This document shows, piece by piece, positions 1-64,000 of a stretch of 64,000 nt of DNA. Origin of the DNA: Deltaproteobacteria bacterium (GTDB lineage Bacteria; Desulfobacterota; Desulfobaccia; Desulfobaccales; 0-14-0-80-60-11). The notes beneath the pieces were generated by a model that did not search any database, had not been told where the DNA came from, and saw nothing but the letters and a program-made list of their open reading frames with translations. The stretch covers positions 20,002 to 84,001 of the forward strand of contig JAKAKP010000059.1 in the NCBI GenBank assembly GCA_021813445.1, given 5' to 3'. The position numbers were made by a program, and so were the translations under genes. Each line of letters starts with the position of its first letter. Positions within the stretch are counted from its first letter, which is position 1.

Positions 1-1236
1 ATCGCCAGATGGGAGGCCGCGGCTGCGGCCTGCCCCATCAGAGGCCTCTTGCTCCGGTCCCGGTCGCCGCCGCAGCCGAACACGGTGATCAGCCGGGAAA
101 AGTCCAGGGCCGACAACGCCTTGAGGACCGAGGCCAGGGCCGCGGGCGTATGCGCGTAATCCACGAAGACCGCAGGGCCTTCCGGGGGGCCGAAGCGTTC
201 CAACCTTCCCGGCGCCCCCTCCAGCGCGTCGATGCCCCGGGCTATCTCCTCCAGGGTCAGGCCCAAGGCCAGGGCGGTGGCGGTGGCCGCCAGAATGTTA
301 TATAAGTTAAAGGGTCCCACCAAACTGGACTTGATATCTATTTCCCCGGCAGGGGTGCTGAGCCGGGCCTCCACGCCGCGACGCCGGAAGCGCTTGATCA
401 GGGGCCGCACCTGGCTGCGGGGATGGGAGCCGTAGGTCAGGGTGGGGACGGACACGCGGCGGTGCAATTCCTCGCCCCGGGGATCATCCAGGTTGAGGAC
501 CGCAGTCCCTGCCGAAGCACTGCCATTGGCCAAAAGTTCTAAAAATAGCCGGGACTTGGCGGCAAAATAGCTCTCCATCTCCCGGTGATAATCCAGATGA
601 TCCTGGGAGAGGTTGGTGAACACGGCCGCAGCAAACGTGGTGCAATCCACCCTCTTCAAATCCAGGGCATGGGAGGAAACCTCCAGGAATACATGGTTTG
701 CCCCGTGGCGGCGCATTTCCCGGAGCAGTTTCTGCAGATCCAGGGATTCGGGAGTGGTCACCGCCGCGGGCCAGTGCCGCGGGCCCACCCGGTAATTGAC
801 CGTGCCCACCACCCCAGCCAGGTGGCCCGCAGTCCCGATAATGGCTTCCAGGAGATAGGTGGTGGTGGTCTTGCCGTTGGTGCCGGTGATGCCCACCAGT
901 TTCATTTCCCGGCTGGGATGGCGGTAGAATGCCGCGCTCAGGTGGGCCATAGCCAGACGGGCGTCGGGCACCCGCACCACCGTCACCCCGGGAGGCGGAG
1001 CCAATTCCTGTTCGCTGACGATTACCCGGGCGCCCCGTTCCAGGGCCGCGTTCAGGAAACAGTGGCCGTCGGTGCGCAGCCCCTTCAGGGCTACAAAAAC
1101 GCTCCCCTGGACCACATCCTGGGAATGATAGGCTACGGCGGTGACGGGAATGCAGTCATTCCCCGTCACCTGGCAGCCTTGCAGGCCGGCCAGGAGATCT
1201 TTTAAAGTTTGAGTGGCGTCTTGCATGCTCCGTACC
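1..1236 (-). CDS. murE: UDP-N-acetylmuramoyl-L-alanyl-D-glutamate--2,6-diaminopimelate ligase (MurE); C-terminus runs off the window
   Basis: Own minus-strand translation from the ATG at 1236-1234: MQDATQTLKDLLAGLQGCQVTG...VFVALKGLRTDGH...KLVGITGTNGKTTTTYLLE (Mur ligase P-loop). It lies directly downstream of ftsI, as in dcw clusters. It is absent from the ORF track because it is open at the window edge. Confidence 0.85.
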
Positions 1237-1383
1237 GGTCCTTTTGCTGCTTTTGAGCGGGTAAGCAGGCTGGGGAAAGGCTGCAGGTCTTTTTTTCCCC
1301 AGAGATGTGATTTTCAGCCAGCTATCATAACTATCCTAGAAAATTCTCCCCTTGGCAAGACGCAGACCGGCCGCCTGGGGGCT

Positions 1384-3453
1384 TCAGGACTGGGAGCGAA
1401 ACCTGACCACGCAAACGGCCCCGGGAGTGATGGAGGTCCCTGGCGACGGCTCCTGGCTGACGGCCAGGCCGCTGCCTTCAAAGCGGCAATGCATCCCGGA
1501 ATGCTGCAGCAGGTTCAGAACCTGGCGGATGGTCAGGCCGCTCAAATCCGGCATCACCTCCAAGGGCTTCTTGGGGATTGCCGCCTGTATTTGTAAAGGT
1601 TTCGGCGGCGCCGCGGCCTTGCGGGCCGGGTGTTTTACCTCCGGTGCAGGCTTGGCTGGGGCGGGGGTGGGGAGCAGGCCTGCCAGGACCGGGGCGTTTT
1701 CGCTTTGGTTTTGGGGATAATACCCCAGAAAACGGAGGGATTGGGCGGCGATTTCCCGAAAAATGGGAGCAGCCACCACCCCGCCATAAATCGCGCCTTT
1801 AGGTTCATCGACAATCACGGCGATGGCCAGAGCGGGTTTCTGAGCCGGCGTCAGGCCGATGAACCAGGCGTTGTATTTGCTGTGGGAATAAGCCCGGCCC
1901 ACCAGCTTTTGGGCCGTGCCGGTCTTACCGGCCACGGTGAAACCCGCGGGTGCGGCTTCCGTCGCCGTCCCCCCCGGTTTGGTCACGGTTTCCATAATGG
2001 CCAACATCTGCCGGGCCGTTTCCGGGGAGAGCACCCGCCGGACAGGCTGGGGCTGAAATTCTTTCACCACCTCGCCCCGGGGGCTGACGATTTCCTTGAC
2101 CAGTTGAGGGGCCATGAGGACCCCGTCGTTACCCATGGACGCCAGGGCCATGGTCAGTTGCAGGAGGGTGACGGAAACCCCCTGGCCGAAAGCCAGGGTG
2201 GCCCGGTCCAGGGGCGAGCGGGCAACGCGCAAATTCTTCAGGAGCCCGGCGCTTTCTCCAGGATAGAGGATGCCGGTGCGGCTGCCGAAGCCGAAGGCCC
2301 GGAGATAGTGATCCAGGCGGGCGTTACCGGTGCGGTGGGCGATTTTGGCCGCGCCGATATTGCTGGATTTTTGAATGACCTGCTGCAAGCTCAGGGTGCC
2401 GTAGCGATGGGCGTCATGGATCACTTCTTTGGCGCCCAGGCGCCAGAGCCCCAGTTCGCAATTGAACATGTCAGTGGGTTTGGCCGCGTGGCTATCCAAA
2501 GCCGCGGCGGCCACAAAAATCTTAAAGGTGGAACCCGGCTCCAAAGCGCAAGTTATGGGGCGGACGTGGCGGTTTTCTTCGGGATACTGGGCGTAACGAT
2601 TGGGGTCCTCCGGCGGATATTGGGCCATGGCCAATATTTCCCCCGTCTGGGGCCTGACCACCATAGCCATGCCGCCGGCAGCCTGCCAATGGGTCACCCC
2701 CTTGGCCAGTTCCTTTTCGGCGATATACTGCAGGGTGCTGTCCAGAGTCAGCACCACGTTGTTGCCCATGACCTCCGGGTCCCAAGCCTTCTCCCCGGTG
2801 ACCACGATCCGGCCCCGGGCGTCCAGCATCTTCATGCATTTCTTGGGCTTGCCGTACAGATAATTTTCATATTGCAGTTCCAGGCCTTCCAAGCCCTGGC
2901 CGTCCACGTTGCAGAAACCCAGAATTGACCCGGCCAGGGCCATCTGGGGGTAATAGCGAAAGGCCTCGGGGATGAGATAAATCGCGTCTATATCCCGGCG
3001 CCCGGTAACTTTGTGCAGATTGGCTTGTTTTTCGGCTGCGGCATGCCAGGTCCGGAAGGCTTCTTCTTTTTCCGGGGTCAAGTGGCGCTTCACCCAGACG
3101 AAAGGACGGGCCCGGGTAAGAATTTCTTGCAACTCCCGGACTTTTACCCCCAGGACCGGGGCCAATCCCTGGCTGAGACGAACTGCATCTTTGATCTGGG
3201 GAGGATGGGCCACCAGGGAATAGACCCGGGTGCTGATGGCCAGCTCATTGCCGCGGCGGTCCAGGATTTGCCCCCGTACCGGCAACACGGGACAAAGTTT
3301 CTGGACTTCCCGGTTAGCCACCTCCCGCAGTTGGGGCCCCCGGATGATTTGCAGATAAAAAAATCTGCCACAGACCCAAAGGCCCAAGCAGACCAGGCCA
3401 AACCCCACCAGGACGATGCGCAGCCGGGTCCATTTATCGAGGCCCGGAGTCAT
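1384..3453 (-). CDS. ftsI: Peptidoglycan D,D-transpeptidase FtsI (PBP3 class) with C-terminal PASTA-like domain
   Basis: Transpeptidase motifs STFK (EPGSTFKIF), SSN (QKSSNIG) and KTGT (GKTGTAQK). TM anchor after MTPGLDKWTRLRIVLVGFGLV. Start trimmed to the ATG at 3453, which forms an ATGA overlap with the ftsL stop; the track ORF extends to 3720 through ftsL. Confidence 0.9.
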   Translation of the reverse strand: MTPGLDKWTRLRIVLVGFGLVCLGLWVCGRFFYLQIIRGPQLREVANREVQKLCPVLPVRGQILDRRGNELAISTRVYSLVAHPPQIKDAVRLSQGLAPVLGVKVRELQEILTRARPFVWVKRHLTPEKEEAFRTWHAAAEKQANLHKVTGRRDIDAIYLIPEAFRYYPQMALAGSILGFCNVDGQGLEGLELQYENYLYGKPKKCMKMLDARGRIVVTGEKAWDPEVMGNNVVLTLDSTLQYIAEKELAKGVTHWQAAGGMAMVVRPQTGEILAMAQYPPEDPNRYAQYPEENRHVRPITCALEPGSTFKIFVAAAALDSHAAKPTDMFNCELGLWRLGAKEVIHDAHRYGTLSLQQVIQKSSNIGAAKIAHRTGNARLDHYLRAFGFGSRTGILYPGESAGLLKNLRVARSPLDRATLAFGQGVSVTLLQLTMALASMGNDGVLMAPQLVKEIVSPRGEVVKEFQPQPVRRVLSPETARQMLAIMETVTKPGGTATEAAPAGFTVAGKTGTAQKLVGRAYSHSKYNAWFIGLTPAQKPALAIAVIVDEPKGAIYGGVVAAPIFREIAAQSLRFLGYYPQNQSENAPVLAGLLPTPAPAKPAPEVKHPARKAAAPPKPLQIQAAIPKKPLEVMPDLSGLTIRQVLNLLQHSGMHCRFEGSGLAVSQEPSPGTSITPGAVCVVRFRSQS

Positions 3454-3809
3454 GGCAGCTGCACGACCTGGCAAGGCAGCGGCGGCGCCATCCCGAATTT
3501 GTCCACCGCTAACTTTTCCAGCCGGGAGATGGAGGTCAGGTTGGAGAGCTCGATCCGGAGCTTGCGATTCAACTCCAGATATTGCTTTTGGGTCTCCTGG
3601 GCCTGGGATATCTGGTAATTCAGATTGGTCTGTTGGAGATTGGCCCAGGCCCAAACCAGGGAGGATATGATGAAGCCGACGGCAACCAGCACCAGGACCG
3701 TCACTCCCGCTTTCCCCCATTGGGAGGGTTGGGAGACCGCCACCTTGCGGTTCCGGGAGGCAAAAAGCTGCTCCACACTGCTTAACCGGAGACTGACGTT
3801 GCTGGGCAT
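3450..3809 (-). CDS. ftsL: Cell division protein FtsL
   Basis: Small bitopic protein (one TM, then coiled coil ...NRKLRIELSNLTSISRLEKLA...) between rsmH and ftsI. Exact start is uncertain. Confidence 0.7.
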   Translation of the reverse strand: MPSNVSLRLSSVEQLFASRNRKVAVSQPSQWGKAGVTVLVLVAVGFIISSLVWAWANLQQTNLNYQISQAQETQKQYLELNRKLRIELSNLTSISRLEKLAVDKFGMAPPLPCQVVQLP

Positions 3810-3821
3810 ACCATTTCTCCT

Positions 3822-4712
3822 TTAATTCTCCACCTTTTCAGCCACGCGCAGTTTGGCGCTCCGAGCCCGGGGGTTGCGGCGTACTTCCTCGACCGTGGGG
3901 ATCAGAGGTTTCCTGGTCAGGCGGCGCATCAGCCCGGCTTTTTCCCAGGCCAACAACCGCTGTTTGACCAGCCGGTCTTCCAGGGAGTGGTAGGAGATCA
4001 CCACCAGACGCCCTCCCGGCTCCAGCCAGGCCGGCGCCTCTCCCAAAAAGACGGCCAGTTCTTCTATTTCCCGGTTCACCGCAATCCTCAAGGCCTGGAA
4101 GACCCGGGTGGCGGGATGTCGCTCCCCCCGCCGCCGCCCGGGTCCCTGGGCCTGCTGAACAAGTGTTACCAACTGCTGGGTAAACCGGAAAGGTTGCTGC
4201 CGCCGGGCTGCTACCACCAGGCGGGCGAAACGCCGGGCGCGCGGCTCTTCGCCATATTCCTTAAAGATCTTTTCCAGGGCGGCCGGAGTGGCGGAGTTGA
4301 GAAGGTCCGCCGCCGTCTTCCCCGGCCTGAGGGGATCGAACCGCATGTCCAGAGGCTCATCGCCCTGGAAACTGAAACCGCGGCCGGAGCGCTGCAGTTG
4401 ATGCAGCGACAGCCCCAGGTCCAGCACGATGCCGGCCACTGCCGGCACCCCTTCTTCCTTAAGTATCTCCCCCAATCGGGCATAAGAGCTATGAAACAGA
4501 TGAAATCTGGAGGTGTAGGGGGCCAGCCTGGCCGCCGCGGTTTCCAGGACCACCGGGTCCTTATCCAGTCCCCACAACCGCCCGTCAGGCGCGCAACGTT
4601 CCAGGATGGCCGCGGCATGCCCCCCTTCACCCACGGTGCCATCCACGTACACGCGAGCTGGCCGGCAATTGAGGCCCACCAACACCTCCTCTACCATCAC
4701 CGGTTCATGCAC
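3822..4712 (-). CDS. rsmH: 16S rRNA (cytosine1402-N4)-methyltransferase RsmH/MraW
   Basis: HEPVMVEEVL...YVDGTVGEGGHA SAM-binding signature; dcw position after mraZ. Confidence 0.95.
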   Translation of the reverse strand: MHEPVMVEEVLVGLNCRPARVYVDGTVGEGGHAAAILERCAPDGRLWGLDKDPVVLETAAARLAPYTSRFHLFHSSYARLGEILKEEGVPAVAGIVLDLGLSLHQLQRSGRGFSFQGDEPLDMRFDPLRPGKTAADLLNSATPAALEKIFKEYGEEPRARRFARLVVAARRQQPFRFTQQLVTLVQQAQGPGRRRGERHPATRVFQALRIAVNREIEELAVFLGEAPAWLEPGGRLVVISYHSLEDRLVKQRLLAWEKAGLMRRLTRKPLIPTVEEVRRNPRARSAKLRVAEKVEN

Positions 4713-4729
4713 CGGGTAGTGGTCTTGGT

Positions 4730-5164
4730 CTAAATCAGTAATTCGTGGAGTACCTCTTCGTTAATCGCAGATTCGAGCTGCTTCCGATGGGCTTCATAAG
4801 TGGAGCGGTCCCAGATTTCAAAACCGCGGATCATCCCCACCAAAGCCACCTCCCGGGACAGCTTGGCGTAATCCCGGAGATAAGGGCCGATTAAAATCCG
4901 TCCCTGGCGGTCCAAAGGACATTCCTGGACGCCGGAGATGAGAAACCGCTGCACCGCCCGCACTTCTTTGCGCAAGGTGGATTGCTCCGCCAACTTGGCT
5001 TCGACCTTCTGCCATTCGGATTGCGGGAAAGCGAGAATGTAGCCGTCGTAATTGGTGAGGACGAGGACGCGGTCCTGGCGTTCCTGCAGGATTTCCCGGT
5101 AACGGGGGGAAATACTGACCCTGCCTTTGTTATCCAGAAGGTGAAAATAGCTACCGGTGAACAC
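4730..5164 (-). CDS. mraZ: Transcriptional regulator MraZ
   Basis: MFTGSYFHLLDNKGRVSISPRYREIL..., duplicated SpoVT/AbrB-like halves, first gene of the dcw cluster. Confidence 0.95.
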   Translation of the reverse strand: MFTGSYFHLLDNKGRVSISPRYREILQERQDRVLVLTNYDGYILAFPQSEWQKVEAKLAEQSTLRKEVRAVQRFLISGVQECPLDRQGRILIGPYLRDYAKLSREVALVGMIRGFEIWDRSTYEAHRKQLESAINEEVLHELLI

Positions 5165-5220
5165 TGCCCCCTACCTCTCTCCACTCCATGCTACCGGTGA
5201 GGTATCCGACCCTACAAGGC

Positions 5221-5246
5221 CCCACTCAATCCCACTTTTTCCCACT
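5221..5246 (-). promoter_or_regulatory. Putative MraZ operator: three GTGGG direct repeats at exact 10-bp spacing
   Basis: Plus-strand cccac at 5221, 5231 and 5241, which is GTGGGA/GTGGGA/GTGGGG on the gene strand. It lies about 55-80 nt upstream of the mraZ ATG and resembles the TGGGN repeat operator described for E. coli MraZ. Confidence 0.6.
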
Positions 5247-5253
5247 TGCAATC

Positions 5254-5281
5254 AAAATACGCCCTTTTCTATGTATGTCAA
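5254..5281 (-). promoter_or_regulatory. Candidate sigma-70 promoter of the dcw operon (TTGACA-N16-TATTTT)
   Basis: On the minus strand, TTGACA (5281-5276) and TATTTT (5259-5254), immediately upstream of the MraZ boxes. Sequence match only. Confidence 0.4.
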
Positions 5282-5373
5282 GAAAAAAGAGCAAAAAAAG
5301 ATTAAAAGAAAAATTTCACAAATATTCGGGAAGTCTTGATCAATTCAAGGTGCGGAAGCCGTGAAGGGTAATT

Positions 5374-5832
5374 TTATTTGGAGAGGTTACGGTATTCCAG
5401 GTAGGATTGCAGAATGAGGACCGCGGCCACCTGATCCACTACCCGGCGGCGGCGCCGGCGGCTCAGGTCCGCTTGCAGCAAGACCCGCTCCGCTTCCATG
5501 GTGGTGAGCCGTTCATCCCAGGGGGTCACCGGGATCCCCAGGCTATCTCCCAGGGTCCGGGCCAGTTCTAGAACCGCGTCGGCCTGCTTGCCCGGACGGC
5601 CGTCCATATGGCGGGGCAGTCCCACCAGGATTTCCTGGACTTGATACTCCTGGGCCACTTCTCGCAGCCGGGCCAGGTCATGCTCCCGGTTCTGGCGGAT
5701 CAGGACCCCCAATCCCTGGGCGGTGATTCCCAGAGGATCGCTCACCGCTAGGCCGATGCGTTTCTCGCCCACATCCAGGGCGAGGATGCGGACTTCCCGG
5801 CCCCGTGTTTGTTCGGTATCGGTAGGGGACAT
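5374..5832 (-). CDS. ruvX: Holliday junction resolvase-like / pre-16S rRNA nuclease RuvX (YqgF)
   Basis: RILALDVGEKRIGLAVSD...GLPRHMDG...DERLTT, typical YqgF family signature and size. Confidence 0.9.
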   Translation of the reverse strand: MSPTDTEQTRGREVRILALDVGEKRIGLAVSDPLGITAQGLGVLIRQNREHDLARLREVAQEYQVQEILVGLPRHMDGRPGKQADAVLELARTLGDSLGIPVTPWDERLTTMEAERVLLQADLSRRRRRRVVDQVAAVLILQSYLEYRNLSK

Positions 5833-5974
5833 ACTTCCTTCAGGTATGGGGAATAAATCTTTTTCCTATGGCCTTAGTTTAATCCAAATCCATCCAATAA
5901 GCTCCACCTGTTTCCTGAAGTTCTCGGCAAATTCCAGGGGAATCCGGAGGGCCGCCAGGTGTTCTGCTCTCCTC

Positions 5975-8900
5975 TTAGACAAATTTAAAGTTCTTCTCTT
6001 TGAAGAGCTTCAAGCAGGCGTCCACCACCTGGGGATCAAAGAGGACGCCCCGCTTCTTGGAGATTTCCTCCAAGGCCGCGTCTACCCCCAGAGACGGCCG
6101 GTAAGGCCGGTGGGAAGCCATGGCCTCCACTTCGTCCGCCACCCCCAAAATCCTGGCTTCCAACAGAATCTCCTCACCCCGCAAACCGTCGGGGTAACCG
6201 GAGCCATCCATTCTTTCGTGATGTTGCCGGACGATCTGCGCCACCGGCCAGGGAAATTCGATGGGCTGCAAGATATCGTATCCTTTTTGGGAATGGGTTT
6301 TAACTATGGCAAACTCCGTATCGGACAGCTTACCCGGCCGGTTGAGGATTTCTGCAGGTACATAGATTTTTCCCAGGTCGTGGAGACTTCCGGCGATCCA
6401 AACCGCTTTCTTCTGTTCTTTGGAAAGGGCCAGTTCTTTGGCAATGGCCAGGGCCAGCCGGGTCACCCGGCGTTGATGTCCGGCGGTATACGGGTCCCTG
6501 ATTTCCACGGTCAGGGCCATGGCCTGGACGATTCCTCCCATGATCTTCTCCAACCGGCTCAGGCTTTGGCGCAGGTTCTCTTCCGCCTGCCTGTGTGCGG
6601 TGATGTCTTGGATCAAGGGCAGGTAGCAAAGGGGGGTTCCGGCCGCGTCCTTGATCAGGCGCGCCGACAGCCGGACCCAGACCGTGCTGCCATTCTTGCG
6701 GAGGTAACGTTTCTCCATGGTGTATTGCTCGATTTTGCCCGCGGCCAGACGCTGCGCCAGTTTCACGTCCTGGGCCACATCGTCGGGATGGGTAATGTCC
6801 ATAAAAGTGCGGGCCAAGAGTTCTTTCTTGGGATAACCGGTAATCCGGGACAACTCGGCATTGACCTGCTGAAAGCGAAAATCCAGACCCACTAGAGCCG
6901 CGCCGATGGGGGACTGGTCAAAGGTGCGGCGAAACTTCTCCTCACTGAGCCGCAGGGCTTCTTCCGCCTGCTTGCGGGCGGTGATGTCACACAAGGTTCC
7001 GCTGATATGGGTGATCTTGCCGCTGGCATCGCAGAATATCTGACCTAAATTCTGGATCCAACGAATCTCCCCGTCCTTTCTGCGAATCCGGTACTCCCGG
7101 ATATACGACTTATCAGTCTTCAGACCATTAATAAATTTACGTTTCGCTCCTTCCAGGTCCTCCGGCAGGATCAGTTCCTGCCATTTTAGCTTCCGTGAGT
7201 CAAAGTCTGCCTTGCTATAGCCGGTTATGGTTTCAATTTTATTATCAAAGAAATCAATACTCCAATCAGCATATCCTTTGAAGACCACCGCGGGGATTTG
7301 ATTGACCAGCAAGCGGTACTTCTCTTCGCTCTCCCGCAAAAACTCCTCCGCCTGTTTGCGTTCGGTGATGTCGCTATCCGCTCCCCGGTATCCCAGGATA
7401 TTGCCCGCGGTATCCTGTACGGGAACCCCGCTGGTGGATAACCATATGGTTTTCCCATCTTTCCGCTGGTTCCGATTCACGAAATCCCGGAAGGGCTGCT
7501 TGGCCTCGATTATTGCAAAGGCTGCGGCCTTGAGCTCTTCCCGTTCCTCCGGGAGAAAGAAATCATAAAAATGTTTGTCCAGCACTTCCCCTGGCGTATA
7601 GCCCAACAATTTCTCCACCACCGGACTGGAGTAAGTGTATTTTCCCTCACGGTTCAATTCCCAAATCCATTCCACCGCATTTTCCATAATATTCCTAAAC
7701 CGTTGCTCGTTCTCCTTAAGTGCTTCCTCCGTCTGTTTCCTGGCGGTGATGTCGGTGACCATCCCCAGAGAGCCGGCATACCGCCCCTCTTTATCGAACA
7801 CGGGGCTGGAAGTCATTATCACCCACAAATTCCTGCCCTCTTTATGGCGGAGCTTAACATCGAGATGCTCTCTATCGCCTTGCTGGAGGTGCTCGATGAT
7901 GTGACTGCTAAGCTTCTCAAACCATTCCTGGTCAATGAACTTGGTTATCGGCTCGCCGATCATCTCCTCCAGGGAATAACCCAACATTTCCGTCATGCGG
8001 TTATTGGCGAAGGTCACCCTATTTCCCGCGTCCGTGATCCAGATGCCTTCCCACGCGGTTTCGACGATTCGCCGATAGAGTTCGTCCCTTTGCCGCAGCG
8101 CCTCTTCCGTTTGTTTCCGCTTGGATATGTCCCGGAAGGTGATGACCGTTCCTAAAATACGGCCGTCCTGGACGATGGGATTTCTGCCGACCCTCGCCGG
8201 GAAGCCCGTGCCGTCTTTGCGCCAAAAAAAATCATCTTCAAAAGAACAATAAATTCCCTCACTTAGCATTTTCGCGGCGGGGCACTCAGGCGCGGGGTAG
8301 GGACTGCCGTCGGGTTTGGTGTGGTGACAGATACTGTGACCGTGCCGGCCGAGCAGTTCTGCCACTCCATAACCCAGCATCTGCGCAGCCGCGGGGTTTA
8401 CAAAGGTAATGTTGCCCTCGAGGTCCAGTCCCATTATCCCTTCCAAGGTCGAAGATAAGATGAACTCATGGTGCTGGCGCAGTTGGGTCACCTTCCATTC
8501 GGCCCTTTGCCGCATCAAGACTGCCACCATGGCTTCGGCCATGGCCTCCATGTCTTCTTGATGTTGCCTATCATAACCGCCCGGCCGATTGGATAGACCC
8601 ACCATGCCCAGGGTCTGGTCCGCCAGTTTTAAAGGTACGCCCAGGAAGGAAGTGACAGGGGGATAATGGGCCGGAGGTTCGAGCCAATCAGGATGAGCGG
8701 CCGGGTCGTTTAAAATCAGACTCTCACCTCTCTGGAGGACCTGGCTGGAGATACCTTGCGCCTCCCAATCTTGACCCACGGGGGCAGCTGTGGTCCGTGC
8801 CGACTCCGCGGCGGACCGGCCTGGCATATTGGTGGCTATGGTCTGGCACTGGCCCGCGGGATTATGCTGGCAGATGAACCCGAATTTGCTGCCGGTCAAT

Positions 8901-9046
8901 TCCGCGGCCGCGTCCAAAAAGACGTGGCCCAATTGTTCTTCGGTCTTGCAGGAGAGAGCTTCCCGGAAGATGCGGCTGATTGCTGCTAAAACTGCAGCCT
9001 GGTCCTGTACCTGCCGCTTCCTGTTAGTATGCGATCGACTTGCCAT
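5975..9046 (-). CDS. Multi-sensor signalling protein: GAF + about 5 PAS/PAC + HD-GYP phosphodiesterase domain
   Basis: Repeated PAS/PAC signatures (...DITARKQAEEAL..., ...DITERKQAEEFL...). C-terminal HD-GYP motifs HDLGKIYVP and HHERMDGSGYPDGL. Confidence 0.85.
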   Translation of the reverse strand: MASRSHTNRKRQVQDQAAVLAAISRIFREALSCKTEEQLGHVFLDAAAELTGSKFGFICQHNPAGQCQTIATNMPGRSAAESARTTAAPVGQDWEAQGISSQVLQRGESLILNDPAAHPDWLEPPAHYPPVTSFLGVPLKLADQTLGMVGLSNRPGGYDRQHQEDMEAMAEAMVAVLMRQRAEWKVTQLRQHHEFILSSTLEGIMGLDLEGNITFVNPAAAQMLGYGVAELLGRHGHSICHHTKPDGSPYPAPECPAAKMLSEGIYCSFEDDFFWRKDGTGFPARVGRNPIVQDGRILGTVITFRDISKRKQTEEALRQRDELYRRIVETAWEGIWITDAGNRVTFANNRMTEMLGYSLEEMIGEPITKFIDQEWFEKLSSHIIEHLQQGDREHLDVKLRHKEGRNLWVIMTSSPVFDKEGRYAGSLGMVTDITARKQTEEALKENEQRFRNIMENAVEWIWELNREGKYTYSSPVVEKLLGYTPGEVLDKHFYDFFLPEEREELKAAAFAIIEAKQPFRDFVNRNQRKDGKTIWLSTSGVPVQDTAGNILGYRGADSDITERKQAEEFLRESEEKYRLLVNQIPAVVFKGYADWSIDFFDNKIETITGYSKADFDSRKLKWQELILPEDLEGAKRKFINGLKTDKSYIREYRIRRKDGEIRWIQNLGQIFCDASGKITHISGTLCDITARKQAEEALRLSEEKFRRTFDQSPIGAALVGLDFRFQQVNAELSRITGYPKKELLARTFMDITHPDDVAQDVKLAQRLAAGKIEQYTMEKRYLRKNGSTVWVRLSARLIKDAAGTPLCYLPLIQDITAHRQAEENLRQSLSRLEKIMGGIVQAMALTVEIRDPYTAGHQRRVTRLALAIAKELALSKEQKKAVWIAGSLHDLGKIYVPAEILNRPGKLSDTEFAIVKTHSQKGYDILQPIEFPWPVAQIVRQHHERMDGSGYPDGLRGEEILLEARILGVADEVEAMASHRPYRPSLGVDAALEEISKKRGVLFDPQVVDACLKLFKEKNFKFV

Positions 9047-9188
9047 CTCGACTCTCCAGTTAGCGGAATTAGAATCACTGCCTCACTTTTAAGTGACTCA
9101 AGCAGTGGGCCGGCCCATTATCTATTTTTATATTTAATACCTACGATATTTGTTTACAAATAAGCATCTTTATTCAGCTAAGCAAGGT

Positions 9189-9599
9189 CTATTTGGACAG
9201 GAGCCAGACGGCCACTAAGGCCAGGGCCACTCCGGTCAACTGCCGGGGACTGATGGCCTCCTGGAGTACGACTCGGCTGAGAACTACGGTCACCAGGGGG
9301 TAGAGCGCGGTGAGGGGCACCACTACCGCTGCAGTCCCCAGGGTCAGGGCCTTTAAAAAACAGAGCAGACCGAAAGCCATGCAAATACCTGCAGCCAGGC
9401 CTGCGGTTAGCCCCCAGGAGATGACGGGGATAGACAATCCCCCTCCCATCCAAAGATAACCGATGACCACTGCGTGACCGCAAATGGCCAGGAGATAAAC
9501 GGCCTGGGGCGGCAACTGCCGGGCGGCCACTTTACTCAGGAAGCCCCACAGCCCCCACAAACCTGTGGCCATCAGGGAAAAAGCCAGCCAACCCACCAC
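9189..9599 (-). CDS. Small EamA/DMT-family membrane protein (single EamA domain)
   Basis: 136 aa with about 4 hydrophobic helices and EamA-like composition. No specific substrate is inferable. Confidence 0.55.
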   Translation of the reverse strand: MVGWLAFSLMATGLWGLWGFLSKVAARQLPPQAVYLLAICGHAVVIGYLWMGGGLSIPVISWGLTAGLAAGICMAFGLLCFLKALTLGTAAVVVPLTALYPLVTVVLSRVVLQEAISPRQLTGVALALVAVWLLSK

Positions 9600-9763
9600 A
9601 CTCGCCTCCTGCCTTGCCAGTTTCTTCCTATTCTTCTAATATATGTACATCGATCCGGGTTGCAAAAAATGCCATAATTTTTTTTTCTTTTAAACAATAA
9701 TTTAGAAAATATATTTGAATCGTTGAATATTGCGGTAAATTCGCCCTACGGAATTACTCCGCC

Positions 9764-9778
9764 TGGCAAAGGATTTGC
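9764..9778 (+). promoter_or_regulatory. Possible sigma-54 type -24/-12 element (TGGCAA-N5-TTGC), also a 7-3-7 palindrome
   Basis: tggcaaaggatttgcc has GG and GC at the correct spacing, about 120 nt upstream of the GDPD start. It could equally be a repressor palindrome (TGGCAAA gga TTTGCCA). Confidence 0.3.
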
Positions 9779-9900
9779 CAAGCGGGGGGCGGGGGAGGGA
9801 GTAAGGGAACAGGTTGCAGGCTTTTGGCCGCTGTGACCCTATCTCTCTGTTTACTCCATCAAGAAGGTTCAGTCAAGAAGGTTTCAGTCAAGGAGGTTCG

Positions 9901-10608
9901 GTGGTTGATATCTTAGGGCATCGGGGCGCGGCGGCTGAGGCGCCGGAAAACACCCTGCGCGGTTTCCAGCGGGGCCTGGATTTGGGCGTGGCCGGGATGG
10001 AGTTGGACGTGCAGTTGACCAAGGAGGGCCGGCTGGCCGTGATCCACGATGCCACCGTGGACCGCACCACCAACGGTCGCGGCCGGGTGCGGGATTTCAC
10101 CCTGGCGGCACTGCAAAAGCTCGATGCCGGCCAAGGCGAGCACATCCCCGAATTGGAAGAAGTGGTGGAGCTGGTCCGGGGCCGGGCCTATCTGTTGGTG
10201 GAACTGAAACAAACGGAAGCCGCGCCCGCACTGCTGCGCTTCTGCCAGGAACGGCGCCTGTTTGGGGAGGTCCGCATCATCTCTTTCTGGCACCCGGCGG
10301 TCAAAGCGCTCAAGGAACAGGAGCCCAGGCTGCAAACCGGCGTCCTCATGGTAGGCTGCCCCGCTGACCCCGCCGGCCTGGCCCGGGCGGCCCAGGCCGG
10401 CACCCTGGTCCTCAACTATCAGTACGTCAACCGGGAACTGGTGGACGCGGCCCATCGCCAGGGGCTGAAAGTCAGCATCTGGAATATCGACGCCCCGGAA
10501 ATCCTGGATACTTATTTGGAAATGAACCCGGATGCCATTTGCACCAACCGGCCCGGGGAGATTATGGGTTATTTGCGGAAAGGTCGTATGGAAGGAGGGT
10601 CGGGGTAG
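9901..10608 (+). CDS. Glycerophosphodiester phosphodiesterase (GDPD family)
   Basis: VVDILGHRGAAAEAPENTL...GMELDVQLTKEGRLAVIHD, GDPD catalytic signature. Start placed at GTG 9901, 4 nt after a strong AGGAGG (9891-9896); the track ORF starts at 9814. Confidence 0.85.
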   Translation: MVDILGHRGAAAEAPENTLRGFQRGLDLGVAGMELDVQLTKEGRLAVIHDATVDRTTNGRGRVRDFTLAALQKLDAGQGEHIPELEEVVELVRGRAYLLVELKQTEAAPALLRFCQERRLFGEVRIISFWHPAVKALKEQEPRLQTGVLMVGCPADPAGLARAAQAGTLVLNYQYVNRELVDAAHRQGLKVSIWNIDAPEILDTYLEMNPDAICTNRPGEIMGYLRKGRMEGGSG

Positions 10609-10905
10609 AAAAGGGGCCAGGGACCAGGGGTCAGGGATTAGGGGCCAGTAATCAGTGATGGGGCAGGAGTTCCCCCCGCCTCAGGAAGTCATTTCACCCC
10701 TTTTTTGCAGTCGTCTTGGCTCAGCAATGAAGATTTGACCCGGGAAAGAATTCCCCCCCCCTTTTCTAAAGGGGGGGAAGGGGGGGATTATGCAGGTGCC
10801 ACATAATCCCCTGATATTCCCCCTTTTCCAAAGTGGGACTTAAAAAACCTTGATCGCATTACATACTACCGGCACAGGCTGGAAAGCCACTGCCAACAGG
10901 AAATT

Positions 10906-13584
10906 ATGGATGACCTCATGGAAACCCTGACGGCCCAACTGGCCCGAGTGGCCCAAGAAGCCGCTGATCGAGTCTGCCTGCTCCACCGGCAAGGCGACGT
11001 GGTGCGGGAGTATACTTACGGCCAGCTTTACCGGGGCAGCCTGGCCATGGCCCGATGGCTTCAGGCCCAGGGGGTGGAGCCGGGGGACCGGGTGGCCATC
11101 CTGTTGGAGAACCGGCCGGAGTGGCCCCTGAGTTATTTCGGCATACTCCTGGCGGGCGCGGTGGCCGTGCCCCTGGACCCGGTCTCCCGCTGGGATTTTC
11201 TGTCTTATGCCCTGGAGCAGACCCGGGCCCGGGTCATTTTCACCTTTCTCCAGGCGCCTCTGTCCCAGTTGCAGCAGCTCCCGTTTTTAGAGAAGATCGT
11301 GGTGGTGGGGGAAACCGGGGAAGCGGGCGGGAAAATCATTAATTTCCCAGAAATCCTGGAAACGCCTGGAAGCGAAAAAGGCCTGCCCGCCGCGGGGCCT
11401 GACGATTTGGCCTCTATCATTTATACTTCGGGCACCACCGGCATTCCCAAAGGCGTGATGCTCACCCACCGGAATTTTTGGGCCAACTGCCGGGAGATCG
11501 CCAAGCTTAACGCCATCCGGCCGGGTGACAACTTCCTCTCCATCCTGCCCCTGCATCATGCCTTTCCCTTTACCGGCACTCTGCTGCTCCCCCTCTTTTC
11601 CCAGGCGCGGATTACCTATCTGGATACCTTGAAGGCCGAGGCCATTCTGAGATGCATCAAAGAGCAGCAGGTCACCATCCTGGTGGTCACCCCCCAGGTG
11701 CTGCAGCACTTTTATCAGGGTTTCGAGAGGCGCTTGCAACAAATTCCCTGGCCGTTGCGGCCCTTGATAATGGCCTATCTTAATTGGGGGTGGCGGATGT
11801 CGCGGCTTGCGGGGATAAATCCGGCGCAGCCGTTAATCCAAAAATTCCGCCGCGCCCTGGGGGAACAGTTCCGGTTCTTTGTCAGCGGCGGGGCCAAGCT
11901 GCCGGAGACTCTGGGGGAGAGCCTGGCCCGCCTGGGATTTATGGTGCTGGAAGGTTACGGCCTGACGGAGACCGCACCGGTGGTCACCATCAACTGGCCT
12001 CCACCCCCTCGCTTCGGGTCTGCGGGCCGGCCCCTGGAGGGGGTAGGAGTAAGGATTCTCAACCCTGACGCCGACGGCGTGGGGGAGGTTCTCATCCGGG
12101 GCGACAACGTCATGGCCGGGTATTATCAAAACGAGGCCGCCACCCGGGAGGTCCTGGAAGACGGCTGGTTTCACAGCGGTGACCTGGGCTATATCGACCC
12201 GGATGGGTATCTCTTCATCCAGGCCCGGATTAAGGACATCATCGTCCTGGCCTCCGGCAAGAACGTCTCCTCCGAGGAAGTGGCCCAGCACTACCTCCAG
12301 GCCCCTTCGATCAAAGAAATTTTCGTGACCACCGACGCCCGGGGCGAGAAACTGGCGGCACTGGTGGTGCCGGACCTGGCCTTTTTCCGGGAGATCGGGG
12401 AAACGGATATTTACGGCAAGGTGAAGTGGGACCTGGACGTGCTCTCCCGGGATCTGGAGCCATACAAGCGGGTCAAAGAGATCGTCCTCAGCCCAGAGGA
12501 ACTGCCCAAGACCCGGTTGGGAAAGACCAAAAGATACGAAGCCCAGCGCCTTTATCAGGAGCGGACCGGCAAGCGCCTGGAAAAGAAAAAACTGGCCGTG
12601 GAAGAAGGCTTATCCCCGGTTGGCGTGGCGGTGGTGGAAATTCTGGCCGGACAAATCGGGGATGCCCGCATCTCCCTGGACGACCACCTGGAGCTGGATC
12701 TGGGGATGGATTCCCTGGGCCTGGTGGAACTTATGGCCGCCCTGGAGGGGCGGTTCCATCTCAAGATCCGGGACGATGAATTTACCGGGATACTCACGGT
12801 TAAAGAGCTGATAGAATTTATTGAAAAGAAGGAGCCGGAACCCGCCAGGGAGCCCGAGGAAGGGATCGCGGCCTGGGATACGATACTGAGGACTGAGCCG
12901 CCACCGGAACTGCTGCGGCGCATCGGCATGAACGGGGGGCTGGCGGCCCGCCTGGTCACTAAAGGCTTGGCGCTGGCGCTGGGCCTCTGGTTCAAAAAGA
13001 TGTTCCACATCCAGGTGGCCGGCCAGGAACGGCTGCGGGATGGGGGCTATATTCTTTGCCCCAACCATAACAGTTTCCTGGACGGCTTCCTCATTGCCCA
13101 TGCGGTGGGACTCCTGCGCCACCACCTCTTTTCCCTGGGTTACAGCCGCTATTTCGAGGCCCCCCTGGTCCGGAACCTCAGCAAGCAGATCCGCATCATC
13201 CCGGTGGATTCGGCCCGGAACGTGGTGGCCGCCATGCAGGTGGCGTCTTATATTCTCCGAAACGGACAGATTTTATGCGTTTTTCCCGAGGGCTCCCGGA
13301 GCCCCAGCGGCAGAGTCCTGCCCTTTAAAAAAGGCGCGGCTATTTTGGCGAAAGAGTTGGAGGTGAAGCTGGTTCCGGTTTATATTCAAGGCTCCTATGA
13401 AGCCTGGCCCACCGGCGTCACCTGGCCCCGGCCCCATCCCATCCGGGTGGTCTTCGGCCGGGAATATTCCTGGGCGGAGCTGAGAGAGCAGGGCCTGAAG
13501 ATCGCGCTGCAGGCCGACGACTACGAAGCCATCAGCCTGGGCCTGCGGCAGGAGGTCTTGCGGCTGCAGGAGGGGCTGGAGTAG
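10906..13584 (+). CDS. Tri-domain fusion: acyl-CoA/acyl-ACP synthetase (AMP-binding) + phosphopantetheine carrier domain + PlsC-type acyltransferase
   Basis: AMP motif IIYTSGTTGIPKGVMLTHRN. Carrier-domain serine motif LGMDSLGLVELMAALE. Acyltransferase HX4D (CPNHNSFLDGF) and FPEGSRS motifs. Hydrophobic segment between the carrier and acyltransferase domains. Confidence 0.85.
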   Translation: MDDLMETLTAQLARVAQEAADRVCLLHRQGDVVREYTYGQLYRGSLAMARWLQAQGVEPGDRVAILLENRPEWPLSYFGILLAGAVAVPLDPVSRWDFLSYALEQTRARVIFTFLQAPLSQLQQLPFLEKIVVVGETGEAGGKIINFPEILETPGSEKGLPAAGPDDLASIIYTSGTTGIPKGVMLTHRNFWANCREIAKLNAIRPGDNFLSILPLHHAFPFTGTLLLPLFSQARITYLDTLKAEAILRCIKEQQVTILVVTPQVLQHFYQGFERRLQQIPWPLRPLIMAYLNWGWRMSRLAGINPAQPLIQKFRRALGEQFRFFVSGGAKLPETLGESLARLGFMVLEGYGLTETAPVVTINWPPPPRFGSAGRPLEGVGVRILNPDADGVGEVLIRGDNVMAGYYQNEAATREVLEDGWFHSGDLGYIDPDGYLFIQARIKDIIVLASGKNVSSEEVAQHYLQAPSIKEIFVTTDARGEKLAALVVPDLAFFREIGETDIYGKVKWDLDVLSRDLEPYKRVKEIVLSPEELPKTRLGKTKRYEAQRLYQERTGKRLEKKKLAVEEGLSPVGVAVVEILAGQIGDARISLDDHLELDLGMDSLGLVELMAALEGRFHLKIRDDEFTGILTVKELIEFIEKKEPEPAREPEEGIAAWDTILRTEPPPELLRRIGMNGGLAARLVTKGLALALGLWFKKMFHIQVAGQERLRDGGYILCPNHNSFLDGFLIAHAVGLLRHHLFSLGYSRYFEAPLVRNLSKQIRIIPVDSARNVVAAMQVASYILRNGQILCVFPEGSRSPSGRVLPFKKGAAILAKELEVKLVPVYIQGSYEAWPTGVTWPRPHPIRVVFGREYSWAELREQGLKIALQADDYEAISLGLRQEVLRLQEGLE

Positions 13585-13951
13585 GGGCCAGGGGTCAGGG
13601 GTTAGGAATAGTGGTCAGTGGCCAGTGGTAAGTGGGCAGTTTTATAGGGCGGCCCACGGCCGCCGAAACAGGAATGCTGCTGCTCAATCAAGCAGTTGTT
13701 CAGAGTTCAGGTTAGTGGACAGTAATCAGAAATCAGTAGCCAGTGGCCAGTAAGCAGGGAGAAACTTCATTTTGCCAGAAATTGTCATTCTGAGCGCCGC
13801 GAAGAATCTAGTCTTTGCAAACGCTAGACCCTTCGCTCCGCTCAGGGTGACAGAATAAGGGCGTTCTGCAATAGCTTCCAGGATTTTTTTAACCGAAAAC
13901 CGAAAACCGAAACCTGACCACTGATCACTAATATTTCTGAAGGGATAAATC
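13585..13951. repeat. Repeat-rich intergenic region (degenerate GGTCAGG/CAGTGG motifs, long imperfect hairpin, CGAAAAC x3)
   Basis: ggggccaggggtcaggggttagg...gtggtcagtggccagtgg at the left. Reverse-complement copy (gatcagtggtcagg) at the right, after aaccgaaaaccgaaaaccgaaacc. Hairpin tgtcattctgagcg...cgctcagggtgaca at about 13784-13851. A related GGTCAGG tract sits at 10611-10672. Confidence 0.7.
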
Positions 13952-15877
13952 ATGGCAAAGACCATCGTCGAACAAATCATGGCCGCCCACCTGGTGTCCG
14001 GGGAGCTGGTCCCCGGCGCGGAAGTGGCCCTGAAGATTGATCAGACCCTGACCCAGGACGCCACCGGCACCCTGGCCTATTTGGAGTTTGAGGCCATGGG
14101 GGTGGACCGGGTCAAAACCGAGCTGTCGGTGAGCTATGTGGATCACAACCTGTTGCAGACGGATTTCCGCAACGCCGACGACCACCGGTTTTTGAAGACC
14201 ATCGCCGCTAAATACGGGATCTACTTCTCGCCGCCGGGCAACGGCATCTGCCACCAGGTGCACCTGGAGCGCTTCGGGGCGCCGGGCCAGACCCTCATCG
14301 GCTCGGACAGCCACACCCCCACCGCCGGGGGCGTGGGCATGCTCTCCTTCGGGGCCGGGGGGCTGGACGTGGCCCTGGCCATGGCCGGCCAGCCCTTTAA
14401 CCTGGTGATGCCAGAGGTCCTCGGGGTGCGCCTGGAAGGTCGGTTCCAGCCCTGGGTCTCGGCCAAGGATGTGATCCTGGAGCTGCTGCGGCGCCTGACG
14501 GTGAAAGGGGGGCGGGGCAAGATCCTGGAGTTCTTCGGGCCCGCGCTCCGCTATCTGACGGTGCCGGAGCGGGCCTCCATCACCAACATGGGTACGGAAC
14601 TGGGGGCCACCACCTCCATCTTCCCCGCGGACGCCCAGACGCAAAGGTTTTTGGCCCTCCAGGGCCGGGTTGAGGATTACCGGCCCGTGAAAGCCCAGGG
14701 CCAGCCCCAATATGCCGGGGTGGAGAAGATCGATCTCGGGCGTCTGGACCCCCTCATTGCCGGTCCGGGTTCCCCGGACCACGTCACCGGGGTCCAGGAA
14801 GTGGCAGGCACCCCGGTGGACCAGGTGCTCATCGGCTCCTGCGCCAACTCGTCCTTTAGGGATCTGATGGTCATCGCCCGGGCTTTAAAAGACCGGCGGG
14901 TGCACCCCCGGGTGTCCATGGAAATCAATCCCGGCTCCTTGCAGGTCTTGGAAAACCTGGACCTCTCCGGCGCCCTGCTGACGTTGCTCAAGGCCGGAGT
15001 GCGGGTGATGCCGCCGGGCTGCTGGGGCTGCATCGGCATGGGCCAGGCCCCGGCCACCGGCGCGGTGAGTGTCCGCACCTTTACCCGGAATTTCCCTGCC
15101 AGAAGCGGCACCAAGGACGACAAGGTCTATCTGGCCAGCCCCGAGACCGCAGTGGCCGCGGCCATTGCCGGGGAAATCATCGATCCCCGGAAACTGGGGG
15201 ACTATCCCCGGGTGGCCCCGCCCCGCTACTTCCTGGTGAACAGCCGGGGCCTGACGGCCCCGCTGCCCCCGGCGGAGAGCCGCAAAGTGGAGGTGCTCCG
15301 GGGCCCCAATATCGTGGCCTTCCCCCGGTTGTCCGGCCTGCCGGATTCCTGGTGCGGCGAAGTCTGGCTCAAAGCCGGGGACAATGTCACCACCGACGAC
15401 ATCCTGCCCGCGGGCAGCCAGATTCTGCCGCTCCGCAGCAATCTCCCGGCCATCAGCCGTTTTGCGTTCACTCGCCTGGACCCGGATTTTCCGGAGCGCG
15501 TCCAGGGCCGGGGGGAAGGGGCCATCATCGGCGGCGAAAACTACGGCCAGGGCTCCAGCCGGGAACACGCGGCCCTGGCGCCCCGCTTCCTGGGGGTGCG
15601 GGTGAAACTGGTGAAGAGCTTCGCCCGCATCCACCTAGCCAACCTCATTAATTTCGGCATCCTGCCCCTGACCTTTGAGAACCCCGGGGATTACGACCTC
15701 CTGGCCCTGGGCAAGACTCTGGAACTGCCCGGCGTCCGCAAACTCCTACTGGAGGGCGCGGAGCGCCTGCCGCTCAAGGTGGACGGCCACCAGATCTGGG
15801 TGCGGGTGGACCTCTCTGCCCGGCAGCGGCGGATGCTGGCCGTGGGCGGAGCCTTGAATCTTGCCAAGAAAGGTTAA
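13952..15877 (+). CDS. Aconitate hydratase (short, about 640-aa fused aconitase type)
   Basis: IDQTLTQDATG, GSDSHTPTAGG, IGSCANSS and CWGCIGMG Fe-S ligand motifs, plus a C-terminal swivel domain (GENYGQGSSREHAA). Confidence 0.9.
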   Translation: MAKTIVEQIMAAHLVSGELVPGAEVALKIDQTLTQDATGTLAYLEFEAMGVDRVKTELSVSYVDHNLLQTDFRNADDHRFLKTIAAKYGIYFSPPGNGICHQVHLERFGAPGQTLIGSDSHTPTAGGVGMLSFGAGGLDVALAMAGQPFNLVMPEVLGVRLEGRFQPWVSAKDVILELLRRLTVKGGRGKILEFFGPALRYLTVPERASITNMGTELGATTSIFPADAQTQRFLALQGRVEDYRPVKAQGQPQYAGVEKIDLGRLDPLIAGPGSPDHVTGVQEVAGTPVDQVLIGSCANSSFRDLMVIARALKDRRVHPRVSMEINPGSLQVLENLDLSGALLTLLKAGVRVMPPGCWGCIGMGQAPATGAVSVRTFTRNFPARSGTKDDKVYLASPETAVAAAIAGEIIDPRKLGDYPRVAPPRYFLVNSRGLTAPLPPAESRKVEVLRGPNIVAFPRLSGLPDSWCGEVWLKAGDNVTTDDILPAGSQILPLRSNLPAISRFAFTRLDPDFPERVQGRGEGAIIGGENYGQGSSREHAALAPRFLGVRVKLVKSFARIHLANLINFGILPLTFENPGDYDLLALGKTLELPGVRKLLLEGAERLPLKVDGHQIWVRVDLSARQRRMLAVGGALNLAKKG

Positions 15878-15883
15878 AGACAG

Positions 15884-15918
15884 CTCACGCAAAGACGCGA
15901 AGGCGCCAAGGCGCAAGG
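15884..15918. repeat. Left inverted repeat flanking the GxxExxY gene
   Basis: ctcacgcaaagacgcgaaggcgccaaggcgcaagg. Its near-perfect reverse complement lies at 16374-16406. Confidence 0.8.
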
Positions 15919-15921
15919 CAT

Positions 15922-16311
15922 ATGGAAAGGACTGAAAACGAGCTGGCGCGAGAGATCGTAGATGCCTCTTATAAGGTCCATAGTACTCTGGGGCCCGGGC
16001 TCCTGGAATCGGTATACGAAACGATTTTGTGCCATGAGCTGCAAAAGCGTGGATTAAGAGTTGCCAGGCAAGTTCCTCTTCCCGTGATTTATGAAAACCT
16101 TAGCTTTGATGAAGGGTATCGGGCGGACCTCATCGTCGATGGGAAGGTAATTGTGGAACTGAAATCTGTTGAAACGATTGCCCCGGTGCACAAAAAACAA
16201 CTTTTAACCTATTTGCGGCTTGCCGGCGTGCGCCTCGGCTTGCTGATTAATTTCGGCGAAGCCTTGATCAAACACGGAATTACGCGAGTGGTTAACGGCT
16301 TGCCGGAATAA
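15922..16311 (+). CDS. GxxExxY family protein (PD-(D/E)XK-like)
   Basis: 129 aa. YRADLIVDGKVIVELKSVETI...HKKQLLTYLRL...GLLINFG, typical of the GxxExxY family. Confidence 0.85.
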   Translation: MERTENELAREIVDASYKVHSTLGPGLLESVYETILCHELQKRGLRVARQVPLPVIYENLSFDEGYRADLIVDGKVIVELKSVETIAPVHKKQLLTYLRLAGVRLGLLINFGEALIKHGITRVVNGLPE

Positions 16312-16373
16312 GGGACGAAAACCTAGTCACGCAAAGACGCTAAGGCACAACGGCTTGAGTATAATTGATAATT

Positions 16374-16406
16374 TTGCGTCTTGGCGCCTTTGCGTCTTGG
16401 CGTGAG
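16374..16406. repeat. Right inverted repeat flanking the GxxExxY gene
   Basis: ttgcgtcttggcgcctttgcgtcttggcgtgag is the reverse complement of the left repeat with a few mismatches. An extra partial direct copy (tcacgcaaagacgctaaggcac) lies at about 16326-16353. Confidence 0.8.
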
Positions 16407-16408
16407 AA

Positions 16409-16458
16409 TAAAAAAAAGGGAACCCCAGATCTGACCCGGCGGTTCCCTATTTTTTTTT
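16409..16458. terminator. Bidirectional rho-independent terminator
   Basis: A-run, stem agggaacc (16417-16424) / ggttccct (16441-16448), then T-run 16450-16458. It lies between convergent genes (GxxExxY on plus, usp on minus). Confidence 0.6.
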
Positions 16459-16481
16459 CAGCAAACCTCGGTCTGGAATGA

Positions 16482-16961
16482 TCAACCTACCCCAGGGGTG
16501 GCGAAATAGACTTCCTTCAGCAGCGGCGGTTTGAATTCGATCACCCGGAAGAGGAGGACCGGCACGGTGGCGTGGCTCACCACCTTTTCCGCGGTGCTGC
16601 CGATGACCCAGGCCACTTCGCCGGTGCCGTGGGTGGCCATGGCAATGAGGTCCATCTTGTTTTTATCGGCGTAATCGATAATTTCCCGGGCCGGCACGCC
16701 ATCCTTGCAGACCGTGCTGACATCCAGGCCCTGGGCCTTGAGGTCAGCGGCAACTTTTCCCAAGAAAGTGGCGCACCATTTCTCTTCATGGACGGCCGCG
16801 GCTTTCATGGTCCCCGGTGTAGTTTCGCCGATCGCAGGGGTATAGCAGACATGCATCACCGTTACCTGGGCTTTAAAGGTCTTGGCCATTTCCGTGACTT
16901 TGGGGAGGACCTTAGCCGCCAGTTCAGAACCATCTAAGGGTACCAAAATCTTATTAAACAT
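16482..16961 (-). CDS. Universal stress protein (UspA family)
   Basis: MFNKILVPLDGSELA...MATHGTGEVAWVIGSTAEKVVSHATVPVLLFR. Confidence 0.9.
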   Translation of the reverse strand: MFNKILVPLDGSELAAKVLPKVTEMAKTFKAQVTVMHVCYTPAIGETTPGTMKAAAVHEEKWCATFLGKVAADLKAQGLDVSTVCKDGVPAREIIDYADKNKMDLIAMATHGTGEVAWVIGSTAEKVVSHATVPVLLFRVIEFKPPLLKEVYFATPGVG

Positions 16962-17085
16962 GTTGCCCTCCTGTGTGGGATAACTTGCGCGGGCCAGCCC
17001 TTACTGCCGCTTGCAGCCTCGCCTTCTTACTTAAAATTAGAATTGATTAATTAGTTGTCAAGTTCACAAGGAGGGGAAATCTAAG

Positions 17086-18096
17086 TTATTTTTCAGATTT
17101 TGCCGGAGGGCCGGTTTCTGCTTCCGGACGTTCGCTGCCCTTGTACAGACCCCGCTGCAGGACGCGGTGATAGCTGGTGAAATCGCCCGCGGTATTATCG
17201 CTCTCCAGATGCATGTCCATCATTTTCAGCTTGGCGTCCAGATCATCCAGATAATAGACCAGCATGGCTTCCCGGGTTTTGGGAGGGATAGGGGAGCCGA
17301 ATTCCTGGCTGCCGTGGTGGGAGAGGATGATATGCTCCAGTTCCAGGAGCAAACCCGGGTCAGGGAAATCTTGGGCCCGGGCTTCTTCCCGCACCATTTC
17401 CCAGCCCAGGACAATGTGACCCAAAAGCGCCCCGGCCACGGTGATGTCCGGGGCCTGGGGATTGGCCAGTTCCTTGACCTTGCCCAGGTCGTGGAGGATG
17501 GCCCCGGCCAGGACCAGGTCCGGATTCAGGTCCTGATAGACGGCCAGGGATTTGAGGGCATGGCGCGCCACGGACCAGGTGTGCTCCAGCAACCCTCCCA
17601 GGTAGGGGTGGTGGTAGACCCGGGCCGCGGGACAGACCAGGATTTGCTCTTGATATTTATCCAGCAAGGCCAGAACCAGGTCTTTGATGGGAGGGTGGAG
17701 ATTGGCCTCGGCCAGTTCCCGCAGTTCCTGCCAGAGCTCCTGGCGGTCATAAGGAGTGGCCCGGTGCAGGAGGTCCGGGGAGAATTCCTTGAGTTCCCGC
17801 CCCCGCTCCCGCAGGGCCTCCACAGTGTTGATATATTGGAGGGTCAGCTGGATTTCTCCTTTGTAGCTGCTCACCTGGGCCTGCACCCCCACGTAATCGC
17901 CCGGGGTAAAAGGGCCGGGGCATTTGGCCAGGACATCACTCCAGACCCGGGCCTCGATGTCCCCGGTCCTGTCCCCCAGGACCAGAGCCAGATAAGGTTT
18001 TCCGGATTTATCCGTGCGGGTCTCCACCCGGCGCACCAGGAAAAACTGGTGGAGGGTTTCACCTTCCTGCAAATCGGCGATGAAGTGGTGGTCCAC
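17086..18096 (-). CDS. OB-fold + HD-domain protein (YhaM-like 3'-5' exoribonuclease family)
   Basis: N-terminal OB fold (FLVRRVETRTDKSGKPYLALVLGDRTGDIEARVW), then an HD domain (LEHTWSV...AILHDLGK...ILSHHG). Confidence 0.75.
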   Translation of the reverse strand: MDHHFIADLQEGETLHQFFLVRRVETRTDKSGKPYLALVLGDRTGDIEARVWSDVLAKCPGPFTPGDYVGVQAQVSSYKGEIQLTLQYINTVEALRERGRELKEFSPDLLHRATPYDRQELWQELRELAEANLHPPIKDLVLALLDKYQEQILVCPAARVYHHPYLGGLLEHTWSVARHALKSLAVYQDLNPDLVLAGAILHDLGKVKELANPQAPDITVAGALLGHIVLGWEMVREEARAQDFPDPGLLLELEHIILSHHGSQEFGSPIPPKTREAMLVYYLDDLDAKLKMMDMHLESDNTAGDFTSYHRVLQRGLYKGSERPEAETGPPAKSEK

Positions 18097-18288
18097 GGCC
18101 TCCCCCTGAGATGGCTGGAGTCATGATACCCGCGGCGGGGGGTGCGGGTCAAGAATTGTTCGGGGGTCTCTATCCCGGGGAATTCTTGACAAGGGTACAA
18201 GGCGTAATTATCTTTAAATTGTTGGAAAATTTGCCGATAGAACCTAGACGGGATCGGTTATCGAGAAAAATGCACTTAACTTTTTTTC

Positions 18289-18316
18289 TTGACAACAATC
18301 TAATAGAAGGTAAAAT
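18289..18316 (+). promoter_or_regulatory. Candidate sigma-70 promoter (TTGACA-N16-TAAAAT) upstream of the sigma factor gene
   Basis: Consensus -35 at 18289-18294 and -10 at 18311-18316, about 40 nt upstream of ATG 18359. A second candidate TTGACA-N17-TATCTT lies at 18186-18214. Confidence 0.45.
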
Positions 18317-18358
18317 AAAAGTTTAAATTTTGGCGAGGAGCCACAGGAACGAAATTTC

Positions 18359-19651
18359 ATGGAAAAAGAATACTTTAAAAAAATCCTAAACTTTGGCGGG
18401 GGAAGTGATCAAATCATTCCCTATGACCAGTTCAACCTTCTTATTCCCGAAGAGGAGGATGATTCTTTAGGTTTTCCGGAAAACTACGAGGTTTTGCCGG
18501 AAGAGGCTTTGGAGGGAGAATTGTCCCCTGGCCCCTTAAGCCTGGGAGAAGAAGCAGAGGAAGATCTGGAGGAAGGCCTGGAAGCTCAGGATATCCCGGA
18601 ACATGAGGGCTTGGTAGCCGCTTACTTCCGGGAAATGCTGCGCTATTCCATCCTCTCCCCGGAAGAAGAACGGAACCTGGGCCGCATCATCAAGGAAGGC
18701 CAGGAATCTATCTTTAACCTGGTCTCCGGTGTTGAGTCCACCCTGGAAGAGATTCGTTACCTGCAAAAGAAGATCAACGACTGGTTTCAAACTCCGGAAA
18801 AGAGCGCCCAGGCTAAGGAAAAGCTCTTCAAGGACATCCATAAAAAGCTGTTTTGGATTGAACGGCATTATCCCGAGGCCACGGAAATCAAAGAACTGGC
18901 CCACAGCATCCAGGCCATGGAATCGGAAGTGACCCAGGCCCGGGATCAGATGATTAAGGCCAATCTGCGCCTGGTGGTGAGCATCGCCAAAAAGTACCTG
19001 CACCGGGGCTTGAGTTTCTCCGATCTCATCCAGGAAGGCAATCTGGGGCTGATGAAGGCCGTGACCCGGTATGACTATACCACCGGTTACCGTTTAAGCA
19101 CCTTTGCGTCCTGGTGGATCCGGCAGACCATCACCCGGGCCATTTACGACAAGACCCGGACCATCCGCATTCCGGTGCATCTGCAGGAGATCCGCAACCG
19201 CTGCTACCGCGCCTTTTATGATCTTTTAAAGGAATTGGGCCGGGAGCCGAATTTAAAAGAAATTGCCGCGCGTTCCGGCGTGCCCGAGGACAAGATCCTC
19301 ATGGTCACCAATCTCTCCGATGAGCTGATCTCTCTGGAGACCCCTGTGGGGGATGAAGGGGACCGGCTGGGGGATTTCATCCGCAATGACAAAGCGGTTT
19401 CCCCCTATGAAGCCATTCTGGAGTCTCAGCTCACGGAAAAGACGGGCACCATTTTGACTACTCTGACCCAACGGGAAGAGAAAATCATGAAGATGCGCTT
19501 CGGCGTCGGCGAAGAAGTGGAGCATACCCTGGAAGAGATCGGGCGGGCCTTTAAGGTCTCCCGGGAGCGCATTCGCCAAATCGAGAAAAAGGCGCTGAAA
19601 CGTCTCAAACACCCCACCCGCAAAGCGGCTCTGGAAGATTTCCTGGAATAG
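18359..19651 (+). CDS. Sigma-70 family RNA polymerase sigma factor (RpoD-like, group 1/2)
   Basis: Acidic N-terminus. Region 2 DLIQEGNLGLMKAVTRYDYTTGYRLSTFASWWIRQTITRAI. Region 4.2 TLEEIGRAFKVSRERIRQIEKKALKRLKHP. Confidence 0.9.
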   Translation: MEKEYFKKILNFGGGSDQIIPYDQFNLLIPEEEDDSLGFPENYEVLPEEALEGELSPGPLSLGEEAEEDLEEGLEAQDIPEHEGLVAAYFREMLRYSILSPEEERNLGRIIKEGQESIFNLVSGVESTLEEIRYLQKKINDWFQTPEKSAQAKEKLFKDIHKKLFWIERHYPEATEIKELAHSIQAMESEVTQARDQMIKANLRLVVSIAKKYLHRGLSFSDLIQEGNLGLMKAVTRYDYTTGYRLSTFASWWIRQTITRAIYDKTRTIRIPVHLQEIRNRCYRAFYDLLKELGREPNLKEIAARSGVPEDKILMVTNLSDELISLETPVGDEGDRLGDFIRNDKAVSPYEAILESQLTEKTGTILTTLTQREEKIMKMRFGVGEEVEHTLEEIGRAFKVSRERIRQIEKKALKRLKHPTRKAALEDFLE

Positions 19652-19710
19652 AACCTGGGAAGAGCCCAGCCCTGTGGCCATGTGACGACTGCGTCAGGGG
19701 AGGATGAAGA

Positions 19711-20097
19711 ATGGCAGGACTGAGTTCCGAAAGACAAGCAGAAGTAAAAGAACGGCTGGTGGCCCGGAAACAGAACCTCTGGCTGGAAGTGAAACAACAG
19801 CTCAAGACCAGTATCGGCGACGGCTATCAGGAGATGCTGGCCACCGCCCGGGACGAAGAAGATCAGGCCTCGGTCAGCCTCCTGGCGGAAACCCAACTCT
19901 CCCTGCTGGGACCCAAGCGGCAGGAATTGGAGGCCATCGAAGCGGCCCTGCAACGGCTGGAAAACGGCAACTACGGCCTCTGCGAAAACTGCGGCCTGCC
20001 CATTGAGCCCCGGCGGCTGGAAATCATGCCGGAAACTCCCCTCTGCCGCAATTGCCAATCCCAAAGGGAGAAGCTGGCCAAGGCCACAGCCCGCTAA
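19711..20097 (+). CDS. DksA/TraR family C4-type zinc-finger protein
   Basis: Coiled-coil N-terminus and ENGNYGLCENCGLPIEPRRLEIMPETPLCRNCQ. Confidence 0.85.
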   Translation: MAGLSSERQAEVKERLVARKQNLWLEVKQQLKTSIGDGYQEMLATARDEEDQASVSLLAETQLSLLGPKRQELEAIEAALQRLENGNYGLCENCGLPIEPRRLEIMPETPLCRNCQSQREKLAKATAR

Positions 20098-20122
20098 CCT
20101 AAATAAAAGTGAAAATATCAAA

Positions 20123-20151
20123 GGCGGAAGGGTTTCCCTTCCGCCTTTTTT
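20123..20151. terminator. Rho-independent terminator between convergent genes
   Basis: ggcggaaggg tttc ccttccgcc followed by tttttt. Confidence 0.8.
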
Positions 20152-20173
20152 GTTGGCCCGCCAAGGGAGCCTT

Positions 20174-21442
20174 TCAGCTGGATTCGATTTGTCTAGTATA
20201 GGTGATGCCATAACGCTTCATCCGGTTCCAAACGGTTACCCGGGAAACCCCCAGGATTTCCGCGGCCACCGATTGGTTGCCCTGAGCCCGGGCCAGGGCA
20301 TCAATGAGCCGCCGTTTCTTGATTTCCTCCCTGCTGAGGGCTATGACGTTCGCGTCTTTGAGGGATTTTTCGCCGTTAAGGATATCAGGCGGCAGATGAT
20401 GCGGCTGAATCAAGGCCTCCTGGCAGGTAACAAAGGCGTATTCGAAGGCGCTTTTGAGTTCGCGCACATTGCCGGGCCAGAGATGCTTCATGAGAACTTC
20501 CAAGGTCAATTTGCTTATGCCCTCTATATCTTTGCCTCTCTTGATGCGCAGCTTCTGAAAGAAGGATTCCGCCAACAAAGGAATGTCCCTGATCCGCTCT
20601 CGCAGTGGCGGCATTTGAATGGGGATGACATTGATCCGAAAGTAGAGGTCTTTTCTGAAGGCTCCGGTTTTAACCAGGCTGGACAGGTCCTTATTCGTTG
20701 CCGAGATGACCCGCACGTCTACCGGGATGGACTTGCTGTCGCCTACGCGTTCGATGACTTTTTCTTCCAACACCCGGAGGAGTTTTACCTGGGTGGAAAG
20801 GGGCAGATCGCCTATCTCATCGAGAAAGATATCGCCGCCCTGAGCCATTTCAAATCTTCCAGCCCGGTCCTTGTAGGCGCCGGTGTAGGCCCCCTTTACA
20901 TGCCCGAAGAGCTCGCTTTCCAGGAGTGATTCCGTCAACGCCGCGCAGTTCACTTTGACATAAGGACCTTTTTTGCGCTCCCCCAACTGGTGGATCGCCC
21001 GGGCTACGAGTTCCTTGCCGGTGCCGCTCTCTCCCAGAATAATCACCGGTGCATCGGATTGGGCCGCATTGTCGATGAGAGAGAACACCTGCTTCATGGA
21101 TGTGGAGGCCCCGATCAAGCCCTGAAAGGCATCTTCAGAGCGCATGTGCCGGCGGAACGCCGCGATCTGCTTGTCCCTCTCAACGATCTCGGTGATATCG
21201 GTGATCGTCTCGACCGCGCCGATCACTCTCCCTTGGCTGTCATGCAGCAGGGAGGCATTCTTGAGCACCGGTACATAGCTGCCGCCTTTCCTCATAATCG
21301 TACAGCGGCGCATATTCATGCAGCCGGTTTTAAAGAGAAGACACCAATGTTCCCCGCATTTTTCCCGAGCCAGACTATAGACACTACAATTTAAAATGGA
21401 GCATTTCTGGCCGATAAGCTCCTGGTGACTATAATCCGTCAT
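20174..21442 (-). CDS. Sigma-54-dependent transcriptional activator (Cys-rich partial PAS + AAA+ + Fis HTH)
   Basis: Walker A GESGTGKELVARAIH. Sigma-54 contact loop ELFGHVKGAYTGA (GAFTGA variant). Walker B IFLDEIGD. C-terminal HTH AAEILGVSRVTVWNRMKRYGI. The N-terminal sensor appears truncated (see findings). Confidence 0.9.
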   Translation of the reverse strand: MTDYSHQELIGQKCSILNCSVYSLAREKCGEHWCLLFKTGCMNMRRCTIMRKGGSYVPVLKNASLLHDSQGRVIGAVETITDITEIVERDKQIAAFRRHMRSEDAFQGLIGASTSMKQVFSLIDNAAQSDAPVIILGESGTGKELVARAIHQLGERKKGPYVKVNCAALTESLLESELFGHVKGAYTGAYKDRAGRFEMAQGGDIFLDEIGDLPLSTQVKLLRVLEEKVIERVGDSKSIPVDVRVISATNKDLSSLVKTGAFRKDLYFRINVIPIQMPPLRERIRDIPLLAESFFQKLRIKRGKDIEGISKLTLEVLMKHLWPGNVRELKSAFEYAFVTCQEALIQPHHLPPDILNGEKSLKDANVIALSREEIKKRRLIDALARAQGNQSVAAEILGVSRVTVWNRMKRYGITYTRQIESS

Positions 21443-21746
21443 ATTTCCAGGGCCTTATTTACTGAAAGGATAGAGCCAGTCGTGTCCACCACTATGATGC
21501 CATCCCGGATGGTATCCACAATGGTCTTTCAATATCTATCAGCCTCTTCTTCAAACATGTTCACCTCATCTTCAGCTTAAATCCTCAATACCTGTTCCAC
21601 AAGAAGTCCAAATTTGAACAATTTGAACATATGTTAAGAAATTAATTAATTTTTTAACAGCATATTTTATGCCAAATAATTCAGACCTTCAGGCTAAGCC
21701 AAAATCCGCTAATCAAGACCATCATACACTGTTTCATTTTGCAATA

Positions 21747-21780
21747 GGTGTTAAAAATAAATTTTAGCATTTTTAACACC
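21747..21780. promoter_or_regulatory. Perfect 12-bp inverted repeat, candidate enhancer (UAS) for the adjacent sigma-54 activator
   Basis: GGTGTTAAAAAT-aaattttagc-ATTTTTAACACC, about 75-110 bp upstream of the -24/-12 promoter, in the divergent intergenic region. Confidence 0.5.
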
Positions 21781-21855
21781 ATCTTTCTTAAGCCTCCCAG
21801 TCAGCAAACAGAAAATATCCTAAAATAACAGATACATGTGGACCTTATTCCCTGG

Positions 21856-21870
21856 TGGCACTAAATTTGC
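21856..21870 (+). promoter_or_regulatory. Sigma-54 (-24/-12) promoter, TGGCAC-N5-TTGC
   Basis: tggcac taaat ttgc matches the TGGCAC-N5-TTGC consensus exactly. It is divergent from a sigma-54 activator gene and lies 44 nt upstream of the proposed TTG start with RBS GAAGGAG. Confidence 0.75.
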
Positions 21871-21913
21871 CCATGCTTGGGCGGGATTGAACAAAAGAAG
21901 GAGCCTAAAGGCG

Positions 21914-22153
21914 TTGAAGCCCAAAGCCAATTATGTCCTTGATTTTAGCCAAACTATCACCCCCGTTGCTCTGCTCAAAATGACGCAGGTGATGCGGGAG
22001 ATGAATAAGGATGAGGTTTTGGAAATTATCACGCGAGATACGGTAGCCCGGACGGACGTCTTCAAATTGATTCCCACGGCGTCCTGCGAAGTGATCGACA
22101 TGGAGTTTAACAAGGACGCCAATTTTTTTCGAATTCGGGTGAAAAGAGTTTGA
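21914..22153 (+). CDS. TusA/SirA-fold protein lacking the conserved cysteine
   Basis: YVLDFSQTITPVALLKMTQVMREMNKDEVLEIITRD...FFRIRVKR aligns by eye to E. coli TusA (LDALGLRCPEPVMMVRK...), with Thr (21959-21961) in place of the catalytic Cys. Start moved to TTG 21914 because the sigma-54 promoter lies inside the longer track ORF (21836). Confidence 0.6.
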   Translation: MKPKANYVLDFSQTITPVALLKMTQVMREMNKDEVLEIITRDTVARTDVFKLIPTASCEVIDMEFNKDANFFRIRVKRV

Positions 22154-22191
22154 AGCCCGAAGCGGGCGGAGACCAAAGGAAGAGAGAGCCA

Positions 22192-23064
22192 ATGAGTTTT
22201 CAAGAACGATTATCGACCGGTGAGTTTGTGATCCTGGCAGAGATGAACACTCCCAAGGGCGTTGACACCTCGCCGCTGGTTTCCCTGGCGCGCCGGCTCA
22301 AAGGCCGGGTTGATGCGGTCACCGTGCCGGATATGGACAATGGCATCATGCGGATGAGCGCCCTGGCGGGTGCGGTGATTCTCAACCAGCAGGGAATTGA
22401 GCCGATTCTCCATGTCTATTGCCGGGACCGGAACCGGATGGCCTTACAGGGCGATATTTTGACGGCCTATGCCCTGGGCATCCAAAATCTGGTGGTGGTG
22501 GACAGCGAAGACATCGCCAATTGCGATCATCAAGAGACCATGCCCGTAAATGACCTGGATGAGCTGGGGCTCATAGGTGCAATTCGTTCCCTGCAGCAAG
22601 GGGTGGATCTGGCCGGTCTGGAGCTCAATGGCGCCCCGAAATTCGTGGTTGGCTGCACCATGGCTCAATATGCGGATGAACAGGCTCTGGAGCGCGAGCT
22701 TGAGGCCACCAGAAAGAAGGTGGAAGGAGGAGCGGAATTCGTAGTGACCCCGGCGGTTTACGACTTGAAGCTCTTTTCCTCGTTCATGGACCGGGCCGAG
22801 AGCTTGGGAGTGCCGATCATTGCCACGGTATTTCTGCTTAAATCCGTGGGCTCGGCCCGCTACATCGCCAACACCGAACCGGCTTCCGGAATTTCGGAAG
22901 AATTGATCCGCAGGATTCGGAAGGCCTCCGACCGGGAAATGGAATGCCTGCGTCTGGCCGGCGAGACTGCTGCGGCTCTCAAGGAACTGGCGCAGGGAGT
23001 CCGGTTCGTGACCCTGGGCTGGGAGCACCGGCTGCCGGCAATCCTGGACTATGCCGGTCTTTAA
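22192..23064 (+). CDS. Methylenetetrahydrofolate reductase family protein (MetF paralog)
   Basis: MSFQERLSTGEFVILAEMNTPKG...PILHVYCRDRNRMALQGDILTAYALGIQNLVVV is clearly paralogous to the downstream MetF (PILQMVTRDRNRLAMQSDILGAYSHGI...). Confidence 0.8.
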   Translation: MSFQERLSTGEFVILAEMNTPKGVDTSPLVSLARRLKGRVDAVTVPDMDNGIMRMSALAGAVILNQQGIEPILHVYCRDRNRMALQGDILTAYALGIQNLVVVDSEDIANCDHQETMPVNDLDELGLIGAIRSLQQGVDLAGLELNGAPKFVVGCTMAQYADEQALERELEATRKKVEGGAEFVVTPAVYDLKLFSSFMDRAESLGVPIIATVFLLKSVGSARYIANTEPASGISEELIRRIRKASDREMECLRLAGETAAALKELAQGVRFVTLGWEHRLPAILDYAGL

Positions 23065-23111
23065 TGCCGTCGCGCGGATATCGAACTCTTACAGGGAAGA
23101 ACAGGATACTC

Positions 23112-26100
23112 ATGTCAGAACAAAAAAGATTCCAACCAAGTAATAGGGTGCTGGTGGTCGGCGGGGGCATGGGTGGCATCAGGGCCGCTCTGGATCTGGC
23201 GGAAACCGGCCGGGACGTGGTGTTGGTCGATAAAGGCTTTGCCATCGGCGGCCTCATGACCCAACTCGATCGGACCTTTCCCACCAATAATTGCGATCTC
23301 TGCACCCTGTCACCCCATTTATCGGCCAGCGGCCGCAAACTGCACATCCAGCTCATGGCAATGACAAAGTTGTGCGGCCTTGACGGGGAAGCAGGCCATT
23401 TCAAGGCTACCCTCACCACTGCGCCCCGGTACATCGACCTGATGAAATGCACGGGGTGCGGCGAGTGTTTTCGCAAATTTCCCGAATCGGTGCGCTTCAT
23501 CCCCGGTCTGGATCATCGGGCGCCCACCTGTATGCGGTATCCCCAGGGGACCCCGTTCGCTTACTCCATTATCAAGGATGAGCGGACCGATTTTGCCGGT
23601 CTGGCCGGCGTTTGCCCGGCCGGGGCGATACTACCCGACGACGCCGAAAAGGTGCAGGAAATCGAAATTGGCTCCATCATCCTGGCGCCCGGGGCCGAGG
23701 TGTTCAATCCTCAAATCCTGGACTCTTACCGTTATAGCAGGCATCCGAACGTGGTCACCAGCCTGGAATACGAGCGGATTCTCTCTGCGTCTGGGCCGAC
23801 CAAGGGGGACCTCGTGCGCCCTTCCGACGGGAAAAGGCCCCGCAAGATCGCCTGGATTCAATGCGTCGGCTCCCGGGGCATCCAGGAGGGCTCGGTGCCT
23901 TATTGTTCGAGCGCCTGCTGCATGTTTGCCCTGAAAGAAGCCATCGTCACCCGGGAGCGCTTCTATGAGGATGTGGAGACGACCCTGTTCTACATGGACA
24001 TGCGCACCTCGGGGAAAGATTACGAGCTCTACCTCCAGCGGGCTATCAACGATTATGGCATCCGCCTGGTGCGGGCCCGTCCCCATAGCGTGGAATCAGT
24101 CATGGAGGCCGGGACCCCTGCGGGCGACCTCCTGATCAGATACCTGGCGCAGGGCGAGGACTCCTTGAAGACAGAAAACTTCGATATGGTGGTTCTCGCC
24201 ACCGGCTTCCGGGTGTCCCCGGAAGCAAAGGATCTGGCCGCCAAAATCGGCGTCGATCTTAATGAACACGGCTTTGCCCGCGCGGGCAGCTTCGATCCCG
24301 TGGCCACCTCCAGGCCCGGAATTTATGTCTGCGGCATGTTCGAAAGTCCCAAGGACATTCCCGACACCATGGTCCAGGCCAGCGCCGCGGCTGCCGCGGC
24401 TGCCAAGGATCTCACGCCGCTGCGGGTCGTGGCGCAAGCCAGAGAGGAACTGCCGCCGGAGCGGGAGGTAGCGGGGGAAGTGCCGCGGATCGGGGTTTTT
24501 GTGTGCGACTGCGGCCTCAATATCGGCGGCGTGGTCAACGTAGAGGAGATCGCCGCCAGTGCGGCGTCGCTGCCCCAGGTGGTGGTGGCCGAAACCATAG
24601 GCCATGGCTGCAGCCGCGAATCTCTGGAGCATATCCAGGCCACGATCTGGTCGAAGCGTCTCAACCGGGTGGTGGTGGGAGCCTGCTCGCCTCGGACGCA
24701 TGAAGGACTCTTCCAGGAAGCCGTGCGCCGGGCGGGCTTGAACAAGTACCTGGTGGAAATCGCCAATCTGAGGGACCAGGATACCTGGGTCCATCGGGAC
24801 CTGCCCTCCGCGGCCGCGGCCAAGGCCAAGGACCTGATGCGCATGGCCGTGGCCTCGGTGCGCCTGGCCCGCCCGCTCGCAGACCAGACCCTGCCGATGA
24901 ACAAGGATGTCCTGGTGGTGGGCGGCGGCATTGCCGGGATGACGGCTTCGCTGCGGCTTGCAGACCTAGGATACAAGGTCCATCTGGTGGAACGCCTGAA
25001 AGAACTCGGCGGAGTAGCAAAGCAGATGCGCCGGACCCTTGAGGGCGAAGACGTGCGGGCCTTTGTCGATGATCTCATCAAGAGAACGGAAGGGCACGAC
25101 CGCATTAAGGTGTGGAAGCAGGCCATGGTGGTGGATCACTCGGGCATGGCCGGGATGTTCCGGACGGGCCTGCAGGTGGGACCCCAGATGTTCTACCGGG
25201 AAATCCGGCATGGCATCACGATTCTGGCGACGGGAGCACTCCCCCATCGCCCGGATGAGTACTATTGGGGCCGGCATCGGGCGGTGCGGACGCAACTCGA
25301 ACTGGAGGCCTTCCTGGAAGACCACTCTGAAGATGTCCAGGTCTGGGACAAGGTCGTCATGATCCAATGCGTCGGCTCCCGGGTCCCGGAAAATCCCAAC
25401 TGTTCCCGGGTATGCTGCCAGGCGGCAGTCAAGAATGCCCTAAAGATCCTGGAGATCAACCCCAAAGCCCAGATCGTCGTGCTTTACCGCGATATGCGCA
25501 CGCCGGGGTTCGAGGAGGATTATTATCGGCAGGCAAGGGAGAAGGGGGTTATTTTTGCCGCCTATAACCCGGAAGCCCGACCGGTGGTCGAACCGGAGGG
25601 CGGCAAAGTGGCCGTGCGCTTCACCGACCCGATTTTGGGGCGGGAATTAACGGTTTCGGCGGATTGTCTGGCCCTGAGCACCGGGATGATAGCCGACGAG
25701 GAGTCAACCGAAGATCTCGGCATGATCTTTCACCTGCCCAGAACCCCGGATGGCTATTTTCTCGAGGACCATATCAAGCTCAGACCCATCGATCTGCCCA
25801 TCCCCGGGTTTTTTGTGGCTGGCACCGCGCACGCGCCCAAGACCATCCGCGAGACCATCGCCCAGGCGCAGGCCGCCGCAGGCCGGGCCCAGACTTTCCT
25901 GGCCCGGGACAGCATCAACCTGGGGGCGGCTGTGGCCCGGGTGTATGGGGAGTTGTGCGCCGCCTGCCTTATATGCGTGAGGTCCTGCCCCTTCGGGGTG
26001 CCGTTCATCAACGAGGAAGGATACTCCGAGATCGATCCTTCCAAGTGCCACGGCTGCGGCGTCTGTGCCTCGGAATGTCCTGCCAAGGCGATTCAACTCA

Positions 26101-26162
26101 GGCAATACGAGGATGATCATATCATGGCGAAAATAGACGGACTTATGGAAGGGATCAGGTGA
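23112..26162 (+). CDS. Large HdrA-like flavoprotein/Fe-S oxidoreductase (two FAD/NAD Rossmann modules + 2x[4Fe-4S] ferredoxin domain)
   Basis: VLVVGGGMGGIRAALDLAE and VLVVGGGIAGMTASLRLAD dinucleotide folds. HdrA-type Cys motifs (FPTNNCDLCT, CTGCGEC). C-terminal CAACLICVRSCP...CHGCGVCASECP. Start trimmed to ATG 23112. Confidence 0.85.
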   Translation: MSEQKRFQPSNRVLVVGGGMGGIRAALDLAETGRDVVLVDKGFAIGGLMTQLDRTFPTNNCDLCTLSPHLSASGRKLHIQLMAMTKLCGLDGEAGHFKATLTTAPRYIDLMKCTGCGECFRKFPESVRFIPGLDHRAPTCMRYPQGTPFAYSIIKDERTDFAGLAGVCPAGAILPDDAEKVQEIEIGSIILAPGAEVFNPQILDSYRYSRHPNVVTSLEYERILSASGPTKGDLVRPSDGKRPRKIAWIQCVGSRGIQEGSVPYCSSACCMFALKEAIVTRERFYEDVETTLFYMDMRTSGKDYELYLQRAINDYGIRLVRARPHSVESVMEAGTPAGDLLIRYLAQGEDSLKTENFDMVVLATGFRVSPEAKDLAAKIGVDLNEHGFARAGSFDPVATSRPGIYVCGMFESPKDIPDTMVQASAAAAAAAKDLTPLRVVAQAREELPPEREVAGEVPRIGVFVCDCGLNIGGVVNVEEIAASAASLPQVVVAETIGHGCSRESLEHIQATIWSKRLNRVVVGACSPRTHEGLFQEAVRRAGLNKYLVEIANLRDQDTWVHRDLPSAAAAKAKDLMRMAVASVRLARPLADQTLPMNKDVLVVGGGIAGMTASLRLADLGYKVHLVERLKELGGVAKQMRRTLEGEDVRAFVDDLIKRTEGHDRIKVWKQAMVVDHSGMAGMFRTGLQVGPQMFYREIRHGITILATGALPHRPDEYYWGRHRAVRTQLELEAFLEDHSEDVQVWDKVVMIQCVGSRVPENPNCSRVCCQAAVKNALKILEINPKAQIVVLYRDMRTPGFEEDYYRQAREKGVIFAAYNPEARPVVEPEGGKVAVRFTDPILGRELTVSADCLALSTGMIADEESTEDLGMIFHLPRTPDGYFLEDHIKLRPIDLPIPGFFVAGTAHAPKTIRETIAQAQAAAGRAQTFLARDSINLGAAVARVYGELCAACLICVRSCPFGVPFINEEGYSEIDPSKCHGCGVCASECPAKAIQLRQYEDDHIMAKIDGLMEGIR

Positions 26163-26599
26163 TGGAAAATTTCGAACCGGTAATTTTGGCTTTCTGTTGC
26201 CATTACTGTGCTTACACCGCGGCGGACATGGCGGGCAGCATGAGGCTGCGTTATCCGCCCAATGTGAAAATCATCCGGGTGCCTTGCTCGGGTAAGGTGG
26301 ATGCGATCCACATCATGAAATCCCTGGAAAAAGGGGCCGACGGGGTTTATGTGGCCGGCTGCCTGGAAGGGGATTGCCACTTCAAGAACGGCAATGGCAG
26401 GGCAACTCACCGGGTGGAATACCTGAAGAAACTCCTTGATGAAATCGGCATCGGCGGGGAACGGGTGGAAATGTTCGCCATGTCCGCAGGTATGGGCGAG
26501 CGCTTTGCGCAAACCGCCACGGATTTCACTGAGAAGATTCGGCAACTCGGGCCTAATCCCGTTAAGGCCGCGCCTCAAAATCAGCGGGCCGCAGGTTGA
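26159..26599 (+). CDS. mvhD: Methyl-viologen-reducing hydrogenase delta subunit-like protein (MvhD)
   Basis: ILAFCCHYCAYTAADMAG...IRVPCSGKVD...VAGCLEGDCHF, the MvhD/FlpD signature. Confidence 0.9.
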   Translation: MMENFEPVILAFCCHYCAYTAADMAGSMRLRYPPNVKIIRVPCSGKVDAIHIMKSLEKGADGVYVAGCLEGDCHFKNGNGRATHRVEYLKKLLDEIGIGGERVEMFAMSAGMGERFAQTATDFTEKIRQLGPNPVKAAPQNQRAAG

Positions 26600-26627
26600 C
26601 TCGCCAGGAACAGGAGACTGAACAGAG

Positions 26628-27296
26628 ATGATTACTGCCGAACGAAAACCTATAGAAGAGCTGATCCAGAGCGTCAAGCCGTATCGCAGCATTCTGCTGG
26701 CCGGCTGTAACGAGTGCGTCACGGTCTGCGCCGCGGGCGGCCGCAAAGAGGTGGGGGTGCTGGCTTCGGCGCTGAAGATGCACTTTCTGAAAGCGGGCAA
26801 GCCCTTCGAAATTCAGGAGATAACGCTGGAACGCCAGTGTGATCCCGAATATGTCGAGCAGCTGGCGTCGAACCTCGACCAGGTGGACGCGGTGCTGTCC
26901 ATGGCCTGCGGCTGCGGGGTCCAGGAAGTTGCCCGGCGCTTTCATAACAAACCGGTCTTCCCGGCCCTGAACACCAAGTTCATGGGCGCCTCCGAGCGCC
27001 AGGGCGTCTGGAGCGAGCGCTGCCAGGGCTGTGGCGACTGTGTCTTGGGGTACACAGGCGGTATCTGTCCCGTGGCCCGGTGCTCGAAGCAATTGTTTAA
27101 CGGCCCCTGTGGCGGCTCCAGCAACGGCAAGTGCGAAGTGGACCCCAATGTCGACTGTGCCTGGCAGCTCATCTGGGACCGCCTCAAAGCCCTGGGGATG
27201 ACGGAAAGGTACGAGGAGAACCTGCCGGCCAAAGACTGGCGTCCTGCAGGGGGCGCAGGGCCGCGCAGAATTATCAGAGAGGATATGGCGCTATGA
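26628..27296 (+). CDS. metV: Methylene-THF reductase-associated Fe-S/zinc-ribbon subunit (MetV-like)
   Basis: GCNECVTVCAAGG...CQGCGDCVLGYTGGICPVARCSKQLFNGPCGGSSNGKCEVD. ATGA overlap with metF. Confidence 0.8.
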   Translation: MITAERKPIEELIQSVKPYRSILLAGCNECVTVCAAGGRKEVGVLASALKMHFLKAGKPFEIQEITLERQCDPEYVEQLASNLDQVDAVLSMACGCGVQEVARRFHNKPVFPALNTKFMGASERQGVWSERCQGCGDCVLGYTGGICPVARCSKQLFNGPCGGSSNGKCEVDPNVDCAWQLIWDRLKALGMTERYEENLPAKDWRPAGGAGPRRIIREDMAL

Positions 27297-28255
27297 AAAC
27301 GGCAAGCACTCTGGAAAACATACTGGCATCGGGAGAACTGGCAGTCACCTCCGAGTGCGGGCCGCCGCGGGGTGCCTTGCCGCAGAAGGTGCGGGAAAAG
27401 GCGGAACTGCTCCGGGGCTGTGTGGACGGGGTCAATGTCACCGACAACCAGACGGCCATGGTGCGCATGTCCAGCCTGGCCGCCTGTATCCTGCTGAAGC
27501 AGATGGGGCTCAATCCCATCCTCCAGATGGTCACCCGGGACCGCAACCGCCTGGCGATGCAGAGCGACATCCTGGGGGCATACTCCCACGGGATCGATAC
27601 CATGCTCTGCCTTTCCGGCGATCATCCCCGCTTCGGCGACCATGCTATGGCCGCCACGGTGCATGATATCGACTCCGTCCAGATGATCCGGATGGTGAAG
27701 GACATGCGGGATGAAGGGCTGTTCCAGGGCGGGGAAAAAATTGACGGCCCTCCCAAAATGTTTATCGGCGCCGCGGCCAACCCCTTCGCGGACCCCTTTG
27801 AGCTGCGAGTTTCCCGGTTGGCGAAAAAAGTAAAGGCCGGGGTGGATTTCATCCAAACTCAGTGCATTTACAACGTCGATAAATTCGAAAAATGGCTGCA
27901 AGGGGTGCGGGACCGCGGCCTGCATCAACAGGTCCACATCCTGGCCGGCATTACACCCATGAAATCGGTGGGCATGGCCCGCTACATGAAAAACAAGGTG
28001 CCGGGGATGGATGTGCCCGATGAGGTGGTGAAGCGCATGGGCGGGGTGCCCAAGGACAAGCAGGCTGAGGAGGGCATCAAAATTTGCCTGGAAACCATCG
28101 AGCGCCTGAAAGGCGTGGAGGGTGTCCGGGGATTTCATCTCATGGCGATTGAGTGGGAGCAGAAGGTCCCCGAGATAGTAGAAAGGGCGGGGCTTCTGCC
28201 GAGACCTGACGGTTTAAATGTGGGTGTCCAAAATGTACGAGGAGGCAAGTCATGA
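27293..28255 (+). CDS. metF: Methylenetetrahydrofolate reductase (MetF, MetV-associated type)
   Basis: VTSECGPPRG...VNVTDNQTAMVRMSSLA...MVTRDRNRLAMQSD...FIQTQCIYN. Start at ATG 27293 overlapping the metV stop. Confidence 0.9.
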   Translation: MKTASTLENILASGELAVTSECGPPRGALPQKVREKAELLRGCVDGVNVTDNQTAMVRMSSLAACILLKQMGLNPILQMVTRDRNRLAMQSDILGAYSHGIDTMLCLSGDHPRFGDHAMAATVHDIDSVQMIRMVKDMRDEGLFQGGEKIDGPPKMFIGAAANPFADPFELRVSRLAKKVKAGVDFIQTQCIYNVDKFEKWLQGVRDRGLHQQVHILAGITPMKSVGMARYMKNKVPGMDVPDEVVKRMGGVPKDKQAEEGIKICLETIERLKGVEGVRGFHLMAIEWEQKVPEIVERAGLLPRPDGLNVGVQNVRGGKS

Positions 28256-28641
28256 GTAACAAGGAACTTATTTTGGTAGTGGACGATGACCCCGATCTGG
28301 TGGATATGGTGGCCACAAAGCTTGAGGCCAATAACTACAGAACTGCAAAGGCTTACGACGGGTTTCAGGCCTGGGAGAAAATCAAGCAGGAAAAGCCTGC
28401 CATGGTGCTCCTGGATGTCATGATGCCGAACAAGGACGGCTATGTGACCTGCGAAGAGATCAAGAAGGACCCAAACTTTAAAGATATTGCCGTGGTGCTG
28501 CTCACTGCGGTGGTGGATAACCTGCCGACGACCACGTACACGCATCACTCAGGTCGCACGACCCCGGCGGATGACTTCATTCCGAAGCCCATAGACCTGG
28601 ATAAGCTTATGGGCATTGTCCAGGATAATTTGGGACGCTGA
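28252..28641 (+). CDS. Stand-alone response regulator receiver protein (CheY-like)
   Basis: LVVDDDPDLVDM...VLLDVMMPNKDGY...FIPKPID. Confidence 0.85.
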   Translation: MSNKELILVVDDDPDLVDMVATKLEANNYRTAKAYDGFQAWEKIKQEKPAMVLLDVMMPNKDGYVTCEEIKKDPNFKDIAVVLLTAVVDNLPTTTYTHHSGRTTPADDFIPKPIDLDKLMGIVQDNLGR

Positions 28642-28687
28642 TGAGACACAGGCAGGGGGCGTACGCGGCGCCCCCGTCTCCTGAGGC

Positions 28688-30280
28688 TTGTCTTCACAGT
28701 CTCCTAGATCGAAGCCGATTGAGCCAAGGTTATCTATGGCCAGAGGAGCCGATGAAAAAAGCACCGGGATCGATTGGAGGTCGAGGGTATTCGATTCCCT
28801 ATCATTGCCCGCCCTGATCTTGGAGGCGAACCGGGTGGTTCTTGATGCGAATAAGAGCTTTTTGATGCAATACGGCATTAGTAAAGATGGGATTATCGGC
28901 CAGACCTGCCATGAATTCTTCTACCAGTCTGAAGATCCCTGTCCATATGAAACCTGCCCTCTTTCCAAAGTGCTGAAAGAAAAGACCGGACAGACGATCC
29001 TTAGATGCGTCAAGATTCCAGGCAGCAAAGAAAAATGGGAGGACCGAATCTTCTCGCCCATCCTGGATGATGCCGGCAAGGTTCAGTATATCATCGAAAA
29101 AATTCGAGACGTCACTCATATCAAGAGGCTGGAAAGAGAGCTTTCCGGAATCAAGGTATTTATGGAGAAGTTTGTCCAAAGCTCGATGAGCGCTATCGTG
29201 GCCGCTGACCGGAGAGGCAGGATCCTGCTGATGAACCCGGCTGCAGAAGAGCTCACCGGTTATACCTTCCCGGAGGCCCGGAGACGGGTCACGGTTCGAG
29301 ACCTTTACCCGCCGGGCCAGGCGAAAGAGATCATGGCAAAACTCAGGAGCGAAGCTTTTGGCGGAAAAGGCAGGTTACCGTGCAGCCAAACCATCCTGGT
29401 AAACGCCCAAGGGGAAGAGATCCCCGTGGAGTTAACCGCCGCCATAATCTATGAGGGTGAAAAAGAAGTGGCCACCATGGGCATCTTCAACGACCTCAGG
29501 GAGAAAATCGCTCAGGAGGAGAAGATTAAAGAGGTTTTGATGAGAGCGGCCAAGGCCGAGAAAATGGCTTCATTGGGTCAACTTGCCGCTGGAGTCGCCC
29601 ATGAGATCAATAACCCTTTAACTGGCATCCTTCTTTATGGGGGCCTGCTTTTGGAAGATTTACGCAGCGATCATCCCTGGCATCAGGATTTGCAGTCTAT
29701 CATTGATGATGCCAATCAATGCCGCAATATTGTCAAAAGCCTCCTTGCTTATAGCCGCCAGACCAGCGCCAATAAAGAGATCATAGACCTTAATGATTTG
29801 GTGGAGCAAAGCTTGAGCCTTATTCGGGATCAGAGTCTGTTTATCAATATCGAGGTAGTTAAAAAGCTGTCTGATGAAAAGATGCTGATCAGAGTGGACC
29901 GGAGCCAGCTCAATCAGGTGATTATTAATTTAGTCATCAATGCTGTTGACGCCATGGAACGAAAAGGAACCTTGACCCTCAAGACTTATTGGCATCTCCG
30001 GAAGAAGAAGGGGGCGGGAAAGAAAGAGGCGGCAGGTTTCGCTTACCTGGAAGTTGCCGATACCGGCTGTGGCATATCTGCAGAAAATCTTTCCCGGATA
30101 TTTGACCCTTTCTTCACGACCAAAGAACTGGGAAAGGGGACCGGCTTAGGTCTAAGCACCGCTTACGGCATTATCCATGAAAATGGCGGCACTATCTGGG
30201 TAAAAGAAACCAGTCCAAAGGGGAGTACCTTCATAGTGGAACTTCCCCTTTGCCAGGATGCAAACGGACATGAACTTTAG
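28688..30280 (+). CDS. PAS-PAS sensor histidine kinase (complete HisKA + HATPase_c)
   Basis: Cys-rich first PAS (GQTCHEFFYQSEDPCPYETCP). H-box GVAHEINNPLTGI, N-box VIINLVINAVDA, G1 DTGCGIS, G2 GKGTGLGLS. Start is uncertain (TTG 28688 or ATG 28736). Confidence 0.85.
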   Translation: MSSQSPRSKPIEPRLSMARGADEKSTGIDWRSRVFDSLSLPALILEANRVVLDANKSFLMQYGISKDGIIGQTCHEFFYQSEDPCPYETCPLSKVLKEKTGQTILRCVKIPGSKEKWEDRIFSPILDDAGKVQYIIEKIRDVTHIKRLERELSGIKVFMEKFVQSSMSAIVAADRRGRILLMNPAAEELTGYTFPEARRRVTVRDLYPPGQAKEIMAKLRSEAFGGKGRLPCSQTILVNAQGEEIPVELTAAIIYEGEKEVATMGIFNDLREKIAQEEKIKEVLMRAAKAEKMASLGQLAAGVAHEINNPLTGILLYGGLLLEDLRSDHPWHQDLQSIIDDANQCRNIVKSLLAYSRQTSANKEIIDLNDLVEQSLSLIRDQSLFINIEVVKKLSDEKMLIRVDRSQLNQVIINLVINAVDAMERKGTLTLKTYWHLRKKKGAGKKEAAGFAYLEVADTGCGISAENLSRIFDPFFTTKELGKGTGLGLSTAYGIIHENGGTIWVKETSPKGSTFIVELPLCQDANGHEL

Positions 30281-31619
30281 CAAACGGTCGTACAGCAATC
30301 AAGAAATCGGGCCGGGAAACCTGGTGCAGAAAATGGCGTTAATAGCCCATTCCTCACCCTCCATTCTGGTCATCGATGATGAAGAACATGTGCGGCAAGG
30401 CTGCCGCAAGGTACTCGTCCGGGATGGATATGAGGTGACCATCGCTGAATCCGGCGAAATCGGCCTCAGCCTTATTGAGCACCGGCATTTTGACATCATT
30501 CTTTTAGACCTGATGATGCCGAGCCTTTCCGGGTTCGATGTCCTGGCCCTGGTCAAGGCGCTGCATCCTGACACCATCATCATTGTCATCAGCGGTTACG
30601 CCACCTTTGAAAATTCCGTAGAAGTCATGAAACGGGGAGCCTTTGATTTCATCCCCAAACCTTTCTCTCCCGAACAATTACGCCTCCTTACCAGAAAAGC
30701 CATAGAGTATCTGAGAACCATGCAAGATATTGCCGATGAAAAGTCGCGGATGCGCGCGCTCATTAATCGGCTGACTGACGGGGTTATGGCCACTGATGCC
30801 GCCAAACGGATATTGCTGGCAAATCCGGCATTTTTGCGACTGGCCGGCTCCCGGGAAGTGCGAATTGTCGGCTGCCAAGTGGGCGAAGTCATCCAAAATA
30901 CCCATTTGGAAGAGATGATAGATCGGGCGCTGGCTTTGACCGGAACTGAACTGGCGGAACTGGTGGAAGAAATATGTCTTGACTCCGAGGCGGGACAGCC
31001 GCAGACAATTATAAGTGCCCGCTGTATTCCTTATATTGACCGGGCTGGCCGTAACATCGGCACCATCACGGTGCTCCATGACATCACGGCTTTGAAGCGC
31101 CTGGACCGCATCAAGTCAGAATTCGTCGCCATGGTCTCCCACGAGATAAGAAGTCCGCTGAATTCGGTCCTGGCCCAGATGAAAATCATCCTGGACGGCC
31201 TGGCTGGCGAGGTCACCCCGAAGCAACAGGAAATATTGAGCCGGGCCTCGGCCAAGGTCAATAGCCTGATAGCCCTCTCTTCAGAACTCCTGGACCTGGC
31301 CCGGATTGAGTCCGGTCTGATCAGCCAGGAAAGAGAACAACTCAACCTTGCCAATATCCTGGAGGATCAGGTGGCTTTTCATAATCCGGCGGCCCAAGCC
31401 AAGGGGATTTCCCTGGTGCTGGAGCCTTTGCCAAGACTTGAGCCGGTATTTGCCGACCGGGGCACCATGGAAGAGGTGTTCTCCAACCTCATCGCTAACG
31501 CCATCAACTATACGCCCGAGGGCGGCAGGGTGACCCTTTCCGCCGCCATGGAGAGCGGTTACCTCCGGGCCTCTGTGGCCGATAATGGCATCGGCATGGC
31601 CCCCGAAGACCTGGGCCGC
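30258..31619 (+). pseudogene. Hybrid response-regulator/PAS/histidine kinase truncated within the ATPase domain (fused in frame to the phage lysozyme)
   Basis: REC (ILVIDDEEH...ILLDLMMPSLSGF...FIPKPF), PAS, H-box VSHEIRSPLNSV, N-box NLIANAINYTPEGG, G1 DNGIGMAPEDLGR. The expected F-box and G2 (GxGLGL) are missing, and the reading frame continues into a lysozyme domain. Confidence 0.7.
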
Positions 31620-32075
31620 ATGCAGGAAATCATCCTGGCCTCGGCCCAAGAGTATCAATGGCCGCCGAAGATCATTGCCGGGATTATCAGCAGGGAATCC
31701 CGCTTTGGGCTGCTTCTGGACGGTGAGGGCAAGGGCGATGCCGGGCACGGGCACGGCCTGATGCAGATCGACGACCGGAGCTTCGGCGGCTGGCTGGCGG
31801 CAAACGACTGGCAGGACCCGGCCGTCAACATCCAAATGGGCGTCAAAATCCTCACTGACAAATATAACTACCTGGCCGGCCGCGGTCTCCTGGACGGCCT
31901 CAGCGATACGCAAGCCCAGCAGGCCGCGGTCGCGGCTTACAACTGCGGCGAGGGGAACGTCGCCAAGGTGCTCCAGGCCGGGGACGATATTGACAGCCGC
32001 ACCGCGGGCCGGAATTATTCGGCGGACGTCTTGGCCCGGGCCGAGCAATTCAGGGAGGTCTTCGCCGGGACATGA
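31620..32075 (+). CDS. Endolysin, goose-type lysozyme / lytic transglycosylase (GH23-like)
   Basis: IIAGIISRESRFG...GDAGHGHGLMQIDDRS...AAYNCGEGNV resembles the g-type lysozyme/SLT catalytic region. The own ATG at 31620 lies inside the fused ORF 30258-32075. Confidence 0.8.
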   Translation: MQEIILASAQEYQWPPKIIAGIISRESRFGLLLDGEGKGDAGHGHGLMQIDDRSFGGWLAANDWQDPAVNIQMGVKILTDKYNYLAGRGLLDGLSDTQAQQAAVAAYNCGEGNVAKVLQAGDDIDSRTAGRNYSADVLARAEQFREVFAGT

Positions 32076-32764
32076 AGATTCTTTCCCTCAATTTCTGTGT
32101 CACGCATCCCCGGCCCCGGGCGGAGCGGCTCAAGGCCCTGGCCGATTTTATCCACGCCAACGGGGTGGACGTGCTGCTCATGCAGGAAGGCGTGCGCTCC
32201 TGCCTGGTCTACGATACCGGGCGGCAGCTTAACCGGCTGCTGGGCCGCTCCTGGCAGCGCTTCGCCAAATCCAATATCGGCTGTCCTTTCTTTTGGGAGT
32301 TCCGGGTGGGCATCTTTTCCCGCTACCCGCTCCTGGAGACCTGTCATGCCGACCTGTCGGTTCCCATCAAAAAAAGCCTGCCCGATTCCCTGCCGCTGCC
32401 CTGGCGGGCCCACGCCGTGGGGGCCGTGATTTATACCCCGGAGTTCGGCCGCACACACCTGGTGGACGTCCACCTATCTTCCGGCCCCAAGACGCCCTCC
32501 GACCAGGTGGACCAGACCCGCAAGCTGCTGGCCTGGGCCGGCGGCCTGGAGAAGGCCGAGATGGCCATCCTGGGGGGCGACTTTAACTTCGGCGCGGGCA
32601 GCAGCAGCGATGTGTTGCTGGTGGAATCCGGTTATCAAGTGGCCGGGGAAGCGCCGCCGGACTTTATTTATACCGCCGGCGCCCGGGTGGTCTCGCGGCA
32701 GGTGGTGATGACGGACCATGAGATCACGGACCATGACGGGGCCGTGCTGGTGGAGGTGAAGTAA
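32072..32764 (+). CDS. Endonuclease/exonuclease/phosphatase (EEP) family protein
   Basis: EEP catalytic landmarks are present: DVLLMQEG (Glu), GGDFNF (Asp/Asn), TDHD (Asp-His). No signal peptide. Confidence 0.75.
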   Translation: MKILSLNFCVTHPRPRAERLKALADFIHANGVDVLLMQEGVRSCLVYDTGRQLNRLLGRSWQRFAKSNIGCPFFWEFRVGIFSRYPLLETCHADLSVPIKKSLPDSLPLPWRAHAVGAVIYTPEFGRTHLVDVHLSSGPKTPSDQVDQTRKLLAWAGGLEKAEMAILGGDFNFGAGSSSDVLLVESGYQVAGEAPPDFIYTAGARVVSRQVVMTDHEITDHDGAVLVEVK

Positions 32765-33021
32765 TGGGCCTACTCAATGACCATCGCCTGGTGGAGTTCA
32801 TTATTGACGATTCCACCGGCCATCTCTCGGCGTCCCGGGTCGGCCTGCTGGCCATGAACCTGGTGGCCGCGGTGGCCGGGATCTGGCTCCTCTTTAAGGG
32901 CAAGGACCCCACCACCCTGATTGCCGGGGTGGCCGCCACGGACGCCGGGGTTTACCTGGTGAACAGCGGCGCCCGGGTCTGGGGCCGGGCCAAGGAGATG
33001 TTAAAGGGAGGTATCGAATGA
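32764..33021 (+). CDS. Putative holin (two TM segments)
   Basis: 85 aa. TM1 LLAMNLVAAVAGIWLLF, TM2 LIAGVAATDAGVYLV, charged C-terminus. Lysis-cassette position. Confidence 0.55.
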   Translation: MGLLNDHRLVEFIIDDSTGHLSASRVGLLAMNLVAAVAGIWLLFKGKDPTTLIAGVAATDAGVYLVNSGARVWGRAKEMLKGGIE

Positions 33022-33296
33022 CCGAGCTTCTCTCATTGCTTCTGGGTCCCCTGGGCAAGGTCCTGGGGGTGGCGGTCTCCCTGGGAGGTCTCTATCTCTG
33101 GGGCAAATACCAAAAATCCCAAAAGGAGAAGGCCCAGGCCAAGGCCGAGGGCCTGCAAGCCCAGGTGGAAATTCAGGCAGGCCGGGAGGAGGTGCAGCAT
33201 GAAACGGCTCAGGCAGTGGAAGAAACCCGTGACCGGGTTGAAGCTGGCGATGCTGCCGGCGTGTCTGACGCTTTTAATAGCCTGCGGGACAAGTAA
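33018..33296 (+). CDS. Putative i-spanin (Rz-like)
   Basis: N-terminal TM (LLSLLLGPLGKVLGVAVSLGGLYLW) followed by a charged coiled coil. It contains the start of an overlapping lipoprotein gene. Confidence 0.6.
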   Translation: MTELLSLLLGPLGKVLGVAVSLGGLYLWGKYQKSQKEKAQAKAEGLQAQVEIQAGREEVQHETAQAVEETRDRVEAGDAAGVSDAFNSLRDK

Positions 33297-33507
33297 GCCG
33301 AACCTGGTTTTGCCCAAGCCTCCCATGCCGGAGCCCCCGGTGCTGCATTCGCAGCCCACCCCGCCGGCGCCACCGGCCGGGGCCAAGGGCGTCTGGTTTT
33401 CCCTGCCCGACGCCGGGGCTTTGAAAATTTACCTGGACAAGCTCAAAGGCAAGTGCCGGGAAGATGACGTGATCATCGACCGGGCCAATAAATACCTCAG
33501 CCGGTAG
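33199..33507 (+). CDS. Putative o-spanin (Rz1-like outer-membrane lipoprotein), overlapped architecture
   Basis: Signal peptide plus lipobox LLIAC|G, and a proline-rich mature part. It starts in the +1 frame inside the i-spanin gene and extends beyond it. Confidence 0.65.
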   Translation: MKRLRQWKKPVTGLKLAMLPACLTLLIACGTSKPNLVLPKPPMPEPPVLHSQPTPPAPPAGAKGVWFSLPDAGALKIYLDKLKGKCREDDVIIDRANKYLSR

Positions 33508-33518
33508 GAAGGACCGAA

Positions 33519-33950
33519 ATGGACGAATACCCCTGGATGCCCATAGCCCGCTCTTACCTGGGACAACATGAGGTCCCGGGCCCGGCCGCCAATCAATTCA
33601 TCGTGGAATGCCTGCGGGATTTCACCGACGTCGACCGGGCAATGGCCAAAAGCGATGAGACCGCCTGGTGCTCCGCTTTCGCCAACCGCTGCGTGGCTGA
33701 GGCCGGCCTGGAAGGCACCAATTCGGCTTGGGCTCGCTCCTGGCTGGATTGGGGGCGGGAGCCGGAAAACGATGAAGAATACGCGGGCGCCATTGTCGTC
33801 CTGGAACGCGGCCCCAACTCCGGACATGTGGGTTTCCTCAATGACTGGGGGGACGGCTGGGTTGAACTCCTGGGGGGCAATCAAGGCGATAGTGTGAGCT
33901 TGGCGAGGTTTTCCGATAGCCGGGTTTTGGGTTATCGAGTGCCGGTGTAG
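33519..33950 (+). CDS. TIGR02594-like / NlpC-P60-CHAP-like peptidoglycan hydrolase
   Basis: ...DETAWCSAFANRCV...GHVGFL...LGGNQGDSV, Cys/His arrangement typical of this phage-associated family. Confidence 0.65.
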   Translation: MDEYPWMPIARSYLGQHEVPGPAANQFIVECLRDFTDVDRAMAKSDETAWCSAFANRCVAEAGLEGTNSAWARSWLDWGREPENDEEYAGAIVVLERGPNSGHVGFLNDWGDGWVELLGGNQGDSVSLARFSDSRVLGYRVPV

Positions 33951-33960
33951 GGGGAAGCAG

Positions 33961-34290
33961 ATGGGGCGCGAAAACCACAATGAGGAACTCGAACTGGCCC
34001 TTCTGATCGAAAAAATCAAAGGCCGGTTGGATTTAGTCGCCTCGGGCAAGGATCATCTAAAGGAACTCCTAAAACTGTATCAAGAATCCCAGGACGCCTT
34101 AAACACTGAACTCAAGAAGCGGTTGCTGAAGCAGGAGAATTGTCCTTGCCAAGTGCGGCGGGACCCAAGCTGTCAGTGTCCCTTGCTGAATTTGCAGCAG
34201 ATGGTCGCCAAATACGTAGGTATCGGCGTGGGGGCGGGCTTCTTAATTCAGGTCTTAATACAAATCGGACTCCACTTTTATTTCCGGTGA
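33961..34290 (+). CDS. Hypothetical protein, C-terminal membrane anchor
   Basis: Coiled-coil N-terminus, CPC/CQC pairs, C-terminal TM (VGIGVGAGFLIQVLIQIGL). No family recognised. Confidence 0.4.
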   Translation: MGRENHNEELELALLIEKIKGRLDLVASGKDHLKELLKLYQESQDALNTELKKRLLKQENCPCQVRRDPSCQCPLLNLQQMVAKYVGIGVGAGFLIQVLIQIGLHFYFR

Positions 34291-34293
34291 TCT

Positions 34294-34530
34294 ATGGCCC
34301 ATGAAGAGCTGATCGACAAAGGTACTCTTCCTATCAAAATCCGGGAAACCCGGGGGAGGCTCGCTCTCCTGCGGGATGCCATTGTCCAGGAGTTGGACAA
34401 ATTTGAGCCGCTGGAAGAGCTAAACGCGGACAAGATCGCTTCATTAGCCTTGGATTTCGCCACCCTCCAAGTGGAATACAGGGGTCTCCTGGCCACTGCA
34501 AAGGCATTGCATAGGGCTCTTGGCAGGTGA
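34294..34530 (+). CDS. Hypothetical small helical protein
   Basis: 78 aa, coding-like, packed between neighbouring genes. No family recognised. Confidence 0.4.
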   Translation: MAHEELIDKGTLPIKIRETRGRLALLRDAIVQELDKFEPLEELNADKIASLALDFATLQVEYRGLLATAKALHRALGR

Positions 34531-34533
34531 GCC

Positions 34534-35034
34534 GTGGACGATAGACTTCCCAAAGAAGGGCGGGAGCATGCGCCCCAGACTTTTTTCAGAGCACAGGAGC
34601 TTTATATCCTTGACGGCTTCACTTATGACGAAGTGGCCACAGCTACGGGGGTGTCCCGGAGCCAAATACAGCGCTGGGCCACCAAGCACGGCTGGAAGTC
34701 CAAGCGAGACGAATACTTGGCGGACATGGGCTGCCTGCGTCTGGAGCATGTGGGTCTGATCCAGCGGTTGCAAAAGGAACTGAAAGACAAACTCGATGGC
34801 CAACTGCTTTTTGCTTACCGGGGGCTGGTGAGAGATTTCGTAGGCGATCAGAAAGCAGCCAAGATAAGCGACCCCCCGGTTTTGGATGTCGACCGCCCGG
34901 CGCTGTTCTTGGAAGACTTGAACTTCATCGCCACCTACCTGAAGGAAAAAGACCCCGAGGGTCTGAAGGCCTTAGCAAAAAATTTTGACGGTCTGGTGGC
35001 CCGCTTCAAAGCAGATCATGCGCAAACGGCCTAA
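34534..35034 (+). CDS. Putative terminase small subunit (Mu gp27/DUF1804-like HTH protein)
   Basis: HTH FTYDEVATATGVSRSQIQRWATKHGWKSKRDEY, directly upstream of and overlapping the large terminase. Confidence 0.55.
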   Translation: MDDRLPKEGREHAPQTFFRAQELYILDGFTYDEVATATGVSRSQIQRWATKHGWKSKRDEYLADMGCLRLEHVGLIQRLQKELKDKLDGQLLFAYRGLVRDFVGDQKAAKISDPPVLDVDRPALFLEDLNFIATYLKEKDPEGLKALAKNFDGLVARFKADHAQTA

Positions 35035-36547
35035 AATTACCGAATATCGTTTTGATCAATATGCCGAAAAGCTCCGCGCCTTCATCCAGGAGTCGGTCTC
35101 GCCCTTTGAGAACGATACTCCGGAAAAACAGCGGGAGCGGATCGATCGGGCCCGGCACGACAAGCTCTATTTCATGAGGACCTATCTGTCGCATTACTTC
35201 ACCAAGCCCTTCGGGGATTTTCATCAAGAGTGGGCAGATTTGGCCGACCTGGTGAATGAGGTTGTATTGGTTGCAGCGCCTCGGGAGCATGCCAAGAGCA
35301 CCTTCTTTGCTTTCGGCGACAAGCTTTACAAGATTTGTTTTGCCCTGAAACATTTCATGGTCATTCTCTCAGATACCAATGAGCAGGCCACCACCTTCAC
35401 TTTGGCGATTGCTCTGGAACTCGAGGAAAACCTGCGGCTAAAACATGACTTTGGCAAGCTGCTCTGGCCGGTCTGGAATAAGAGCAGTTTTTATACCACC
35501 AATGGCCTGTGGGTTCTGGCCCGGGGCAAAAAAGACAAGGTCCGGGGCTTGCGCCACCGGCAGTATCGGCCAGATGACGTGACGGTAGATGATATTGAGA
35601 ACGATATCAATGTCCTCAATCCTAAGTTGATCAAGGCCTGCATTGATTTTCTCCAGGGCACGGTCATTGGCTCGATGGGGGAAGATTACATCTTCTTGAT
35701 GGTAGGCAACCTCTTCCACGCCAAAAGCGTCTTATCGCAACTTATTGCTATGAAGGACGATGAGACTGGCGAACCTCTTTATGTCTCCAGGGTCTATCAG
35801 GCCATCATCGATGAGGGCACCGCGACGGAGCGCTCCCTATGGCCGGGACATTGGCCCTTGGAACGCCTCAAGGCCAAGCGCAAGAAGATGGGGTTATTCA
35901 ATTTTAACCGGGAGATGATGAACCGTTGCGGCGCCGAAGATAGCCCTTTCCGCGAATCCTGGTTTAAGTTTCACAACCTTATAGAACTCGTGGTCCCCCG
36001 GCTCCTCATAGTTTCCTTTTGTGACCCAAGCGCCAAGCAGGGGGAAGCCAATGATTATAAGGCCATAGTCACGGTAGGACTGGAACGTGACAAAATGCTC
36101 TTTCGCTGTCTCCATGCCTGGATTCGGCATGCCTCGCCTTTGGAGATGTTTGCGGCTGCCTATCGTATCCATGACGATTACGGCGGGCCGATGGGCATTG
36201 AAGAAAATATGCTGGAGGATTTTCTCCATGAGGCCATTTATTCCTATGCCCGACAGGTGGGGCGCTATCTTCCCTGGGTGCCGGTAAGACATCAAACCAA
36301 TAAAGAAAGCCGTATTATCAGTACCTTGGCCTACCTGGTGGAGCACAGCAAGATCACTTTTGAAAAAGGCCAGAGCGATCAGGGCCTGCTGCGGGAGCAA
36401 CTGATATATATCCTCAACAAGACTGTTCGCGATGATGGCCCAGACGCCCTGGAAGGGGCGGTGCACCTGCTTCAGGGTGGTGGCGGCGAGACCACCATCT
36501 TGAGCGGCATGCCCCGGCAGGCCGCAAATATGATGCGCGGTTACTAA
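35018..36547 (+). CDS. Terminase large subunit
   Basis: ATPase region (VLVAAPREHAKST...; acidic DDVTVDDIEND) and C-terminal nuclease region (SFCDPSAKQGEANDYKAIV...). Size and position fit. Start ATG 35018 preferred over 34985. Confidence 0.8.
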   Translation: MRKRPKITEYRFDQYAEKLRAFIQESVSPFENDTPEKQRERIDRARHDKLYFMRTYLSHYFTKPFGDFHQEWADLADLVNEVVLVAAPREHAKSTFFAFGDKLYKICFALKHFMVILSDTNEQATTFTLAIALELEENLRLKHDFGKLLWPVWNKSSFYTTNGLWVLARGKKDKVRGLRHRQYRPDDVTVDDIENDINVLNPKLIKACIDFLQGTVIGSMGEDYIFLMVGNLFHAKSVLSQLIAMKDDETGEPLYVSRVYQAIIDEGTATERSLWPGHWPLERLKAKRKKMGLFNFNREMMNRCGAEDSPFRESWFKFHNLIELVVPRLLIVSFCDPSAKQGEANDYKAIVTVGLERDKMLFRCLHAWIRHASPLEMFAAAYRIHDDYGGPMGIEENMLEDFLHEAIYSYARQVGRYLPWVPVRHQTNKESRIISTLAYLVEHSKITFEKGQSDQGLLREQLIYILNKTVRDDGPDALEGAVHLLQGGGGETTILSGMPRQAANMMRGY

Positions 36548-36552
36548 GGATC

Positions 36553-38088
36553 ATGAGACTCTGGGTCAGCCCGACAAAATGCATTGAGCTGGAGGAACAG
36601 CCTGCGGTCCAGTCGCTTTACCGGGAGATCGCCTCCCGCCAGACGGCCTATGACTGGTACGGGTATATCGGATTGTTGCCCGACCCCGACCCGGTCCTGC
36701 GCAAGCGGGGCGACGGCGTCCAGGTCCTGGAATCGCTCACGGCCGACGCCCACCTCATGAGCGTCATCCAGACCCGGAAGCTGGGGACGCTGAAGCGGGA
36801 ATACCGCTGGGAACCCGGTTCGCTCTCCGGAGAGAAGCCCTCCCGCCAGGCCAAGAATCTTTGTGAGGCCCTGCGGCAAGACCTGGAGCGGGTGGACCTC
36901 TTCCAGCTCATCTCCCAGGTCCTGGACGCCCCGCTGTACGGCCTGACCCCCATCGAACTTTTGTGGGAGCCGGGCAGCTCGGGGATGCGGCTCCGGGATT
37001 TGCGGGCCTTGCCGTGCCGCTGGTTCGGGTTCGATGAATACAACAACCCGAAGTTCCTCAGCTTCAACAACCCCTGGAACGGCGAGGCCCTGCCTTTCGG
37101 CAAGTTCGTTTTGGCCCGGCATTTCCCCAGTTATGACAACCCTTACGGCCTGCGGCTGCTGTCCCGCTGTTTCTGGCCGGTGACCTTCAAAAAAGGCGGC
37201 ATCAAATTCTGGGTCCAGTTCGCCGAGAAGTACGGCATGCCGTTTTTGGTGGGGAAATTCCGCCCTGGCGCGGGGGCAGCCGAGCAGCAGGAGATGCTGG
37301 CCAAACTGTCCCAGATGGTGCAGGACGCGGTGGCGGTGATCCCGGAAGGCAACTCGGTGGAGATCAAGGAAGGCCTGGCCTCGGGCCGCACCTCCTCGGC
37401 GGACAACTATGGGCGCCTGATCGCCCTGATGGATGCGGAGATCTCCAAGGTGATCATGGGGCAGACCCTCACCGCGGAAATCGGGGACAAGGGCTCCTAT
37501 GCGGCGTCCCAGACCCATGAGAATGTCCTGGAGCAATACCAGGAAGCCGACCAGGTCCTGGTCAAAACCGCGATGGAAGAAATCGCCTGGCTCTATGGCC
37601 AGGTGAACGCCCCCGGAGTGCCGACCCCGGTTTTTCAATGGTACGAGGCGGAAGATCCGCAAAAAGATATGGCCGACCGGGACAAGACACTGTCGGAGAC
37701 CGGGGTCAAATTTACGAAATCATATTACGTCCGGAAGTACGGCCTCCAGGAGGACGATTTTGAGATAGGTGAGATTCCGGCGCCCGGCGGCCAGGATAAT
37801 CCCCCGGGGTTCGCCGAGGGCAAGGGCTTCACCCCGGATCAGCAGGCCATCGAAGACCTGGTGGCGGCAACCCTAACCCAAGGGGTTAAGGGCAGCCAGG
37901 AGATGGCGCAAAAGATCATGGCGGTTATCGACAAGGCCGACAGCTTTGAGGCCCTCCAGGAAGGTCTGGCCCTGGCCTTCCCGGACATGGCCGGTGCGGA
38001 CTTCGAAAACGTCTTGAGCCAGGCAATGCTCGCCACGGACCTGTGGGGCCGCTTCCAGGTCAGGCAGGAGGGGGCGGATGGCCGTTGA
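36553..38088 (+). CDS. Portal protein (Mu gp29/DUF935-like)
   Basis: About 510 aa, immediately after the terminase and before the MuF gene. Sequence is reminiscent of DUF935 portals (call from memory). Confidence 0.7.
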   Translation: MRLWVSPTKCIELEEQPAVQSLYREIASRQTAYDWYGYIGLLPDPDPVLRKRGDGVQVLESLTADAHLMSVIQTRKLGTLKREYRWEPGSLSGEKPSRQAKNLCEALRQDLERVDLFQLISQVLDAPLYGLTPIELLWEPGSSGMRLRDLRALPCRWFGFDEYNNPKFLSFNNPWNGEALPFGKFVLARHFPSYDNPYGLRLLSRCFWPVTFKKGGIKFWVQFAEKYGMPFLVGKFRPGAGAAEQQEMLAKLSQMVQDAVAVIPEGNSVEIKEGLASGRTSSADNYGRLIALMDAEISKVIMGQTLTAEIGDKGSYAASQTHENVLEQYQEADQVLVKTAMEEIAWLYGQVNAPGVPTPVFQWYEAEDPQKDMADRDKTLSETGVKFTKSYYVRKYGLQEDDFEIGEIPAPGGQDNPPGFAEGKGFTPDQQAIEDLVAATLTQGVKGSQEMAQKIMAVIDKADSFEALQEGLALAFPDMAGADFENVLSQAMLATDLWGRFQVRQEGADGR

Positions 38089-39301
38089 GCTGAAGGCCCT
38101 GCCGCCCCGGGAAGCCATCCGGTTTTGGGCCGCCAAAGTCCCCATGCCGGCCCAGGAGTTTTACACCCTGGCCGCGGAGCAGCGGGTCAACGCCTTTGCG
38201 GTTTCGGGGATCGCCAAGCTGGATCAGCTCCTGGCCGTGCACGACTCTTTAGGACGGGCCATGCACGAAGGGGCGAGCTTCCAGTCCTGGAAAAAGAGCC
38301 TGCCGGACCTGTGGAAATCCAAGGGCTGGGTGGGGCCCAATGCCTACCGGGTGAGCAATATCTTCCACACCAACATCCAAACGGCTTATAACGTTGGGCG
38401 CTACCGGCAGATGATGGCCGTGGCCAGCGAGCGGCCCATCTGGACCTACATCGGGGTCAATGACCGCCGGCAATCGCAGATATGCCGGCGGCTCAACGGC
38501 CGGAGCTACCCCTATGACCATGAGTTCTGGAAGACCTATTATCCGCCGAACCATTTCCGCTGCCGGAGCACGGTCAGCAGCCAGGGCGTGGCCCAGGCCG
38601 AAAGAGCGGGAGTGAAGGTCTTGGAAGAAATTCCGGCAGATGTAGTGCAGCCCGAGAACGGTTTTGACACCAATCCGGGGCAGACCCATTACCAGCCGGA
38701 CCTCTCCAAGTATCCAGCCCTCTTCAAACAGCAGTTTTTGGAGGGCATGAATAAATTTTACAGCCCCGACACCCTGCCGGGCGTGACCCGGGGGCAGTTC
38801 GGGGAGTTGCTCAAGAAGACCCTGCGCCAGGCGGATTTACAGGACATGCAAACCCTGGTCTGGGCCGAAGAGCAGGGCGGCGTCGGCGGTTACCGGAATT
38901 GGGTGAATCAGGTTTTGAGCCGGCAAGCAGCCACAGGAGAGGTTTATCCGGCAGGAAATCTGCCGCTAAGGGTTTTGGGCAAGCTCCAGCAGCAGCCGCG
39001 GCTGGCCCTGGTGGTGGTGGATGATCAGGCGCTGCTGCACATGGTGCGAGACCTGAAAAAGTCCGCCCTGACTGCCGCGGAAATTGCGTCCATCCCCGAG
39101 AAATTTGCCGGCGCGGACTGGTATCGGGACAAAGAAGATCCGGCTTTGCTGCTGACCTGGCTGAGGTCGGGGGAAAACTGGATAAAGGTGGTAATCCGGC
39201 TGGATCAGAAGATCGGCAAGGGCATTGCTAACCGCATTGTCTCGGCGGGGGTGGTCAAGGCGCACAACCTCGAAGTGGGCGGCAGGTATGGAAAGTTATA
39301 G
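38078..39301 (+). CDS. Head morphogenesis protein, Mu F / SPP1 gp7 family, with about 200-aa C-terminal extension
   Basis: MuF core NAYRVSNIFHTNIQTAYNVGRYRQM...WTYIGVNDRRQSQICRRLNGRSYPYDHEFWKTYYPPNHFRCRSTV. Confidence 0.8.
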   Translation: MAVELKALPPREAIRFWAAKVPMPAQEFYTLAAEQRVNAFAVSGIAKLDQLLAVHDSLGRAMHEGASFQSWKKSLPDLWKSKGWVGPNAYRVSNIFHTNIQTAYNVGRYRQMMAVASERPIWTYIGVNDRRQSQICRRLNGRSYPYDHEFWKTYYPPNHFRCRSTVSSQGVAQAERAGVKVLEEIPADVVQPENGFDTNPGQTHYQPDLSKYPALFKQQFLEGMNKFYSPDTLPGVTRGQFGELLKKTLRQADLQDMQTLVWAEEQGGVGGYRNWVNQVLSRQAATGEVYPAGNLPLRVLGKLQQQPRLALVVVDDQALLHMVRDLKKSALTAAEIASIPEKFAGADWYRDKEDPALLLTWLRSGENWIKVVIRLDQKIGKGIANRIVSAGVVKAHNLEVGGRYGKL

Positions 39302-39436
39302 CAGGCCTGGGAGGACGCCCCTTCCCTCCATTGGCTTATCCGGTAAGGGAAAAACCCGACTCGCCAGAGCGGCAAATTTTCGAGTCCTCAGGCCTGCTTA
39401 TGAAAAGCAACTTAGCAACCATTAAGGGGAAAGTCA

Positions 39437-40300
39437 ATGGATTGTATGGATTGGGTGGAGATTTTCCGGACCGGGGAACATACCGACAGCGCCGGCCGGA
39501 CGCGGCTCTGGACGGAGGCGGACCTGGATAAGGTGGTGGCCGGCTACGATCCCGGCCAGCATGAGGCCCCGGTGGTCATCGGCCACCCCCAGAATAACGC
39601 CCCGGCCTATGGCTGGGTGGAGGCCGTGAAACGGGCGGGCGCTACCCTCCTGGCCAAGTTCAGGCAGGTGGAGCCGGCCTTCAGGGAAATGGTCCAGGCC
39701 GGGCGCTTCAAGAAACGGAGCGTCTCGTTTTACCCGGACGGCACCCTGCGCCACGTGGGCTTCTTGGGAGCCATGCCTCCGGCCGTCAAAGGGTTGAAAG
39801 ACGCGGCCTTCCAGGAGGAGGAGGGGTGCTCGGAATATGAGGAAAACCTGCCGACCCAGGCAAAAAAGGAGAGTCCCATGACTGAGGAAGAATTTCAGAG
39901 AAAGCTGGCGGAAGAGCGGGAAAAGCGGGAATTCGCCGAGGCCGAAACCAAGAAGGAAAAGGCCCGGGCCGACCAGGCCGAGGCAAACTTCTCCGAAACC
40001 GAGCGCAAACGGGTGCGCACGGAAATTGAGAATTTTGTGGAGGGCGGCATCAAAGAGGCCAAAATCCTGCCGCTCTGGAAGGAAAAGGGCCTGGTGGAAT
40101 TCATGCTGATGCTGTCCGGGCAGGACGGCGAATACGAATTCGCCGAAGGCCAGAAGCTCACGGCCGCCAAGTGGTTCCGGGATTTCCTGGAGAGCTTCAG
40201 CCAGCACCCACTGTTCAAGGAAATGGCCCGCCCGGCGGAAGACGGCAAGGGCGGCGATGACAAGCCCATTAACTTCCAAGAACTGACCAAGTTCGTCTAA
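39437..40300 (+). CDS. Capsid scaffolding/protease-like protein (Mu I / P2 gpO-like)
   Basis: The N-terminal domain resembles gpO/Mu-I family proteins. The central part is a Glu/Lys-rich coiled coil. Position is before the decoration and major capsid genes. Confidence 0.55.
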   Translation: MDCMDWVEIFRTGEHTDSAGRTRLWTEADLDKVVAGYDPGQHEAPVVIGHPQNNAPAYGWVEAVKRAGATLLAKFRQVEPAFREMVQAGRFKKRSVSFYPDGTLRHVGFLGAMPPAVKGLKDAAFQEEEGCSEYEENLPTQAKKESPMTEEEFQRKLAEEREKREFAEAETKKEKARADQAEANFSETERKRVRTEIENFVEGGIKEAKILPLWKEKGLVEFMLMLSGQDGEYEFAEGQKLTAAKWFRDFLESFSQHPLFKEMARPAEDGKGGDDKPINFQELTKFV

Positions 40301-40315
40301 GAGGAGAGCCAAGCC

Positions 40316-40900
40316 ATGACGATACAAGCCAATCTCGGGACACAGGCCTTTAACGAAGAACTGGTCATCGCCCAGGGACATGAGGTCCAGGTCCTGGGGC
40401 GCAAACTCAAGACCAACCAGGGGACGCTCAAGGCCGGAACCCTGGTGGCCCTGAACGCCAGCCGGGAAGTGGTGCCCTACGCCTCGGCCGACCATGTGAT
40501 CGGCACCGGTGATGCAGCGACCAAGGACTTTTCCCACAGCCTGGACCAGTACCCCATCGAGGCCGGGTCGGTGGAGGTTACGGACGGCACGGAGACCTTC
40601 AGCGATGATTTTAACGGCCGGCTCACCGGTTCGGCCGGCGGCACCGGCCTGGTGAACTATGAGACCGGCGACGTCAAGGTGTCCTTTAACGCCGCCCCGG
40701 CCAATAATGCGCCGGTTACGGCCACCTGCAAGAACCGCCTCAAGGGAGTCTTGCAGCGGGAAGTGGACACCACCAAAGAGGGCTCCGGCCTGGTGATTGT
40801 GCACGGCGCGGTGGTGGCCGCGGCCCTGAAGGTGGGCGTCGTGGCGCCGTCTGCGGCAACCCTGGATCTGTTGGAAACGCTGGGGATTTATCCCCTCTAA
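40316..40900 (+). CDS. Head decoration protein (lambda gpD-like) with inserted domain
   Basis: Position immediately upstream of the major capsid gene. N- and C-terminal segments resemble the gpD family (LKAGTLVALN...GLVIVHGAV). Confidence 0.5.
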   Translation: MTIQANLGTQAFNEELVIAQGHEVQVLGRKLKTNQGTLKAGTLVALNASREVVPYASADHVIGTGDAATKDFSHSLDQYPIEAGSVEVTDGTETFSDDFNGRLTGSAGGTGLVNYETGDVKVSFNAAPANNAPVTATCKNRLKGVLQREVDTTKEGSGLVIVHGAVVAAALKVGVVAPSAATLDLLETLGIYPL

Positions 40901-40912
40901 GGAGGACAGCCA

Positions 40913-41905
40913 ATGTTGATCGTTAATCTGCGCACCTTTTTCACTCCCCAGGCCATTGCCCAACGGCTGCAGGCCCTGCCCCCCATCAAATCGCCCACGA
41001 TGGACCTGATCTATCCGGGCCGCAGTCAGCACCCCCTGGCGGTCCTGGGGGTGGATGAAATCTCCGAGGTCGCCCTGACCGTGCCGGTGGTGCGCCGGGG
41101 CTCGCCCTCGACCCCGGTGGTGACCGACGCCCGGGAGATCAGCTATATCGAGCCTCTACCTCTGCGGCCGTCCACCACGCTGACCGCGGTGGACCTCAAC
41201 AATTTCAAGCTCCTGGACAATTCCGGCAGGGACGTGTGGGTGTCCGCCAAGATGGATATCCTGCGGCGCATCGTACACCGCAGCACTGAGGCCTTGTGTG
41301 CCCAATCCCTTACCGGCACCATCACCTACCCGGTGAAGCTCCAGGGCGGCGGTTACGACTCCTACCAGGTGGTCTTCGGGACCCCGCAAAGTTACGTCCC
41401 GGCCACGGCCTGGGACAACGCCCAGGCCAAGATTACCGATATCTTCAAGACCTTCACGGAAATGCAGGTGCTCCTGCAGGAGGCCGGCTACGGCGGCCAG
41501 GTGGAAATCTGGGCCGGCAAAACCGCGTTTTACGGCCTGATGGCCCTGGCCGAGAAGGTCACCAGCACCGCCCGCATCCGGGTGGAAATCTCGGCGGAGG
41601 GCGTGTTTGTCGGGAATTACCTGGTGAAGCTCCGGGCCGAAACCTACAAGAACCCGGAGACCGGGCTGTTCGTGCAGATCGTTCCGGACGACAAGATCGT
41701 CATGGTGGCCCAGGACGCCAATCACCGGCTGTTCTACTGCGCGGTGGACGACCTGGACGCCAACCTGGTGCCCATGCCCTTCTTCGTCAAGCCCATTGAA
41801 CAAAAGGACCCCAGCGGCATCAAGCTGGTGGCGGAATCGAAACCCCTGCCGGTGCCGGTGCCCAAGGCCATTTGCTGGGCGCAGGTGACCAATGTTCAGG
41901 CGTAA
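40913..41905 (+). CDS. Major capsid protein (lambda gpE-like family)
   Basis: 330 aa. Position and overall similarity to gpE-type capsid proteins (by-eye comparison from memory). Confidence 0.7.
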   Translation: MLIVNLRTFFTPQAIAQRLQALPPIKSPTMDLIYPGRSQHPLAVLGVDEISEVALTVPVVRRGSPSTPVVTDAREISYIEPLPLRPSTTLTAVDLNNFKLLDNSGRDVWVSAKMDILRRIVHRSTEALCAQSLTGTITYPVKLQGGGYDSYQVVFGTPQSYVPATAWDNAQAKITDIFKTFTEMQVLLQEAGYGGQVEIWAGKTAFYGLMALAEKVTSTARIRVEISAEGVFVGNYLVKLRAETYKNPETGLFVQIVPDDKIVMVAQDANHRLFYCAVDDLDANLVPMPFFVKPIEQKDPSGIKLVAESKPLPVPVPKAICWAQVTNVQA

Positions 41906-41956
41906 ACAGGCTCAGGCCGCAGCTTAAGGCTGCGGCCTGAAACGGGAGAGCAGGCC

Positions 41957-42373
41957 ATGCCGTATGCCAGCCAAGCAGACATTATCGACCGTTACGGCGA
42001 GGACGCCCTTTATGCCCTGGCGGACCGGGACCGGGACGGCACCCTGGATGAGGAGGCCATCGGCCGCGCCCTGGATGACGCCACCGCGGAAATCGACGGC
42101 TATCTGGCGGCCCGCTACCCTCTGCCCCTGACGGTAGCTCCCAAGATCATCGTCATTCTCTGTGTCGATATCGCCCTTTACCGGCTCTCCCCGGATCATG
42201 GGACGGAGGAGCGGCGCAAGCGCTATGAGGACGCGGTGCGGATGCTGAAGCTGATCTCCGAGGGGAAGGTGAGCCTGGGCATTAAGGAGCCCGAGGCGCC
42301 CATCGAACGCCCGGAGATTGGCGTGGCCACGCGGCCGCAAATCTTTTCTCCAGGCGTTTTGGACGAGTACTAA
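41957..42373 (+). CDS. Mu gp36-like protein (DUF1320)
   Basis: MPYASQADIIDRYGEDALYALADRD...EIDGYLAARYPLPL, typical DUF1320 N-terminus. Confidence 0.75.
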   Translation: MPYASQADIIDRYGEDALYALADRDRDGTLDEEAIGRALDDATAEIDGYLAARYPLPLTVAPKIIVILCVDIALYRLSPDHGTEERRKRYEDAVRMLKLISEGKVSLGIKEPEAPIERPEIGVATRPQIFSPGVLDEY

Positions 42374-42376
42374 AGC

Positions 42377-42835
42377 GTGGCTGCCGGAATTGCGCTCAAG
42401 CTCGATCTGGAGGGCCTGTCAGGGCTCGAAAAGCAGCTTAACGCCCTGGCCGCGTTTGGCGAAACCGGCAGAAAGACCTTGCTGGCCAATATCGGCGAAG
42501 AAGTCATCACTCAAACCCTCCAGCGTTTTCAGGAAGAGAAGGGGCCGGACGGCACTCCCTGGAAGAAGTCCCAACGGGCCGCGGCCCAGGGCGGGCTGAC
42601 CCTGACGGATTCGGCCCAACTGCGGGACTCCATCAATAGAAACCTGGGGGCCGATTTTGTGGAAGTGGGCACCAACAAGATTTACGGCCCCATTCACCAA
42701 TTGGGGGGTGATGCCGGCCGGGGCCATGCGGTCCATCTGCCGGCCCGGCCGTATCTCCCGGAAAACATCGAAGAGGTGAAGTCCCTGGATAAGCTGGTGG
42801 ATGATTTAATCGTCAGGATGGTGGGCGGGCTATGA
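42377..42835 (+). CDS. Phage virion morphogenesis protein (Mu G / tail completion S-like)
   Basis: FQEEKGPDGTPWKKS...LTDSAQLRDSI...NKIYGPIHQLGG. GTG start. Confidence 0.75.
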   Translation: MAAGIALKLDLEGLSGLEKQLNALAAFGETGRKTLLANIGEEVITQTLQRFQEEKGPDGTPWKKSQRAAAQGGLTLTDSAQLRDSINRNLGADFVEVGTNKIYGPIHQLGGDAGRGHAVHLPARPYLPENIEEVKSLDKLVDDLIVRMVGGL

Positions 42836-43371
42836 CTTTAGACGATCTGCGCCAGGCCATAGCGGACCAGATCAAGGCGAAGCTCCCGGAGCTGCGGGAT
42901 TGCCGCGCTCACGCCGGCAGGTTCGATCTGGGCGAATTGCGCCGGGTGGCCACCAAGACCCCGGCGGTCTTCATCGCCTGCCTGGGCGTGAAGGAATCGG
43001 AGCTGCGGGAAAGCGGTGAATGCGACGCCGACCTGGTCATGGCTGCCTTCGTGGTGACCTCGGACGTCAGGGGTCTTCCCCGCGATTTGTCGGCCTTAAA
43101 CATTATCGAATTTCTCCTTCTTTACCTCCCCGGGAAGCAGTGGGGGCTGGGCGGCAAGGCCTTCCAGGCCCGGGAGGTGCAGGCTCAGAATATGTATGCC
43201 GGCGACGTGGATAAGGCCGGCATCGCCTTGTGGGCGGCCACCTGGCGGCAGAAGGTGCGGCTGGGAACATCCGTCTGGGATGAAACCGGCGTTCTGCCGA
43301 GCCATGTCTATGTCGGGATCGCTCCCGAAATCGGCGCCGGGCATGAGTCCGATTATCGGGAGATCACCTGA
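42832..43371 (+). CDS. Mu gp37-like protein (DUF1834)
   Basis: Size and position after the virion morphogenesis gene. ATGA-type overlaps on both sides. Confidence 0.55.
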   Translation: MTLDDLRQAIADQIKAKLPELRDCRAHAGRFDLGELRRVATKTPAVFIACLGVKESELRESGECDADLVMAAFVVTSDVRGLPRDLSALNIIEFLLLYLPGKQWGLGGKAFQAREVQAQNMYAGDVDKAGIALWAATWRQKVRLGTSVWDETGVLPSHVYVGIAPEIGAGHESDYREIT

Positions 43372-43856
43372 TGGCCGGGGAAAAAGATTTCGCCCTCACC
43401 GAGATGGACCGCAGGCTGGCCAATATCGTGCGCCTGGGCACCGTGGAAGAGGCCGATTATGCCCAGGCCCGGGTGCGGATACGCTGCGGCGATATGCTCA
43501 CCGGCTGGCTGCCCTGGCTGACCGGCCGGGCCGGCAAGGACCGGGACTGGTGGGCCCCGGATCTCGGCGAGCAGGTCATGGTGCTCTCGCCCTCGGGCGA
43601 TCCGCTGCAAGGGGCCGTGCTCTTCGGGGTTTACCAGGACAGCGCCCCCCAGCCGGAGACGGACGTCAACAAGCGCACGGTAGTCTTCGAGGACGGCACC
43701 ACGGTCACTTATGACCGGAAAAACCATAAGCTCGACGTCCTCATCAAGGGGGACGTCGCGGTCAAGGTGACGGGCAAGGTCGATATGCAAGTCGAAGGCG
43801 AAGCGAAGGTCAAGGCGAAATTCATTCACCTTAATCCGCCGAAGGAGGAAAGCTGA
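43371..43856 (+). CDS. Baseplate assembly protein V (spike, gpV)
   Basis: VRLGTVEEADYAQARVRIRCGDMLTGWLPWLTGRAGKDRDWWAPDLGEQVMVLSPSGD, gpV OB-fold signature. Confidence 0.85.
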   Translation: MAGEKDFALTEMDRRLANIVRLGTVEEADYAQARVRIRCGDMLTGWLPWLTGRAGKDRDWWAPDLGEQVMVLSPSGDPLQGAVLFGVYQDSAPQPETDVNKRTVVFEDGTTVTYDRKNHKLDVLIKGDVAVKVTGKVDMQVEGEAKVKAKFIHLNPPKEES

Positions 43857-44188
43857 TGCCGCTGCCGTATGCCGATGAGGCTCTCATCACCGCGCCGCTG
43901 GAGGCGGTCCTGGTGGAACTCGCCGGGATCAAGTCGGAAATCGCCGGGCTTAGAGCCGTTATCGAGCACATCCATACCGGGCATTGGCACCTGGCGAACG
44001 CCACGGTGCCGAAGGCGGCGCTCCTGGTGAACGAATACATGGGCGGAGAAGACCTGGACGGCAACGGCCTGGTCTATGGCCGGGATTTTCATATCGCCCC
44101 GGATTGCCCGGCCAAGCCGCCCATGCTGAAAAGCCTGCCCAATGAGGGTACACCCATGAGCTGGACCGAATACCTGGGGAGTCTCTAA
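43856..44188 (+). CDS. Hypothetical protein between spike and PAAR genes
   Basis: 110 aa, translationally coupled on both sides. No family recognised. Confidence 0.4.
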   Translation: MPLPYADEALITAPLEAVLVELAGIKSEIAGLRAVIEHIHTGHWHLANATVPKAALLVNEYMGGEDLDGNGLVYGRDFHIAPDCPAKPPMLKSLPNEGTPMSWTEYLGSL

Positions 44189-44499
44189 TGCCGGAAGTGA
44201 CCAGGCTGCACGACCTAACGGTGGGTATCTGCTCCCACGGCCTGCCCTGTTGCCCGCACGGTTGCACCGGGGTGCATATCACCGGCTCCCCCGATACGGA
44301 TGCCAACGGCCGCCTGGTGACGCGTATCGGCGACTTCAGCGCCCATACGTGTCCTCATTGCGGGGTCAACATGAACATAGAGGGGTCTCCCGACGTGGAC
44401 GCCAATGGCATCCCGGTGACGCGCAAGGGGGACGGAGAAACTGAATTTTGTGGCAGCGGGAAGAGCGTTACCGGCTCTCCCGATGTGTACGCCAACTGA
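44188..44499 (+). CDS. PAAR-domain spike-tip protein
   Basis: Repeated GSPDTDANGRLVTRIGD / GSPDVDANGIPVTRKGD / GSPDVYAN units with Cys/His ligands (CSHGLPCCPHGC, HTCPHCG). Confidence 0.8.
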   Translation: MPEVTRLHDLTVGICSHGLPCCPHGCTGVHITGSPDTDANGRLVTRIGDFSAHTCPHCGVNMNIEGSPDVDANGIPVTRKGDGETEFCGSGKSVTGSPDVYAN

Positions 44500-44512
44500 G
44501 AAGGAGGAAGCC

Positions 44513-44740
44513 ATGCCGCAATACCAAGTTTTGAGGCCGTTTTCCCACAAGGGCCAGGTGCAAAAGAAGGGAGATTCCCTGGAGATGACCGAGCGGGAGG
44601 CGAGATACCTGGTCATGGGCTCGGACCCGTGGGTGGCCCTGGCGAAAGAAACCGCCGAGAAGGAGGCGCCTGCCCCCAAGGCCCCCAAGGGCAAGAAGCC
44701 CGAGGAACCCGCATTAGAGGGAGGAGAAGTCAATGCCTGA
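44513..44740 (+). CDS. Hypothetical small protein with Lys/Pro/Glu-rich tail
   Basis: Strong RBS (GAAGGAGGAAG) before ATG 44513. 75 aa. Confidence 0.45.
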   Translation: MPQYQVLRPFSHKGQVQKKGDSLEMTEREARYLVMGSDPWVALAKETAEKEAPAPKAPKGKKPEEPALEGGEVNA

Positions 44741-46139
44741 GCAATTCTTGCACGGTATCGAAGTAGTCGAGATCGATGACGGCATCAGGTCGATCAGCAC
44801 GGTCGCCTCCAGCGTCATCGGCCTGGTGGGCACCGCGCCCAAGGGCCCGGTCAATACCCCGACCCTGATTGCGGGCTCGCTCAAAGAGGCCGTGACCCAG
44901 TTCGGCAATGGTCTCGGGACCATTCCGGACGCCCTGGACGCCATTTTTGACCATATCGGCGCAATGGTGGTGGTGGTCAACGTGCTCGACCCCGCGGTCC
45001 ATAAGACGCAGGTGGCGCCCAAGAGCTACACCCTGGACGACCAGGGCCAGATCACCCTGGACCACCAGTACGTCCTGAACTGCGTGGTCAAGGACTCTAC
45101 CGGCGTCACCACCTATGTGGCCGGCACCGATTACACCCTGGACGCCGAGGCGGGGACCGTGACCAGGCTCACCGGCGGCACCATCCAGGCCGGGGCGACG
45201 CTGAAGATCAATTATGACCGCCCGGACCCGACCCTGGTGACCACCGCCGACGTGATGGGCGGCGTCGATGCGGACACCGGCGCCTATACCGGTGTGCATG
45301 CCCTGTTGGGAGCTGAGAGCGTGGTGCACGTCACGCCCCGCATCCTGATTGCTCCTGGCTTTACCCACGAGCGCACGGGCGACCTGGCCAACCCGGTGGT
45401 CTCGGAGCTGCTGGGAATCGCCGACCGGCTCCGGGCCGTGATCATCGCCGACGGGCCGAACACCAATGACGCCGACGCCATCACCTACCGGGAGGATTGG
45501 GGCAGCCCCCGGGTCTATGTGGTGGACCCCTGGGTGCAGGTTTGGGACACCGTGACCAATGCCCCGGTGGCCATGCCGCCGTCCGCCCGGGTGGCCGGGA
45601 TCATCGCCAAGAGCGACAACGAGAGGGGCTTCTGGTGGAGTCCCTCCAACCGGGAGATCTACGGCATTGTCGGGACCGCCCGGCCGGTGGATTTTGCCCT
45701 GGGCGACCCCAACTGCCGGGCCAATCACCTCAACGCCAACGAGGTGGCCACCATCATCCGCAAGGACGGCTACCGGCTCTGGGGCAACCGCACCTGCTCG
45801 ATGGATCAGAAGTGGGCCTTCCTGTCGGTCCGGCGGACCGCGGACATGATCAACGAAAGCCTGCTGCAGGCGCACCTCTGGGCCGTGGACCGCAACATCA
45901 CCAAGACCTATATCGATGAGGTGACCGAGGGGGTCAACGCCTACCTGCGGCACCTGGTGGCCGTAGGGGCCATTCTGGGCGGCAAGTGCTACGCCGATCC
46001 GGACCTCAACACCCCGGACCAGATCATGGACGGCAAGGTCTATTTCGACTTCGACTTTACCCCGCCCTATCCGGCCGAGCACATCACGTTCCGCAGCCAC
46101 CTGGTGGACGACTACATCGAAGAGGTTTTCTCCAAATAG
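44733..46139 (+). CDS. Contractile tail sheath protein (gpFI-like)
   Basis: 468 aa. N-terminus FLHGIEVVEIDDG and C-terminal conserved region (RGFWWSPSN...VATIIRKDGYRLWGNRT). Confidence 0.9.
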   Translation: MPEQFLHGIEVVEIDDGIRSISTVASSVIGLVGTAPKGPVNTPTLIAGSLKEAVTQFGNGLGTIPDALDAIFDHIGAMVVVVNVLDPAVHKTQVAPKSYTLDDQGQITLDHQYVLNCVVKDSTGVTTYVAGTDYTLDAEAGTVTRLTGGTIQAGATLKINYDRPDPTLVTTADVMGGVDADTGAYTGVHALLGAESVVHVTPRILIAPGFTHERTGDLANPVVSELLGIADRLRAVIIADGPNTNDADAITYREDWGSPRVYVVDPWVQVWDTVTNAPVAMPPSARVAGIIAKSDNERGFWWSPSNREIYGIVGTARPVDFALGDPNCRANHLNANEVATIIRKDGYRLWGNRTCSMDQKWAFLSVRRTADMINESLLQAHLWAVDRNITKTYIDEVTEGVNAYLRHLVAVGAILGGKCYADPDLNTPDQIMDGKVYFDFDFTPPYPAEHITFRSHLVDDYIEEVFSK

Positions 46140-46150
46140 GAGGGTAGGCC

Positions 46151-46660
46151 ATGATCCCGAGAAAATTAAAGTATTTTAACCTGTTTGTGGATGGCCGGGG
46201 CTATGCCGGCAAGATCCAGGAGGCGGAGCTGCCCAAGCTCGCCATCAAGGACGAGGAGTTTCGCGCCGGCGGCATGGATGCGCCCCTGATGATCGACCTG
46301 GGCATGGAGAAGCTGGAATGCAAGTTCACCCTGGGCGAGTACAACGAGGACACCATCCGGCTCTTCGGGCTGCAGGACAGTGCGGCCGTATCGCTGCGCC
46401 TGAAGGGCTCCATCGAATCGGACGACCTCAACGGCTTTAAAACGCCGGTGGAGGTGGTGATCCAGGGCCGCTGGAAGGAGATGGAGTGGGACAAGTGGAA
46501 GGCCGGCGACGATTCCACCAAGAAGGTCGCCGTGGCCGTCTCCTACTACCGCTATATCAGCAACGGCGAGACCCTGGTCGAGATCGACGTGCCCAACATG
46601 ATCCGCATCATCAACGGCGTGGATTACCTGGCGGTGAGCCGGGCCAACATCGGGCTGTAA
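46151..46660 (+). CDS. Tail tube protein (gpFII-like)
   Basis: MIPRKLKYFNLFVDGRGYAGKIQEAELPKL...FRAGGMD, typical gpFII family. Confidence 0.9.
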   Translation: MIPRKLKYFNLFVDGRGYAGKIQEAELPKLAIKDEEFRAGGMDAPLMIDLGMEKLECKFTLGEYNEDTIRLFGLQDSAAVSLRLKGSIESDDLNGFKTPVEVVIQGRWKEMEWDKWKAGDDSTKKVAVAVSYYRYISNGETLVEIDVPNMIRIINGVDYLAVSRANIGL

Positions 46661-46675
46661 TAAGGAGGCCGCCGC

Positions 46676-46948
46676 ATGTTCACCGATATTCCCCTGGATT
46701 ACCCCATCACCATCGACGGGGTCGAGGTCAAGAGCCTCAAGATGCGCCGGCCCAAGGTGCGGGACATGATCGCCTCCACCAAAGGCCAAAGCGGCAATGA
46801 GGCCAAGGAGGTCAAGCTCTTTGCCAACCTCTGCGAGGTTACGGAGAAGGATATCAACGAGCTTGATCTGGCCGACTACAAGAAGCTGCAGGATACGTTC
46901 AACGATTTTTTGTTATCGAAGAGCGCTCCTGCCGGGAGGCCGTCGTAA
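46676..46948 (+). CDS. Tail assembly chaperone (gpE-like); a -1 frameshift gives the extended E+E' product ending at 47049
   Basis: Position between the tube and tape-measure genes. The overlapping -1 frame encodes ...ILAKHTGWGLHELLDLEPEELLRWLEAVPKAKS, typical of the E' extension. Confidence 0.8.
   Translation: MFTDIPLDYPITIDGVEVKSLKMRRPKVRDMIASTKGQSGNEAKEVKLFANLCEVTEKDINELDLADYKKLQDTFNDFLLSKSAPAGRPS
46906..46912 (+). promoter_or_regulatory. Programmed -1 ribosomal frameshift slippery heptamer T TTT TTG
   Basis: T_TTT_TTG in the zero frame of the chaperone gene. The -1 frame is open from here to TAA at 47047-47049. Confidence 0.75.
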
Positions 46949-47063
46949 TCCTGGCGAAGCATACCGGCTGGGGTTTGCACGAGCTGCTCGATCTGGAACC
47001 TGAGGAATTGCTTCGCTGGCTGGAAGCCGTTCCAAAAGCAAAAAGCTAATAGCGAATAGCGAA

Positions 47064-50000
47064 ATGGGCAAAACCTTCAATCTTTCCGTGGTCATCGGCG
47101 CCGCCTTAAGCGGTACTTTCAAGAGTACCATTGGCGGCGCCCTGGGCCAGGTGAAAGGGCTGGGCACGGCCATCCAGCGCCTGGAGTCCGGCCGGGCGGA
47201 TATCGACCGATTCCGGGAGTTGAAGACCGGCCTGGTGGCGACCAAATCCGCGCTGGCTGCGGCGCAAACCGAAGCCGGCCGGCTGGCCCGGGAGTTCAAG
47301 GCCGCGGACTTAGAAAGCGCCAGGCTGGGGAAAGACCTGGCGGCCGCCAAGGAGCGGCTGGCCGCGGTGGCCGCGGAGATGAAGGGGGCCAAGCGGCCGG
47401 GCGAAGAGCTGAAGCAGGCCTACGCCGCGGCCAAGGCCGAAGTGAAATCCCTGGGAGAGGCCCAAAGGCAGGCGGCCCGGCAGGCCTCCGCCCTGGGAGA
47501 GAGTTTTAGCGCGGCCCGGGCGAAGGTGGGCTCTCTCAAGGCCCAGGTGGAGAGCCAAGGTGTGTCCCTGCAGCGCCTGCGCCAACAGATGCAGCAGGCC
47601 GGGATCTCCACCCGGAGTCTGGCCGCGGACCAGGCCAAGCTGGGGGCCGCCCTGGAGCGGGCCCGCAGCGCCCAGGCCAAGCTGGGCGCGGCCCTGGCGG
47701 CCCAGAAGTCGAACCTGGAGAAGCGGGCCCAATACCGGGGGCAGCTCTTTGACGCCGTAGCGATGGGGGCGTCTATTGCCGCCCCCATGAAAGCCGCCAT
47801 TGATTTTGAATCGGCTATGGCCGACGTGGGTAAGGCAGTGAACTTCGAGCAGCCGGACGGCCTGGTCCAGATGGGCCGTACGATCAAGGAAATGGCCCGC
47901 GATATACCGGTAAGTCAAAGTGGATTGGCGAAAATTACGGAGGCTGGTGGGAAATTAGGGATAGATAGCAATATGTTAGAGCAATACACCAAGCTTGTAG
48001 CTATACAGTCTGTCGCCTTCGACATGTCCGCGGAGGAAGCCGGGACCTCAATGGCAAAAATCAGAAATATTTATGACTTGTCCTTGAAAGGTGTCACCCT
48101 GCTGGGCGACGCCATCAACTATCTGGGAGATAAGAGTGCGTCAAACGAAAGAGATATTGTCAATGTTATGACCCGGATTGGCGGAACCGCCAGGATGATT
48201 GGAATGGCGGCAGAGAAGGCTGCTGCTTGGGGCAGCACTATGGTGTCGTTAGGCCGCGCTCCAGAAGTAGCCGCCACGGGTCTCAATGCACTTATGATAA
48301 AGCTTTATAATGCTGACAAGGGCAATAAAAAATTTCAGAACGGCCTGATTAAAGCGGGAATCAGTGCCAAAAAATTAAAGCAGGCCATGCTGAAAGATGC
48401 CAATGGGGCTTTATTGGCATTTTTGGAAACCCTGGCCAAGGTACCCAAAGACAAACAAAGCGGCATCTTAGTTGATCTATTTGGCATGGAATATGCTGAT
48501 GATATAGCGATCCTAATAGGAGGAATCAAAGAACTTAGAAAAGAGCTGGGATACGTGGCCGAAGAATCGAACTATGCCGGGTCTACGCAGAAGGTATTTG
48601 AGGCCCGGAAAAAAACTACAGCCAATTATCTCCAACTCTTAAAGAACCGGGTGGTGGAAGCCGGGATCAACTTCGGAACCGTGTTTCTATCAGGCACTAT
48701 CGCGGTGGCGAGCGGCATCGGCAAATGCACCACGCTCCTGGCGATTCTGGCCGAGAGATTTCCCCTGCTCACGAAAGTGATTGGTGGGACCATCGTTGGC
48801 TTTATCGGCCTCCGGGTGGCCACCATCGGCTTTGGTTATGCCAGCACCTTTGTCATGGGCGGCATCAATACCTTGAAGGTGGCGTTCGCCAGCCTGACAG
48901 CCCGTATTGCTCAAGCCCGTATCGGCATGACCGCTTTCAATGCCACGGCCGGAGGGACGGCCCTGGGTGGCGTGGCCGCCAGGGCCCTGACCCCGGTGCG
49001 GGCGATAGGCAACGCGGTGCTCCATCCGATAACGGCCTTGCGCTCCCTGGGGTCGACCTTGGCCGGGCTGGGGCGGGGCGCGGCCAGGGGTGCCGGGGCC
49101 GGGTTGCGCAGCATCGGGTCGGCGGCCCTGGGAATGGGAAGGTTTTTGCTCAACCCCGTCGGGGCTCTACGTTCCCTGGGCGGGGCGATGCTCGGCTTCG
49201 CCCGGCTGGCGGTGCCCGCGGTGGTGGGCGGCATCCGGGCCATTGGCCTGGCCATCGTCAGCAATCCGGTGGGAGTGGGCCTGGCGGTGATCACCGGGGC
49301 CGCCCTGCTGATCTACAAATACTGGGAACCCGTCAAGTCCTTCTTTGGCGGGTTCTGGCAAGGGTTTAAGGGTGGATTTTCCAGCGTCTTTGGCGGCATA
49401 GGCGCGGCCCTGGCGCCTTTGCAGCCGGTTTTCAACGCCGTGGGGACGGCGGTAAATTGGGTCTGGAACGGCATTAAGAGCCTGGTCGCATGGTTCGGCA
49501 ACCTCCTGGGTCCGGCCAATACCTCCAGCGAAACCCTAAAACAATGCGCCAGCGCCGGCCAGGTCGTAGGTCAGGTTCTCGGCGTGGTGGTGGGCGGCGC
49601 AGTGAAGCTGCTGATTGCGCCTTTTCAGCTGCTCGGCTCGGCCGTGCAGTTTGTCTGGAACCTCTTCAAAGATGGGCCGTATCAGGCCGTGGTTAACGGC
49701 TTTAACCAGGTCAAGGCCTGGCTGGAAAACTTCAGCCTGGCGGATGTGGGCCGCAAAATCATCGGCACCTTGGTGGACGGCATTAAAAGCGTGGGCTCCG
49801 CCGTCAAAAATGCGGTCAAGTCGGCCTTTACCCATGCCGATCCCATGTTCCCTCATTCAGATGCGGCGGAAGGCCCCTTCTCCCGGTTGACGGCCAGCGG
49901 CCGGGCCTTGATGGAGACCTTCGGCGCGGGCATCGAAGCCGCGGGCAGCCGGGCCCTGGTCAATCCTCTGGGCCGCATTTTCGGGGCCGCCCGGCAACTG

Positions 50001-50516
50001 CTGAGCCGGCCCCTGGGCGCGGCCGCCAACCTGATGCCGAACCTGCGCCTGTCAGAGGTATTCGCCCCGGCCAAGCGTCTGCTTGGCGCTACGGCTCTGG
50101 CCCTGCCCCTGGTGCTGCAGCCGAACTTGGCGCTGCCGGACCTGCAGGCCCGGGCCTCTTGGAATATTACCCGCCCTGCCATTCCGGGGCTTCCTAACCT
50201 GGGTGCGGCCCTCAACTGGCGGTCCATTCCTCCGGCGGCCCCGGCTATGCCCGAGATCGGCGCGGCAATTAGAGCGGAAAGGCCCAAGCCGGAGATTTCG
50301 GCGTTGAGTGACCGCAGCGGGGTGCGCTCCGGTATGGAGTCCCCGTCAAGGCCCGCGCCCATCACCATCAACATGACCGGCGATATCGTAGTGCATGCCG
50401 CCCCGGGCGCGGATGGGGCAGACATCGCCGCCCAGGTGCGGGAGCAGGTGCGCCTGGCCCTGGAAGAGGCCAGGCGGAGTCTCGAAGCCGAACAGCGGGG
50501 GGCGCTCCATGATTGA
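47064..50516 (+). CDS. Tail tape measure protein
   Basis: 1150 aa. Ala/Gly-rich coiled-coil N-terminus, conserved TMP core (MTRIGGTARMIGM...), hydrophobic Gly-rich segments. Confidence 0.9.
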   Translation: MGKTFNLSVVIGAALSGTFKSTIGGALGQVKGLGTAIQRLESGRADIDRFRELKTGLVATKSALAAAQTEAGRLAREFKAADLESARLGKDLAAAKERLAAVAAEMKGAKRPGEELKQAYAAAKAEVKSLGEAQRQAARQASALGESFSAARAKVGSLKAQVESQGVSLQRLRQQMQQAGISTRSLAADQAKLGAALERARSAQAKLGAALAAQKSNLEKRAQYRGQLFDAVAMGASIAAPMKAAIDFESAMADVGKAVNFEQPDGLVQMGRTIKEMARDIPVSQSGLAKITEAGGKLGIDSNMLEQYTKLVAIQSVAFDMSAEEAGTSMAKIRNIYDLSLKGVTLLGDAINYLGDKSASNERDIVNVMTRIGGTARMIGMAAEKAAAWGSTMVSLGRAPEVAATGLNALMIKLYNADKGNKKFQNGLIKAGISAKKLKQAMLKDANGALLAFLETLAKVPKDKQSGILVDLFGMEYADDIAILIGGIKELRKELGYVAEESNYAGSTQKVFEARKKTTANYLQLLKNRVVEAGINFGTVFLSGTIAVASGIGKCTTLLAILAERFPLLTKVIGGTIVGFIGLRVATIGFGYASTFVMGGINTLKVAFASLTARIAQARIGMTAFNATAGGTALGGVAARALTPVRAIGNAVLHPITALRSLGSTLAGLGRGAARGAGAGLRSIGSAALGMGRFLLNPVGALRSLGGAMLGFARLAVPAVVGGIRAIGLAIVSNPVGVGLAVITGAALLIYKYWEPVKSFFGGFWQGFKGGFSSVFGGIGAALAPLQPVFNAVGTAVNWVWNGIKSLVAWFGNLLGPANTSSETLKQCASAGQVVGQVLGVVVGGAVKLLIAPFQLLGSAVQFVWNLFKDGPYQAVVNGFNQVKAWLENFSLADVGRKIIGTLVDGIKSVGSAVKNAVKSAFTHADPMFPHSDAAEGPFSRLTASGRALMETFGAGIEAAGSRALVNPLGRIFGAARQLLSRPLGAAANLMPNLRLSEVFAPAKRLLGATALALPLVLQPNLALPDLQARASWNITRPAIPGLPNLGAALNWRSIPPAAPAMPEIGAAIRAERPKPEISALSDRSGVRSGMESPSRPAPITINMTGDIVVHAAPGADGADIAAQVREQVRLALEEARRSLEAEQRGALHD

Positions 50517-50919
50517 CGTGATGATGATGCTGGGCGGCTTCATGTTTAGCATCGACACCGCGGCCTACCAGGAGCTGACCCGGTCCAACCATTACCGCTG
50601 GCCCAGCCAGGAGCGGGTAACCCGGGAGGAGGCCCTGCAATACGTCGGACCCGGTGCGGAAAGGATCAGCCTGAAAGGGGTCATCTATCCCCATTACAAG
50701 GGCGGCCTGCATCAAATCCAGTTGCTGCGGGAGGAGGCCGCCCTGGGCGTGCCCCTGCTCCTGGTGGACGGCAATGGCTGGTTCTGGGGTAGATACGTCA
50801 TCAAGCGGATCGAGGAGACCCGGACGGTCTTCTTTGCCGACGGGACGCCCCGGAAAATAGATTTCTGCTTGGACCTCAAGCTCTATGGGGATGACGCCTA
50901 TGGCGCAGTACCGGTGTAA
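50509..50919 (+). CDS. Tail protein gpU
   Basis: MMMLGGFMFSIDTAAYQELTRS...FFADGTPRKIDF closely resembles P2 gpU. Start at ATG 50509 overlapping the TMP stop. Confidence 0.85.
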   Translation: MIDVMMMLGGFMFSIDTAAYQELTRSNHYRWPSQERVTREEALQYVGPGAERISLKGVIYPHYKGGLHQIQLLREEAALGVPLLLVDGNGWFWGRYVIKRIEETRTVFFADGTPRKIDFCLDLKLYGDDAYGAVPV

Positions 50920-51106
50920 GGACGGCGACATGCTGGATTGGATCTGTTACCGGCATTACGGCCAGGAATCCGGGGCGGTGGAGGCGGTGCTGGAGGCCAA
51001 TCCCGGCCTGGCCAAGCTGGGCCCGGTCCTGCCCGCCGGCACCCTCATCGAACTGCCGGCTCTCCCCGATACCAGCCAAAAAAGCACCGTGAGGTTGTGG
51101 AATTGA
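50900..51106 (+). CDS. Tail protein X (gpX, LysM-like)
   Basis: MAQYRCKDGDMLDWICYRHYGQESGAVEAVLEANPGLAKLGPVLPAGTLIELPAL parallels P2 gpX. Confidence 0.85.
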   Translation: MAQYRCKDGDMLDWICYRHYGQESGAVEAVLEANPGLAKLGPVLPAGTLIELPALPDTSQKSTVRLWN

Positions 51107-52116
51107 GACCGGCCTTTCAAATCTTAGCTGACAAGGTGGACGTTACCGCCAAGATCCAGGACCGGCTGCTGCGCCTGTGCATCACCGATGCGGCCGGGGT
51201 CAAAAGCGATACCGCGGAAATCAGCCTGGACGACCGGGACGCGGCCCTGGAGATTCCCCGGAAAGGCGCCAAATTGGAAATTTGGCTGGGCTATATCGAA
51301 ACCGGCGTCTTTCTCATGGGGATCTATGTGGTGGATGAGGTCGAGCTGTCCGGGCCGCCCCGGACCATGCTGATCCGGGCCAAGGCCGCGGACATGCTCC
51401 AGACCCTGAAGTCTCCCAAGACCCGGCCCTGGGATAAGGTCACGCTCGGGAACATCGTCAAGAAGATCGCTTCGGAGCATGGCTATCAGCCCCAGGTCGA
51501 CCCCTCCCTGGCCGGGATCTCGTTCGAGCACGTGGATCAGACCGAAGAGTCGGATATGCATTTTCTCACCCGGCTGGCCAAGCAGTATGATGCGGTGGCC
51601 AAGCCGGCCAACGGTTACTTGGTGCTGGTTCCCAAGGGTAGCAGCAAGAGTGCCGGCGGCCAGGACCTGCCGGTGGTTCCGCTGGCTTTATCCGACCTCA
51701 CCTCCTGGAATGTGACCCTGGCGGACCGGGGCAAATATAAGACCGTCAAGGTCTATTACCATGACTGGAAAACCGGCAAGCGCACCGAAATCAAGGTAGG
51801 GACCGAAGACCCGGCCTATGTGCTGAGACATACCTACCCCAATGCCGATCAGGCCAAGGCGGCCGGCTCGGCCAAGTTGCAAGGGTTTTTCCGGGGCGAG
51901 GCCAAGGCCTCCTTTTGTTTTCCGGGAAACCCCCTGGTGGCGGCCGAGATCAAGCTGGTGGTGGCCGGCGTGCGGGACGGGGTTGACGGCGAGTGGATTG
52001 TCCGGTCCGTGACCCATGAACTTTCCAACAGCGGCTATAGCAGCCGGGTGGAGGCCGAGGCGCCCAAAGAGCCCCAGGCTTCCGAAAGCAATGGCGGGGG
52101 TGCGGACCTATGGTAG
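51097..52116 (+). CDS. Late control/tail protein gpD
   Basis: RPAFQILADKVDVTAKIQDRLLRLCITDAAGVKSDTAEISLDD.... Start placed at GTG 51097 or TTG 51103; the track ORF from 50938 overlaps gpX entirely. Confidence 0.85.
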   Translation: MELRPAFQILADKVDVTAKIQDRLLRLCITDAAGVKSDTAEISLDDRDAALEIPRKGAKLEIWLGYIETGVFLMGIYVVDEVELSGPPRTMLIRAKAADMLQTLKSPKTRPWDKVTLGNIVKKIASEHGYQPQVDPSLAGISFEHVDQTEESDMHFLTRLAKQYDAVAKPANGYLVLVPKGSSKSAGGQDLPVVPLALSDLTSWNVTLADRGKYKTVKVYYHDWKTGKRTEIKVGTEDPAYVLRHTYPNADQAKAAGSAKLQGFFRGEAKASFCFPGNPLVAAEIKLVVAGVRDGVDGEWIVRSVTHELSNSGYSSRVEAEAPKEPQASESNGGGADLW

Positions 52117-52454
52117 GCATGACCGGCATGAATGCCGTGACCGGGAAGCACCTGGACGGTCTGGCCCACTTAAGGCAGAGCATCAGCGATATCCTGCGCA
52201 CCCCCCTGGGCACCCGGGTGATGCGCCGGGAATACGGCTCGGGGCTCTTTGAGCTGATCGACCGGCCGGTGAACCGCACCTGGCTGGTGGAGGCTTACGC
52301 TGCGGTGGTGGCCGCGCTCGACCGCTGGGAGCCCCGCTTCAAATTGAAGAAAATCAAGATTAACACGGTGTCTGCCGCTTCCGTGACCCTGGATTTGACG
52401 GGAATCTACCTGGTGGACGGCAAACAGGTGGTTCTGGAGGGCATTATCATATGA
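52110..52454 (+). CDS. Baseplate wedge protein gpW (gp25-like)
   Basis: HLRQSISDILRTPLGTRVMRREYGSGLFELIDRP, GPW/gp25 signature. Confidence 0.85.
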   Translation: MVGMTGMNAVTGKHLDGLAHLRQSISDILRTPLGTRVMRREYGSGLFELIDRPVNRTWLVEAYAAVVAALDRWEPRFKLKKIKINTVSAASVTLDLTGIYLVDGKQVVLEGIII

Positions 52455-53344
52455 GCCGGGCGGTAATCGATCTCACCATCCTGCCGGCGCCTGATGTGGT
52501 CGAGGCCCTGGACTACGAGACGGTCCTGGCGGCCATGCTCTCTGATCTCAAGGCCCGGGATGAGTCCTTCAGCGCCATTGTGGAGTCCGATCCGGTTTAT
52601 AAAATCCTGGAGGTGGCGGCTTACCGGGAGACGCTGCTCAGGCAGCGGGTCAATGATGCCGCCCGGGCCGTGATGCTCGCCTTTTCCACCGGAGGCGACC
52701 TGGATCACCTGGGCGCGCTGTTTAATGTCAGCCGCCTGATTATCGATCCGGGCGACCCGGACGCCATTCCGCCCGTTGCCCCGACAATGGAGAGCGATAA
52801 GAAGTTTCGTTACCGCTGCCAGATGGCCTTCGAAGGGCTGAGCGTGGCCGGGCCGGTGGGGGCGTATGAGTTTCATGCCCTGGGGGCTTCGGGTAAGGTC
52901 AAGGACGTCTCCATCCAGTCGCCGGCGCCCGGCAAGGTGGACGTGGTGGTGCTGTCCACGGTGGGGGACGGCGCTCCGGACGCCGAACTTTTGGCGGCGG
53001 TGGAGGCCGCGGTTAACCGGGAGGAGGTGCGGCCCCTGACCGATGAAGTAGCCATAATCGCCGCAGAGGTAGTCCATTATGAATTGTCCGCCACGCTGAT
53101 CCTTTATGAGGAGCCTGACGCCGGCGTGGTGCTGGCTGCCGCCATTGCTACGGCTAATGCCTGGGTGGCCAACCAGCATGCCCTGGGGCATGATATTACC
53201 CTCTCGGGTCTCTATGCCGCGCTCCACCAGGCCGGGGTGCAAAAGGTGATTCTCGCCAGCCCCACCGACAATATCGTCATCAGCCCTTATCAGGCGGCTT
53301 GGTGCGATGCGGTCAACGTGGCGGTGGGAGGCCGGGATGAGTAG
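52451..53344 (+). CDS. Baseplate protein J
   Basis: Typical gpJ N-terminus (LPAPDVVEALDYETVLAAML...LRQRVNDAARAVMLAFSTGGDLDHLG). Confidence 0.85.
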   Translation: MSRAVIDLTILPAPDVVEALDYETVLAAMLSDLKARDESFSAIVESDPVYKILEVAAYRETLLRQRVNDAARAVMLAFSTGGDLDHLGALFNVSRLIIDPGDPDAIPPVAPTMESDKKFRYRCQMAFEGLSVAGPVGAYEFHALGASGKVKDVSIQSPAPGKVDVVVLSTVGDGAPDAELLAAVEAAVNREEVRPLTDEVAIIAAEVVHYELSATLILYEEPDAGVVLAAAIATANAWVANQHALGHDITLSGLYAALHQAGVQKVILASPTDNIVISPYQAAWCDAVNVAVGGRDE

Positions 53345-54803
53345 CCTGCTGCCCCCCAGCGCCTCGGCCCAGGAAAGGGCCATTGATGAGGCTATCGCCC
53401 GCCTGGGCGACGGCTCTCCGGATTATGGCCAGCTCTGGCGTCCGGAGGCCTGCCCCGCCGAGTTTCTGCCGTGGCTGGCCTGGGCCTTGTCGGTGGATTT
53501 CTGGAGATCCGACCTACCTGAAGACGTCAAGCGCAACCTGATTCAGGGGTCTTTTAACTGGCACAAAATCAAGGGCACGCCCTATGCGGTCAAGTGGCTC
53601 CTGGCGCAGCTCGGCTACCAGGATGTGGAGATCATCGAGTATATCAAGGCCCGGGAGCGGTTTGCGGCCCTCGGGGGCGTCAAGCTCGACGGCACCTGGC
53701 AGGTGGTGGCGGACGGCGACCCGGCCCCCAAGAAGCTGGTGGCCTATGAGCAGGTTATCGGTCTGGCCTATATGGAGCACTGGGCGCAGTTTGCGGTGCG
53801 CATCAATCTGCTGGAGGCCAGCCGGCCCGATTGGGTGCCGGAAATCAAGTGGGCGGTAGAGACCGCCAAGAACGCCCGGAGCTGGCCGGTGTGGGCCTAT
53901 TGGATGCTCCTGGAGCTATTGGCCACGCCCACCCAGGACCTCTCTTTCTACATGCGCAAGGAGGTTTCTCAGCCCTATCCCTGGTGCTCCCCGAAACTGG
54001 ACGGCACCTGGAAGGTCGGTTTTGACGCCCAGCCCTATAAGCTGGACGGCTCCTTGCTGGTGGACGGCTCCTGGCAGTTGGGCGGCATGCTGCACCCGGC
54101 CATGCCGTATGAGCATCTCCGGCAGTGTAATATCTTCGAAACTCTCTTTATGAAAAAAGAGATTGAGCGGCCGGAGCGCTATCTGGCGGCCCGGCTGGGC
54201 GAGTCCCGCCTGCGTCTGGGCAGACACTGGCAGGTGGGGATGAACCGCATCCTGGCATTGCCTGAGGCGGCCCTCTCCAAGGATATTGAGGCCAGTGCAG
54301 CCCCGGACCTGGGCCTCACCGAGCGGTTTGGCTTCCCGCTGGCTTATCCGGCCTCCCCGCGTCAGCTCAGTTCGCGTCCCAAACTGGCGCGGTGGCGCCG
54401 GCTGGACGGCTCCTGGGGGATCGGGCGGGCGGCAATGCCCCTGCCCCTGAACGGCGCCTGGAAAGTGAGAAGTCCGGGGATGTGGGCGGAAGCCCGGAGT
54501 GCGGTAAAAAAGGCCTGGTCTGGCGGGATCTTCGGCAAGCTGGGGCGGGCCGAAGTAAGAGTCGGCGAGAGATGGTCTCGCAAGCTGGACGGTCAATGGC
54601 AGGTGGGAGCGGCCCATGATGTCGACGGGACCTGGCGCCTGGATGGCAGTTGCCGGCTGTCAGCGCCGCGTCTGGGACCCTTTTACCGGCAATTAAATGG
54701 AACCTGGGGGCTCCGGGCCACTAAATTCCTGGACGGCGCCTGGAAGGTGGGTGCTCCGGGGCCGGCCTGCACGATGGATATTGTAATTCGGAGAGCCGCA
54801 TAA
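53337..54803 (+). CDS. Tail protein I (gpI) with long repeat-containing C-terminal extension
   Basis: gpI N-terminal domain (LLPPSASAQERAIDEA...EFLPWLAWALSVDFW...KGTPYAVKWLL), followed by about 370 aa carrying multiple LDG(T/S)W(K/Q)VG-like repeats. Confidence 0.8.
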   Translation: MSSLLPPSASAQERAIDEAIARLGDGSPDYGQLWRPEACPAEFLPWLAWALSVDFWRSDLPEDVKRNLIQGSFNWHKIKGTPYAVKWLLAQLGYQDVEIIEYIKARERFAALGGVKLDGTWQVVADGDPAPKKLVAYEQVIGLAYMEHWAQFAVRINLLEASRPDWVPEIKWAVETAKNARSWPVWAYWMLLELLATPTQDLSFYMRKEVSQPYPWCSPKLDGTWKVGFDAQPYKLDGSLLVDGSWQLGGMLHPAMPYEHLRQCNIFETLFMKKEIERPERYLAARLGESRLRLGRHWQVGMNRILALPEAALSKDIEASAAPDLGLTERFGFPLAYPASPRQLSSRPKLARWRRLDGSWGIGRAAMPLPLNGAWKVRSPGMWAEARSAVKKAWSGGIFGKLGRAEVRVGERWSRKLDGQWQVGAAHDVDGTWRLDGSCRLSAPRLGPFYRQLNGTWGLRATKFLDGAWKVGAPGPACTMDIVIRRAA

Positions 54804-54827
54804 TCAAGCGGATCAAGGAGGGGATTC

Positions 54828-55208
54828 ATGGCAGAGGCGACTACTACCTATAACTTCAGGCAGAGGCTGGCGAAGCATTTCTATGACGGCTCCTCGCTGC
54901 CCCAGATCGCCATGATGGCCTTTGGCGATGGCGGCCACAATGCGGACGGCACCGCCAAGCCGCCCGATGCGGCGCGCACCTCGCTCAATCATGAGCTGCT
55001 GCGCAAGCCCCTGGCTGCCAAGGTTCAGGAGGACGGTTACTCTGTGACCGGCACCGGCCGTCTCGAAAAGAGCGAGCTGCTGGGGGCGCATATTTCGGAG
55101 GCGGCCCTCCTGGATGAGGTGGGGAACATGCTCGGGTTCCGCAACTTTGCGCCCAAGATCAAGGAATCCGACGAAACCTACGAAATCTCTGTCAAACTCA
55201 AATTCTAA
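54828..55208 (+). CDS. Tail-collar fibre-like protein
   Basis: IAMMAFGDGGHNADGTAKPPDAARTSLNHELLRKPL resembles the phage tail-collar fibre N-terminal family. Confidence 0.55.
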   Translation: MAEATTTYNFRQRLAKHFYDGSSLPQIAMMAFGDGGHNADGTAKPPDAARTSLNHELLRKPLAAKVQEDGYSVTGTGRLEKSELLGAHISEAALLDEVGNMLGFRNFAPKIKESDETYEISVKLKF

Positions 55209-55222
55209 ACAAGGGGGCAACC

Positions 55223-56275
55223 ATGCCATTACCACATCCCAATATTACGCCCATTCCGGACAACGAGCCAGATGCCGTCCCGAGCCTGTGGAACGTCCGG
55301 TATTCGGAGATCGATGAGAATTTCCAAAACCATGAGGGCCGGGTGGCGGCGGCCGAGGGCGAGATTGCCGCGGCCCGGGGCGGCGAGGCCAACCTTGATA
55401 CCCGCCTCTCCGGGATGGAATCCAACCTGGAGGGCCTCGACCCGGATATGCAGAACATGGTGGTCAGCTCCCTCATGGGGGTGATCGGCGACCAGGGCGT
55501 CCTCGCCAAGGAACTGGCCCGGGTGGAAGCCGAGCGCATCGCCGAAACGGACCGGATCGAAGCCGACTACGGCAACGATTATCAGGGGGCGCTCCAGTAT
55601 TTTACCCTCAAGCTCCTGGATGACCTGGCCCTGGCCCACAAGGAGATGAAGAAAACCCTGGGCATGCGCTTCCAGGAGGGGCTGATCACCCTGAAAAACC
55701 GCGGGGTGATCTCCGGCTGCACCGTCTCCAAATCGACCACCGCGGCCAGAAACGTCACCTTGGCCTTAGGGAAGTTCTTCCTCAAAGGACGGCCCTATAG
55801 CGTGCAGGAGCTGGTGAATTGCGCCTCGATTCCCAATAACAACTCGGGGTCCGCCGCGACCTGTTATGTGTTTCTCTGGATCGACGCCAACGGCGTCATT
55901 CAGTGCGATTCCACCGACCTGGGCCAGGCCGTGCCGGACAACGGCATCATTCTCTACGAAGTGACCGTGCCGGCCAACAACAACGACATTAACGACCCGA
56001 ACCTGGCTAATGTCACCTTGACCGATCGGCGGCGGCTGGAGGCCAATTGGCCCACCGTGCTGGACGCGCCCAGCTATGCTCTGGTGGCCCTTAATGCCCC
56101 CATCGTGGGAGCGGACTACATCGTTCAGCTCGACCTGGTCAGCTTTACCGGCCCGGCTTCCGGCCTGGACGGGTTTTTGGTGCAGAACCGGCTCGATAAC
56201 GGCTTCAAGGTGTATTTCTCGGGCATGGCTGACGACCTGGTGGTGCGTTACCTGGTAAGCCGGCCCGGCGCTTGA
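55223..56275 (+). CDS. Putative tail fibre protein
   Basis: Position, coiled-coil N-terminus, Asn-rich beta-rich C-terminus. No precise family recognised. Confidence 0.5.
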   Translation: MPLPHPNITPIPDNEPDAVPSLWNVRYSEIDENFQNHEGRVAAAEGEIAAARGGEANLDTRLSGMESNLEGLDPDMQNMVVSSLMGVIGDQGVLAKELARVEAERIAETDRIEADYGNDYQGALQYFTLKLLDDLALAHKEMKKTLGMRFQEGLITLKNRGVISGCTVSKSTTAARNVTLALGKFFLKGRPYSVQELVNCASIPNNNSGSAATCYVFLWIDANGVIQCDSTDLGQAVPDNGIILYEVTVPANNNDINDPNLANVTLTDRRRLEANWPTVLDAPSYALVALNAPIVGADYIVQLDLVSFTGPASGLDGFLVQNRLDNGFKVYFSGMADDLVVRYLVSRPGA

Positions 56276-56298
56276 TCCAACCATAAAGGAGGTTTGAC

Positions 56299-56622
56299 AT
56301 GAGATTGGAAATGATGGGGAGCGGACCCTGTGCGGACTTTGCTATTTCCGGCGCGACCGTTTCGGTCGGAGAGGCGAGCGTGGATTGTGCCGCCATGCAG
56401 AGCGACCATGAGGTAGTGGCGGATATTTGCTCCGACGGCCAGGGGGACTTTGTGGCCGGGGCCGCCGAAGGCAGGGCCTATGTCCTGTCCTGCATCATCC
56501 CCCCGCAGCGCTTCGAGATGGTGCAGGACGGGGAAGATGAGAACGGCCCGATCATGAAGCCGGTGCCCATTCCCCTGAACCCCAGTGAGGTCGTGGTCAA
56601 GGTATGGCCCTATGTCGGGTAG
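56299..56622 (+). CDS. Hypothetical protein (possible fibre accessory/chaperone)
   Basis: 107 aa between the fibre genes. No family recognised. Confidence 0.35.
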   Translation: MRLEMMGSGPCADFAISGATVSVGEASVDCAAMQSDHEVVADICSDGQGDFVAGAAEGRAYVLSCIIPPQRFEMVQDGEDENGPIMKPVPIPLNPSEVVVKVWPYVG

Positions 56623-56670
56623 GGGCGAACTTTAAGACCGATTTTTAGCCAAACTTCAGGAGGAAGAAAA

Positions 56671-57768
56671 ATGCCGACCATTTTTGTGAAAGACAATCTG
56701 CGGGCTGCCATTGAGGCCGCCACGGGCGGGAAGGTTACGGTGCTCTATGACGACAAGGGCTACCCCTCTTACATGATCGTGATCCCCAAGTTCATGTGCG
56801 AGGATATCGACGCCTCCCTGGGTACCGGGGTGTTTCCGGCCTTCATCGTCAACGAGGTCGAAAAGAGCCAGATCTTTGTCGGGCAATATCAGGCCATCGT
56901 CAAGGACTCCCGGGCTGTTTGCCTCCCCGGCGTCGATCCGGCCACCTCGCTGACCTTCGACAATGCCCTGCTCTATTGCAAGAACAAGGGCCAGGGCTGG
57001 CATTTGATGACCAACGCCGAATGGGCCGCCCTGGCCTTTTGGTGCTGGAAGAATGGCTTCCAGCCCCGGGGCAACACGAATTACGGCCGTTCCCATGCCG
57101 CCACCTATGAAACCGGGCGCCGGGTGGACGGCGCCGCTCCCGGCGTGACCGCCGGCACTCCCCGGACTTATGCCGGGTCGGGGCCGGCGAGCTGGCGGCA
57201 CGATAACACCTGGGCCGGCATTGCCGACCTGGTGGGCAACATCTGGGAATGGGTCGGCGGCCTGCGCCTGAATGTCGGCGAAATCCAGGTCCTGCCCAAC
57301 AATGATGCGGCCGACAACACCAAGGATCAGGGGGCCGCCTCCGCTCTCTGGAAGGCCATTCTCGCCGACGGCAGCCTGGTGGCCCCTGGCACGGCCGGAA
57401 CCTGCAAGTACGATTCCGTCAATGCCGGCACCACGGGGCAAGTCGGGGCGCCGCAGCTCGATGACGTGATCGACAACTCCAATGCTCCGGCCTCCGGGGA
57501 TGATGGCTATACCTCTGTGGCCTTTCAATCCCTGGCTGCCGACGCCGGCATCACGCCCCCGGCGTTGCTGAAACGGCTGCTGCTCTTCCCGCATGCTGCT
57601 ACCGGCCTGAACGGAGATATCTGGGTCCGGAACTACGGTGAGCGCATGCCTCTCCGTGGCGGGAACTGGCTCGACGGCGCCGGCGCCGGGCTGTTCCACT
57701 TGTACCTGGGCCGCGAGCGGTCGGGCACGGGCCCGGGCCTCGGGTTCCGCCCCGCTTTTATTTCCTGA
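56671..57768 (+). CDS. DGR target-type receptor-binding protein (Mtd-like, FGE/C-type-lectin fold) with C-terminal variable-region signature
   Basis: FGE/SUMF1-like motifs (GWHLMTNAEWAALAFW, GNIWEWVGG). C-terminus RGGNWLDGAGAGLFHLYLGRERSGTGPGLGFRPAF matches the canonical DGR VR scaffold (RGGSW...G.F...GFR). Followed by avd/RT remnants. Confidence 0.8.
   Translation: MPTIFVKDNLRAAIEAATGGKVTVLYDDKGYPSYMIVIPKFMCEDIDASLGTGVFPAFIVNEVEKSQIFVGQYQAIVKDSRAVCLPGVDPATSLTFDNALLYCKNKGQGWHLMTNAEWAALAFWCWKNGFQPRGNTNYGRSHAATYETGRRVDGAAPGVTAGTPRTYAGSGPASWRHDNTWAGIADLVGNIWEWVGGLRLNVGEIQVLPNNDAADNTKDQGAASALWKAILADGSLVAPGTAGTCKYDSVNAGTTGQVGAPQLDDVIDNSNAPASGDDGYTSVAFQSLAADAGITPPALLKRLLLFPHAATGLNGDIWVRNYGERMPLRGGNWLDGAGAGLFHLYLGRERSGTGPGLGFRPAFIS
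57640..57768 (+). other. Probable DGR variable region (VR) at the 3' end of the target gene
   Basis: Encodes the CLec-fold ligand-binding loop. Adenine-poor by my count (about 8 A in the final 111 nt). Boundaries are approximate. Confidence 0.6.
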
Positions 57769-57834
57769 GAATCTGAAATCTGATCTCTTGATTATCTGAA
57801 TGGCGTAGCGCATCGGAGACAGGGGGATTAAAGA

Positions 57835-58254
57835 ATGTCCGGTCAATTAAAAATCGCCCAGAAATGGGAAGACATGGCCGGATATGCCTACGGTGCGCTG
57901 CGCCAATTCCCGAAGAGCGAGAGGTCACCCTCGGGGCCGAGCTTCGGGATTGCCTTTCTCGGGCTGTCCCTGAACCCTAAAACCCGCATTTTCCCCGCTC
58001 ATCAAGGCATTGACTTTGCTGGCTATCGAACCTGGCCAACCCATAGGCTGCCCAGGAAGCGCAACGTCTTAAAAGCCCGGAGGCGGTTCCGTTTATTGAT
58101 GGAGTCTTATGGCCGGGGCGAGATAACCCTTGACGATGTCCGCCCCTCGGTGGCCAGTTTCCTGGGCTATATGAAGCACTGCTCAAGCTATCGAACGGTC
58201 CAGGAGATTCTTAATGATCTTGTCTTGAAGCGCAATATTGGCGAGGTGAACTGA
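57835..58254 (+). pseudogene. Remnant DGR cassette: avd 5' stub (frameshifted) joined to the 3' end of the reverse transcriptase gene
   Basis: N-terminus MSGQLKIAQKWEDMAGYAYGALRQFPKSER is Avd-like, and the Avd frame continues only in the +1 frame (VTLGAELRDCLSRAVPEP*). The C-terminus ...HQGIDFAGYRTWPTHRLPRKRNVLKARRRFRLLMESYGRGEITLDDVRPSVASFLGYMKH matches the thumb/C-terminus of DGR RTs. The finger/palm (YxDD) region and the TR are absent. Confidence 0.75.
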
Positions 58255-58394
58255 GAAGAAAGCGAGCCAATTTCAACCCCCGGACAACTTAATTACCCTA
58301 CCGATGAGCTTCATCAAGCCCCCAGAAGCTGTCGGTGAATTTTGCCCTTTTTCCGTTTTCGGCCCCTTCATCTCATTCTGCGTGCTAAAATATC

Positions 58395-59315
58395 TCAAAC
58401 TGTCTGCGCGCTTACACTGAGACCTCGTCGTTGTGCCTGCAATCTCCCCTTCACAAACCGGAAGACCGTCCGGTCAGTTCCACCTTGCTTGAGTTTTTTC
58501 AGAAGCAGGTCGTCTTGTAACCATTGCCCCAATTCTGCTTGTCCTTCCCGGGTATCGAGATGATGGATTTTTTCATCCAACCCGGCAAAGGGATGGCACT
58601 TGACCATGTGTTTCAGAAAAAAACTCTCCAAGATGTGGTGGGGTATGAGCCGCAGCGGCTCCGCCTGCTCTTCCGCTTTTGTTTGGCTCCTGGCCTCAGA
58701 GGAGAGATCTTCGATGAGATTGCAGAAGTCAATGTGGCAGGGGCCATAATTGAAGAGATAAAAGCTGGAAATCAGACTTTCCCGCTTCCACATTCTTTTT
58801 AGCTCAGTCATTACTTTTGCACGCTCCGGGCTAAGAAGAAGCGGACGCTGGAAACAAAGGTAATCTTTAAAACACTCTTTCCTGGCATTCTCCTCGAAAG
58901 TACCCTCATTAACCAGATATTCGGGGAAAAGGATGCAGGGCAAAGGCCGGATAGCATAGATACTACACAGGTCGTTTTTTAAAAAGGGGCAGGGTTTCTG
59001 CAACTTCAGAGTCACCATGCGGATCCAGTCTTCCCGCTCATTGCTGAGCAACCCCAAGGAATAGCGGTCCTGGTAAATGGCGGATAATGGCTGGTCCTGG
59101 TGCCGGGCTGCGGCCAGGACATCGAAGATGGTCACCGGCACCTGCAAGTCTTGATTCTTGCATCCGGGCCGCCTGCAGGCTGGGTCACATTGAAACTCTG
59201 AGGCAGTTGCCGCCAGGTCCGCCCGCTGGCGCAGATAGGCAGCAAACCAGGGGCCGGCATCTGCAATTGGAGGAGGGTTGGTTTTCTGGCGCCACCAACG
59301 GGGCAACCTGAACAT
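58395..59315 (-). CDS. YkgJ-family cysteine-cluster (putative Zn/Fe-binding) protein
   Basis: CDPACRRPGCKN... and KPCPFLKNDLCSIYAIRPLPCILFP motifs. Confidence 0.65.
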   Translation of the reverse strand: MFRLPRWWRQKTNPPPIADAGPWFAAYLRQRADLAATASEFQCDPACRRPGCKNQDLQVPVTIFDVLAAARHQDQPLSAIYQDRYSLGLLSNEREDWIRMVTLKLQKPCPFLKNDLCSIYAIRPLPCILFPEYLVNEGTFEENARKECFKDYLCFQRPLLLSPERAKVMTELKRMWKRESLISSFYLFNYGPCHIDFCNLIEDLSSEARSQTKAEEQAEPLRLIPHHILESFFLKHMVKCHPFAGLDEKIHHLDTREGQAELGQWLQDDLLLKKLKQGGTDRTVFRFVKGRLQAQRRGLSVSAQTV

Positions 59316-59426
59316 GAGTAACCTCTGGGACTATTATTGTCTGGGGTGGTTTATCGACTCAACCGTTCTATTCCTTTTTGATCACGGGGTCCAGATTTCT
59401 CTTTGAGGTAATTATCTAATGCAATA

Positions 59427-61229
59427 TTATTTATTACTTAGCCCCATGCTCCCGGTGCGGGCATGGTAATAACTGATGATGTCCCGTTTGGAGATCATGG
59501 CCTCGATTTCATCCGGCGCCTCCTCTTTCACCACCGGCAATTCGTCCACGTTCATCAAAACCATCTTATCCAGGGCATCCTGCAGGGAATCGTTCCAGAG
59601 GACCCGCACTACCTCCCGGGTGGCGATGTCTTTGGCCATCTTCGCCTGATGCAGCTCTTCCTCAAACATAATGGGCCGGATATCGTTGATGGAGAGGATG
59701 CCGGTCATCCGGCCGCCTGGGGTCACCACCGGAAAATGGAGGTCACTGGAGGTGGTGACCACCTGAATTACCTGCTCCAGGGGCATGTTCTCGGGAATCT
59801 CGGTCACCTGCCGGGGTTGAACCACCTCGGAGACGCGCATCCCCTCCAGCAAACCCCGGGCGAACTCGGTCATATGGGCCGGAGAGGTCAGCCTGGTTGC
59901 CACCTGTTTTTCATAGAGGGTGTGGCGACGCAATAATACGAAGGAGACGGCGCATACCAGCATCAAGGGCACCAGCAAGGTATAACTGGCGCACATCTCG
60001 CAGGCCATCAAGATGGAGGACACCGGCACCCGGGCGACCCCGGCGAAGAAGGCGCCGATGCCCACCACCACAAAGGCGCTGGGATGGATCACCCAGCCTG
60101 GCGCCAACTGGTGGCCTAGAAAGCCGAACGCCCCGCCCAGCATGGCCCCCATAAACACCGAAGGCCCGAAAACCCCGCCGCTGCCCCCGGAGCTGATGGT
60201 GCAGGAGGTGGCTGCAATCTTCATGAAAGCCAAGAGCAGCATGACCCCCCAAAAGATCTTGCCTTCCATGGCCGCCTGGATCCAGCCATAGCCGCCGTCC
60301 ATCACCTGGGGGGTAAATAAGGCGATCGTGCCAATCATCAGCCCTCCCAACGCAGGTTTCAAGGCCTTGGTAAATTTTAGCCGCCGGAAGAAGCGGTCCC
60401 GGGCCAGGTCATAAAATACCTTGATGTAAACATAACCCACCGCGGCGCAGACCACTCCGAAAATGGCGTAAGGTATGAGCTCCCGGGTGGCGAAATCCAC
60501 CGGTCCCGGGAAGAACAGGGCGGTGCGCCCGAAGAAGCGGTCGAAGATCGCATTGGCCACAATGGCGGAGATGATGCAAGGGATGATGGCCTCGAATTCG
60601 AACTCCTCCTCCCGGTAGAGCACCTCCGGGGCAAAGAGGGCGGCCCCCAGGGGCGCATGGAAGATGGCCCCGATGCCGCCGGCCGCGCCGGCCAGCATCA
60701 GGATGCGCCGTTCCCTGGGGTGGAGCTTTAACATCGTGGCCAGAGCCGAGCCAAAGCCCGCACCGATCTGGGCGATGGGCCCCTCTTTCCCGGCGGAGCC
60801 GCCGCTGCCGATGGTGATGGCCGAAGCCAGGATCTTCACTGCTGGGACCCGCTTGCGGATCAATCCCCCTTTGCGGTGAAACGCCTCGATCATGGCGTCG
60901 GTGCCGTGCCCTTCGGCTTCCGGGGCGACGAAATAGACGATCAACCCCGAGACCAGTCCGCCCAGGGCCGGGATAATGAGAAAGAGCCAGGAGCGGGTGA
61001 TACCCAGGAACGGCACGGCCGCCGCGTCTTTCAGGGGTTCCGCATAACCCGTGGTCAGATGCAGAAAATGATAAAAGAAGTATCTCAGCAGGGTTTCAAA
61101 CAGGATGGCCCCGAATCCGGAGACCACGCCCACCAGCAAACTCGTCAGCAGCCAGCGACAGTGGCCTGACCAGCCGCAACTCTCAGAATTTGTAAAAGAC
61201 AGGTGCGGCCGGGATAACATTTCGCTCAT
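59427..61229 (-). CDS. ClC-family chloride channel/transporter with C-terminal CBS pair
   Basis: GSGGSAGKEGP and GGVFGPS selectivity-filter motifs, about 10-12 TM segments, CBS pair at the C-terminus. Confidence 0.9.
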   Translation of the reverse strand: MSEMLSRPHLSFTNSESCGWSGHCRWLLTSLLVGVVSGFGAILFETLLRYFFYHFLHLTTGYAEPLKDAAAVPFLGITRSWLFLIIPALGGLVSGLIVYFVAPEAEGHGTDAMIEAFHRKGGLIRKRVPAVKILASAITIGSGGSAGKEGPIAQIGAGFGSALATMLKLHPRERRILMLAGAAGGIGAIFHAPLGAALFAPEVLYREEEFEFEAIIPCIISAIVANAIFDRFFGRTALFFPGPVDFATRELIPYAIFGVVCAAVGYVYIKVFYDLARDRFFRRLKFTKALKPALGGLMIGTIALFTPQVMDGGYGWIQAAMEGKIFWGVMLLLAFMKIAATSCTISSGGSGGVFGPSVFMGAMLGGAFGFLGHQLAPGWVIHPSAFVVVGIGAFFAGVARVPVSSILMACEMCASYTLLVPLMLVCAVSFVLLRRHTLYEKQVATRLTSPAHMTEFARGLLEGMRVSEVVQPRQVTEIPENMPLEQVIQVVTTSSDLHFPVVTPGGRMTGILSINDIRPIMFEEELHQAKMAKDIATREVVRVLWNDSLQDALDKMVLMNVDELPVVKEEAPDEIEAMISKRDIISYYHARTGSMGLSNK

Positions 61230-61333
61230 TAGTGCACCTCTTGGAAATGAATTCAGATTCCTGGAGCAGAGATTCCGCCCAACTTATAATCTTGGGAAGA
61301 GATTTGCAAATTTTCGCCCCACCGGAGGTGGAT

Positions 61334-62128
61334 TCAGGGGCTGACCAGCCGCACTTTGACCTTGACGCCGCCCACGCTATCGCTGATCTGCTCGACCTTG
61401 GCGATCATCTTCTTGTCACTGTCCCAGGCCGTGCCGATACTGACCACCAGTTCCCCGTTCTCCACCCCGACCTTGGCGGAAGGTATTTCATCTATCAAGG
61501 CCGCCTGCACCTGGGCGGCCAGGAACAGATTCTCCATGGCCTTCTGGGACTCGGGCGTAGTCTGAAAGCAGGGCCGCGCCAGGGCGCATTGAATGATTTC
61601 CACCGCTTCATCAGTGGTGATAGGGGTGATGTGAATTACCAGGTCATAAAGGGCGGAGTTGCGGGTGTCGAGGCCATAGAGCTGCTGACTCCAACGATAG
61701 CGTTCCTCATCATCCTTTAATATGGTGGCCCGGGCCTGTTCGGCTGAGGAAATTCCTTCCCGCTTCATTTCTTCCGCCACCCGGTCTTCCAGGTCGGCCA
61801 GAATCCTGACCTTGAGTACGTGGGAGATGCCGGGCACGAAGAAATGGCCCGCCAGGCCGTGATAGACCACGTTATCCTTGACGAAGTGGTGCAGCAGGGC
61901 TTCCCTGATGTAGGCGATATAGCGCTCCTTGCCATAGGTAAGGCGATTCAGAAAAGAAGGCGCATCGTGAATAGCGTGCCGCAACTTGAGTTCGGGCACA
62001 TTGAAATGCTCCGAGGCCTTCAGGATTACTTCCCGGGAGATGCATTTATAACCCAGTTTTTGGGCCAGTTTTTCCGCCACTTCCTTGCCGTGGCTGTAAG
62101 ATCCTCTGGAAATGGTGACTATGGACAT
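61334..62128 (-). CDS. Cytidylate kinase-like family protein with C-terminal BON-like region
   Basis: MSIVTISRGSYSHGKEVAEKLAQKLGYKCISREVI..., typical of the Cytidylate_kin2-like family. Confidence 0.7.
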   Translation of the reverse strand: MSIVTISRGSYSHGKEVAEKLAQKLGYKCISREVILKASEHFNVPELKLRHAIHDAPSFLNRLTYGKERYIAYIREALLHHFVKDNVVYHGLAGHFFVPGISHVLKVRILADLEDRVAEEMKREGISSAEQARATILKDDEERYRWSQQLYGLDTRNSALYDLVIHITPITTDEAVEIIQCALARPCFQTTPESQKAMENLFLAAQVQAALIDEIPSAKVGVENGELVVSIGTAWDSDKKMIAKVEQISDSVGGVKVKVRLVSP

Positions 62129-62175
62129 GGAGTCCTCCTTTTAACTGTGACGCAATGCTGACTTGGCTGCCACTC

Positions 62176-63018
62176 TCAAAAAACATCAATGAACATCTTA
62201 ACGCCCGCCAAGGCAATGGCCACGGCCAGGGCGCGAATAGTCCAGGAGCCTTTAACCTGTTTGGAAAGGTAGCCCCCGACCTGGGACCCGATCAAGGCCC
62301 CGATGCCCATCGCGGCGATGCGGTGAGCACCATGATGGAAGGCGCCATGGAAGATATTAACCATGGAGGCAGTAAAAGTTATGATGCTCACAATAAAGAT
62401 TGAGGTGGCCGTGGCGATAAATACCGGGAAATGGACCACATAAGACAAGGTCGGCACTATCAAGGCGCCGCCGCCGATTCCCAGAAAGCTGACCACGAAT
62501 CCCAGGAAGAAAAAGGTCGTTAATCCCAAAATGAGATTATAATGGTATTCGAAGGTTATGCCATTAACACTCTTCGAGATCTGCGTGAGGCCGCGGCTGG
62601 CGGTGAGATGCTGTTCCCCGGAGGCCGCGGTGTCGGTTTTGGGCCGGAAAAACATAAAGATCGCCAGGGCGATCAGGAAGATGCTGAAGATACCTTCAAA
62701 GCTCTTGCGGGCGACGAGGGTGGTGGCTATTACTCCTAAAATCGCGCCTGGAATTGTCGCCGCCGCGAACCATAGGCCCGATTTATAATCAACCCGCTTC
62801 TGGCGGACATAGGCCGTCAGGCCGGAGAAGGAGGTGAAAAAATTAACGGCCAGGGCAATAGCGGTGAGGGTGCTATGATGCTCGGCGGGAAAAAGAAAAA
62901 GCAACAGTGGTACATAGAGAAAGCCGCCGGCGGCGCCGACCATGGTGCCGTAAGAGGCAACGATGAATCCCAGGAAAAGCAAACCGAAGTAGGCTAAGGC
63001 AGTTTCATGAGGTCCCAT
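62176..63018 (-). CDS. TauE/SafE family sulfite/anion exporter
   Basis: About 8 TM segments, duplicated halves with GxGGG motifs (GAAGGFLYVPLL; GIGGGALIVPTL). Confidence 0.85.
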   Translation of the reverse strand: MGPHETALAYFGLLFLGFIVASYGTMVGAAGGFLYVPLLLFLFPAEHHSTLTAIALAVNFFTSFSGLTAYVRQKRVDYKSGLWFAAATIPGAILGVIATTLVARKSFEGIFSIFLIALAIFMFFRPKTDTAASGEQHLTASRGLTQISKSVNGITFEYHYNLILGLTTFFFLGFVVSFLGIGGGALIVPTLSYVVHFPVFIATATSIFIVSIITFTASMVNIFHGAFHHGAHRIAAMGIGALIGSQVGGYLSKQVKGSWTIRALAVAIALAGVKMFIDVF

Positions 63019-63332
63019 GCCTAGCTGCTCCTTTCTCAGAAGATAATTGCCAAACGGGCCGTGGTTGAATCCTAAGCTCGCGGATAAAATAGCTTATTGC
63101 TTGTATAAGTTAAGAATGCCTCAACTAGCAGGACAGACTATTCCTGAAAGAGTTCACAATAATTTCTCTGGCATTGCCAAACCCGACCTAAATACGTCGA
63201 CCCTCTGTAAAGGCGGGCACCCTAGGTTCACCCCTGCGAGAGATGGCAACTCGATATCAGACCGCGTTGTGTGAGGAAATGTATTTTGATTTAGTTGCTA
63301 TATCCAGGTGGACGAGCAAAGGAGGGAAGAGA

Positions 63333-63650
63333 TCAGGCAGGCAAGCCGCCACAGCCAAGCCCGGGGTGATGATCATCCCTTTGGGAAGTCGAACTGGCTC
63401 CATTCGAGCCAGGTAGATTCCGGCGGGTCAGCTCCAAGAGGAAGATGATGTAGTTGCTGGACGGCGTGCATTGCTGATCGCCGTCATCCAGGTCGGAGAG
63501 GGCATCATCATCCGCAAGGCAAAGGGAATACTGGCCACTGCTGTGATTGGCGGCCCTCTGCTGCAGATGGTGATGGAAATGCAGGGCCCGGCCCCCCAGA
63601 CTACCGAGGGAGAAAACCACCAAAGTCAAAAGCAGGGCCAAGCGTTTCAT
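63333..63650 (-). CDS. Hypothetical small secreted protein
   Basis: Signal peptide MKRLALLLTLVVFSLGSLGG, then a His-rich stretch. Weak coding evidence. Confidence 0.3.
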   Translation of the reverse strand: MKRLALLLTLVVFSLGSLGGRALHFHHHLQQRAANHSSGQYSLCLADDDALSDLDDGDQQCTPSSNYIIFLLELTRRNLPGSNGASSTSQRDDHHPGLGCGGLPA

Positions 63651-64000
63651 CTATAGTTTATTGCTACCATATTCCAACAGAAAAGACAACGCAGTCTATG
63701 CGGGTCTCACACCCGAGCAAAGATTCTAATTAACCCCCCAGGCAGGCTGACTTTCTATATCTCTGGAAAATGATGGCCCCACTTAAGGGGTTTGAATTAA
63801 TTTTAGTTGTCGCAATTTTTTTTCCAATTCATATATGGTGAAGAACCCGGTTTGCCAAAACTTCCTTACCGGAAGAGTTTAGAAAGATTTGGGTAGGCAC
63901 GAATACTACCCGACATTTCATGAAAGCAACAACATCATCATCATTGGGGACTTCTCTTCGGGGTTTTAAAGACGGTGACGATATACTCGTAGAGGTCGCG

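Follow-up and report, generated by a model that had tools for sequence, protein, structure and literature searches.

A probable Hdr-type methylene-THF oxidoreductase locus of Thermodesulfobacteriota, with a sigma-54 promoter and an apparent loss of its CCG module beside a Mu-like prophage

Our analysis of a 64-kb stretch of DNA (here, the window) suggests that, on balance, its central gene cluster encodes the Thermodesulfobacteriota form of the Hdr-type (class IV) methylene-/methyl-THF oxidoreductase, regulated by sigma-54 and an EBP, and that the ancestral CCG module was lost here by a deletion at the side of a prophage. In the arrangement that we propose from the sequence, MetF-MetV would be the folate-converting unit, probably connected via MvhD to HdrA, a pseudo-heterodimer in a single chain with an electron-bifurcation signature at its first flavin. 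The ancestral cluster appears to encode also a thiol/disulfide-type CCG module, usually a soluble HdrD-type protein (an HdrC-HdrB fusion) related to DsrK, HmcF, and TmcB, in which one conserved position is Cys or selenocysteine. This module may be the high-potential end of the complex, reducing a protein or small-molecule disulfide, while the low-potential partner would exchange electrons with the ferredoxin domains of HdrA. Oxidized DsrC is a candidate acceptor, by family resemblance at scores below the NCBIfam cut-offs. With a potential of about -200 mV, methyl-THF is ill suited to donate electrons for bifurcation to ferredoxin, and the direction and stoichiometry of electron flow are uncertain for this reason.

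Six linked genes (those of a TusA-like protein, MetF2, HdrA, MvhD, MetV, and MetF) lie on the plus strand, at or within a few bases of where the earlier note had placed them. The TusA-fold protein (21914 to 22153; 79 aa, TTG start) matches PF01206 with an E value of 1e-8, above the gathering score; an NCBIfam search gave no match for it. It shares with the TusA sulfur-carrier family the fold and the LDxRG...P...LLK framework but differs in the persulfide-carrying Cys of the CPxP motif, which is Thr in the window protein and Thr or Ser in 35 of 35 cluster orthologues, so that sulfur transfer by the known TusA mechanism is excluded. The protein had been called Cys-less, which is correct for this catalytic residue but not for the whole chain, in which one other Cys is still present. 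MetF2 (22192 to 23064; 290 aa) is an MTHFR-fold paralog (PF02219 over its full length, E value 8.7e-24) that is 33% identical to the MetF of the window and has an altered active site: of 71 orthologues, 62 retain Glu28 (E. coli numbering), 65 have Glu in place of Asp120, and 70 have Pro in place of Gln183. The D120E and Q183P changes are also seen in an alignment to human MTHFR (6FCX). In MetF itself, the canonical catalytic subunit (27293 to 28255; PF02219, E value 3.9e-41), each of the three residues is kept in 75 of 75 orthologues. The metF gene overlaps by 4 nt the stop codon of metV, which encodes the iron-sulfur subunit of a MetVF-type MTHFR (26628 to 27296; PF12225, E value 1.1e-38), and the start codon of mvhD, which encodes an MvhD-type [2Fe-2S] protein (26159 to 26599; PF02662, E value 1.6e-52; NCBIfam VhuD, 5e-51), overlaps the hdrA stop codon.

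The HdrA-like flavo-iron-sulfur protein (23112 to 26162, plus strand), recognized by Pfam and by matches to HdrA in the PDB with E values down to 1e-156, has 1016 aa and two dinucleotide-binding modules (FAD/Rossmann from about aa 10 and aa 599), as had been described. Module 1 (aa 7 to 435) is TrxR-like with an inserted one-cluster ferredoxin domain, aa 450 to 580 are the HdrA N-terminal [4Fe-4S] domain, module 2 (aa 596 to 935) is again TrxR-like, and the C terminus is a 2x[4Fe-4S] ferredoxin domain. Mapped on the methanogen HdrA (5ODC), C61/C64 and E221/K275 of module 1 correspond to Cys194/197 and E356/K409. Both modules and MvhD are homologous to the methanogen HdrABC-MvhAGD complex (5ODC, 8RVU; E values about 1e-150), but the window HdrA joins two HdrA halves in a single chain, each half supplying what the other lacks (Cys197 is present in module 1, which has no N-terminal domain, and module 2 is the reverse), and the cluster has no hydrogenase, MetFV taking the place of MvhAG.

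The kinship with the acetogen MetFV-HdrABC-MvhD complexes, which had been pointed out earlier, holds. In Sporomusa ovata and Moorella thermoacetica, the methylene-THF reductase of the Hdr type (class IV) is HdrCBA-MvhD-MetVF (Mock et al. 2014; Kremp et al. 2022, PMC9430772). Because the S. ovata HdrA (942 aa; PMC9430772) and the fused HdrA of M. thermoacetica (PMC9012536) have the same extra TrxR-like module, and the window protein maps onto that build, a two-module HdrA is no departure from described systems. MetF, MetV, MvhD, and an enlarged HdrA are all shared, the order within HdrA is the same (N-terminal TrxR-like flavin module, MvhD-like N-terminal domain, second TrxR module, and C-terminal ferredoxin domain), and the full E/K bifurcation signature occurs at only one flavin site in S. 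ovata as in the window. The window cluster differs in lacking separate hdrC and hdrB genes (relatives have a fused HdrD-type gene, missing here), in retaining the inserted one-cluster ferredoxin domain in HdrA module 1, in its additional genes (those for a MetF paralog, a TusA-fold protein, a receiver, and two kinases), and in its sigma-54/EBP control. Furthermore, the hosts of the window-type cluster are sulfate reducers and syntrophs, in which the step is expected to run oxidatively as well.

Clusters of this type occur widely among the sulfate-reducing and syntrophic Thermodesulfobacteriota. A relative is encoded in 412 species genomes, and the best 80 loci all belong to Thermodesulfobacteriota. 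Among 82 loci compared (Desulfobaccales, Syntrophobacterales, Desulfobacterales, Desulfobulbales, and Desulfatiglandales), the gene order is conserved: 67 of 71 loci have MetF2, and 57 of 59 have the genes for the receiver and the kinases. The TusA-like gene is present in 33 of 66. MetF2 and the TusA-like protein, which lacks the active-site Cys, are conserved, and we found no description of either. Both are probably accessory subunits, and MetF2 is probably not a standard MTHFR. In the cultured Desulfobacca acetoxidans (MetF, AEB08698; PMC6085437), hdrA-mvhD-metV-metF are in the same order as in the window (identities of 69% for HdrA, 80% for MvhD, 81% for MetV, and 86% for MetF), but this locus has no TusA-like, MetF2, EBP, two-component, or linked CCG genes.

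Sigma-54 control of the cluster, as had been proposed, is well supported by sequence conservation. The -24/-12 promoter TGGCACTAAATTTGC (21856 to 21870, plus strand) is the sole exact match to TGGCAC-N5-TTGC in the whole window, whereas sites with up to one mismatch (4 in 64 kb) are not above chance. Of 68 related loci, 52 have an equivalent element, where chance predicts 0.15 per locus. In several orders it keeps a constant distance of 45 to 87 nt from the TusA-like start codon downstream, and it typically lies 55 to 65 nt before the first gene. With perfect 12-bp arms, the palindrome GGTGTTAAAAAT-N10-ATTTTTAACACC (21747 to 21780), also reported before, lies 109 nt 5' of the -24 element and is a candidate proximal activator-binding site; the window holds 3 perfect inverted repeats of at least 12 bp, including this one, compared with 0.24 expected by chance. 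A candidate distal site, TGTTAAGAAATTAA/TTAATTTTTTAACA (21632 to 21659), has 14-bp arms with 1 mismatch. TGTTAA-N14-20-TTAACA occurs in just 2 copies in 64 kb, both between the EBP and TusA-like genes. The related motif GTGTTAAA...TTTAACAC is found 5' of the promoter in loci L008, L017, L025, L032, L044, L058, L077, L078, and L084, and TGTTAA...TTAACA is upstream of the promoter in every locus with an adjacent orthologous EBP gene. The divergently encoded PAS-domain activator would drive the sigma-54 promoter via these candidate sites.

The divergent EBP gene is indeed present on the minus strand, but its earlier description omits damage to the 5' end. The remaining 422-aa ORF (20174 to 21442) comprises a partial PAS domain, an AAA+ domain for interaction with sigma-54 that has the GAYTGA loop, and a Fis-type HTH (Sigma54_activat, E value 4.7e-72; AAA_lid_14; HTH_8; PAS_9, profile positions 23 to 103 only) and is 74% identical over aa 40 to 458 to an intact 462-aa orthologue (L007). 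The damaged part (21443 to 21557, minus strand) begins with an ATG at 21557 preceded by a GAGGTG ribosome-binding site and has an in-frame TGA at 21530-21528, where orthologues have Trp10, and a 1-nt deletion near codon 39, immediately upstream of 21442. Its translation is MFEEEADRY*KTIVDTIRDG...KALEI*, with a frame shift after it, and that of the orthologue is MFEEDLDRYWKTVVSTIRDG...MEMMSGYSREELIGQKC. Both lesions are common to four of four independent assemblies (L001 to L004); over the 601 nt around them, three of these assemblies agree fully, and L003 differs by one SNP. The two mutations cut away 39 codons at the start of the gene.

The operon had been thought to end at 28255; it does not. 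A gene for a stand-alone response-regulator receiver protein (28252 to 28641, plus strand; PF00072, E value 6e-22) shares 4 nt with metF at the stop codon of the latter and is in the same position in nearly all related loci. It is followed, on the same strand, by genes for a PAS-PAS histidine kinase (28736 to 30280; PAS_4, HisKA, and HATPase_c; start taken from the L001 gene call) and for a hybrid receiver-PAS histidine kinase (30270 to 31622) that breaks off in the ATPase domain, past the DNGIG (G1) box. The transcript probably runs on through all three.

No HdrB, HdrC, or HdrD was found in the 64-kb window by tblastn with four CCG-protein or HdrC-like queries, even at an E value of 1e-3. The absence of HdrBC that the earlier note had stressed is thus true of the window, but it is not a property of the system. 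In all four nearest relatives (L008, L009, L010, and L017), the HdrAs of which are 83 to 85% identical to that of the window, an HdrD-type gene lies directly 3' of the last kinase gene, in one of them with hdrC-hdrB additionally after it, and the gene has the same position in Syntrophobacteraceae. About 10 further loci have either a membrane NarI-like/HdrC-like protein with an HdrB-like protein or a soluble HdrC and HdrB pair, and 28 of 46 full-view loci encode a CCG protein within 10 kb. Like DsrK, HmcF, and TmcB (cytoplasmic CCG subunits of sulfate-respiration membrane complexes) and the HdrD of Methanosarcina and Archaeoglobus, the HdrD-type protein has an HdrC-like 2x[4Fe-4S] N terminus (8e-11) and an HdrB-like CCG C terminus. 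In NCBIfam it matches HmcF, TmcB, and DsrK best, all below the cut-offs and so far below (HmcF, 145 versus 750 bits) that it is a separate subfamily. It differs from these proteins in being soluble with no adjacent membrane subunit, in having only one Pfam-recognized CCG domain, and in the alternation of Cys and Sec at one conserved site: in other orders it is a selenoprotein, with TGA at one site aligned with Cys in 22 of 22 cases and a covarying hairpin after it.

Comparison with these relatives indicates that the missing HdrBC is a local loss. Synteny ends at 31622, inside the last kinase gene, and late genes of a Mu-like prophage come next. The truncated kinase is 78% identical to its L010 orthologue up to ...DNGIGMAPEDLGR, with no similarity beyond, and its HATPase_c match covers profile positions 2 to 56 of 111 only. 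Fused to it in frame is the lytic transglycosylase (SLT) domain of a phage lysin (31623 to 32075, plus strand; PF01464, E value 7e-12; PHROG endolysin matches). Because relatives carry a CCG gene at this place and homology stops so abruptly, the absence of HdrBC/HdrD points to a secondary deletion beside the prophage, which, with the ancestral state deduced from relatives, would have removed the kinase 3' end and hdrD. Such an in-frame fusion is unusual, and three ENA contigs of the same population stop inside metV or metF with SNP-dense ends, a sign of assembly instability nearby; the junction might then be an assembly chimera that joins the operon to a phage contig of other origin, and the real genome would have an intact kinase gene and an intact hdrD. 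We consider this very improbable, given that NCBI contig DAHZBB010000003.1 (L001) has the same junction and differs from the window at 7 positions over 15.9 kb, so that the two are not copies of one assembly, and that neither NCBI nor ENA sources yielded an HdrD orthologue of more than 82% identity, which would be expected if the organism had hdrD.

It is also conceivable, if unlikely, that the complex works without any HdrB/HdrC-type subunit, MetFV-HdrA-MvhD having ferredoxin or a different soluble carrier as its sole partner in electron exchange; MetF2 would perhaps be a second substrate site and the CCG genes near the relatives' clusters separate or optional. The CCG module may not be an obligate subunit, since 18 of 46 full-view loci and the four-gene locus of D. 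acetoxidans (L005) have no linked CCG gene. Where present, the gene varies in position (after the kinases, between the TusA-like and MetF2 genes, on the opposite strand, or unlinked), and in this population the structural genes are intact, with mostly synonymous SNPs, despite the loss of hdrD. However, the four nearest and many more distant relatives keep a CCG gene in the cluster, and the recruitment of three different CCG architectures to one cluster type points to a functional need. S. ovata HdrB physically interacts with MetF, HdrA, and MvhD (PMC9430772). Moreover, HdrD orthologues exist unlinked to the cluster, as in Desulforhabdus amnigena, so absence from the locus is not absence from the genome, and since the window is only 64 kb of this one, hdrD or hdrBC may lie outside it. 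Three independent peripheral lesions fixed in four assemblies (EBP nonsense codon and frameshift, truncated kinase, and missing hdrD) would also fit a locus that is decaying in this lineage and is no longer expressed or used, with an activator pseudogene and structural genes not yet hit. This seems quite unlikely: all six structural genes have their full length, as do those of the receiver and the first kinase, SNPs in MvhD and MetV across the four assemblies are 13 synonymous to 2 nonsynonymous (MvhD, 7:1; MetV, 6:1), and the 422-aa EBP ORF keeps its AAA+ and HTH domains with no further lesions. NtrC-family EBPs without the N-terminal sensor domain (e.g., DctD and XylR) are often constitutively active.

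The Mu-like prophage remnant (31623 to 58254, plus strand) contains lysis, packaging, head, and contractile-tail genes, including those for TerL (phrog_38, 6e-60), Portal_Mu (1e-93), Mu F, sheath, tape measure, GPD, and P2_I, as well as CHAP and HTH_23 genes (L001 gene table); no transposase, integrase, or repressor was found in it. It also has a cassette resembling a diversity-generating retroelement (DGR), with an FGE-sulfatase-fold protein and a reverse-transcriptase fragment.

Six tightly spaced genes occupy the plus strand of the window from 21.9 to 28.3 kb. They encode a TusA-fold protein of 79 amino acids (aa) (21914-22153; PF01206, E = 1e-8), a second MetF paralog with the MTHFR fold, MetF2 (22192-23064; 290 aa; PF02219, E = 8.7e-24), an HdrA-like protein of 1016 aa (23112-26162; solved HdrA structures matched at 1e-156), MvhD (26159-26599; PF02662, E = 2e-52), MetV (26628-27296; PF12225, E = 1e-38; no solved structure matched in the PDB), and MetF (27293-28255; PF02219, E = 4e-41). 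The adjacent metV and metF genes overlap by 4 nt and share the cluster with the genes of HdrA and MvhD. MetF, MetV, MvhD, and an enlarged HdrA are also the components shared with the Hdr-type MTHFR of acetogens (MetFV-HdrABC-MvhD), and the kinship proposed from the sequence alone in an earlier note is thus upheld. That note had ended the operon at 28255. The six genes stand, but the operon runs farther, into receiver and kinase genes: the gene of a receiver-only response regulator starts within the end of metF (4-nt overlap at the stop codon) and is followed by two PAS histidine-kinase genes. No intrinsic terminators above chance were found within the operon.

The HdrA protein was aligned to solved HdrA structures. 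It consists of a TrxR-like flavin module (module 1, aa 7 to 435), an N-terminal-type [4Fe-4S] domain of HdrA lying between both flavin modules (aa 450 to 580), a second TrxR-like flavin module (module 2, aa 596 to 935), and a C-terminal two-cluster ferredoxin domain. In module 1, C61 and C64 are equivalent to Cys194 and Cys197 (Methanothermococcus thermolithotrophicus numbering), and E221 and K275 correspond to the bifurcation signature Glu356/Lys409 of the same protein; all four residues are invariant in 12 HdrA homologues. Module 2 has K774 and a Glu at the Glu356 position (Asp in most homologues) and lacks Cys197. The inserted ferredoxin domain of module 1 retains cysteines for one cluster (C113, C116, C119, and C168-P); a two-cluster inserted domain is found in neither half, as the second CxxCxxC of module 1 is lost and module 2 has no insert. 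The earlier note had pointed out the two dinucleotide-binding modules of HdrA and suggested that the acceptor side may differ from described systems. The two-module HdrA itself is no departure, because the Sporomusa ovata HdrA has the same enlarged build with a second TrxR-like flavin module (Kremp et al., PMC9430772) and fused HdrAs, including that of Moorella, show the same complementary single-chain pseudo-heterodimer pattern (Chadwick et al., PMC9012536). The HdrL of Desulfobacterium autotrophicum, a fusion of HdrA with an NfnB-like glutamate synthase carrying an NADH site (PMC2702500), was also considered and ruled out as a counterpart, as the window protein is composed of two HdrA halves.

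The window HdrA has thousands of homologues, the best 120 with identities of 65% or more; the named sources among these 120 are Desulfobaccales, Syntrophobacteraceae, Desulfatiglandales, and Desulfobacca acetoxidans. Identical HdrA proteins are encoded in an NCBI metagenome-assembled contig (GCA_027404775.1) and in three ENA contigs. In a scan of one genome per species, 412 genomes contained a relative, and the best 80 loci of these were compared, each component being counted only among loci in which the relevant side is visible. The common order is the activator gene on the opposite strand, followed by the genes of the TusA-like protein, MetF2, HdrA, MvhD, MetV, MetF, the receiver, a PAS kinase, and a hybrid receiver-PAS kinase. 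Synteny across Desulfobacterota, a check suggested in the earlier note, is therefore conserved: MetF2 is present in 67 of 71 loci and the receiver and kinase genes are present in 57 of 59. The TusA-like gene (33/66) is found mainly where the orthologous activator gene adjoins. Unlike the window, D. acetoxidans has the four core genes alone. About 30 related loci without a TusA-like gene (e.g., L054, L059, L063, L018, and L027) have a sigma-54 element 140 to 300 nt upstream of MetF2; an HMM search of that space for diverged TusA-like open reading frames (ORFs) in these loci found one degenerate case, in L027. In the others, the space may hold a leader or a small ORF that has escaped recognition.

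MetF2 is 33% identical to MetF and matches the PF02219 profile over positions 2 to 286 of 287. It departs from MetF in the set of catalytic and folate-binding residues of MTHFR, Glu28, Asp120, and Gln183 (Escherichia coli numbering; the same MetF2 substitutions are seen against human MTHFR). Glu28 is kept in 62 of the 71 MetF2 orthologues, while Asp120 is replaced by Glu in 65 and Gln183 by Pro in 70; in the co-encoded MetF, all three residues are kept in 75 of 75 orthologues. Because the substitutions at positions 120 and 183 are maintained across orthologues, MetF2 is, judged by its residues, a conserved and selected subfamily that is unlikely to function as a standard MTHFR. The TusA-like protein (35.4 bits against a PF01206 cut-off of 28.6) retains the family match and fold of TusA sulfur carriers but not the catalytic Cys of their CPxP motif, the window protein having Thr at this site (SQTITPVALLK). 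The persulfide-carrying Cys is replaced by Thr or Ser in 35 of 35 orthologues, which rules out the known TusA mechanism. The term "Cys-less" used in the earlier note holds for the catalytic residue; other cysteines are not all missing.

Those cluster members leave the CCG (HdrB/HdrD-type) partner to be accounted for. A Syntrophobacteraceae locus, L007, encodes a 441-aa protein with ferredoxin and CCG domains after the last kinase gene, and a gene of this type follows the kinase in the four nearest relatives of the window (L008, L009, L010, and L017) and in five further loci. The encoded proteins are 79 to 82% identical to that of L007, and the four Desulfobaccales copies are 91 to 100% identical among themselves. 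The N terminus matches HdrC (E = 8e-11) and the C terminus matches the CCG domain of HdrB, by which the protein is classed as an HdrD-type fusion; among curated families it comes closest to HmcF, TmcB, and DsrK, with scores far under the cut-off in each case. In L009, the HdrD-type gene is followed by hdrC and hdrB as separate genes and by another hdrA.

Desulfobacterales and Desulfobulbales have an HdrD version that is 32% identical and is usually encoded between the TusA-like gene and MetF2; in a few loci its gene lies downstream of the kinases or on the other strand. All 22 genes of this version (L032, L044 to L046, L049, L058, L062, L065, L069, L070, L075 to L078, L081 to L087, and L014; e.g., L044:7635-8951) contain one in-frame TGA at the same site, which aligns with a Cys of the other type and gives the motif E-U-GH. 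About 20 nt after the TGA lies a hairpin (CAGUCCG-GGC-CGGACUG) with compensatory changes. By these gene features, the TGA-bearing HdrD-type CCG proteins are selenoproteins.

About ten loci have another CCG module, consisting either of a membrane NarI-like/HdrC-like protein and an HdrB-like protein or of soluble HdrC and HdrB, as in L009. In some Desulfobacterales and Syntrophobacterales loci, a membrane protein of 580 aa, in which a NarI/DsrM-like domain is joined to a pair of 2x[4Fe-4S] domains, adjoins the cluster together with an HdrB-like protein that has two CCG domains (L050:20308-22959, L061:18945-21589, L074:5574-8356, L083:18412-21185, and L034:3129-5632), hinting at a quinone-linked version of the system. 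In loci without HdrD, the search for an alternative conserved downstream partner returned this membrane HdrE/C-like and HdrB-like pair alone, in a handful of loci. Overall, a CCG protein is encoded within 10 kb in 28 of the 46 loci seen in full. In Desulforhabdus amnigena the CCG module is encoded away from the cluster; in loci without a linked gene, including that of Desulfobacca, it may likewise be supplied from elsewhere or be dispensable.

Neither HdrB, HdrC, nor an HdrD-type CCG protein is encoded in the 64-kb window, whereas described Hdr-type MTHFRs have HdrB and HdrC encoded with the cluster and the relatives have fused HdrD or HdrC and HdrB. The absence pointed out in the earlier note is thus real for the window but does not describe the design of the system, since a CCG protein is encoded in 28 of the 46 loci seen in full and in all four nearest relatives. 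The hybrid receiver-PAS kinase indicates how the gene might have been lost. Its sequence follows that of the L010 orthologue (78% identity) as far as ...DNGIGMAPEDLGR, partway through the ATPase domain; it is cut after the G1 (DNGIG) box and runs on in frame into a phage lytic-transglycosylase domain, forming a single ORF of 601 aa (30270-32075). Similarity to all four close relatives stops at 31622, and a Mu-like prophage remnant occupies 31623-58254, with genes of a lysin, a CHAP peptidase, a large terminase, a Mu-type portal, Mu F, sheath, tape measure, and baseplate; the GC content is 61% there and 57% in the operon. No transposase, integrase, or repressor gene was found in the remnant. 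The simplest reading is that a deletion beside the prophage took the prophage early region, the 3' end of the kinase gene, and hdrD together. An assembly chimera is unlikely because the junction at 31622 also exists in an NCBI contig (L001, DAHZBB010000003.1) that differs from the window at 7 positions. When the L010 HdrD protein was used as query, no match exceeded 89% identity, and none from NCBI or ENA sources exceeded 82%; one ENA member (P0256) comes from another sample and another organism. This is a weak sign that the window population as a whole may be without an hdrD gene. The window copy is a damaged example of a widespread system, and it cautions that the absence of a gene from a single genome window can be a recent deletion and not a design feature.

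The structural genes are intact, and the few SNPs in MvhD and MetV among the four assemblies are mostly synonymous (13 synonymous and 2 nonsynonymous). The three ENA contigs (L002 to L004) all end within metV or metF (window 26792-28056), with SNPs dense near the ends (27 synonymous and 15 nonsynonymous in MetF), a pattern suggesting that strains were co-assembled or that those samples contain a second metVF copy. The tail-fiber end of the prophage carries a cassette resembling a diversity-generating retroelement (DGR) (56299-58254), comprising a PHROG-8734 small protein (56299-56622), a protein of the FGE-sulfatase/C-type-lectin fold (56671-57768), and a fragment of 139 aa (57835-58254) with matches to the reverse transcriptase and Avd of DGRs. 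The reverse transcriptase appears to be truncated, and no template/variable repeats of at least 40 bp were found for the cassette.

The regulatory features named in the earlier note, namely, a -24/-12 promoter, a palindrome, and a divergent enhancer-binding protein gene, were all recovered by motif scans and domain searches. TGGCAC-N5-TTGC (21856-21870) is the sole exact match in 64 kb. Of 68 related loci, 52 have such an element, with up to two mismatches, in the 700 nt preceding their first gene (0.15 per locus expected), usually 55 to 65 nt ahead of the TusA-like start codon. Three sites in the window, where 0.24 would be expected, have a perfect palindrome of this kind, among them the 12-bp one at 21747-21780; together with 21632-21659, this one forms the sole pair of TGTTAA-N14-20-TTAACA copies in 64 kb, which are candidate activator sites, and repeats of this kind upstream of the -24/-12 element are common to loci of several orders. 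The activator gene (20174-21442, minus strand; Sigma54_activat PF00158, E = 5e-72) encodes an AAA+ domain whose loop reads GAYTGA (GAFTGA type) in the ORF translation. Because the element and the upstream repeats are conserved across loci, sigma-54 control by the neighboring activator is well supported at the level of sequence. No rpoN gene was found among the window proteins scanned, the sole sigma factor seen being a sigma-70-family gene (18359-19651).

The activator gene of the window is itself damaged. The orthologous activator starts with MFEEDLDRYWKTVV..., while the window reads MFEEEADRY-TGA-KTIV..., with TGA in place of Trp10 (within 21443-21557, minus strand); 29 codons later, at about codon 39, 1 nt is deleted. 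Both lesions are fixed in four independent assemblies of the population, and over the 601 nt around them, three of the four agree throughout and L003 has one SNP. The remaining ORF of 422 aa still encodes the AAA+ and DNA-binding domains and part of the PAS domain. The gene may be a pseudogene, or it may yield a protein with a truncated sensor. The PAS domain (aa 14 to 47) contains several cysteines (CSILNCSVYSLAREKCGEHWCLLFKTGCMNMRRC), and the segment may be a redox- or metal-sensing site; in a Syntrophobacteraceae orthologue (CSILNCSIYKMAREKGGKFWCVLFKTGTLNQRRC), 3 of these 7 cysteines are replaced. Between the convergent 3' ends of the activator gene and a DksA/TraR-like gene lies a perfect 12- to 13-bp inverted repeat (AAAGGCGGAAGGG..., 20120-20148), probably a bidirectional terminator.

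In the reversed Wood-Ljungdahl pathway of acetate-oxidizing sulfate reducers and syntrophs, the methyl-THF/methylene-THF step is the energetic bottleneck. To our knowledge, no electron partner of Hdr-linked methylene-THF reductases has been identified since 2014, when the Moorella complex was proposed. Here, one tightly regulated cluster, common to a large part of Thermodesulfobacteriota, has MetFV-HdrA-MvhD traveling with a DsrK-like CCG protein (often a selenoprotein), a MetF with an altered active site, and a TusA-fold protein without the catalytic Cys. These three are concrete candidates for the missing partner, and several cultured carriers exist, among them Desulfofustis glycolicus DSM 9705, Desulforhabdus sp. 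TSK, Desulfocicer vacuolatum DSM 3385, and Desulfoferrobacter suflitae. Hdr genes beside metF in Desulfobacterota have already been noted (PMC10553843, PMC2702500); no description of the extended cluster (TusA with MetF and HdrA, or MetFV with HdrD) was found in the literature outside subscription journals. We therefore regard the system as a new and widespread variation on the MetFV-Hdr theme, with the HdrA build and the core already known.

By analogy with methanogen Hdr-Mvh and acetogen complexes, we hypothesize that the subunits form one complex. MetF-MetV would exchange two electrons with methyl-/methylene-THF, MvhD would connect this unit to HdrA, and the bifurcating flavin of HdrA module 1 would couple a low-potential partner, reached via the ferredoxin domains, to a thiol/disulfide site of high potential in the HdrD-type subunit. 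Oxidized DsrC would be the most attractive candidate substrate of that subunit because of its resemblance to DsrK, HmcF, and TmcB. The direction in which electrons flow is likewise hypothetical, as are the parts played by MetF2 and the TusA-like protein. A bolder proposal, which we consider improbable as a whole, is an undescribed enzyme joining C1 and sulfur metabolism, in which methyl-THF oxidation at MetFV is coupled via the HdrA flavin to reduction of a DsrC-like disulfide or trisulfide at the Cys/Sec site of HdrD, with MetF2 and the TusA-fold protein forming a second substrate- or partner-docking site. If true, it would name the long-sought "second acceptor" of MetFV-Hdr complexes, and the window strain would be a natural variant without hdrD, with a truncated kinase, and without a sensor.

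Two further features were seen among the related loci. In 39 of them, of the Desulfobacterales type, two tandem proteins of about 170 aa are encoded between the receiver and first kinase genes (e.g., L032:15538-16621), with a match to the ACT domain that is weak and below the cut-off (E = 1e-4 to 6e-4); neither the window nor its near relatives encode them. Several Syntrophobacteraceae loci have a paralogous cluster on the opposite strand just upstream (L007:1-6258, L020:1-6234, L052:1-5684, L042:17-3456, and L050:2775-6856), which encodes MvhD and two more HdrA proteins, one of them a second two-module HdrA of about 1027 aa (45% identical).

Follow-up and report, generated by a model that had tools for sequence, protein, structure and literature searches.

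A 605-aa open reading frame with no internal stops (30258-32075, + strand) joins a host histidine kinase, broken off in its ATP-binding domain, in frame to a phage goose-type lysozyme that lacks its start. This kinase-lysozyme fusion is real, recurring in independently assembled contigs, and we consider it very probable that a single illegitimate-recombination deletion produced it, grounding a Mu-like prophage and killing the kinase, with the chimera as a by-product. Read in this way, one deletion, resolved at the level of base pairs, would have immobilised a transposable prophage, inactivated a host signalling gene and made a chimeric host-phage ORF, a textbook-style case, from an uncultured anaerobe, of how a prophage becomes grounded. 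The case also calls for caution in annotation: the 601-605 aa "response regulator/kinase/SLT" protein would be the scar of a deletion rather than a novel signalling architecture. The features of the window (the whole 64 kb stretch of DNA analysed) are listed in Table 1.

Table 1. Features of the fusion locus, the prophage and its host flanks in the 64 kb window.
Feature	Position	Strand	Basis
Upstream response regulator, host, first gene of the two-component block	28252-28641	+	Pfam Response_reg, E 6e-22; synteny in relatives
Upstream kinase, host, PAS-PAS-HisKA-HATPase_c, intact	28688-30280	+	Pfam; gene spacing
Kinase-derived part of fusion: REC, PAS, HisKA, HATPase_c up to G1 box (DNGIGMAPEDLGR)	30258-31619	+	Pfam, orthologue C-termini, blastn, PDB alignment, AlphaFold2
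Deletion junction: kinase GACCTGGGCCGC meets lysozyme at ATG	31605-31621	+	DNA comparison, 10 kinase loci and 2 lysozyme loci; homology end points
Lysozyme-derived part of fusion, GH23 goose-type/SLT	31620-32075	+	Pfam SLT; P0122; L022 homology; PDB lysozymes; pLDDT 94-98 (AlphaFold2)
Endonuclease/exonuclease/phosphatase-family gene	32072-32764	+	Pfam Exo_endo_phos, E 4e-13; 89% identical to L022 gene
Holin candidate, 85 aa, hydrophobic membrane segment	32764-33021	+	Hydropathy; 92% identical to L022 orf85
Rz-like inner-membrane spanin: N-terminal TM segment, charged helical tail	33018-33296	+	PHROG 1026/312 "Rz-like spanin"; hydropathy
Putative outer-membrane spanin, lipoprotein, lipobox LIAC	33199-33507	+	Lipobox and signal-like segment; 95% identical to L022 orf86
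CHAP-domain peptidoglycan hydrolase	33519-33950	+	Pfam CHAP; PHROG 1259; L022 gene table
Packaging and head assembly: small terminase-like HTH protein, large terminase, Mu-type portal, Mu F-like	34534-39301	+	Pfam, PHROG; 89-95% identical to L022
Other head and contractile-tail genes: major capsid E-like, Mu Gp36-like, sheath, tape measure, baseplate hub GPD, P2 I-like, fibre-region ORFs	39437-56622	+	Gene tables; Pfam sheath, PhageMin_Tail, Phage_GPD, Tail_P2_I; ORF list
DGR target protein, C-type-lectin/FGE-sulfatase fold, variable region C-terminal	56671-57768	+	Pfam FGE-sulfatase; homology to DGR targets in L024 and L025
Dead DGR remnant: N-terminal Avd joined to about the last 100 RT residues	57835-58254	+	PDB 8ub7; intact L025/L024 cassettes
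Interval holding the right phage-host boundary	58255-58394	.	Between RT remnant and host CxxCxxCC gene
First host gene right of prophage, CxxCxxCC/YkgJ-like	58395-59315	-	Pfam CxxCxxCC

The start of the fusion ORF overlaps the 3' end of the intact upstream kinase by 23 nt. The initial annotation had read the ORF as a hybrid histidine kinase (REC, PAS and HisKA, then HATPase only as far as the G1 box, with the F and G2 boxes missing) that continues in frame into a g-type lysozyme or lytic transglycosylase. This layout is borne out by Pfam, which places Response_reg at residues 36-142, PAS at 164-281, HisKA at 286-353 (E 1.8e-14) and HATPase_c at 400-464, the last with only profile positions 2-56 of 111 matched; SLT follows at residues 459-573, scoring 45.3 bits (cutoff 21.3). 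REC and kinase domains are both present, but "hybrid" is a loose label because the REC domain is N-terminal. The phospho-acceptor His motif (H box, SHEIRSPLN) lies in the HisKA/DHp domain. The host two-component operon is located within a methylene-THF reductase/heterodisulfide-reductase-like cluster.

Intact orthologues of the kinase are 491-510 aa long and up to 81% identical to the kinase part of the fusion. Past "...DNGIGMAPEDL(G/S)(R/H)" they run on for 57 residues, all of which are missing from the fusion (approximately 120 orthologues compared), among them the F box (FNRFYR) and the G2 box (GTGLGL); the fusion thus lacks a complete HATPase_c domain with N, G1, F and G2 boxes. The solved kinase HK853 (2c2a) aligns with the fusion over residues 14-193 of 258 only: the alignment is good through the DHp domain with its His motif, the N box and the G1 box, whereas the rest of the Bergerat fold (F box, G2 box/ATP lid, final strands and helix) has given way to the lysozyme domain. 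Structure prediction with AlphaFold2 likewise gives no complete ATP-binding domain upstream of 31620, with a pLDDT below 50 for the CA remnant against approximately 90-98 for the REC, PAS and lysozyme domains. We infer that the kinase part is unable to bind ATP; it would therefore not autophosphorylate, and the product would not be a working kinase.

The label "g-type" for the second half is fair, since solved goose-type lysozymes (3mgw, 4g9s and 153l) match it in phmmer with E values of about 1e-14 to 1e-13. The closest free-standing homologue, P0122, has 163 aa and is 87% identical to the lysozyme part. Compared with eight free-standing homologues (161-163 aa) and with the DNA of the relative phage L022, this part is not native full-length: the first 12 native codons are missing, as are the native RBS and promoter region. 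The Met at 31620 was rejected as a lysozyme start codon, as native relatives start 12 codons earlier ("M-IR-EEFDLCR-"); on alignment it is an internal lysozyme residue. The catalytic Glu, in a motif invariant among homologues (SRESRFG), is kept as residue 480 of the 605-aa fusion, and the modelled lysozyme domain probably folds with this residue in place. In a collection of 5.8 billion proteins, we found neither an intact copy of this lysozyme above 87% identity nor an intact allele of the kinase above 81%.

At the DNA level, host homology ends at 31617-31618 (blastn) and phage homology starts at 31620, matching L022 position 10037, so that the homology end points bracket the junction to approximately 2 nt. 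This places the junction 36 nt into the lysozyme gene, the first late gene of the prophage. The orthologue comparison also reveals microhomology: both parents share an imperfect 12-nt patch (GACCTGKGCCRC), offset by one codon, and the dinucleotide AT at the junction. Because the shared patches are offset, the crossover is ambiguous within 31605-31621. Such imperfect similarity is typical of illegitimate recombination and was counted in favour of a deletion of this kind; the one-codon offset and the ambiguous crossover would also suit a two-step event in place of one deletion, which is possible.

An assembly or binning chimera, with kinase and phage joined in silico or through a chimeric read, would fit the derivation of the sequence from metagenome-assembled genomes and the rise in GC at the junction (about 0.52-0.55 before it, about 0.63 after it). 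A GC step is, however, expected where a real host-phage boundary sits, and the identical junction, recognised by the same 30-mer, is found in 14 or more contigs (from two NCBI MAGs and several Logan/ENA assemblies of SRA runs) that come from several runs and at least two assembly pipelines. Between these contigs there are 0-3 nucleotide differences in as much as 21.8 kb. The sequence shared at the junction is no longer than 12 nt, far below any assembler k-mer, and an intact allele is on record for neither partner gene. An artefact, the concern raised in the initial annotation, is thus extremely unlikely. The fusion-bearing contigs are one clonal population, and because all are near-identical their reproducibility shows the junction to be real while remaining silent on selection.

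The phage is a Mu-like myovirus. The Mu genome is ordered as early region, lys, packaging, head and tail; similarly, the late region in the window starts with the lysis cassette, after which come terminase, portal and F, and the head genes include Pfam matches to Portal_Mu, Phage_Mu_F and Phage_Mu_Gp36. L022 resembles Mu further in having GemA, Gam and an IstB/MuB-like ATPase gene upstream of the lysozyme gene, these and 16 others lying directly before it. None of these 19 L022 early-region proteins (a query set without the DDE transposase, as the L022 locus stops short of it) was matched in the window by tblastn, whereas the late genes of the window are 86-95% identical to those of L022. The prophage is therefore incomplete with respect to the Mu early region (A/B, Gam, GemA, etc.), and the phage left end is necessarily absent because the junction falls inside the lysozyme gene. 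In contrast to Mu, then, the element has neither the L022 early genes nor a left end, and it carries a DGR, now dead.

The host side of the junction is depleted as well. A Fer4+CCG gene (HdrC/B-like) lies downstream of the kinase in all 12 relatives with sequence extending that far, and the orthologous locus in relatives is phage-free; this gene was not found in the window. A tblastn search of the 64 kb with the missing orthologue C-termini found no kinase 3' fragment, to the right of the phage or elsewhere, its sole match (30065-30247) being to the paralogous upstream kinase. With 57 C-terminal codons gone from the kinase, 12 N-terminal codons gone from the lysozyme, the Fer4+CCG gene absent and no kinase 3' end present, a deletion is indicated rather than a simple insertion, in agreement with the initial annotation, which had argued for this from the missing 3' fragment and had reasoned that such a deletion would have taken out the whole early region. 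The missing kinase end and Fer4+CCG gene could instead have been translocated elsewhere in the genome, the search having covered the window and protein-level look-ups.

Mu-like phages integrate almost at random, often inside genes, and with its Mu-type portal, F and Gp36 genes this phage might be expected simply to have inserted into the kinase, leaving the kinase 3' end past its other end. We give such an insertion next to no probability: the junction sits 36 nt into the lysozyme gene rather than at a phage end, the early region is missing, the kinase 3' fragment and the Fer4+CCG gene are found neither on the right side of the phage nor elsewhere in the window, and the right-flank genes are never neighbours of the kinase in 14 relative loci. 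Transposable phages are also known to produce deletions adjacent to the prophage, and a transposase-mediated (Mu-type) adjacent deletion during replicative transposition was therefore considered. Such deletions begin exactly at the phage end and retain it. In this case the left end has been lost along with at least 10 kb of phage DNA, no Mu left-end sequence is found at the junction, and the breakpoint falls within a late gene at a patch of microhomology, all of which make this route very unlikely.

From the fusion through the tail genes, the late region (approximately 26 kb) is intact, with closely packed genes in a single orientation. Beyond them, the DGR has degenerated. In L024 and L025 an intact Avd-TR-RT cassette lies downstream of the target gene; in the window the Avd-derived part ends after approximately 40 codons (homology to L024 stops at 57957), the RT remnant matches RT residues 241-288 of 8ub7, and the template repeat and RT catalytic core are deleted. 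No template repeat or repeat of the variable region was found. Of the parts of a functional DGR, the target gene is present, and the template repeat, an intact RT and an intact Avd are not. This second, internal deletion (Avd-TR-RT) indicates that the prophage is decaying. Within the interval holding the right boundary, a Mu-end-like motif ending at 58370 occurs just once in the window, and no homologue in viral contigs supports it. The host CxxCxxCC gene beyond this interval has no counterpart in the 10 kb that follow the kinase in the 14 relative loci. For the right flank, one relative was found, and it is distant.

The history that we favour would begin with the integration of a Mu-like temperate myovirus some distance downstream of the two-component block of an uncultured Desulfobacterota-type bacterium. 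One breakpoint of a deletion would then have fallen in the part of the REC-PAS histidine kinase gene that encodes the ATP-binding domain, and the other 36 nt into the endolysin gene, the first late gene. The losses would have comprised the last 57 codons of the kinase, the Fer4+CCG gene as a minimum along with some further host DNA, and the prophage left end with the entire early/middle region (regulation, transposition-replication, late-promoter region and lysozyme start). The ends would have been joined in frame by chance, giving the 605-aa chimeric ORF, and a separate second deletion would have wrecked the DGR. We infer that the prophage is now "grounded", with no autonomous replication, transposition or late programme, and it is likely because of this that the deletion allele persists. 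The chimera is most likely a by-product, not an adaptation, and the event amounts to ordinary prophage decay; a review (PMC6379469) describes how prophages are grounded and degenerate through deletions.

Behind the fusion, the lysis cassette is complete. The Exo_endo_phos gene, whose start overlaps the fusion stop codon (ATGA), has the same place in L022. The holin candidate has no family matches, and its assignment follows from its position and membrane character. The gene of the candidate outer-membrane spanin overlaps that of the inner-membrane spanin in a different reading frame. Where the window has the CHAP hydrolase, L022 has an M15 peptidase (a mosaic replacement). We found no convincing terminator between the kinase operon and the phage genes, and expression of the lysis genes through read-through from the host operon, as suggested in the initial annotation, is plausible on the gene arrangement. 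The lysozyme and the tightly coupled downstream lysis genes would now be expressible only in this manner, probably at a low, tolerated level.

This arrangement raises the question of domestication, in which the truncated prophage would be a selected, host-controlled module (a GTA-like particle producer, a tailocin-like producer or a regulated autolysis/vesiculation cassette) with the fusion as part of its wiring and its first operon driven by the two-component operon. An intact, packed late region directly behind a host operon, co-oriented over approximately 26 kb, with a complete lysis cassette and no convincing terminator in between, is what such a module predicts, and host use of defective-prophage lysis modules is reported, for example, for DLP12 (PMC7918800) and a maltocin endolysin (PMC13393414). 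Conservation across diverged host lineages is, however, not seen: one protein cluster carries the fusion, on contigs 0-3 nt apart, so that it is confined to one clonal population with no diverged lineage sharing it. Moreover, a conserved kinase has been destroyed, a neighbouring gene conserved in 12/12 relatives has been removed, the DGR has decayed, and a 135-nt gap precedes the later late-gene units, which, judging from Mu biology, would probably need the lost phage activator. We therefore regard domestication as improbable. Quite improbable, too, is the more specific proposal that the deletion put the complete lysis cassette and full head/tail set under the host two-component promoter, so that the kinase-tethered lysozyme would be made and a subpopulation would lyse or release phage-like particles or vesicles on a sensed signal; if true, this would be early prophage domestication caught in the act. 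A long-standing question would be opened only if the lysis and particle genes prove to be host-regulated.

Prophage decay by deletion has well-known counterparts in the cryptic prophages of E. coli K-12 (DLP12, Rac, e14 and Qin), which likewise lost regulation, replication and integration-excision by deletion and kept late/lysis blocks. In cryptic prophages, further internal deletions pile up over time (PMC6379469), and the lysis module of DLP12 is reportedly still in host use (PMC7918800). The window element differs from the E. coli examples in that it stems from a Mu-like transposable myovirus and not a lambdoid phage, its deletion ends in a host gene and creates an in-frame host-phage chimeric ORF, its whole late region of approximately 26 kb is kept, and it is known from one uncultured population only.

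The endolysin itself also departs from that of Mu. Mu gp22 is a signal-anchor-release endolysin, whereas the window endolysin is of the GH23 goose type and has no strongly hydrophobic TM-like segment by hydropathy. As a soluble endolysin fused to a large oligomeric cytoplasmic protein, the chimera resembles lambda R-beta-galactosidase, with which Wang, Deaton and Young (2003, J Bacteriol 185:779) reportedly showed that canonical holin holes pass very large cargo. That fusion was engineered, whereas the one here arose naturally and by accident, with the partner at the N-terminus. If the analogy holds, a canonical holin might in principle still release a dimeric kinase-lysozyme chimera.

The kinase-lysozyme ORF described in the initial annotation exists and is uninterrupted (see table). 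The longest version, of 605 amino acids (aa), has no exact entry in the protein database; the database version is a 601-aa protein from an internal ATG at 30270, where the public annotation starts. Both starts overlap the 3' end of the upstream kinase gene. The start at 30258 is plausible because tblastn alignments of the fusion protein to several orthologous loci reach back to query residue 1. The domain combination is unique among 2,752 homologues.

Features of the window around the kinase-lysozyme fusion (nucleotide positions in the window unless stated otherwise)
Feature	Location	Remarks
Host gene cluster	~20270-30280	TusA, MTHFR, HdrA-like, FlpD/MvhD, DUF5981, MTHFR, response regulator, kinase, then the REC-kinase (here the fusion, from 30258); HdrA-like flavoprotein of 1016 aa, with DUF5981 and second MTHFR preceding the two-component genes (gene table of comparison loci L001 and L003)
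Fusion ORF (+)	30258-32075	605 aa
Response_reg	fusion residues 36-142	Pfam
PAS	fusion residues 164-281	Pfam
HisKA	fusion residues 286-353	Pfam
HATPase_c	fusion residues 400-464	Pfam, profile positions 2-56 of 111 only
SLT	fusion residues 459-573	Pfam, 45.3 bits versus a cutoff of 21.3
3' of fusion, 1	32072-32764	endonuclease/exonuclease/phosphatase-family gene; start overlaps fusion stop codon; 10489-11181 in related phage L022
3' of fusion, 2		85-aa membrane protein, holin candidate
3' of fusion, 3		Rz-like i-spanin
3' of fusion, 4		overlapping lipoprotein, lipobox LIAC, o-spanin candidate
3' of fusion, 5		CHAP hydrolase
3' of fusion, 6		small-terminase-like protein, then large terminase
3' of fusion, 7		Mu-type portal, Mu F-like protein, capsid, Mu Gp36-like protein
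3' of fusion, 8		sheath, tape measure, baseplate hub, P2 I-like protein, fibre-region genes
Mosaic segment	33519-36547	CHAP hydrolase, two small ORFs, different small and large terminase pair; same place in L022 (11940-15155): M15 peptidase and Terminase_6-type large subunit
DGR element	56671-58254	target gene intact
Avd-reverse transcriptase ORF	57835-58254	remnant
'...CGTTTTCGGCCCCTTCA' / '...TTTTCCGTTTTCGGCCCCTTCA'	58345-58370	just before first right-hand host gene
Right-hand host genes		CxxCxxCC/YkgJ-like, ClC channel, cytidylate-kinase-like, TauE-like

The kinase half is truncated within its ATP-binding (CA) domain. Its close homologues in the protein collection (approximately 120, with identities of at most 81%) consist of REC-PAS-HisKA-HATPase_c alone and are 491-510 aa long. 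Comparison of C-termini shows that these run on past '...DNGIGMAPEDL(G/S)(R/H)' for 57 residues that the fusion does not have; the F box and the G2 box (ATP lid), both reported missing in the initial annotation, lie within this lost stretch. Among solved structures, HK853 (2c2a), a chain of 258 residues, aligns with the kinase part no further than its residue 193. The input to an AlphaFold2 model was a shallow alignment of 35 sequences (A3: the fusion, lysozyme homologues, and kinases trimmed at the breakpoint), used in place of an alignment with untrimmed kinases (A2) in which the kinase C-termini were forced onto the lysozyme half. In this model pLDDT is about 88-97 for REC and PAS and 94-98 for the lysozyme domain, and falls below 50 in the CA remnant (residues ~354-447). 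The low value is specific to this remnant, since REC and PAS are predicted confidently from the same alignment rows. A complete ATP-binding domain is not predicted, and the fusion is not a new signalling architecture.

The label of g-type lysozyme for the second half is justified, as it matches the goose-type lysozyme structures 3mgw, 4g9s, and 153l (E about 1e-14). Free-standing relatives of this lysozyme are 161-163 aa long and start with 'M-IR-EEFDLCR(E/Q)MK-IILASAQ'. In the fusion, lysozyme sequence begins only with the Met of 'MK/MQ'; the 12 codons before it, the ribosome-binding site, and all sequence further upstream are missing. The Met at 31620 is consequently an internal residue rather than the lysozyme start, the native relatives beginning 12 codons earlier: a small correction to the initial annotation.

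An assembly chimera is one rival explanation for such a junction. The 601-aa call forms a cluster of two members in the database, and at least 14 contigs encode the fusion. They come from two NCBI third-party metagenome-assembled genomes (MAGs; GCA_027348275.1 and GCA_027404795.1) and from several Logan or ENA assemblies made from separate SRA runs, among them SRR13240876 and SRR13299515. The junction 30-mer is present in all four fusion loci that were compared; apart from 0-3 bases, these are identical to the window across as much as 21.8 kb. Because the junction recurs in this way and the sequence common to both parents there (about 12 nt or less) is far shorter than assembler k-mers, a computational chimera can be excluded for practical purposes. 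All of these copies come from one clonal population, so they lend no support to evolutionary conservation of the fusion.

Two independent DNA comparisons place the join within a few nucleotides: homology to ten orthologous host loci stops at 31617-31618, and homology to L022, the closest phage relative with flanking sequence (on a 37 kb contig), begins exactly at 31620, corresponding to L022 position 10037, 36 nt into its lysozyme gene. The parental sequences at the breakpoint (slash) are GAC CTG RGC CAY/ATT in the kinase and GAC CTG TGC CGC CAG/ATG in the lysozyme gene of comparison locus L006. They share an imperfect 12-nt patch, offset by one codon, plus 'AT', a pattern that fits illegitimate, microhomology-assisted recombination but leaves the exact crossover ambiguous within 31605-31621. 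An in-frame join is expected by chance in one case out of three, and nothing special is needed to explain it.

The host side argues for a deletion rather than a simple insertion, as the initial annotation had proposed. The left flank is collinear with orthologous loci in MAGs of uncultured 'Deltaproteobacteria' or Desulfobaccales type, and the cluster may resemble the MetFV-HdrABC-MvhD type of methylene-THF reductase complex. Twelve relatives have sequence beyond the kinase, and in every one of them the cluster ends with a highly conserved Fer4+CCG (HdrC/B-like) gene immediately after the kinase. Neither this gene nor a 3' fragment of the kinase was found anywhere in the 64-kb window. Nor are the host genes on the right side of the prophage neighbours of the kinase: in 14 relative loci, the 10 kb that follow the kinase contain none of them. 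It follows that the prophage was not inserted in the kinase but lay some distance away, with the intervening host DNA deleted as well. A metagenome search for the pre-deletion context using the right-flank CxxCxxCC gene returned a single relative, 62% identical, whose contig of 5.9 kb is not syntenic with the window.

On the phage side, the genes present are the late-region half of a Mu-like myovirus. In L022, the lysozyme gene is directly preceded by GemA, Gam, PAPS-reductase-like, HI1489-like, IstB/MuB-like ATPase, Dam, and other genes; Pfam gave no match to a Mor/C-type late activator 5' of this lysozyme gene. No part of the window shows homology to any of the 19 early genes of L022, although the late genes are 86-95% identical except in a mosaic segment of second hydrolase and terminases; the suspected loss of the phage early region is thereby borne out. 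The endonuclease/exonuclease/phosphatase-family gene keeps its position between endolysin and holin candidate in both phages (89% identity). This gene, whose translation is coupled to that of the endolysin, is not a usual component of lysis cassettes.

The account with the best support is a single deletion with one end in the CA domain of the kinase and the other at codon 13 of the lysozyme gene. Such an event would have grounded the prophage (that is, disabled it) and inactivated the kinase, and at least one conserved gene next to the kinase was lost with it. The fusion is a further case of the well-known deletion-driven grounding and decay of prophages, here of a Mu-like phage in an uncultured anaerobe, with an in-frame host-phage chimeric ORF as a less common side effect. 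Lysogens with non-inducible prophages are favoured in survival, and such prophages are further eroded by deletions (PMC6379469).

With regard to expression, consecutive genes from the response regulator (28252) through the Mu F-like gene (39301) either overlap or are separated by no more than 46 nt; a wider gap, of 135 nt, first occurs at 39301. A plus-strand terminator scan gave no convincing candidate and did not rise above shuffled background; the same was true of a promoter scan, and both scans carry little weight. Expression of the lysis genes from the host two-component operon, as put forward in the initial annotation, is plausible. The lysozyme no longer has its native upstream sequence, which leaves the host operon as the only apparent route by which the lysozyme domain and the lysis genes coupled to it would be expressed. 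Access of this ~67 kDa, probably dimeric, kinase-tethered lysozyme to the wall depends on the holin. Wang, Deaton and Young reportedly carried out an endolysin-beta-galactosidase fusion experiment on canonical holins in 2003; by analogy, it suggests that such holins would pass the tethered enzyme. Incipient domestication of lysis and particle genes under two-component control is very improbable, because the fusion is known from one clone only, conserved host genes were lost, and the element is already losing parts.

Such loss is seen in the diversity-generating retroelement (DGR) of the prophage. The intact target gene has an FGE-sulfatase/C-type-lectin fold with a C-terminal variable region. 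In the adjoining ORF, the N-terminal part of Avd (~40 codons) is followed directly by roughly 100 C-terminal residues of the DGR reverse transcriptase; these match residues 241-288 of 8ub7. An intact Avd-TR-RT cassette is present in two relatives, L024 and L025; window homology to L024 ends at 57957. No template repeat was found in the window. The DGR is dead, a visible sign that erosion of the prophage has continued.

The sequence ending at 58370 resembles the terminal transposase-binding end of phage Mu. It was set aside as a Mu right end: no second copy above chance occurs in the window, and the three places where viral contigs match it exactly are unrelated sequences with non-homologous flanks.

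In the MAG GCA_027348275.1 (locus L001), the fused gene carries a Gln to Lys change in the invariant 'GLMQID' lysozyme motif at 31764. Relaxed selection was considered for this change and rejected: all three differences of this MAG from the window (21500, 21984, and 31764) are C-to-A, and this uniform pattern makes sequencing or assembly error the probable cause.

Follow-up and report, generated by a model that had tools for sequence, protein, structure and literature searches.

The window, by which we mean the whole 64-kb stretch of DNA analysed here, carries the late region of a Mu-like prophage, and the tail-fibre module of this region ends in the parts of a diversity-generating retroelement (DGR). 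The last gene of the module is an intact DGR target gene whose 3' end holds a variable region (VR). Downstream of it lie the start of an avd gene and the end of a reverse transcriptase (RT) gene, which share a single open reading frame, followed by a non-coding stretch that reaches the right end of the prophage. The coordinates of these features, together with those of an intact relative, are collected in Table 1. The gap between the target gene and the fused reading frame is exactly the 66 nt given by the original prediction, which had been made from the sequence of this DNA alone.

Table 1. Features of the DGR locus and its prophage in the window, with the intact DGR of a relative in the last four rows (coordinates of the relative). 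TR, template repeat.
Feature	Positions	Strand	Description
Late region (lysis, head, tail) of Mu-like prophage without early region	32764..58416	+	Portal_Mu, Phage_Mu_F, Phage_Mu_Gp36, Phage_Mu_Gp37, sheath, tube, tape-measure and baseplate genes
DGR target gene, intact	56671..57768	+	365 aa; TaqVP-family variable protein as judged by sequence, C-type-lectin/FGE fold; closes the tail-fibre module
VR, diversified and adenine-depleted	57646..57758	+	Aligned to the TRs of intact relatives
VR 3' boundary	57741..57790	+	GC-rich block CGGGTTCCGCCCCGCTTT, then VR-specific flank TATTTCCTGAGAATCTGAAATCTGATCTC; from register-aligned VR and TR rows
Intergenic spacer, target gene to avd	57769..57834	+	66 nt; highly conserved with L002/L093
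Chimeric ORF	57835..58254	+	139 aa; Avd 1-30, 11-aa out-of-frame linker, RT 249-346
avd stub	57835..57957	+	First 41 of 112 codons; 1-nt deletion at 57925/57926 (TTC to TC)
Deletion junction	57948..57957	+	GATTGCCTTT fits the avd register (to 57957) and the RT register (from 57948)
RT C-terminal remnant	57958..58254	+	Residues 249-346 of the 346-aa L093 RT; end of palm and thumb
Non-coding right prophage end	58255..58416	+	Homology to relatives at other chromosomal sites ends ...GCGCGCTTACA, a Mu-type CA terminus
L093/L002 intact DGR: target	5001-6101
L093/L002 intact DGR: avd	to 6507
L093/L002 intact DGR: TR	6523-6635
L093/L002 intact DGR: RT	6839-7879		346 aa, with GALTSQ and FMDD

We compared the target protein, which ends in RGGNWLDGAGAGLFHLYLGRERSGTGPGLGFRPAFIS, with profiles and known structures. 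Pfam FGE-sulfatase matched it with an E-value of 2.4e-6, in agreement with the FGE/C-type-lectin fold foreseen for the last fibre-module gene, and phrog_2889 covered residues 2-364 with an E-value of 2.5e-147. In a phmmer search of all PDB chains, the only matches at E<=1 were 5VF4, EgtB-IV and a serpin, with residues 5-364 aligned to residues 8-384 of 5VF4 (E = 2.8e-104); no Mtd chain was among the matches. [quoted passage not shown] Homology to TaqVP-type DGR variable proteins (PHROG 2889) spans the whole protein rather than the VR alone, and the VR forms the C-terminal part of the C-type-lectin fold. We found no sequence homology to the family of Mtd, the major tropism determinant of BPP-1. 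The gene had been called Mtd-like, which is correct for the C-type-lectin fold and the position of the gene, but by sequence the target protein is a member of the TaqVP family and its likeness to Mtd goes no further than these two features. The TaqVP-family target has at least 2590 homologues at E<=1e-60, and a scan of genome_contigs with the protein returned only distant relatives, of at most 54% identity, in Aliarcobacter, Geobacter and Tannerella MAGs.

The 116-nt VR is as poor in adenine as had been noted: it contains 8 adenines (6.9%), compared with 18% in the remainder of the target gene, and only 0.08% of the 116-nt segments in the 64 kb are as poor. The TRs of relatives contain 24-26 adenines. 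When aligned with the VRs and TRs of these relatives, the VR varies mainly in AAC-derived codons. It agrees to 76% with the TR of L093 and to 72% with that of L091 (3807-3917). Relative to the L093 TR, 19 differences fall at TR adenines, nearly all of them in AAC codons, and 10 fall at other bases. We delimited the 3' boundary of the VR by placing the VR and TR rows of the window, L093, L091, L092 and L001 in register. The GC-rich block is common to the window VR and the TRs of the relatives, whereas the flank that follows it is conserved with their VR flanks and not with their TR flanks. Active relatives keep both elements, and the boundary may be IMH-like, to judge from its position. Downstream of the VR we found no significant secondary structure, since the hairpin predicted there as a DNA fold was no better than shuffles (z = +1.26), and an Rfam scan of 55-60 kb at E<=1 gave no match.

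A TR, near-identical to the VR and differing from it at TR adenines, was found neither in the 64 kb nor in 3.5 kb of extra flank. A blastn search at word size 7 with the VR returned chance matches only, of at most 26 bits. Under the same settings the TR of a relative found the window VR with an E-value of 1.8e-17, and a TR in the window would therefore have been detected. This bears out the prediction that the whole TR is missing. We also derived a degenerate pattern of the cognate TR from the VR, keeping each A and replacing C by M, G by R and T by W. No sequence in viral_contigs (IMG/VR) fitted this pattern. In genome_contigs neither the pattern nor the VR itself had a match, and that scan therefore carries no information on a TR in trans.

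The chimeric reading frame begins as Avd and ends as RT, as predicted. Its residues 1-30 matched phrog_3206, "Avd protein of DGR" (E = 2e-4), and residues 42-133 matched phrog_1423, a DGR-type RT (E = 9.6e-29). The match to Pfam bAvd was below the cut-off (E = 0.048; 14.6 bits, cut-off 40), and Pfam RVT_1 did not match the frame. In the intact L093 proteins, bAvd matches Avd along its length (E = 1.3e-23) and RVT_1 covers residues 72-272 of the RT. The avd stub has lost 1 nt relative to intact relatives, and with the frameshift corrected it translates as MSGQLKIAQKWEDMAGYAYGALRQFPKSERFTLGAELRDCL, in which 39 of 41 residues are those of L093 Avd. Read on in the +1 frame, Avd continues as VTLGAELRDCL and reaches a stop after 18 codons, so the frameshift had been described correctly and a complete Avd is no longer encoded. 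Of the RT, 98 residues remain, close to the earlier estimate of about 95, and they align to residues 241-288 of the BPP-1 bRT (8UB7). The remnant lacks both the catalytic FMDD (residues 220-223 of the L093 RT) and GALTSQ, which is RT motif 4, and thus the locus has no DGR-type RT with an intact palm carrying motif 4 ([I/L]GxxxSQ) and the YxDD box.

The missing sequence was mapped against the intact relative L093/L002, which is 86% identical to the window at the nucleotide level. Two blastn arms, window 56000-57957 with L093 4328-6292 and window 57948-58353 with L093 7573-7978, overlap by 10 nt, and 1290 nt in L093 coordinates are lost between them. The lost segment covers 71 codons of avd, the TR in full, the spacer, and the RT palm including GALTSQ and FMDD, in accordance with the predicted loss of the palm and its YxDD box. 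Microhomology at the junction is CTTT on a strict count and 9 of 10 bases on a loose one, with CTTT/GCCTTT as the repeats.

The Mu-type late genes identify the element as a Mu-like transposable prophage. Host genes on the minus strand lie beyond its right end, where window 58059-58417 aligned to 11497-11855 of the relative L127, and the host flanks differ among L093, L127 and L129, indicating that the relatives are integrated at different places in the chromosome. On the left, the limit of the prophage is uncertain and falls somewhere from about 31.6 to 33.0 kb. A comparison with terminase relatives did not narrow it, as they do not share the SLT, Exo_endo_phos, spanin and CHAP genes. When we looked for the left phage end as an inverted copy of the right terminus, the right end itself was the sole match. 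The genes that precede the late region are host two-component and metabolic genes. The relative L122 has early genes upstream of its terminase, namely a 603-aa ORF, a MuB-like AAA_22 protein, Gam and GemA, and tblastn found no match to its early proteins anywhere in the window. A Mu early region (transposase, MuB-like ATPase, Gam/GemA, repressor) is absent from the window. The element is probably unable to make infectious progeny. Tropism, to which the original prediction had referred, is probably moot, because the target gene is carried by no more than the late half of a Mu-like prophage, which lacks a transposase and the other early genes.

Taken together, we conclude that the locus is very likely what remains of a phage DGR with the usual order target(VR)-avd-TR-RT, killed by a deletion in a defective prophage. 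In the ancestor, a complex of RT and Avd would have copied TR RNA into adenine-mutagenised cDNA, and this cDNA would have taken the place of the VR at the 3' terminus of the final tail-fibre gene. One deletion of 1290 nt between the short direct repeats CTTT/GCCTTT, by illegitimate recombination or replication slippage, could then have fused avd codon 41 to RT codon 249. Such a deletion would have taken the 71 codons of avd, the complete TR, the spacer from which the priming RNA derives, and RT motifs 1-5 with FMDD among them. The separate 1-nt deletion in the avd stub would by chance have brought the stub into frame with the RT tail and so produced the 139-aa chimera, which is most likely a non-functional by-product. 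Because template, catalytic RT and Avd are all absent, mutagenic retrohoming from this locus is impossible. The VR would now be altered by ordinary mutation only and would retain its last diversified sequence, and to this extent the prediction of a frozen VR specificity holds in cis. The collapse of the DGR may be seen as part of a general erosion of the Mu-like prophage, in which the entire early region was also lost. The gene decay seen here is of an ordinary, known kind for degraded DGRs and involves no new mechanism.

The RT remnant is still open, with a dN/dS of 0.165 relative to L093, and the deletion may therefore be recent. We attempted to date the collapse from polarised substitutions in the remnant, and the counts were too small (4 synonymous and 5 non-synonymous on the window branch versus 7 and 2 on the intact branch). 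Given these counts and copies that are 100% identical over 6-17 kb, the claim that the VR provides a "dated snapshot" is unsupported.

If the missing 1.3 kb reflected a collapsed or chimeric contig over an intact locus, the remnant would be an assembly artefact, and the VR/TR repeat of DGR loci may indeed confuse assemblers. The junction, however, joins avd codon 41 to RT codon 249 and not VR to TR, and an independent 1-nt frameshift lies alongside it. It also recurs in 18 contigs from different pipelines (NCBI MAG, ENA k141, Logan) and several runs. We found the identical target protein in 19 contigs and the identical chimera in 18 contigs of NCBI, ENA and Logan assemblies from several samples, and the 8 copies that we retrieved were identical to the window across their 6-17 kb, VR DNA included. 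The deletion allele is real, because at least 18 separately assembled contigs share the same deletion and VR, and we assign an artefact next to no probability. As all recovered copies represent one clone, their identical VRs say little on long-term stasis. Another DGR in the same genome could still supply RT, Avd and a cognate TR in trans, with the VR as its remote target. Consistent with this, the VR 3' end and the adjoining flank are conserved between the window and active relatives, and a related prophage with avd and a TR (L132) is present in the same metagenome assembly (GCA_016276955.3). Yet blastn did not match the L131/L132 TR to the window VR, and the RT that accompanies this TR is truncated. 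Searches of the 64 kb with its flank and of IMG/VR yielded no cognate TR, and the closest known TRs mismatch the window VR at 8-15 non-adenine positions. The 19 contigs with the same target protein, VR included, and the identity of all retrieved copies in VR DNA also argue against continuing diversification, and we consider supply in trans very unlikely.

The DGR core has also been lost in three relatives, L127, L102 and L131, by different deletions. L127 carries two different deletions, and its TR and FMDD are gone. In L102, avd, the TR and the RT N-terminus are gone, and a frameshift lies at YMDD. In L131 the RT breaks off after some 35-50 residues, to which a methyltransferase tail is joined. 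These independent losses with the target left intact, together with left breakpoints in avd that lie only about 10 nt apart in the window and L127, could mean that the deletion or the chimera was selected, either because the chimera serves as a new small protein or because the loss "locked" a favourable receptor-binding variant in a domesticated element that forms particles. The reading frame of the chimera is open and follows the avd ribosome-binding site, and the changes in the target gene outside the VR are mostly synonymous on the window branch (32 synonymous, 13 non-synonymous). On the other hand, a random frameshift would restore the frame one time in three, the chimeric protein has no homologous cluster outside this clone, and the non-synonymous share in the RT remnant is higher on the window branch (5:4) than on the intact branch (2:7), as under relaxation. 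The four independent collapses, among roughly 19 loci examined, also differ in architecture. A terminator-like hairpin at 57930-57948, beside the junction, was a candidate structural hot spot for the two clustered breakpoints; we rejected it because folding of the corresponding sequences from four intact relatives did not exceed that of shuffled controls (z 0.1-0.6), and no hairpin or motif accounts for a hot spot. We therefore regard selection of the chimera or deletion as extremely unlikely. The broader idea, that loss of avd-TR-RT with a diversified target kept is a recurrent and possibly selected "lock-in" as TaqVP-type DGR prophages turn resident or domesticated, helped by a site in the 5' portion of avd that is prone to deletion, seems improbable to us. 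Loss of the DGR by deletion in a defective prophage remains our preferred reading.

Since surveys of DGRs start from an RT and a TR/VR pair, decayed cassettes go uncounted. Here the end state of decay is visible against an intact sibling: one microhomology-mediated deletion would kill the DGR and leave an intact, diversified gene of receptor-binding type. Because a single deletion leaves the target intact, orphan "SUMF1/FGE-like" prophage tail genes with adenine-poor C-termini should be recognisable as former DGR targets. Here 4 of about 19 loci are fossils of this kind, which offers an initial, rough estimate of the frequency with which phages lose their DGR once integrated.

Several known systems resemble parts of this locus. 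The host range of classical Mu is set by the invertible G segment and not by a DGR. As in defective Mu-like prophages, the late genes are of Mu type, relatives occupy different chromosomal sites and the right terminus ends in CA, while the transposase, MuB, Gam, GemA and repressor region is absent from the window. The DGR of Bordetella phage BPP-1 (mtd-avd-TR-brt) shares with the intact relatives the order target(VR)-avd-TR-RT at the end of a temperate-phage tail-fibre module, and with the window the adenine-specific VR/TR differences and an alignable RT. The window element differs from it in having no match to an Mtd chain at E<=1 and in being non-functional, as the TR and a catalytic RT are missing and Avd is truncated. 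With the Thermus aquaticus prophage DGR it shares a full-length homologous target and the same C-terminal CLec-fold VR ending in ...G.RPAF, both encoded by prophages. The avd-TR-RT core is deleted here, however, and the host is of mesophile type, with about 60% GC, and not Thermus. Degraded DGR cassettes have been reported in cyanobacteria, where Anabaena sp. 90 has an RT-only remnant and all3226 of Nostoc PCC 7120 retains remnant TR-VR homology with no RT (PMC7517822). In those cases, as here, the variable protein has outlived its diversification machinery (PMC7517822). The cyanobacterial targets are cellular and their breakpoints were not resolved (PMC7517822), whereas the present target belongs to a phage tail-fibre module, an intact sibling allows both ends of the deletion to be mapped, and the same protein family contains three more independent collapses.

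The target gene, a TaqVP-family tail-fibre gene carrying the variable region (VR, 57646-57758), is followed exactly 66 nt downstream by a chimeric ORF. The original prediction was that this ORF starts like Avd, shifts its Avd frame by +1 with a stop about 18 codons on, and runs into only the C-terminal part of a DGR reverse transcriptase (RT), the palm with YxDD being missing. Profile searches of the chimera mapped the breakpoint and bore this out: residues 1-30 matched "Avd protein of DGR" (phrog_3206, E 2e-4), residues 42-133 matched a DGR-type reverse transcriptase (phrog_1423, E 9.6e-29), and the ORF aligned with 8UB7, the BPP-1 RT structure, at residues 241-288 of that structure. The Avd reading carries on in the +1 frame as VTLGAELRDCL... 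and stops 18 codons later.

We drew close relatives of the window locus from IMG/VR and JGI metagenomes. One of these, L093 (which extends the contig also represented by L002), is 86% identical to the window in nucleotides and has an intact cassette. Its alignment to the window consists of two arms, one pairing window 56000-57957 with L093 4328-6292 and the other pairing window 57948-58353 with L093 7573-7978. The junction GATTGCCTTT (57948-57957) fits avd up to 57957 and RT from 57948, with a microhomology that is strictly CTTT and loosely 9 of 10 bases. In L093 coordinates, 1290 nt are absent from the window, comprising avd codons 42-112, the template repeat (TR), a spacer and RT codons 1-248, the last of which include the FMDD motif of L093. 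The avd stub is also thrown out of frame by a second lesion, the loss of 1 nt at 57925/57926 (TTC to TC); once a T is put back, 39 of the stub's 41 residues are identical to L093 Avd. Jointly, the two lesions produce the open 139-aa chimera.

Features of the window locus and of its intact relative L093
Sequence	Feature	Coordinates	Strand	Description
Window	Apparent host-phage fusion ORF	30270-32075	+	Hybrid histidine kinase (response-regulator/PAS/HisKA) and SLT lytic transglycosylase
Window	Target gene	56671-57768	+	365 aa, C-terminal end RGGNWLDGAGAGLFHLYLGRERSGTGPGLGFRPAFIS
Window	Chimeric ORF	57835-58254	+	139 aa
L093	Target gene	5001-6101
L093	avd	up to 6507		Pfam bAvd, E 1.3e-23
L093	TR	6523-6635
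L093	RT	6839-7879		346 aa; RVT_1 at residues 72-272, GALTSQ, FMDD at 220-223

If the missing segment were an assembly artefact, the junction should lie between VR and TR, since that is where the collapse of a repeat during assembly would put it. It lies elsewhere, and the same chimera was found on 18 contigs from NCBI, ENA and Logan assemblies; we therefore reject this explanation. The exact target protein was present on 19 contigs, and the sources included the NCBI MAG GCA_027404775.1, the NCBI assembly GCA_016276955.3, ENA and at least four SRA runs in Logan. Eight fetched copies were 100% identical to the window across 6-17 kb. The copies are thus one clone, and their identical VRs are only weak evidence for long-term stasis. 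The contig of GCA_016276955.3 that carries this locus (L021) stops at window 57834, exactly where the avd stub begins, for no obvious reason.

The VR had been predicted to be adenine-poor, and indeed only 8 A (6.9%) occur in the 116 nt that lead up to the conserved 3' block, compared with 18% in the rest of the target gene. Only 0.08% of 116-nt windows across the 64 kb are equally A-poor; elsewhere these lie only at 49013-49290, within the tape-measure gene, and at 1596-1720, and VR-like homology was not detected at either stretch. The window VR was compared, in register, with those of four relatives (L093, L091, L092 and L001) and with their TRs. Against the L093 TR, 19 differences fall at TR adenines, nearly all in AAC codons, and 10 elsewhere; the relatives' own VR/TR pairs have 11-13 adenine-site differences and 3-6 at other sites. 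Adenines number 24-26 in the relatives' TRs, 12-13 in their VRs and 8 in the window VR. Members of the 90%-identity protein cluster of the target are near-identical except in the last ~40 residues. The adenine-site differences and this cluster pattern indicate that the window VR was genuinely written by a DGR and has since lost its template.

Consistent with the predicted absence of a TR, blastn (word size 7) with the VR as query found no VR-like repeat in the window or in 3.5 kb of extra flank from the same strain, and identical settings found a heterologous TR at E 1.8e-17. It is unlikely that another DGR in the same genome diversifies the window VR in trans: the TR of L132, from the assembly of one window-strain copy, has no match to it. 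We also built a degenerate pattern obligatory for any cognate TR. It had no match in IMG/VR and none in the GTDB-representative genomes, a set that does not include the source genome, since the VR itself was also unmatched there.

The template-less VR belongs to a protein with a Pfam FGE-sulfatase match (E 2.4e-6) and a PHROG 2889 match over its entire length (E 2.5e-147). In a PDB search (E<=1), one chain, 5VF4, matched over residues 5-364 (E 2.8e-104), and no Mtd chain was among the matches. 5VF4 is TaqVP, a variable protein with the C-type-lectin fold that belongs to the DGR of a prophage in Thermus aquaticus (PMC6328139). The label "Mtd-like" is thus correct as regards fold and role, but the family is a different one.

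The screen took in every fetched locus that has a target homologue with 2 kb or more of sequence downstream of it. Some 15 distinct loci have avd, TR and full RT; L128 is one of them, and L129/L130, from a Desulfobacterales MAG, is another. Besides the window, three loci have collapsed in different ways. L127 (Logan SRR22746132; 11170-11855), whose target is 89% identical, lacks L093 6303-7240 and 7443-7683, two deletions that take out TR and FMDD. Its nucleotide identity is 92% to intact L093 versus 85% to the window, so its loss was independent. The left breakpoints in avd of L127 and the window are ~10 nt apart; we found no hairpin or motif accounting for this, and the proximity of the two events may be coincidental. 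At L102/L011 (L102 6041-7700), a D12 adenine methyltransferase gene occupies the place expected for avd, TR and the RT N-terminus, and YMDD carries a frameshift. L131/L132 (L131 7966-8462) keeps avd and TR, but its RT breaks off after ~35-50 residues, where a methyltransferase C-terminus is joined to it. L102 and L131 are two more distant relatives, and in both the decayed DGR is associated with a D12 adenine methyltransferase gene. The metagenome-type assembly GCA_016276955.3 holds two different TaqVP-type prophages (L132, L021), both with dead DGRs. There is a hint that losses of the DGR core are frequent in the TaqVP-type protein family.

The collapse had been proposed to give a dated snapshot. 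The RT remnant differs from L093 with dS 0.25 and dN/dS 0.165, a ratio indicating that most of its divergence accumulated under constraint. Polarised with L091, the remnant has 4 synonymous and 5 non-synonymous substitutions on the window branch and 7 and 2 on the L093 branch; these counts agree with relaxation following a deletion that is fairly recent, yet are far too small for dating. Along the window branch, the target gene outside the VR has accumulated 32 synonymous and 13 non-synonymous substitutions, and it was under purifying selection during most of that history.

The element that carries the DGR is Mu-like, with genes that include Portal_Mu, Mu_F, Gp36, Gp37, sheath, tube, tape measure and P2-type baseplate, and the DGR occupies its far right end. 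Homology to relatives at other chromosomal sites extends beyond the stop codon of the RT as far as ...GCGCGCTTACA at 58416, a putative Mu-type CA end with host genes beyond. The last ~7 codons and stop of a minus-strand host gene (58395-59315; CxxCxxCC domain) overlap this end, and phage insertion may have replaced its original C-terminus. Upstream, the genes next to the late region are two-component and metabolic genes of the host, and a search there for the right terminus TGTAAGCGCGC in inverted orientation found none. In the relative L122, early genes (a 603-aa ORF, MuB-like AAA_22 ATPase, Gam, GemA) come first and the lysis and terminase genes after them; the early genes gave no tblastn match anywhere in the window, and the 64 kb held no transposase, MuB, Gam, GemA or repressor homologues. 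The prophage at ~32.7-58.4 kb thus consists of late genes only. In the apparent host-phage fusion ORF, HATPase_c ends at profile position 56 of 111 and SLT follows directly (aa 455-569), which is probably the left deletion scar. With early genes absent and an apparent left scar, we conclude that the element is a prophage remnant, a context overlooked by the original prediction, and that it has suffered two or more large deletions, the DGR collapse among them.

Taken together, the original observation is confirmed and its interpretation supported at its core. Earlier reports describe degraded cassettes and orphan variable proteins, for example in cyanobacteria (PMC7517822), and DGR surveys acknowledge prophage remnants (PMC5758913, PMC6199706). 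The window locus is a real but ordinary instance of gene decay; its novelty is confined to the resolution (the two deletion ends, the microhomology and an intact sibling) and the hint of frequent loss. In its former working it was like the BPP-1 and TaqVP phage DGRs, but it lacks the three defining features of a functional DGR, a catalytic RT, a TR and Avd, and should therefore be classed as a DGR remnant.
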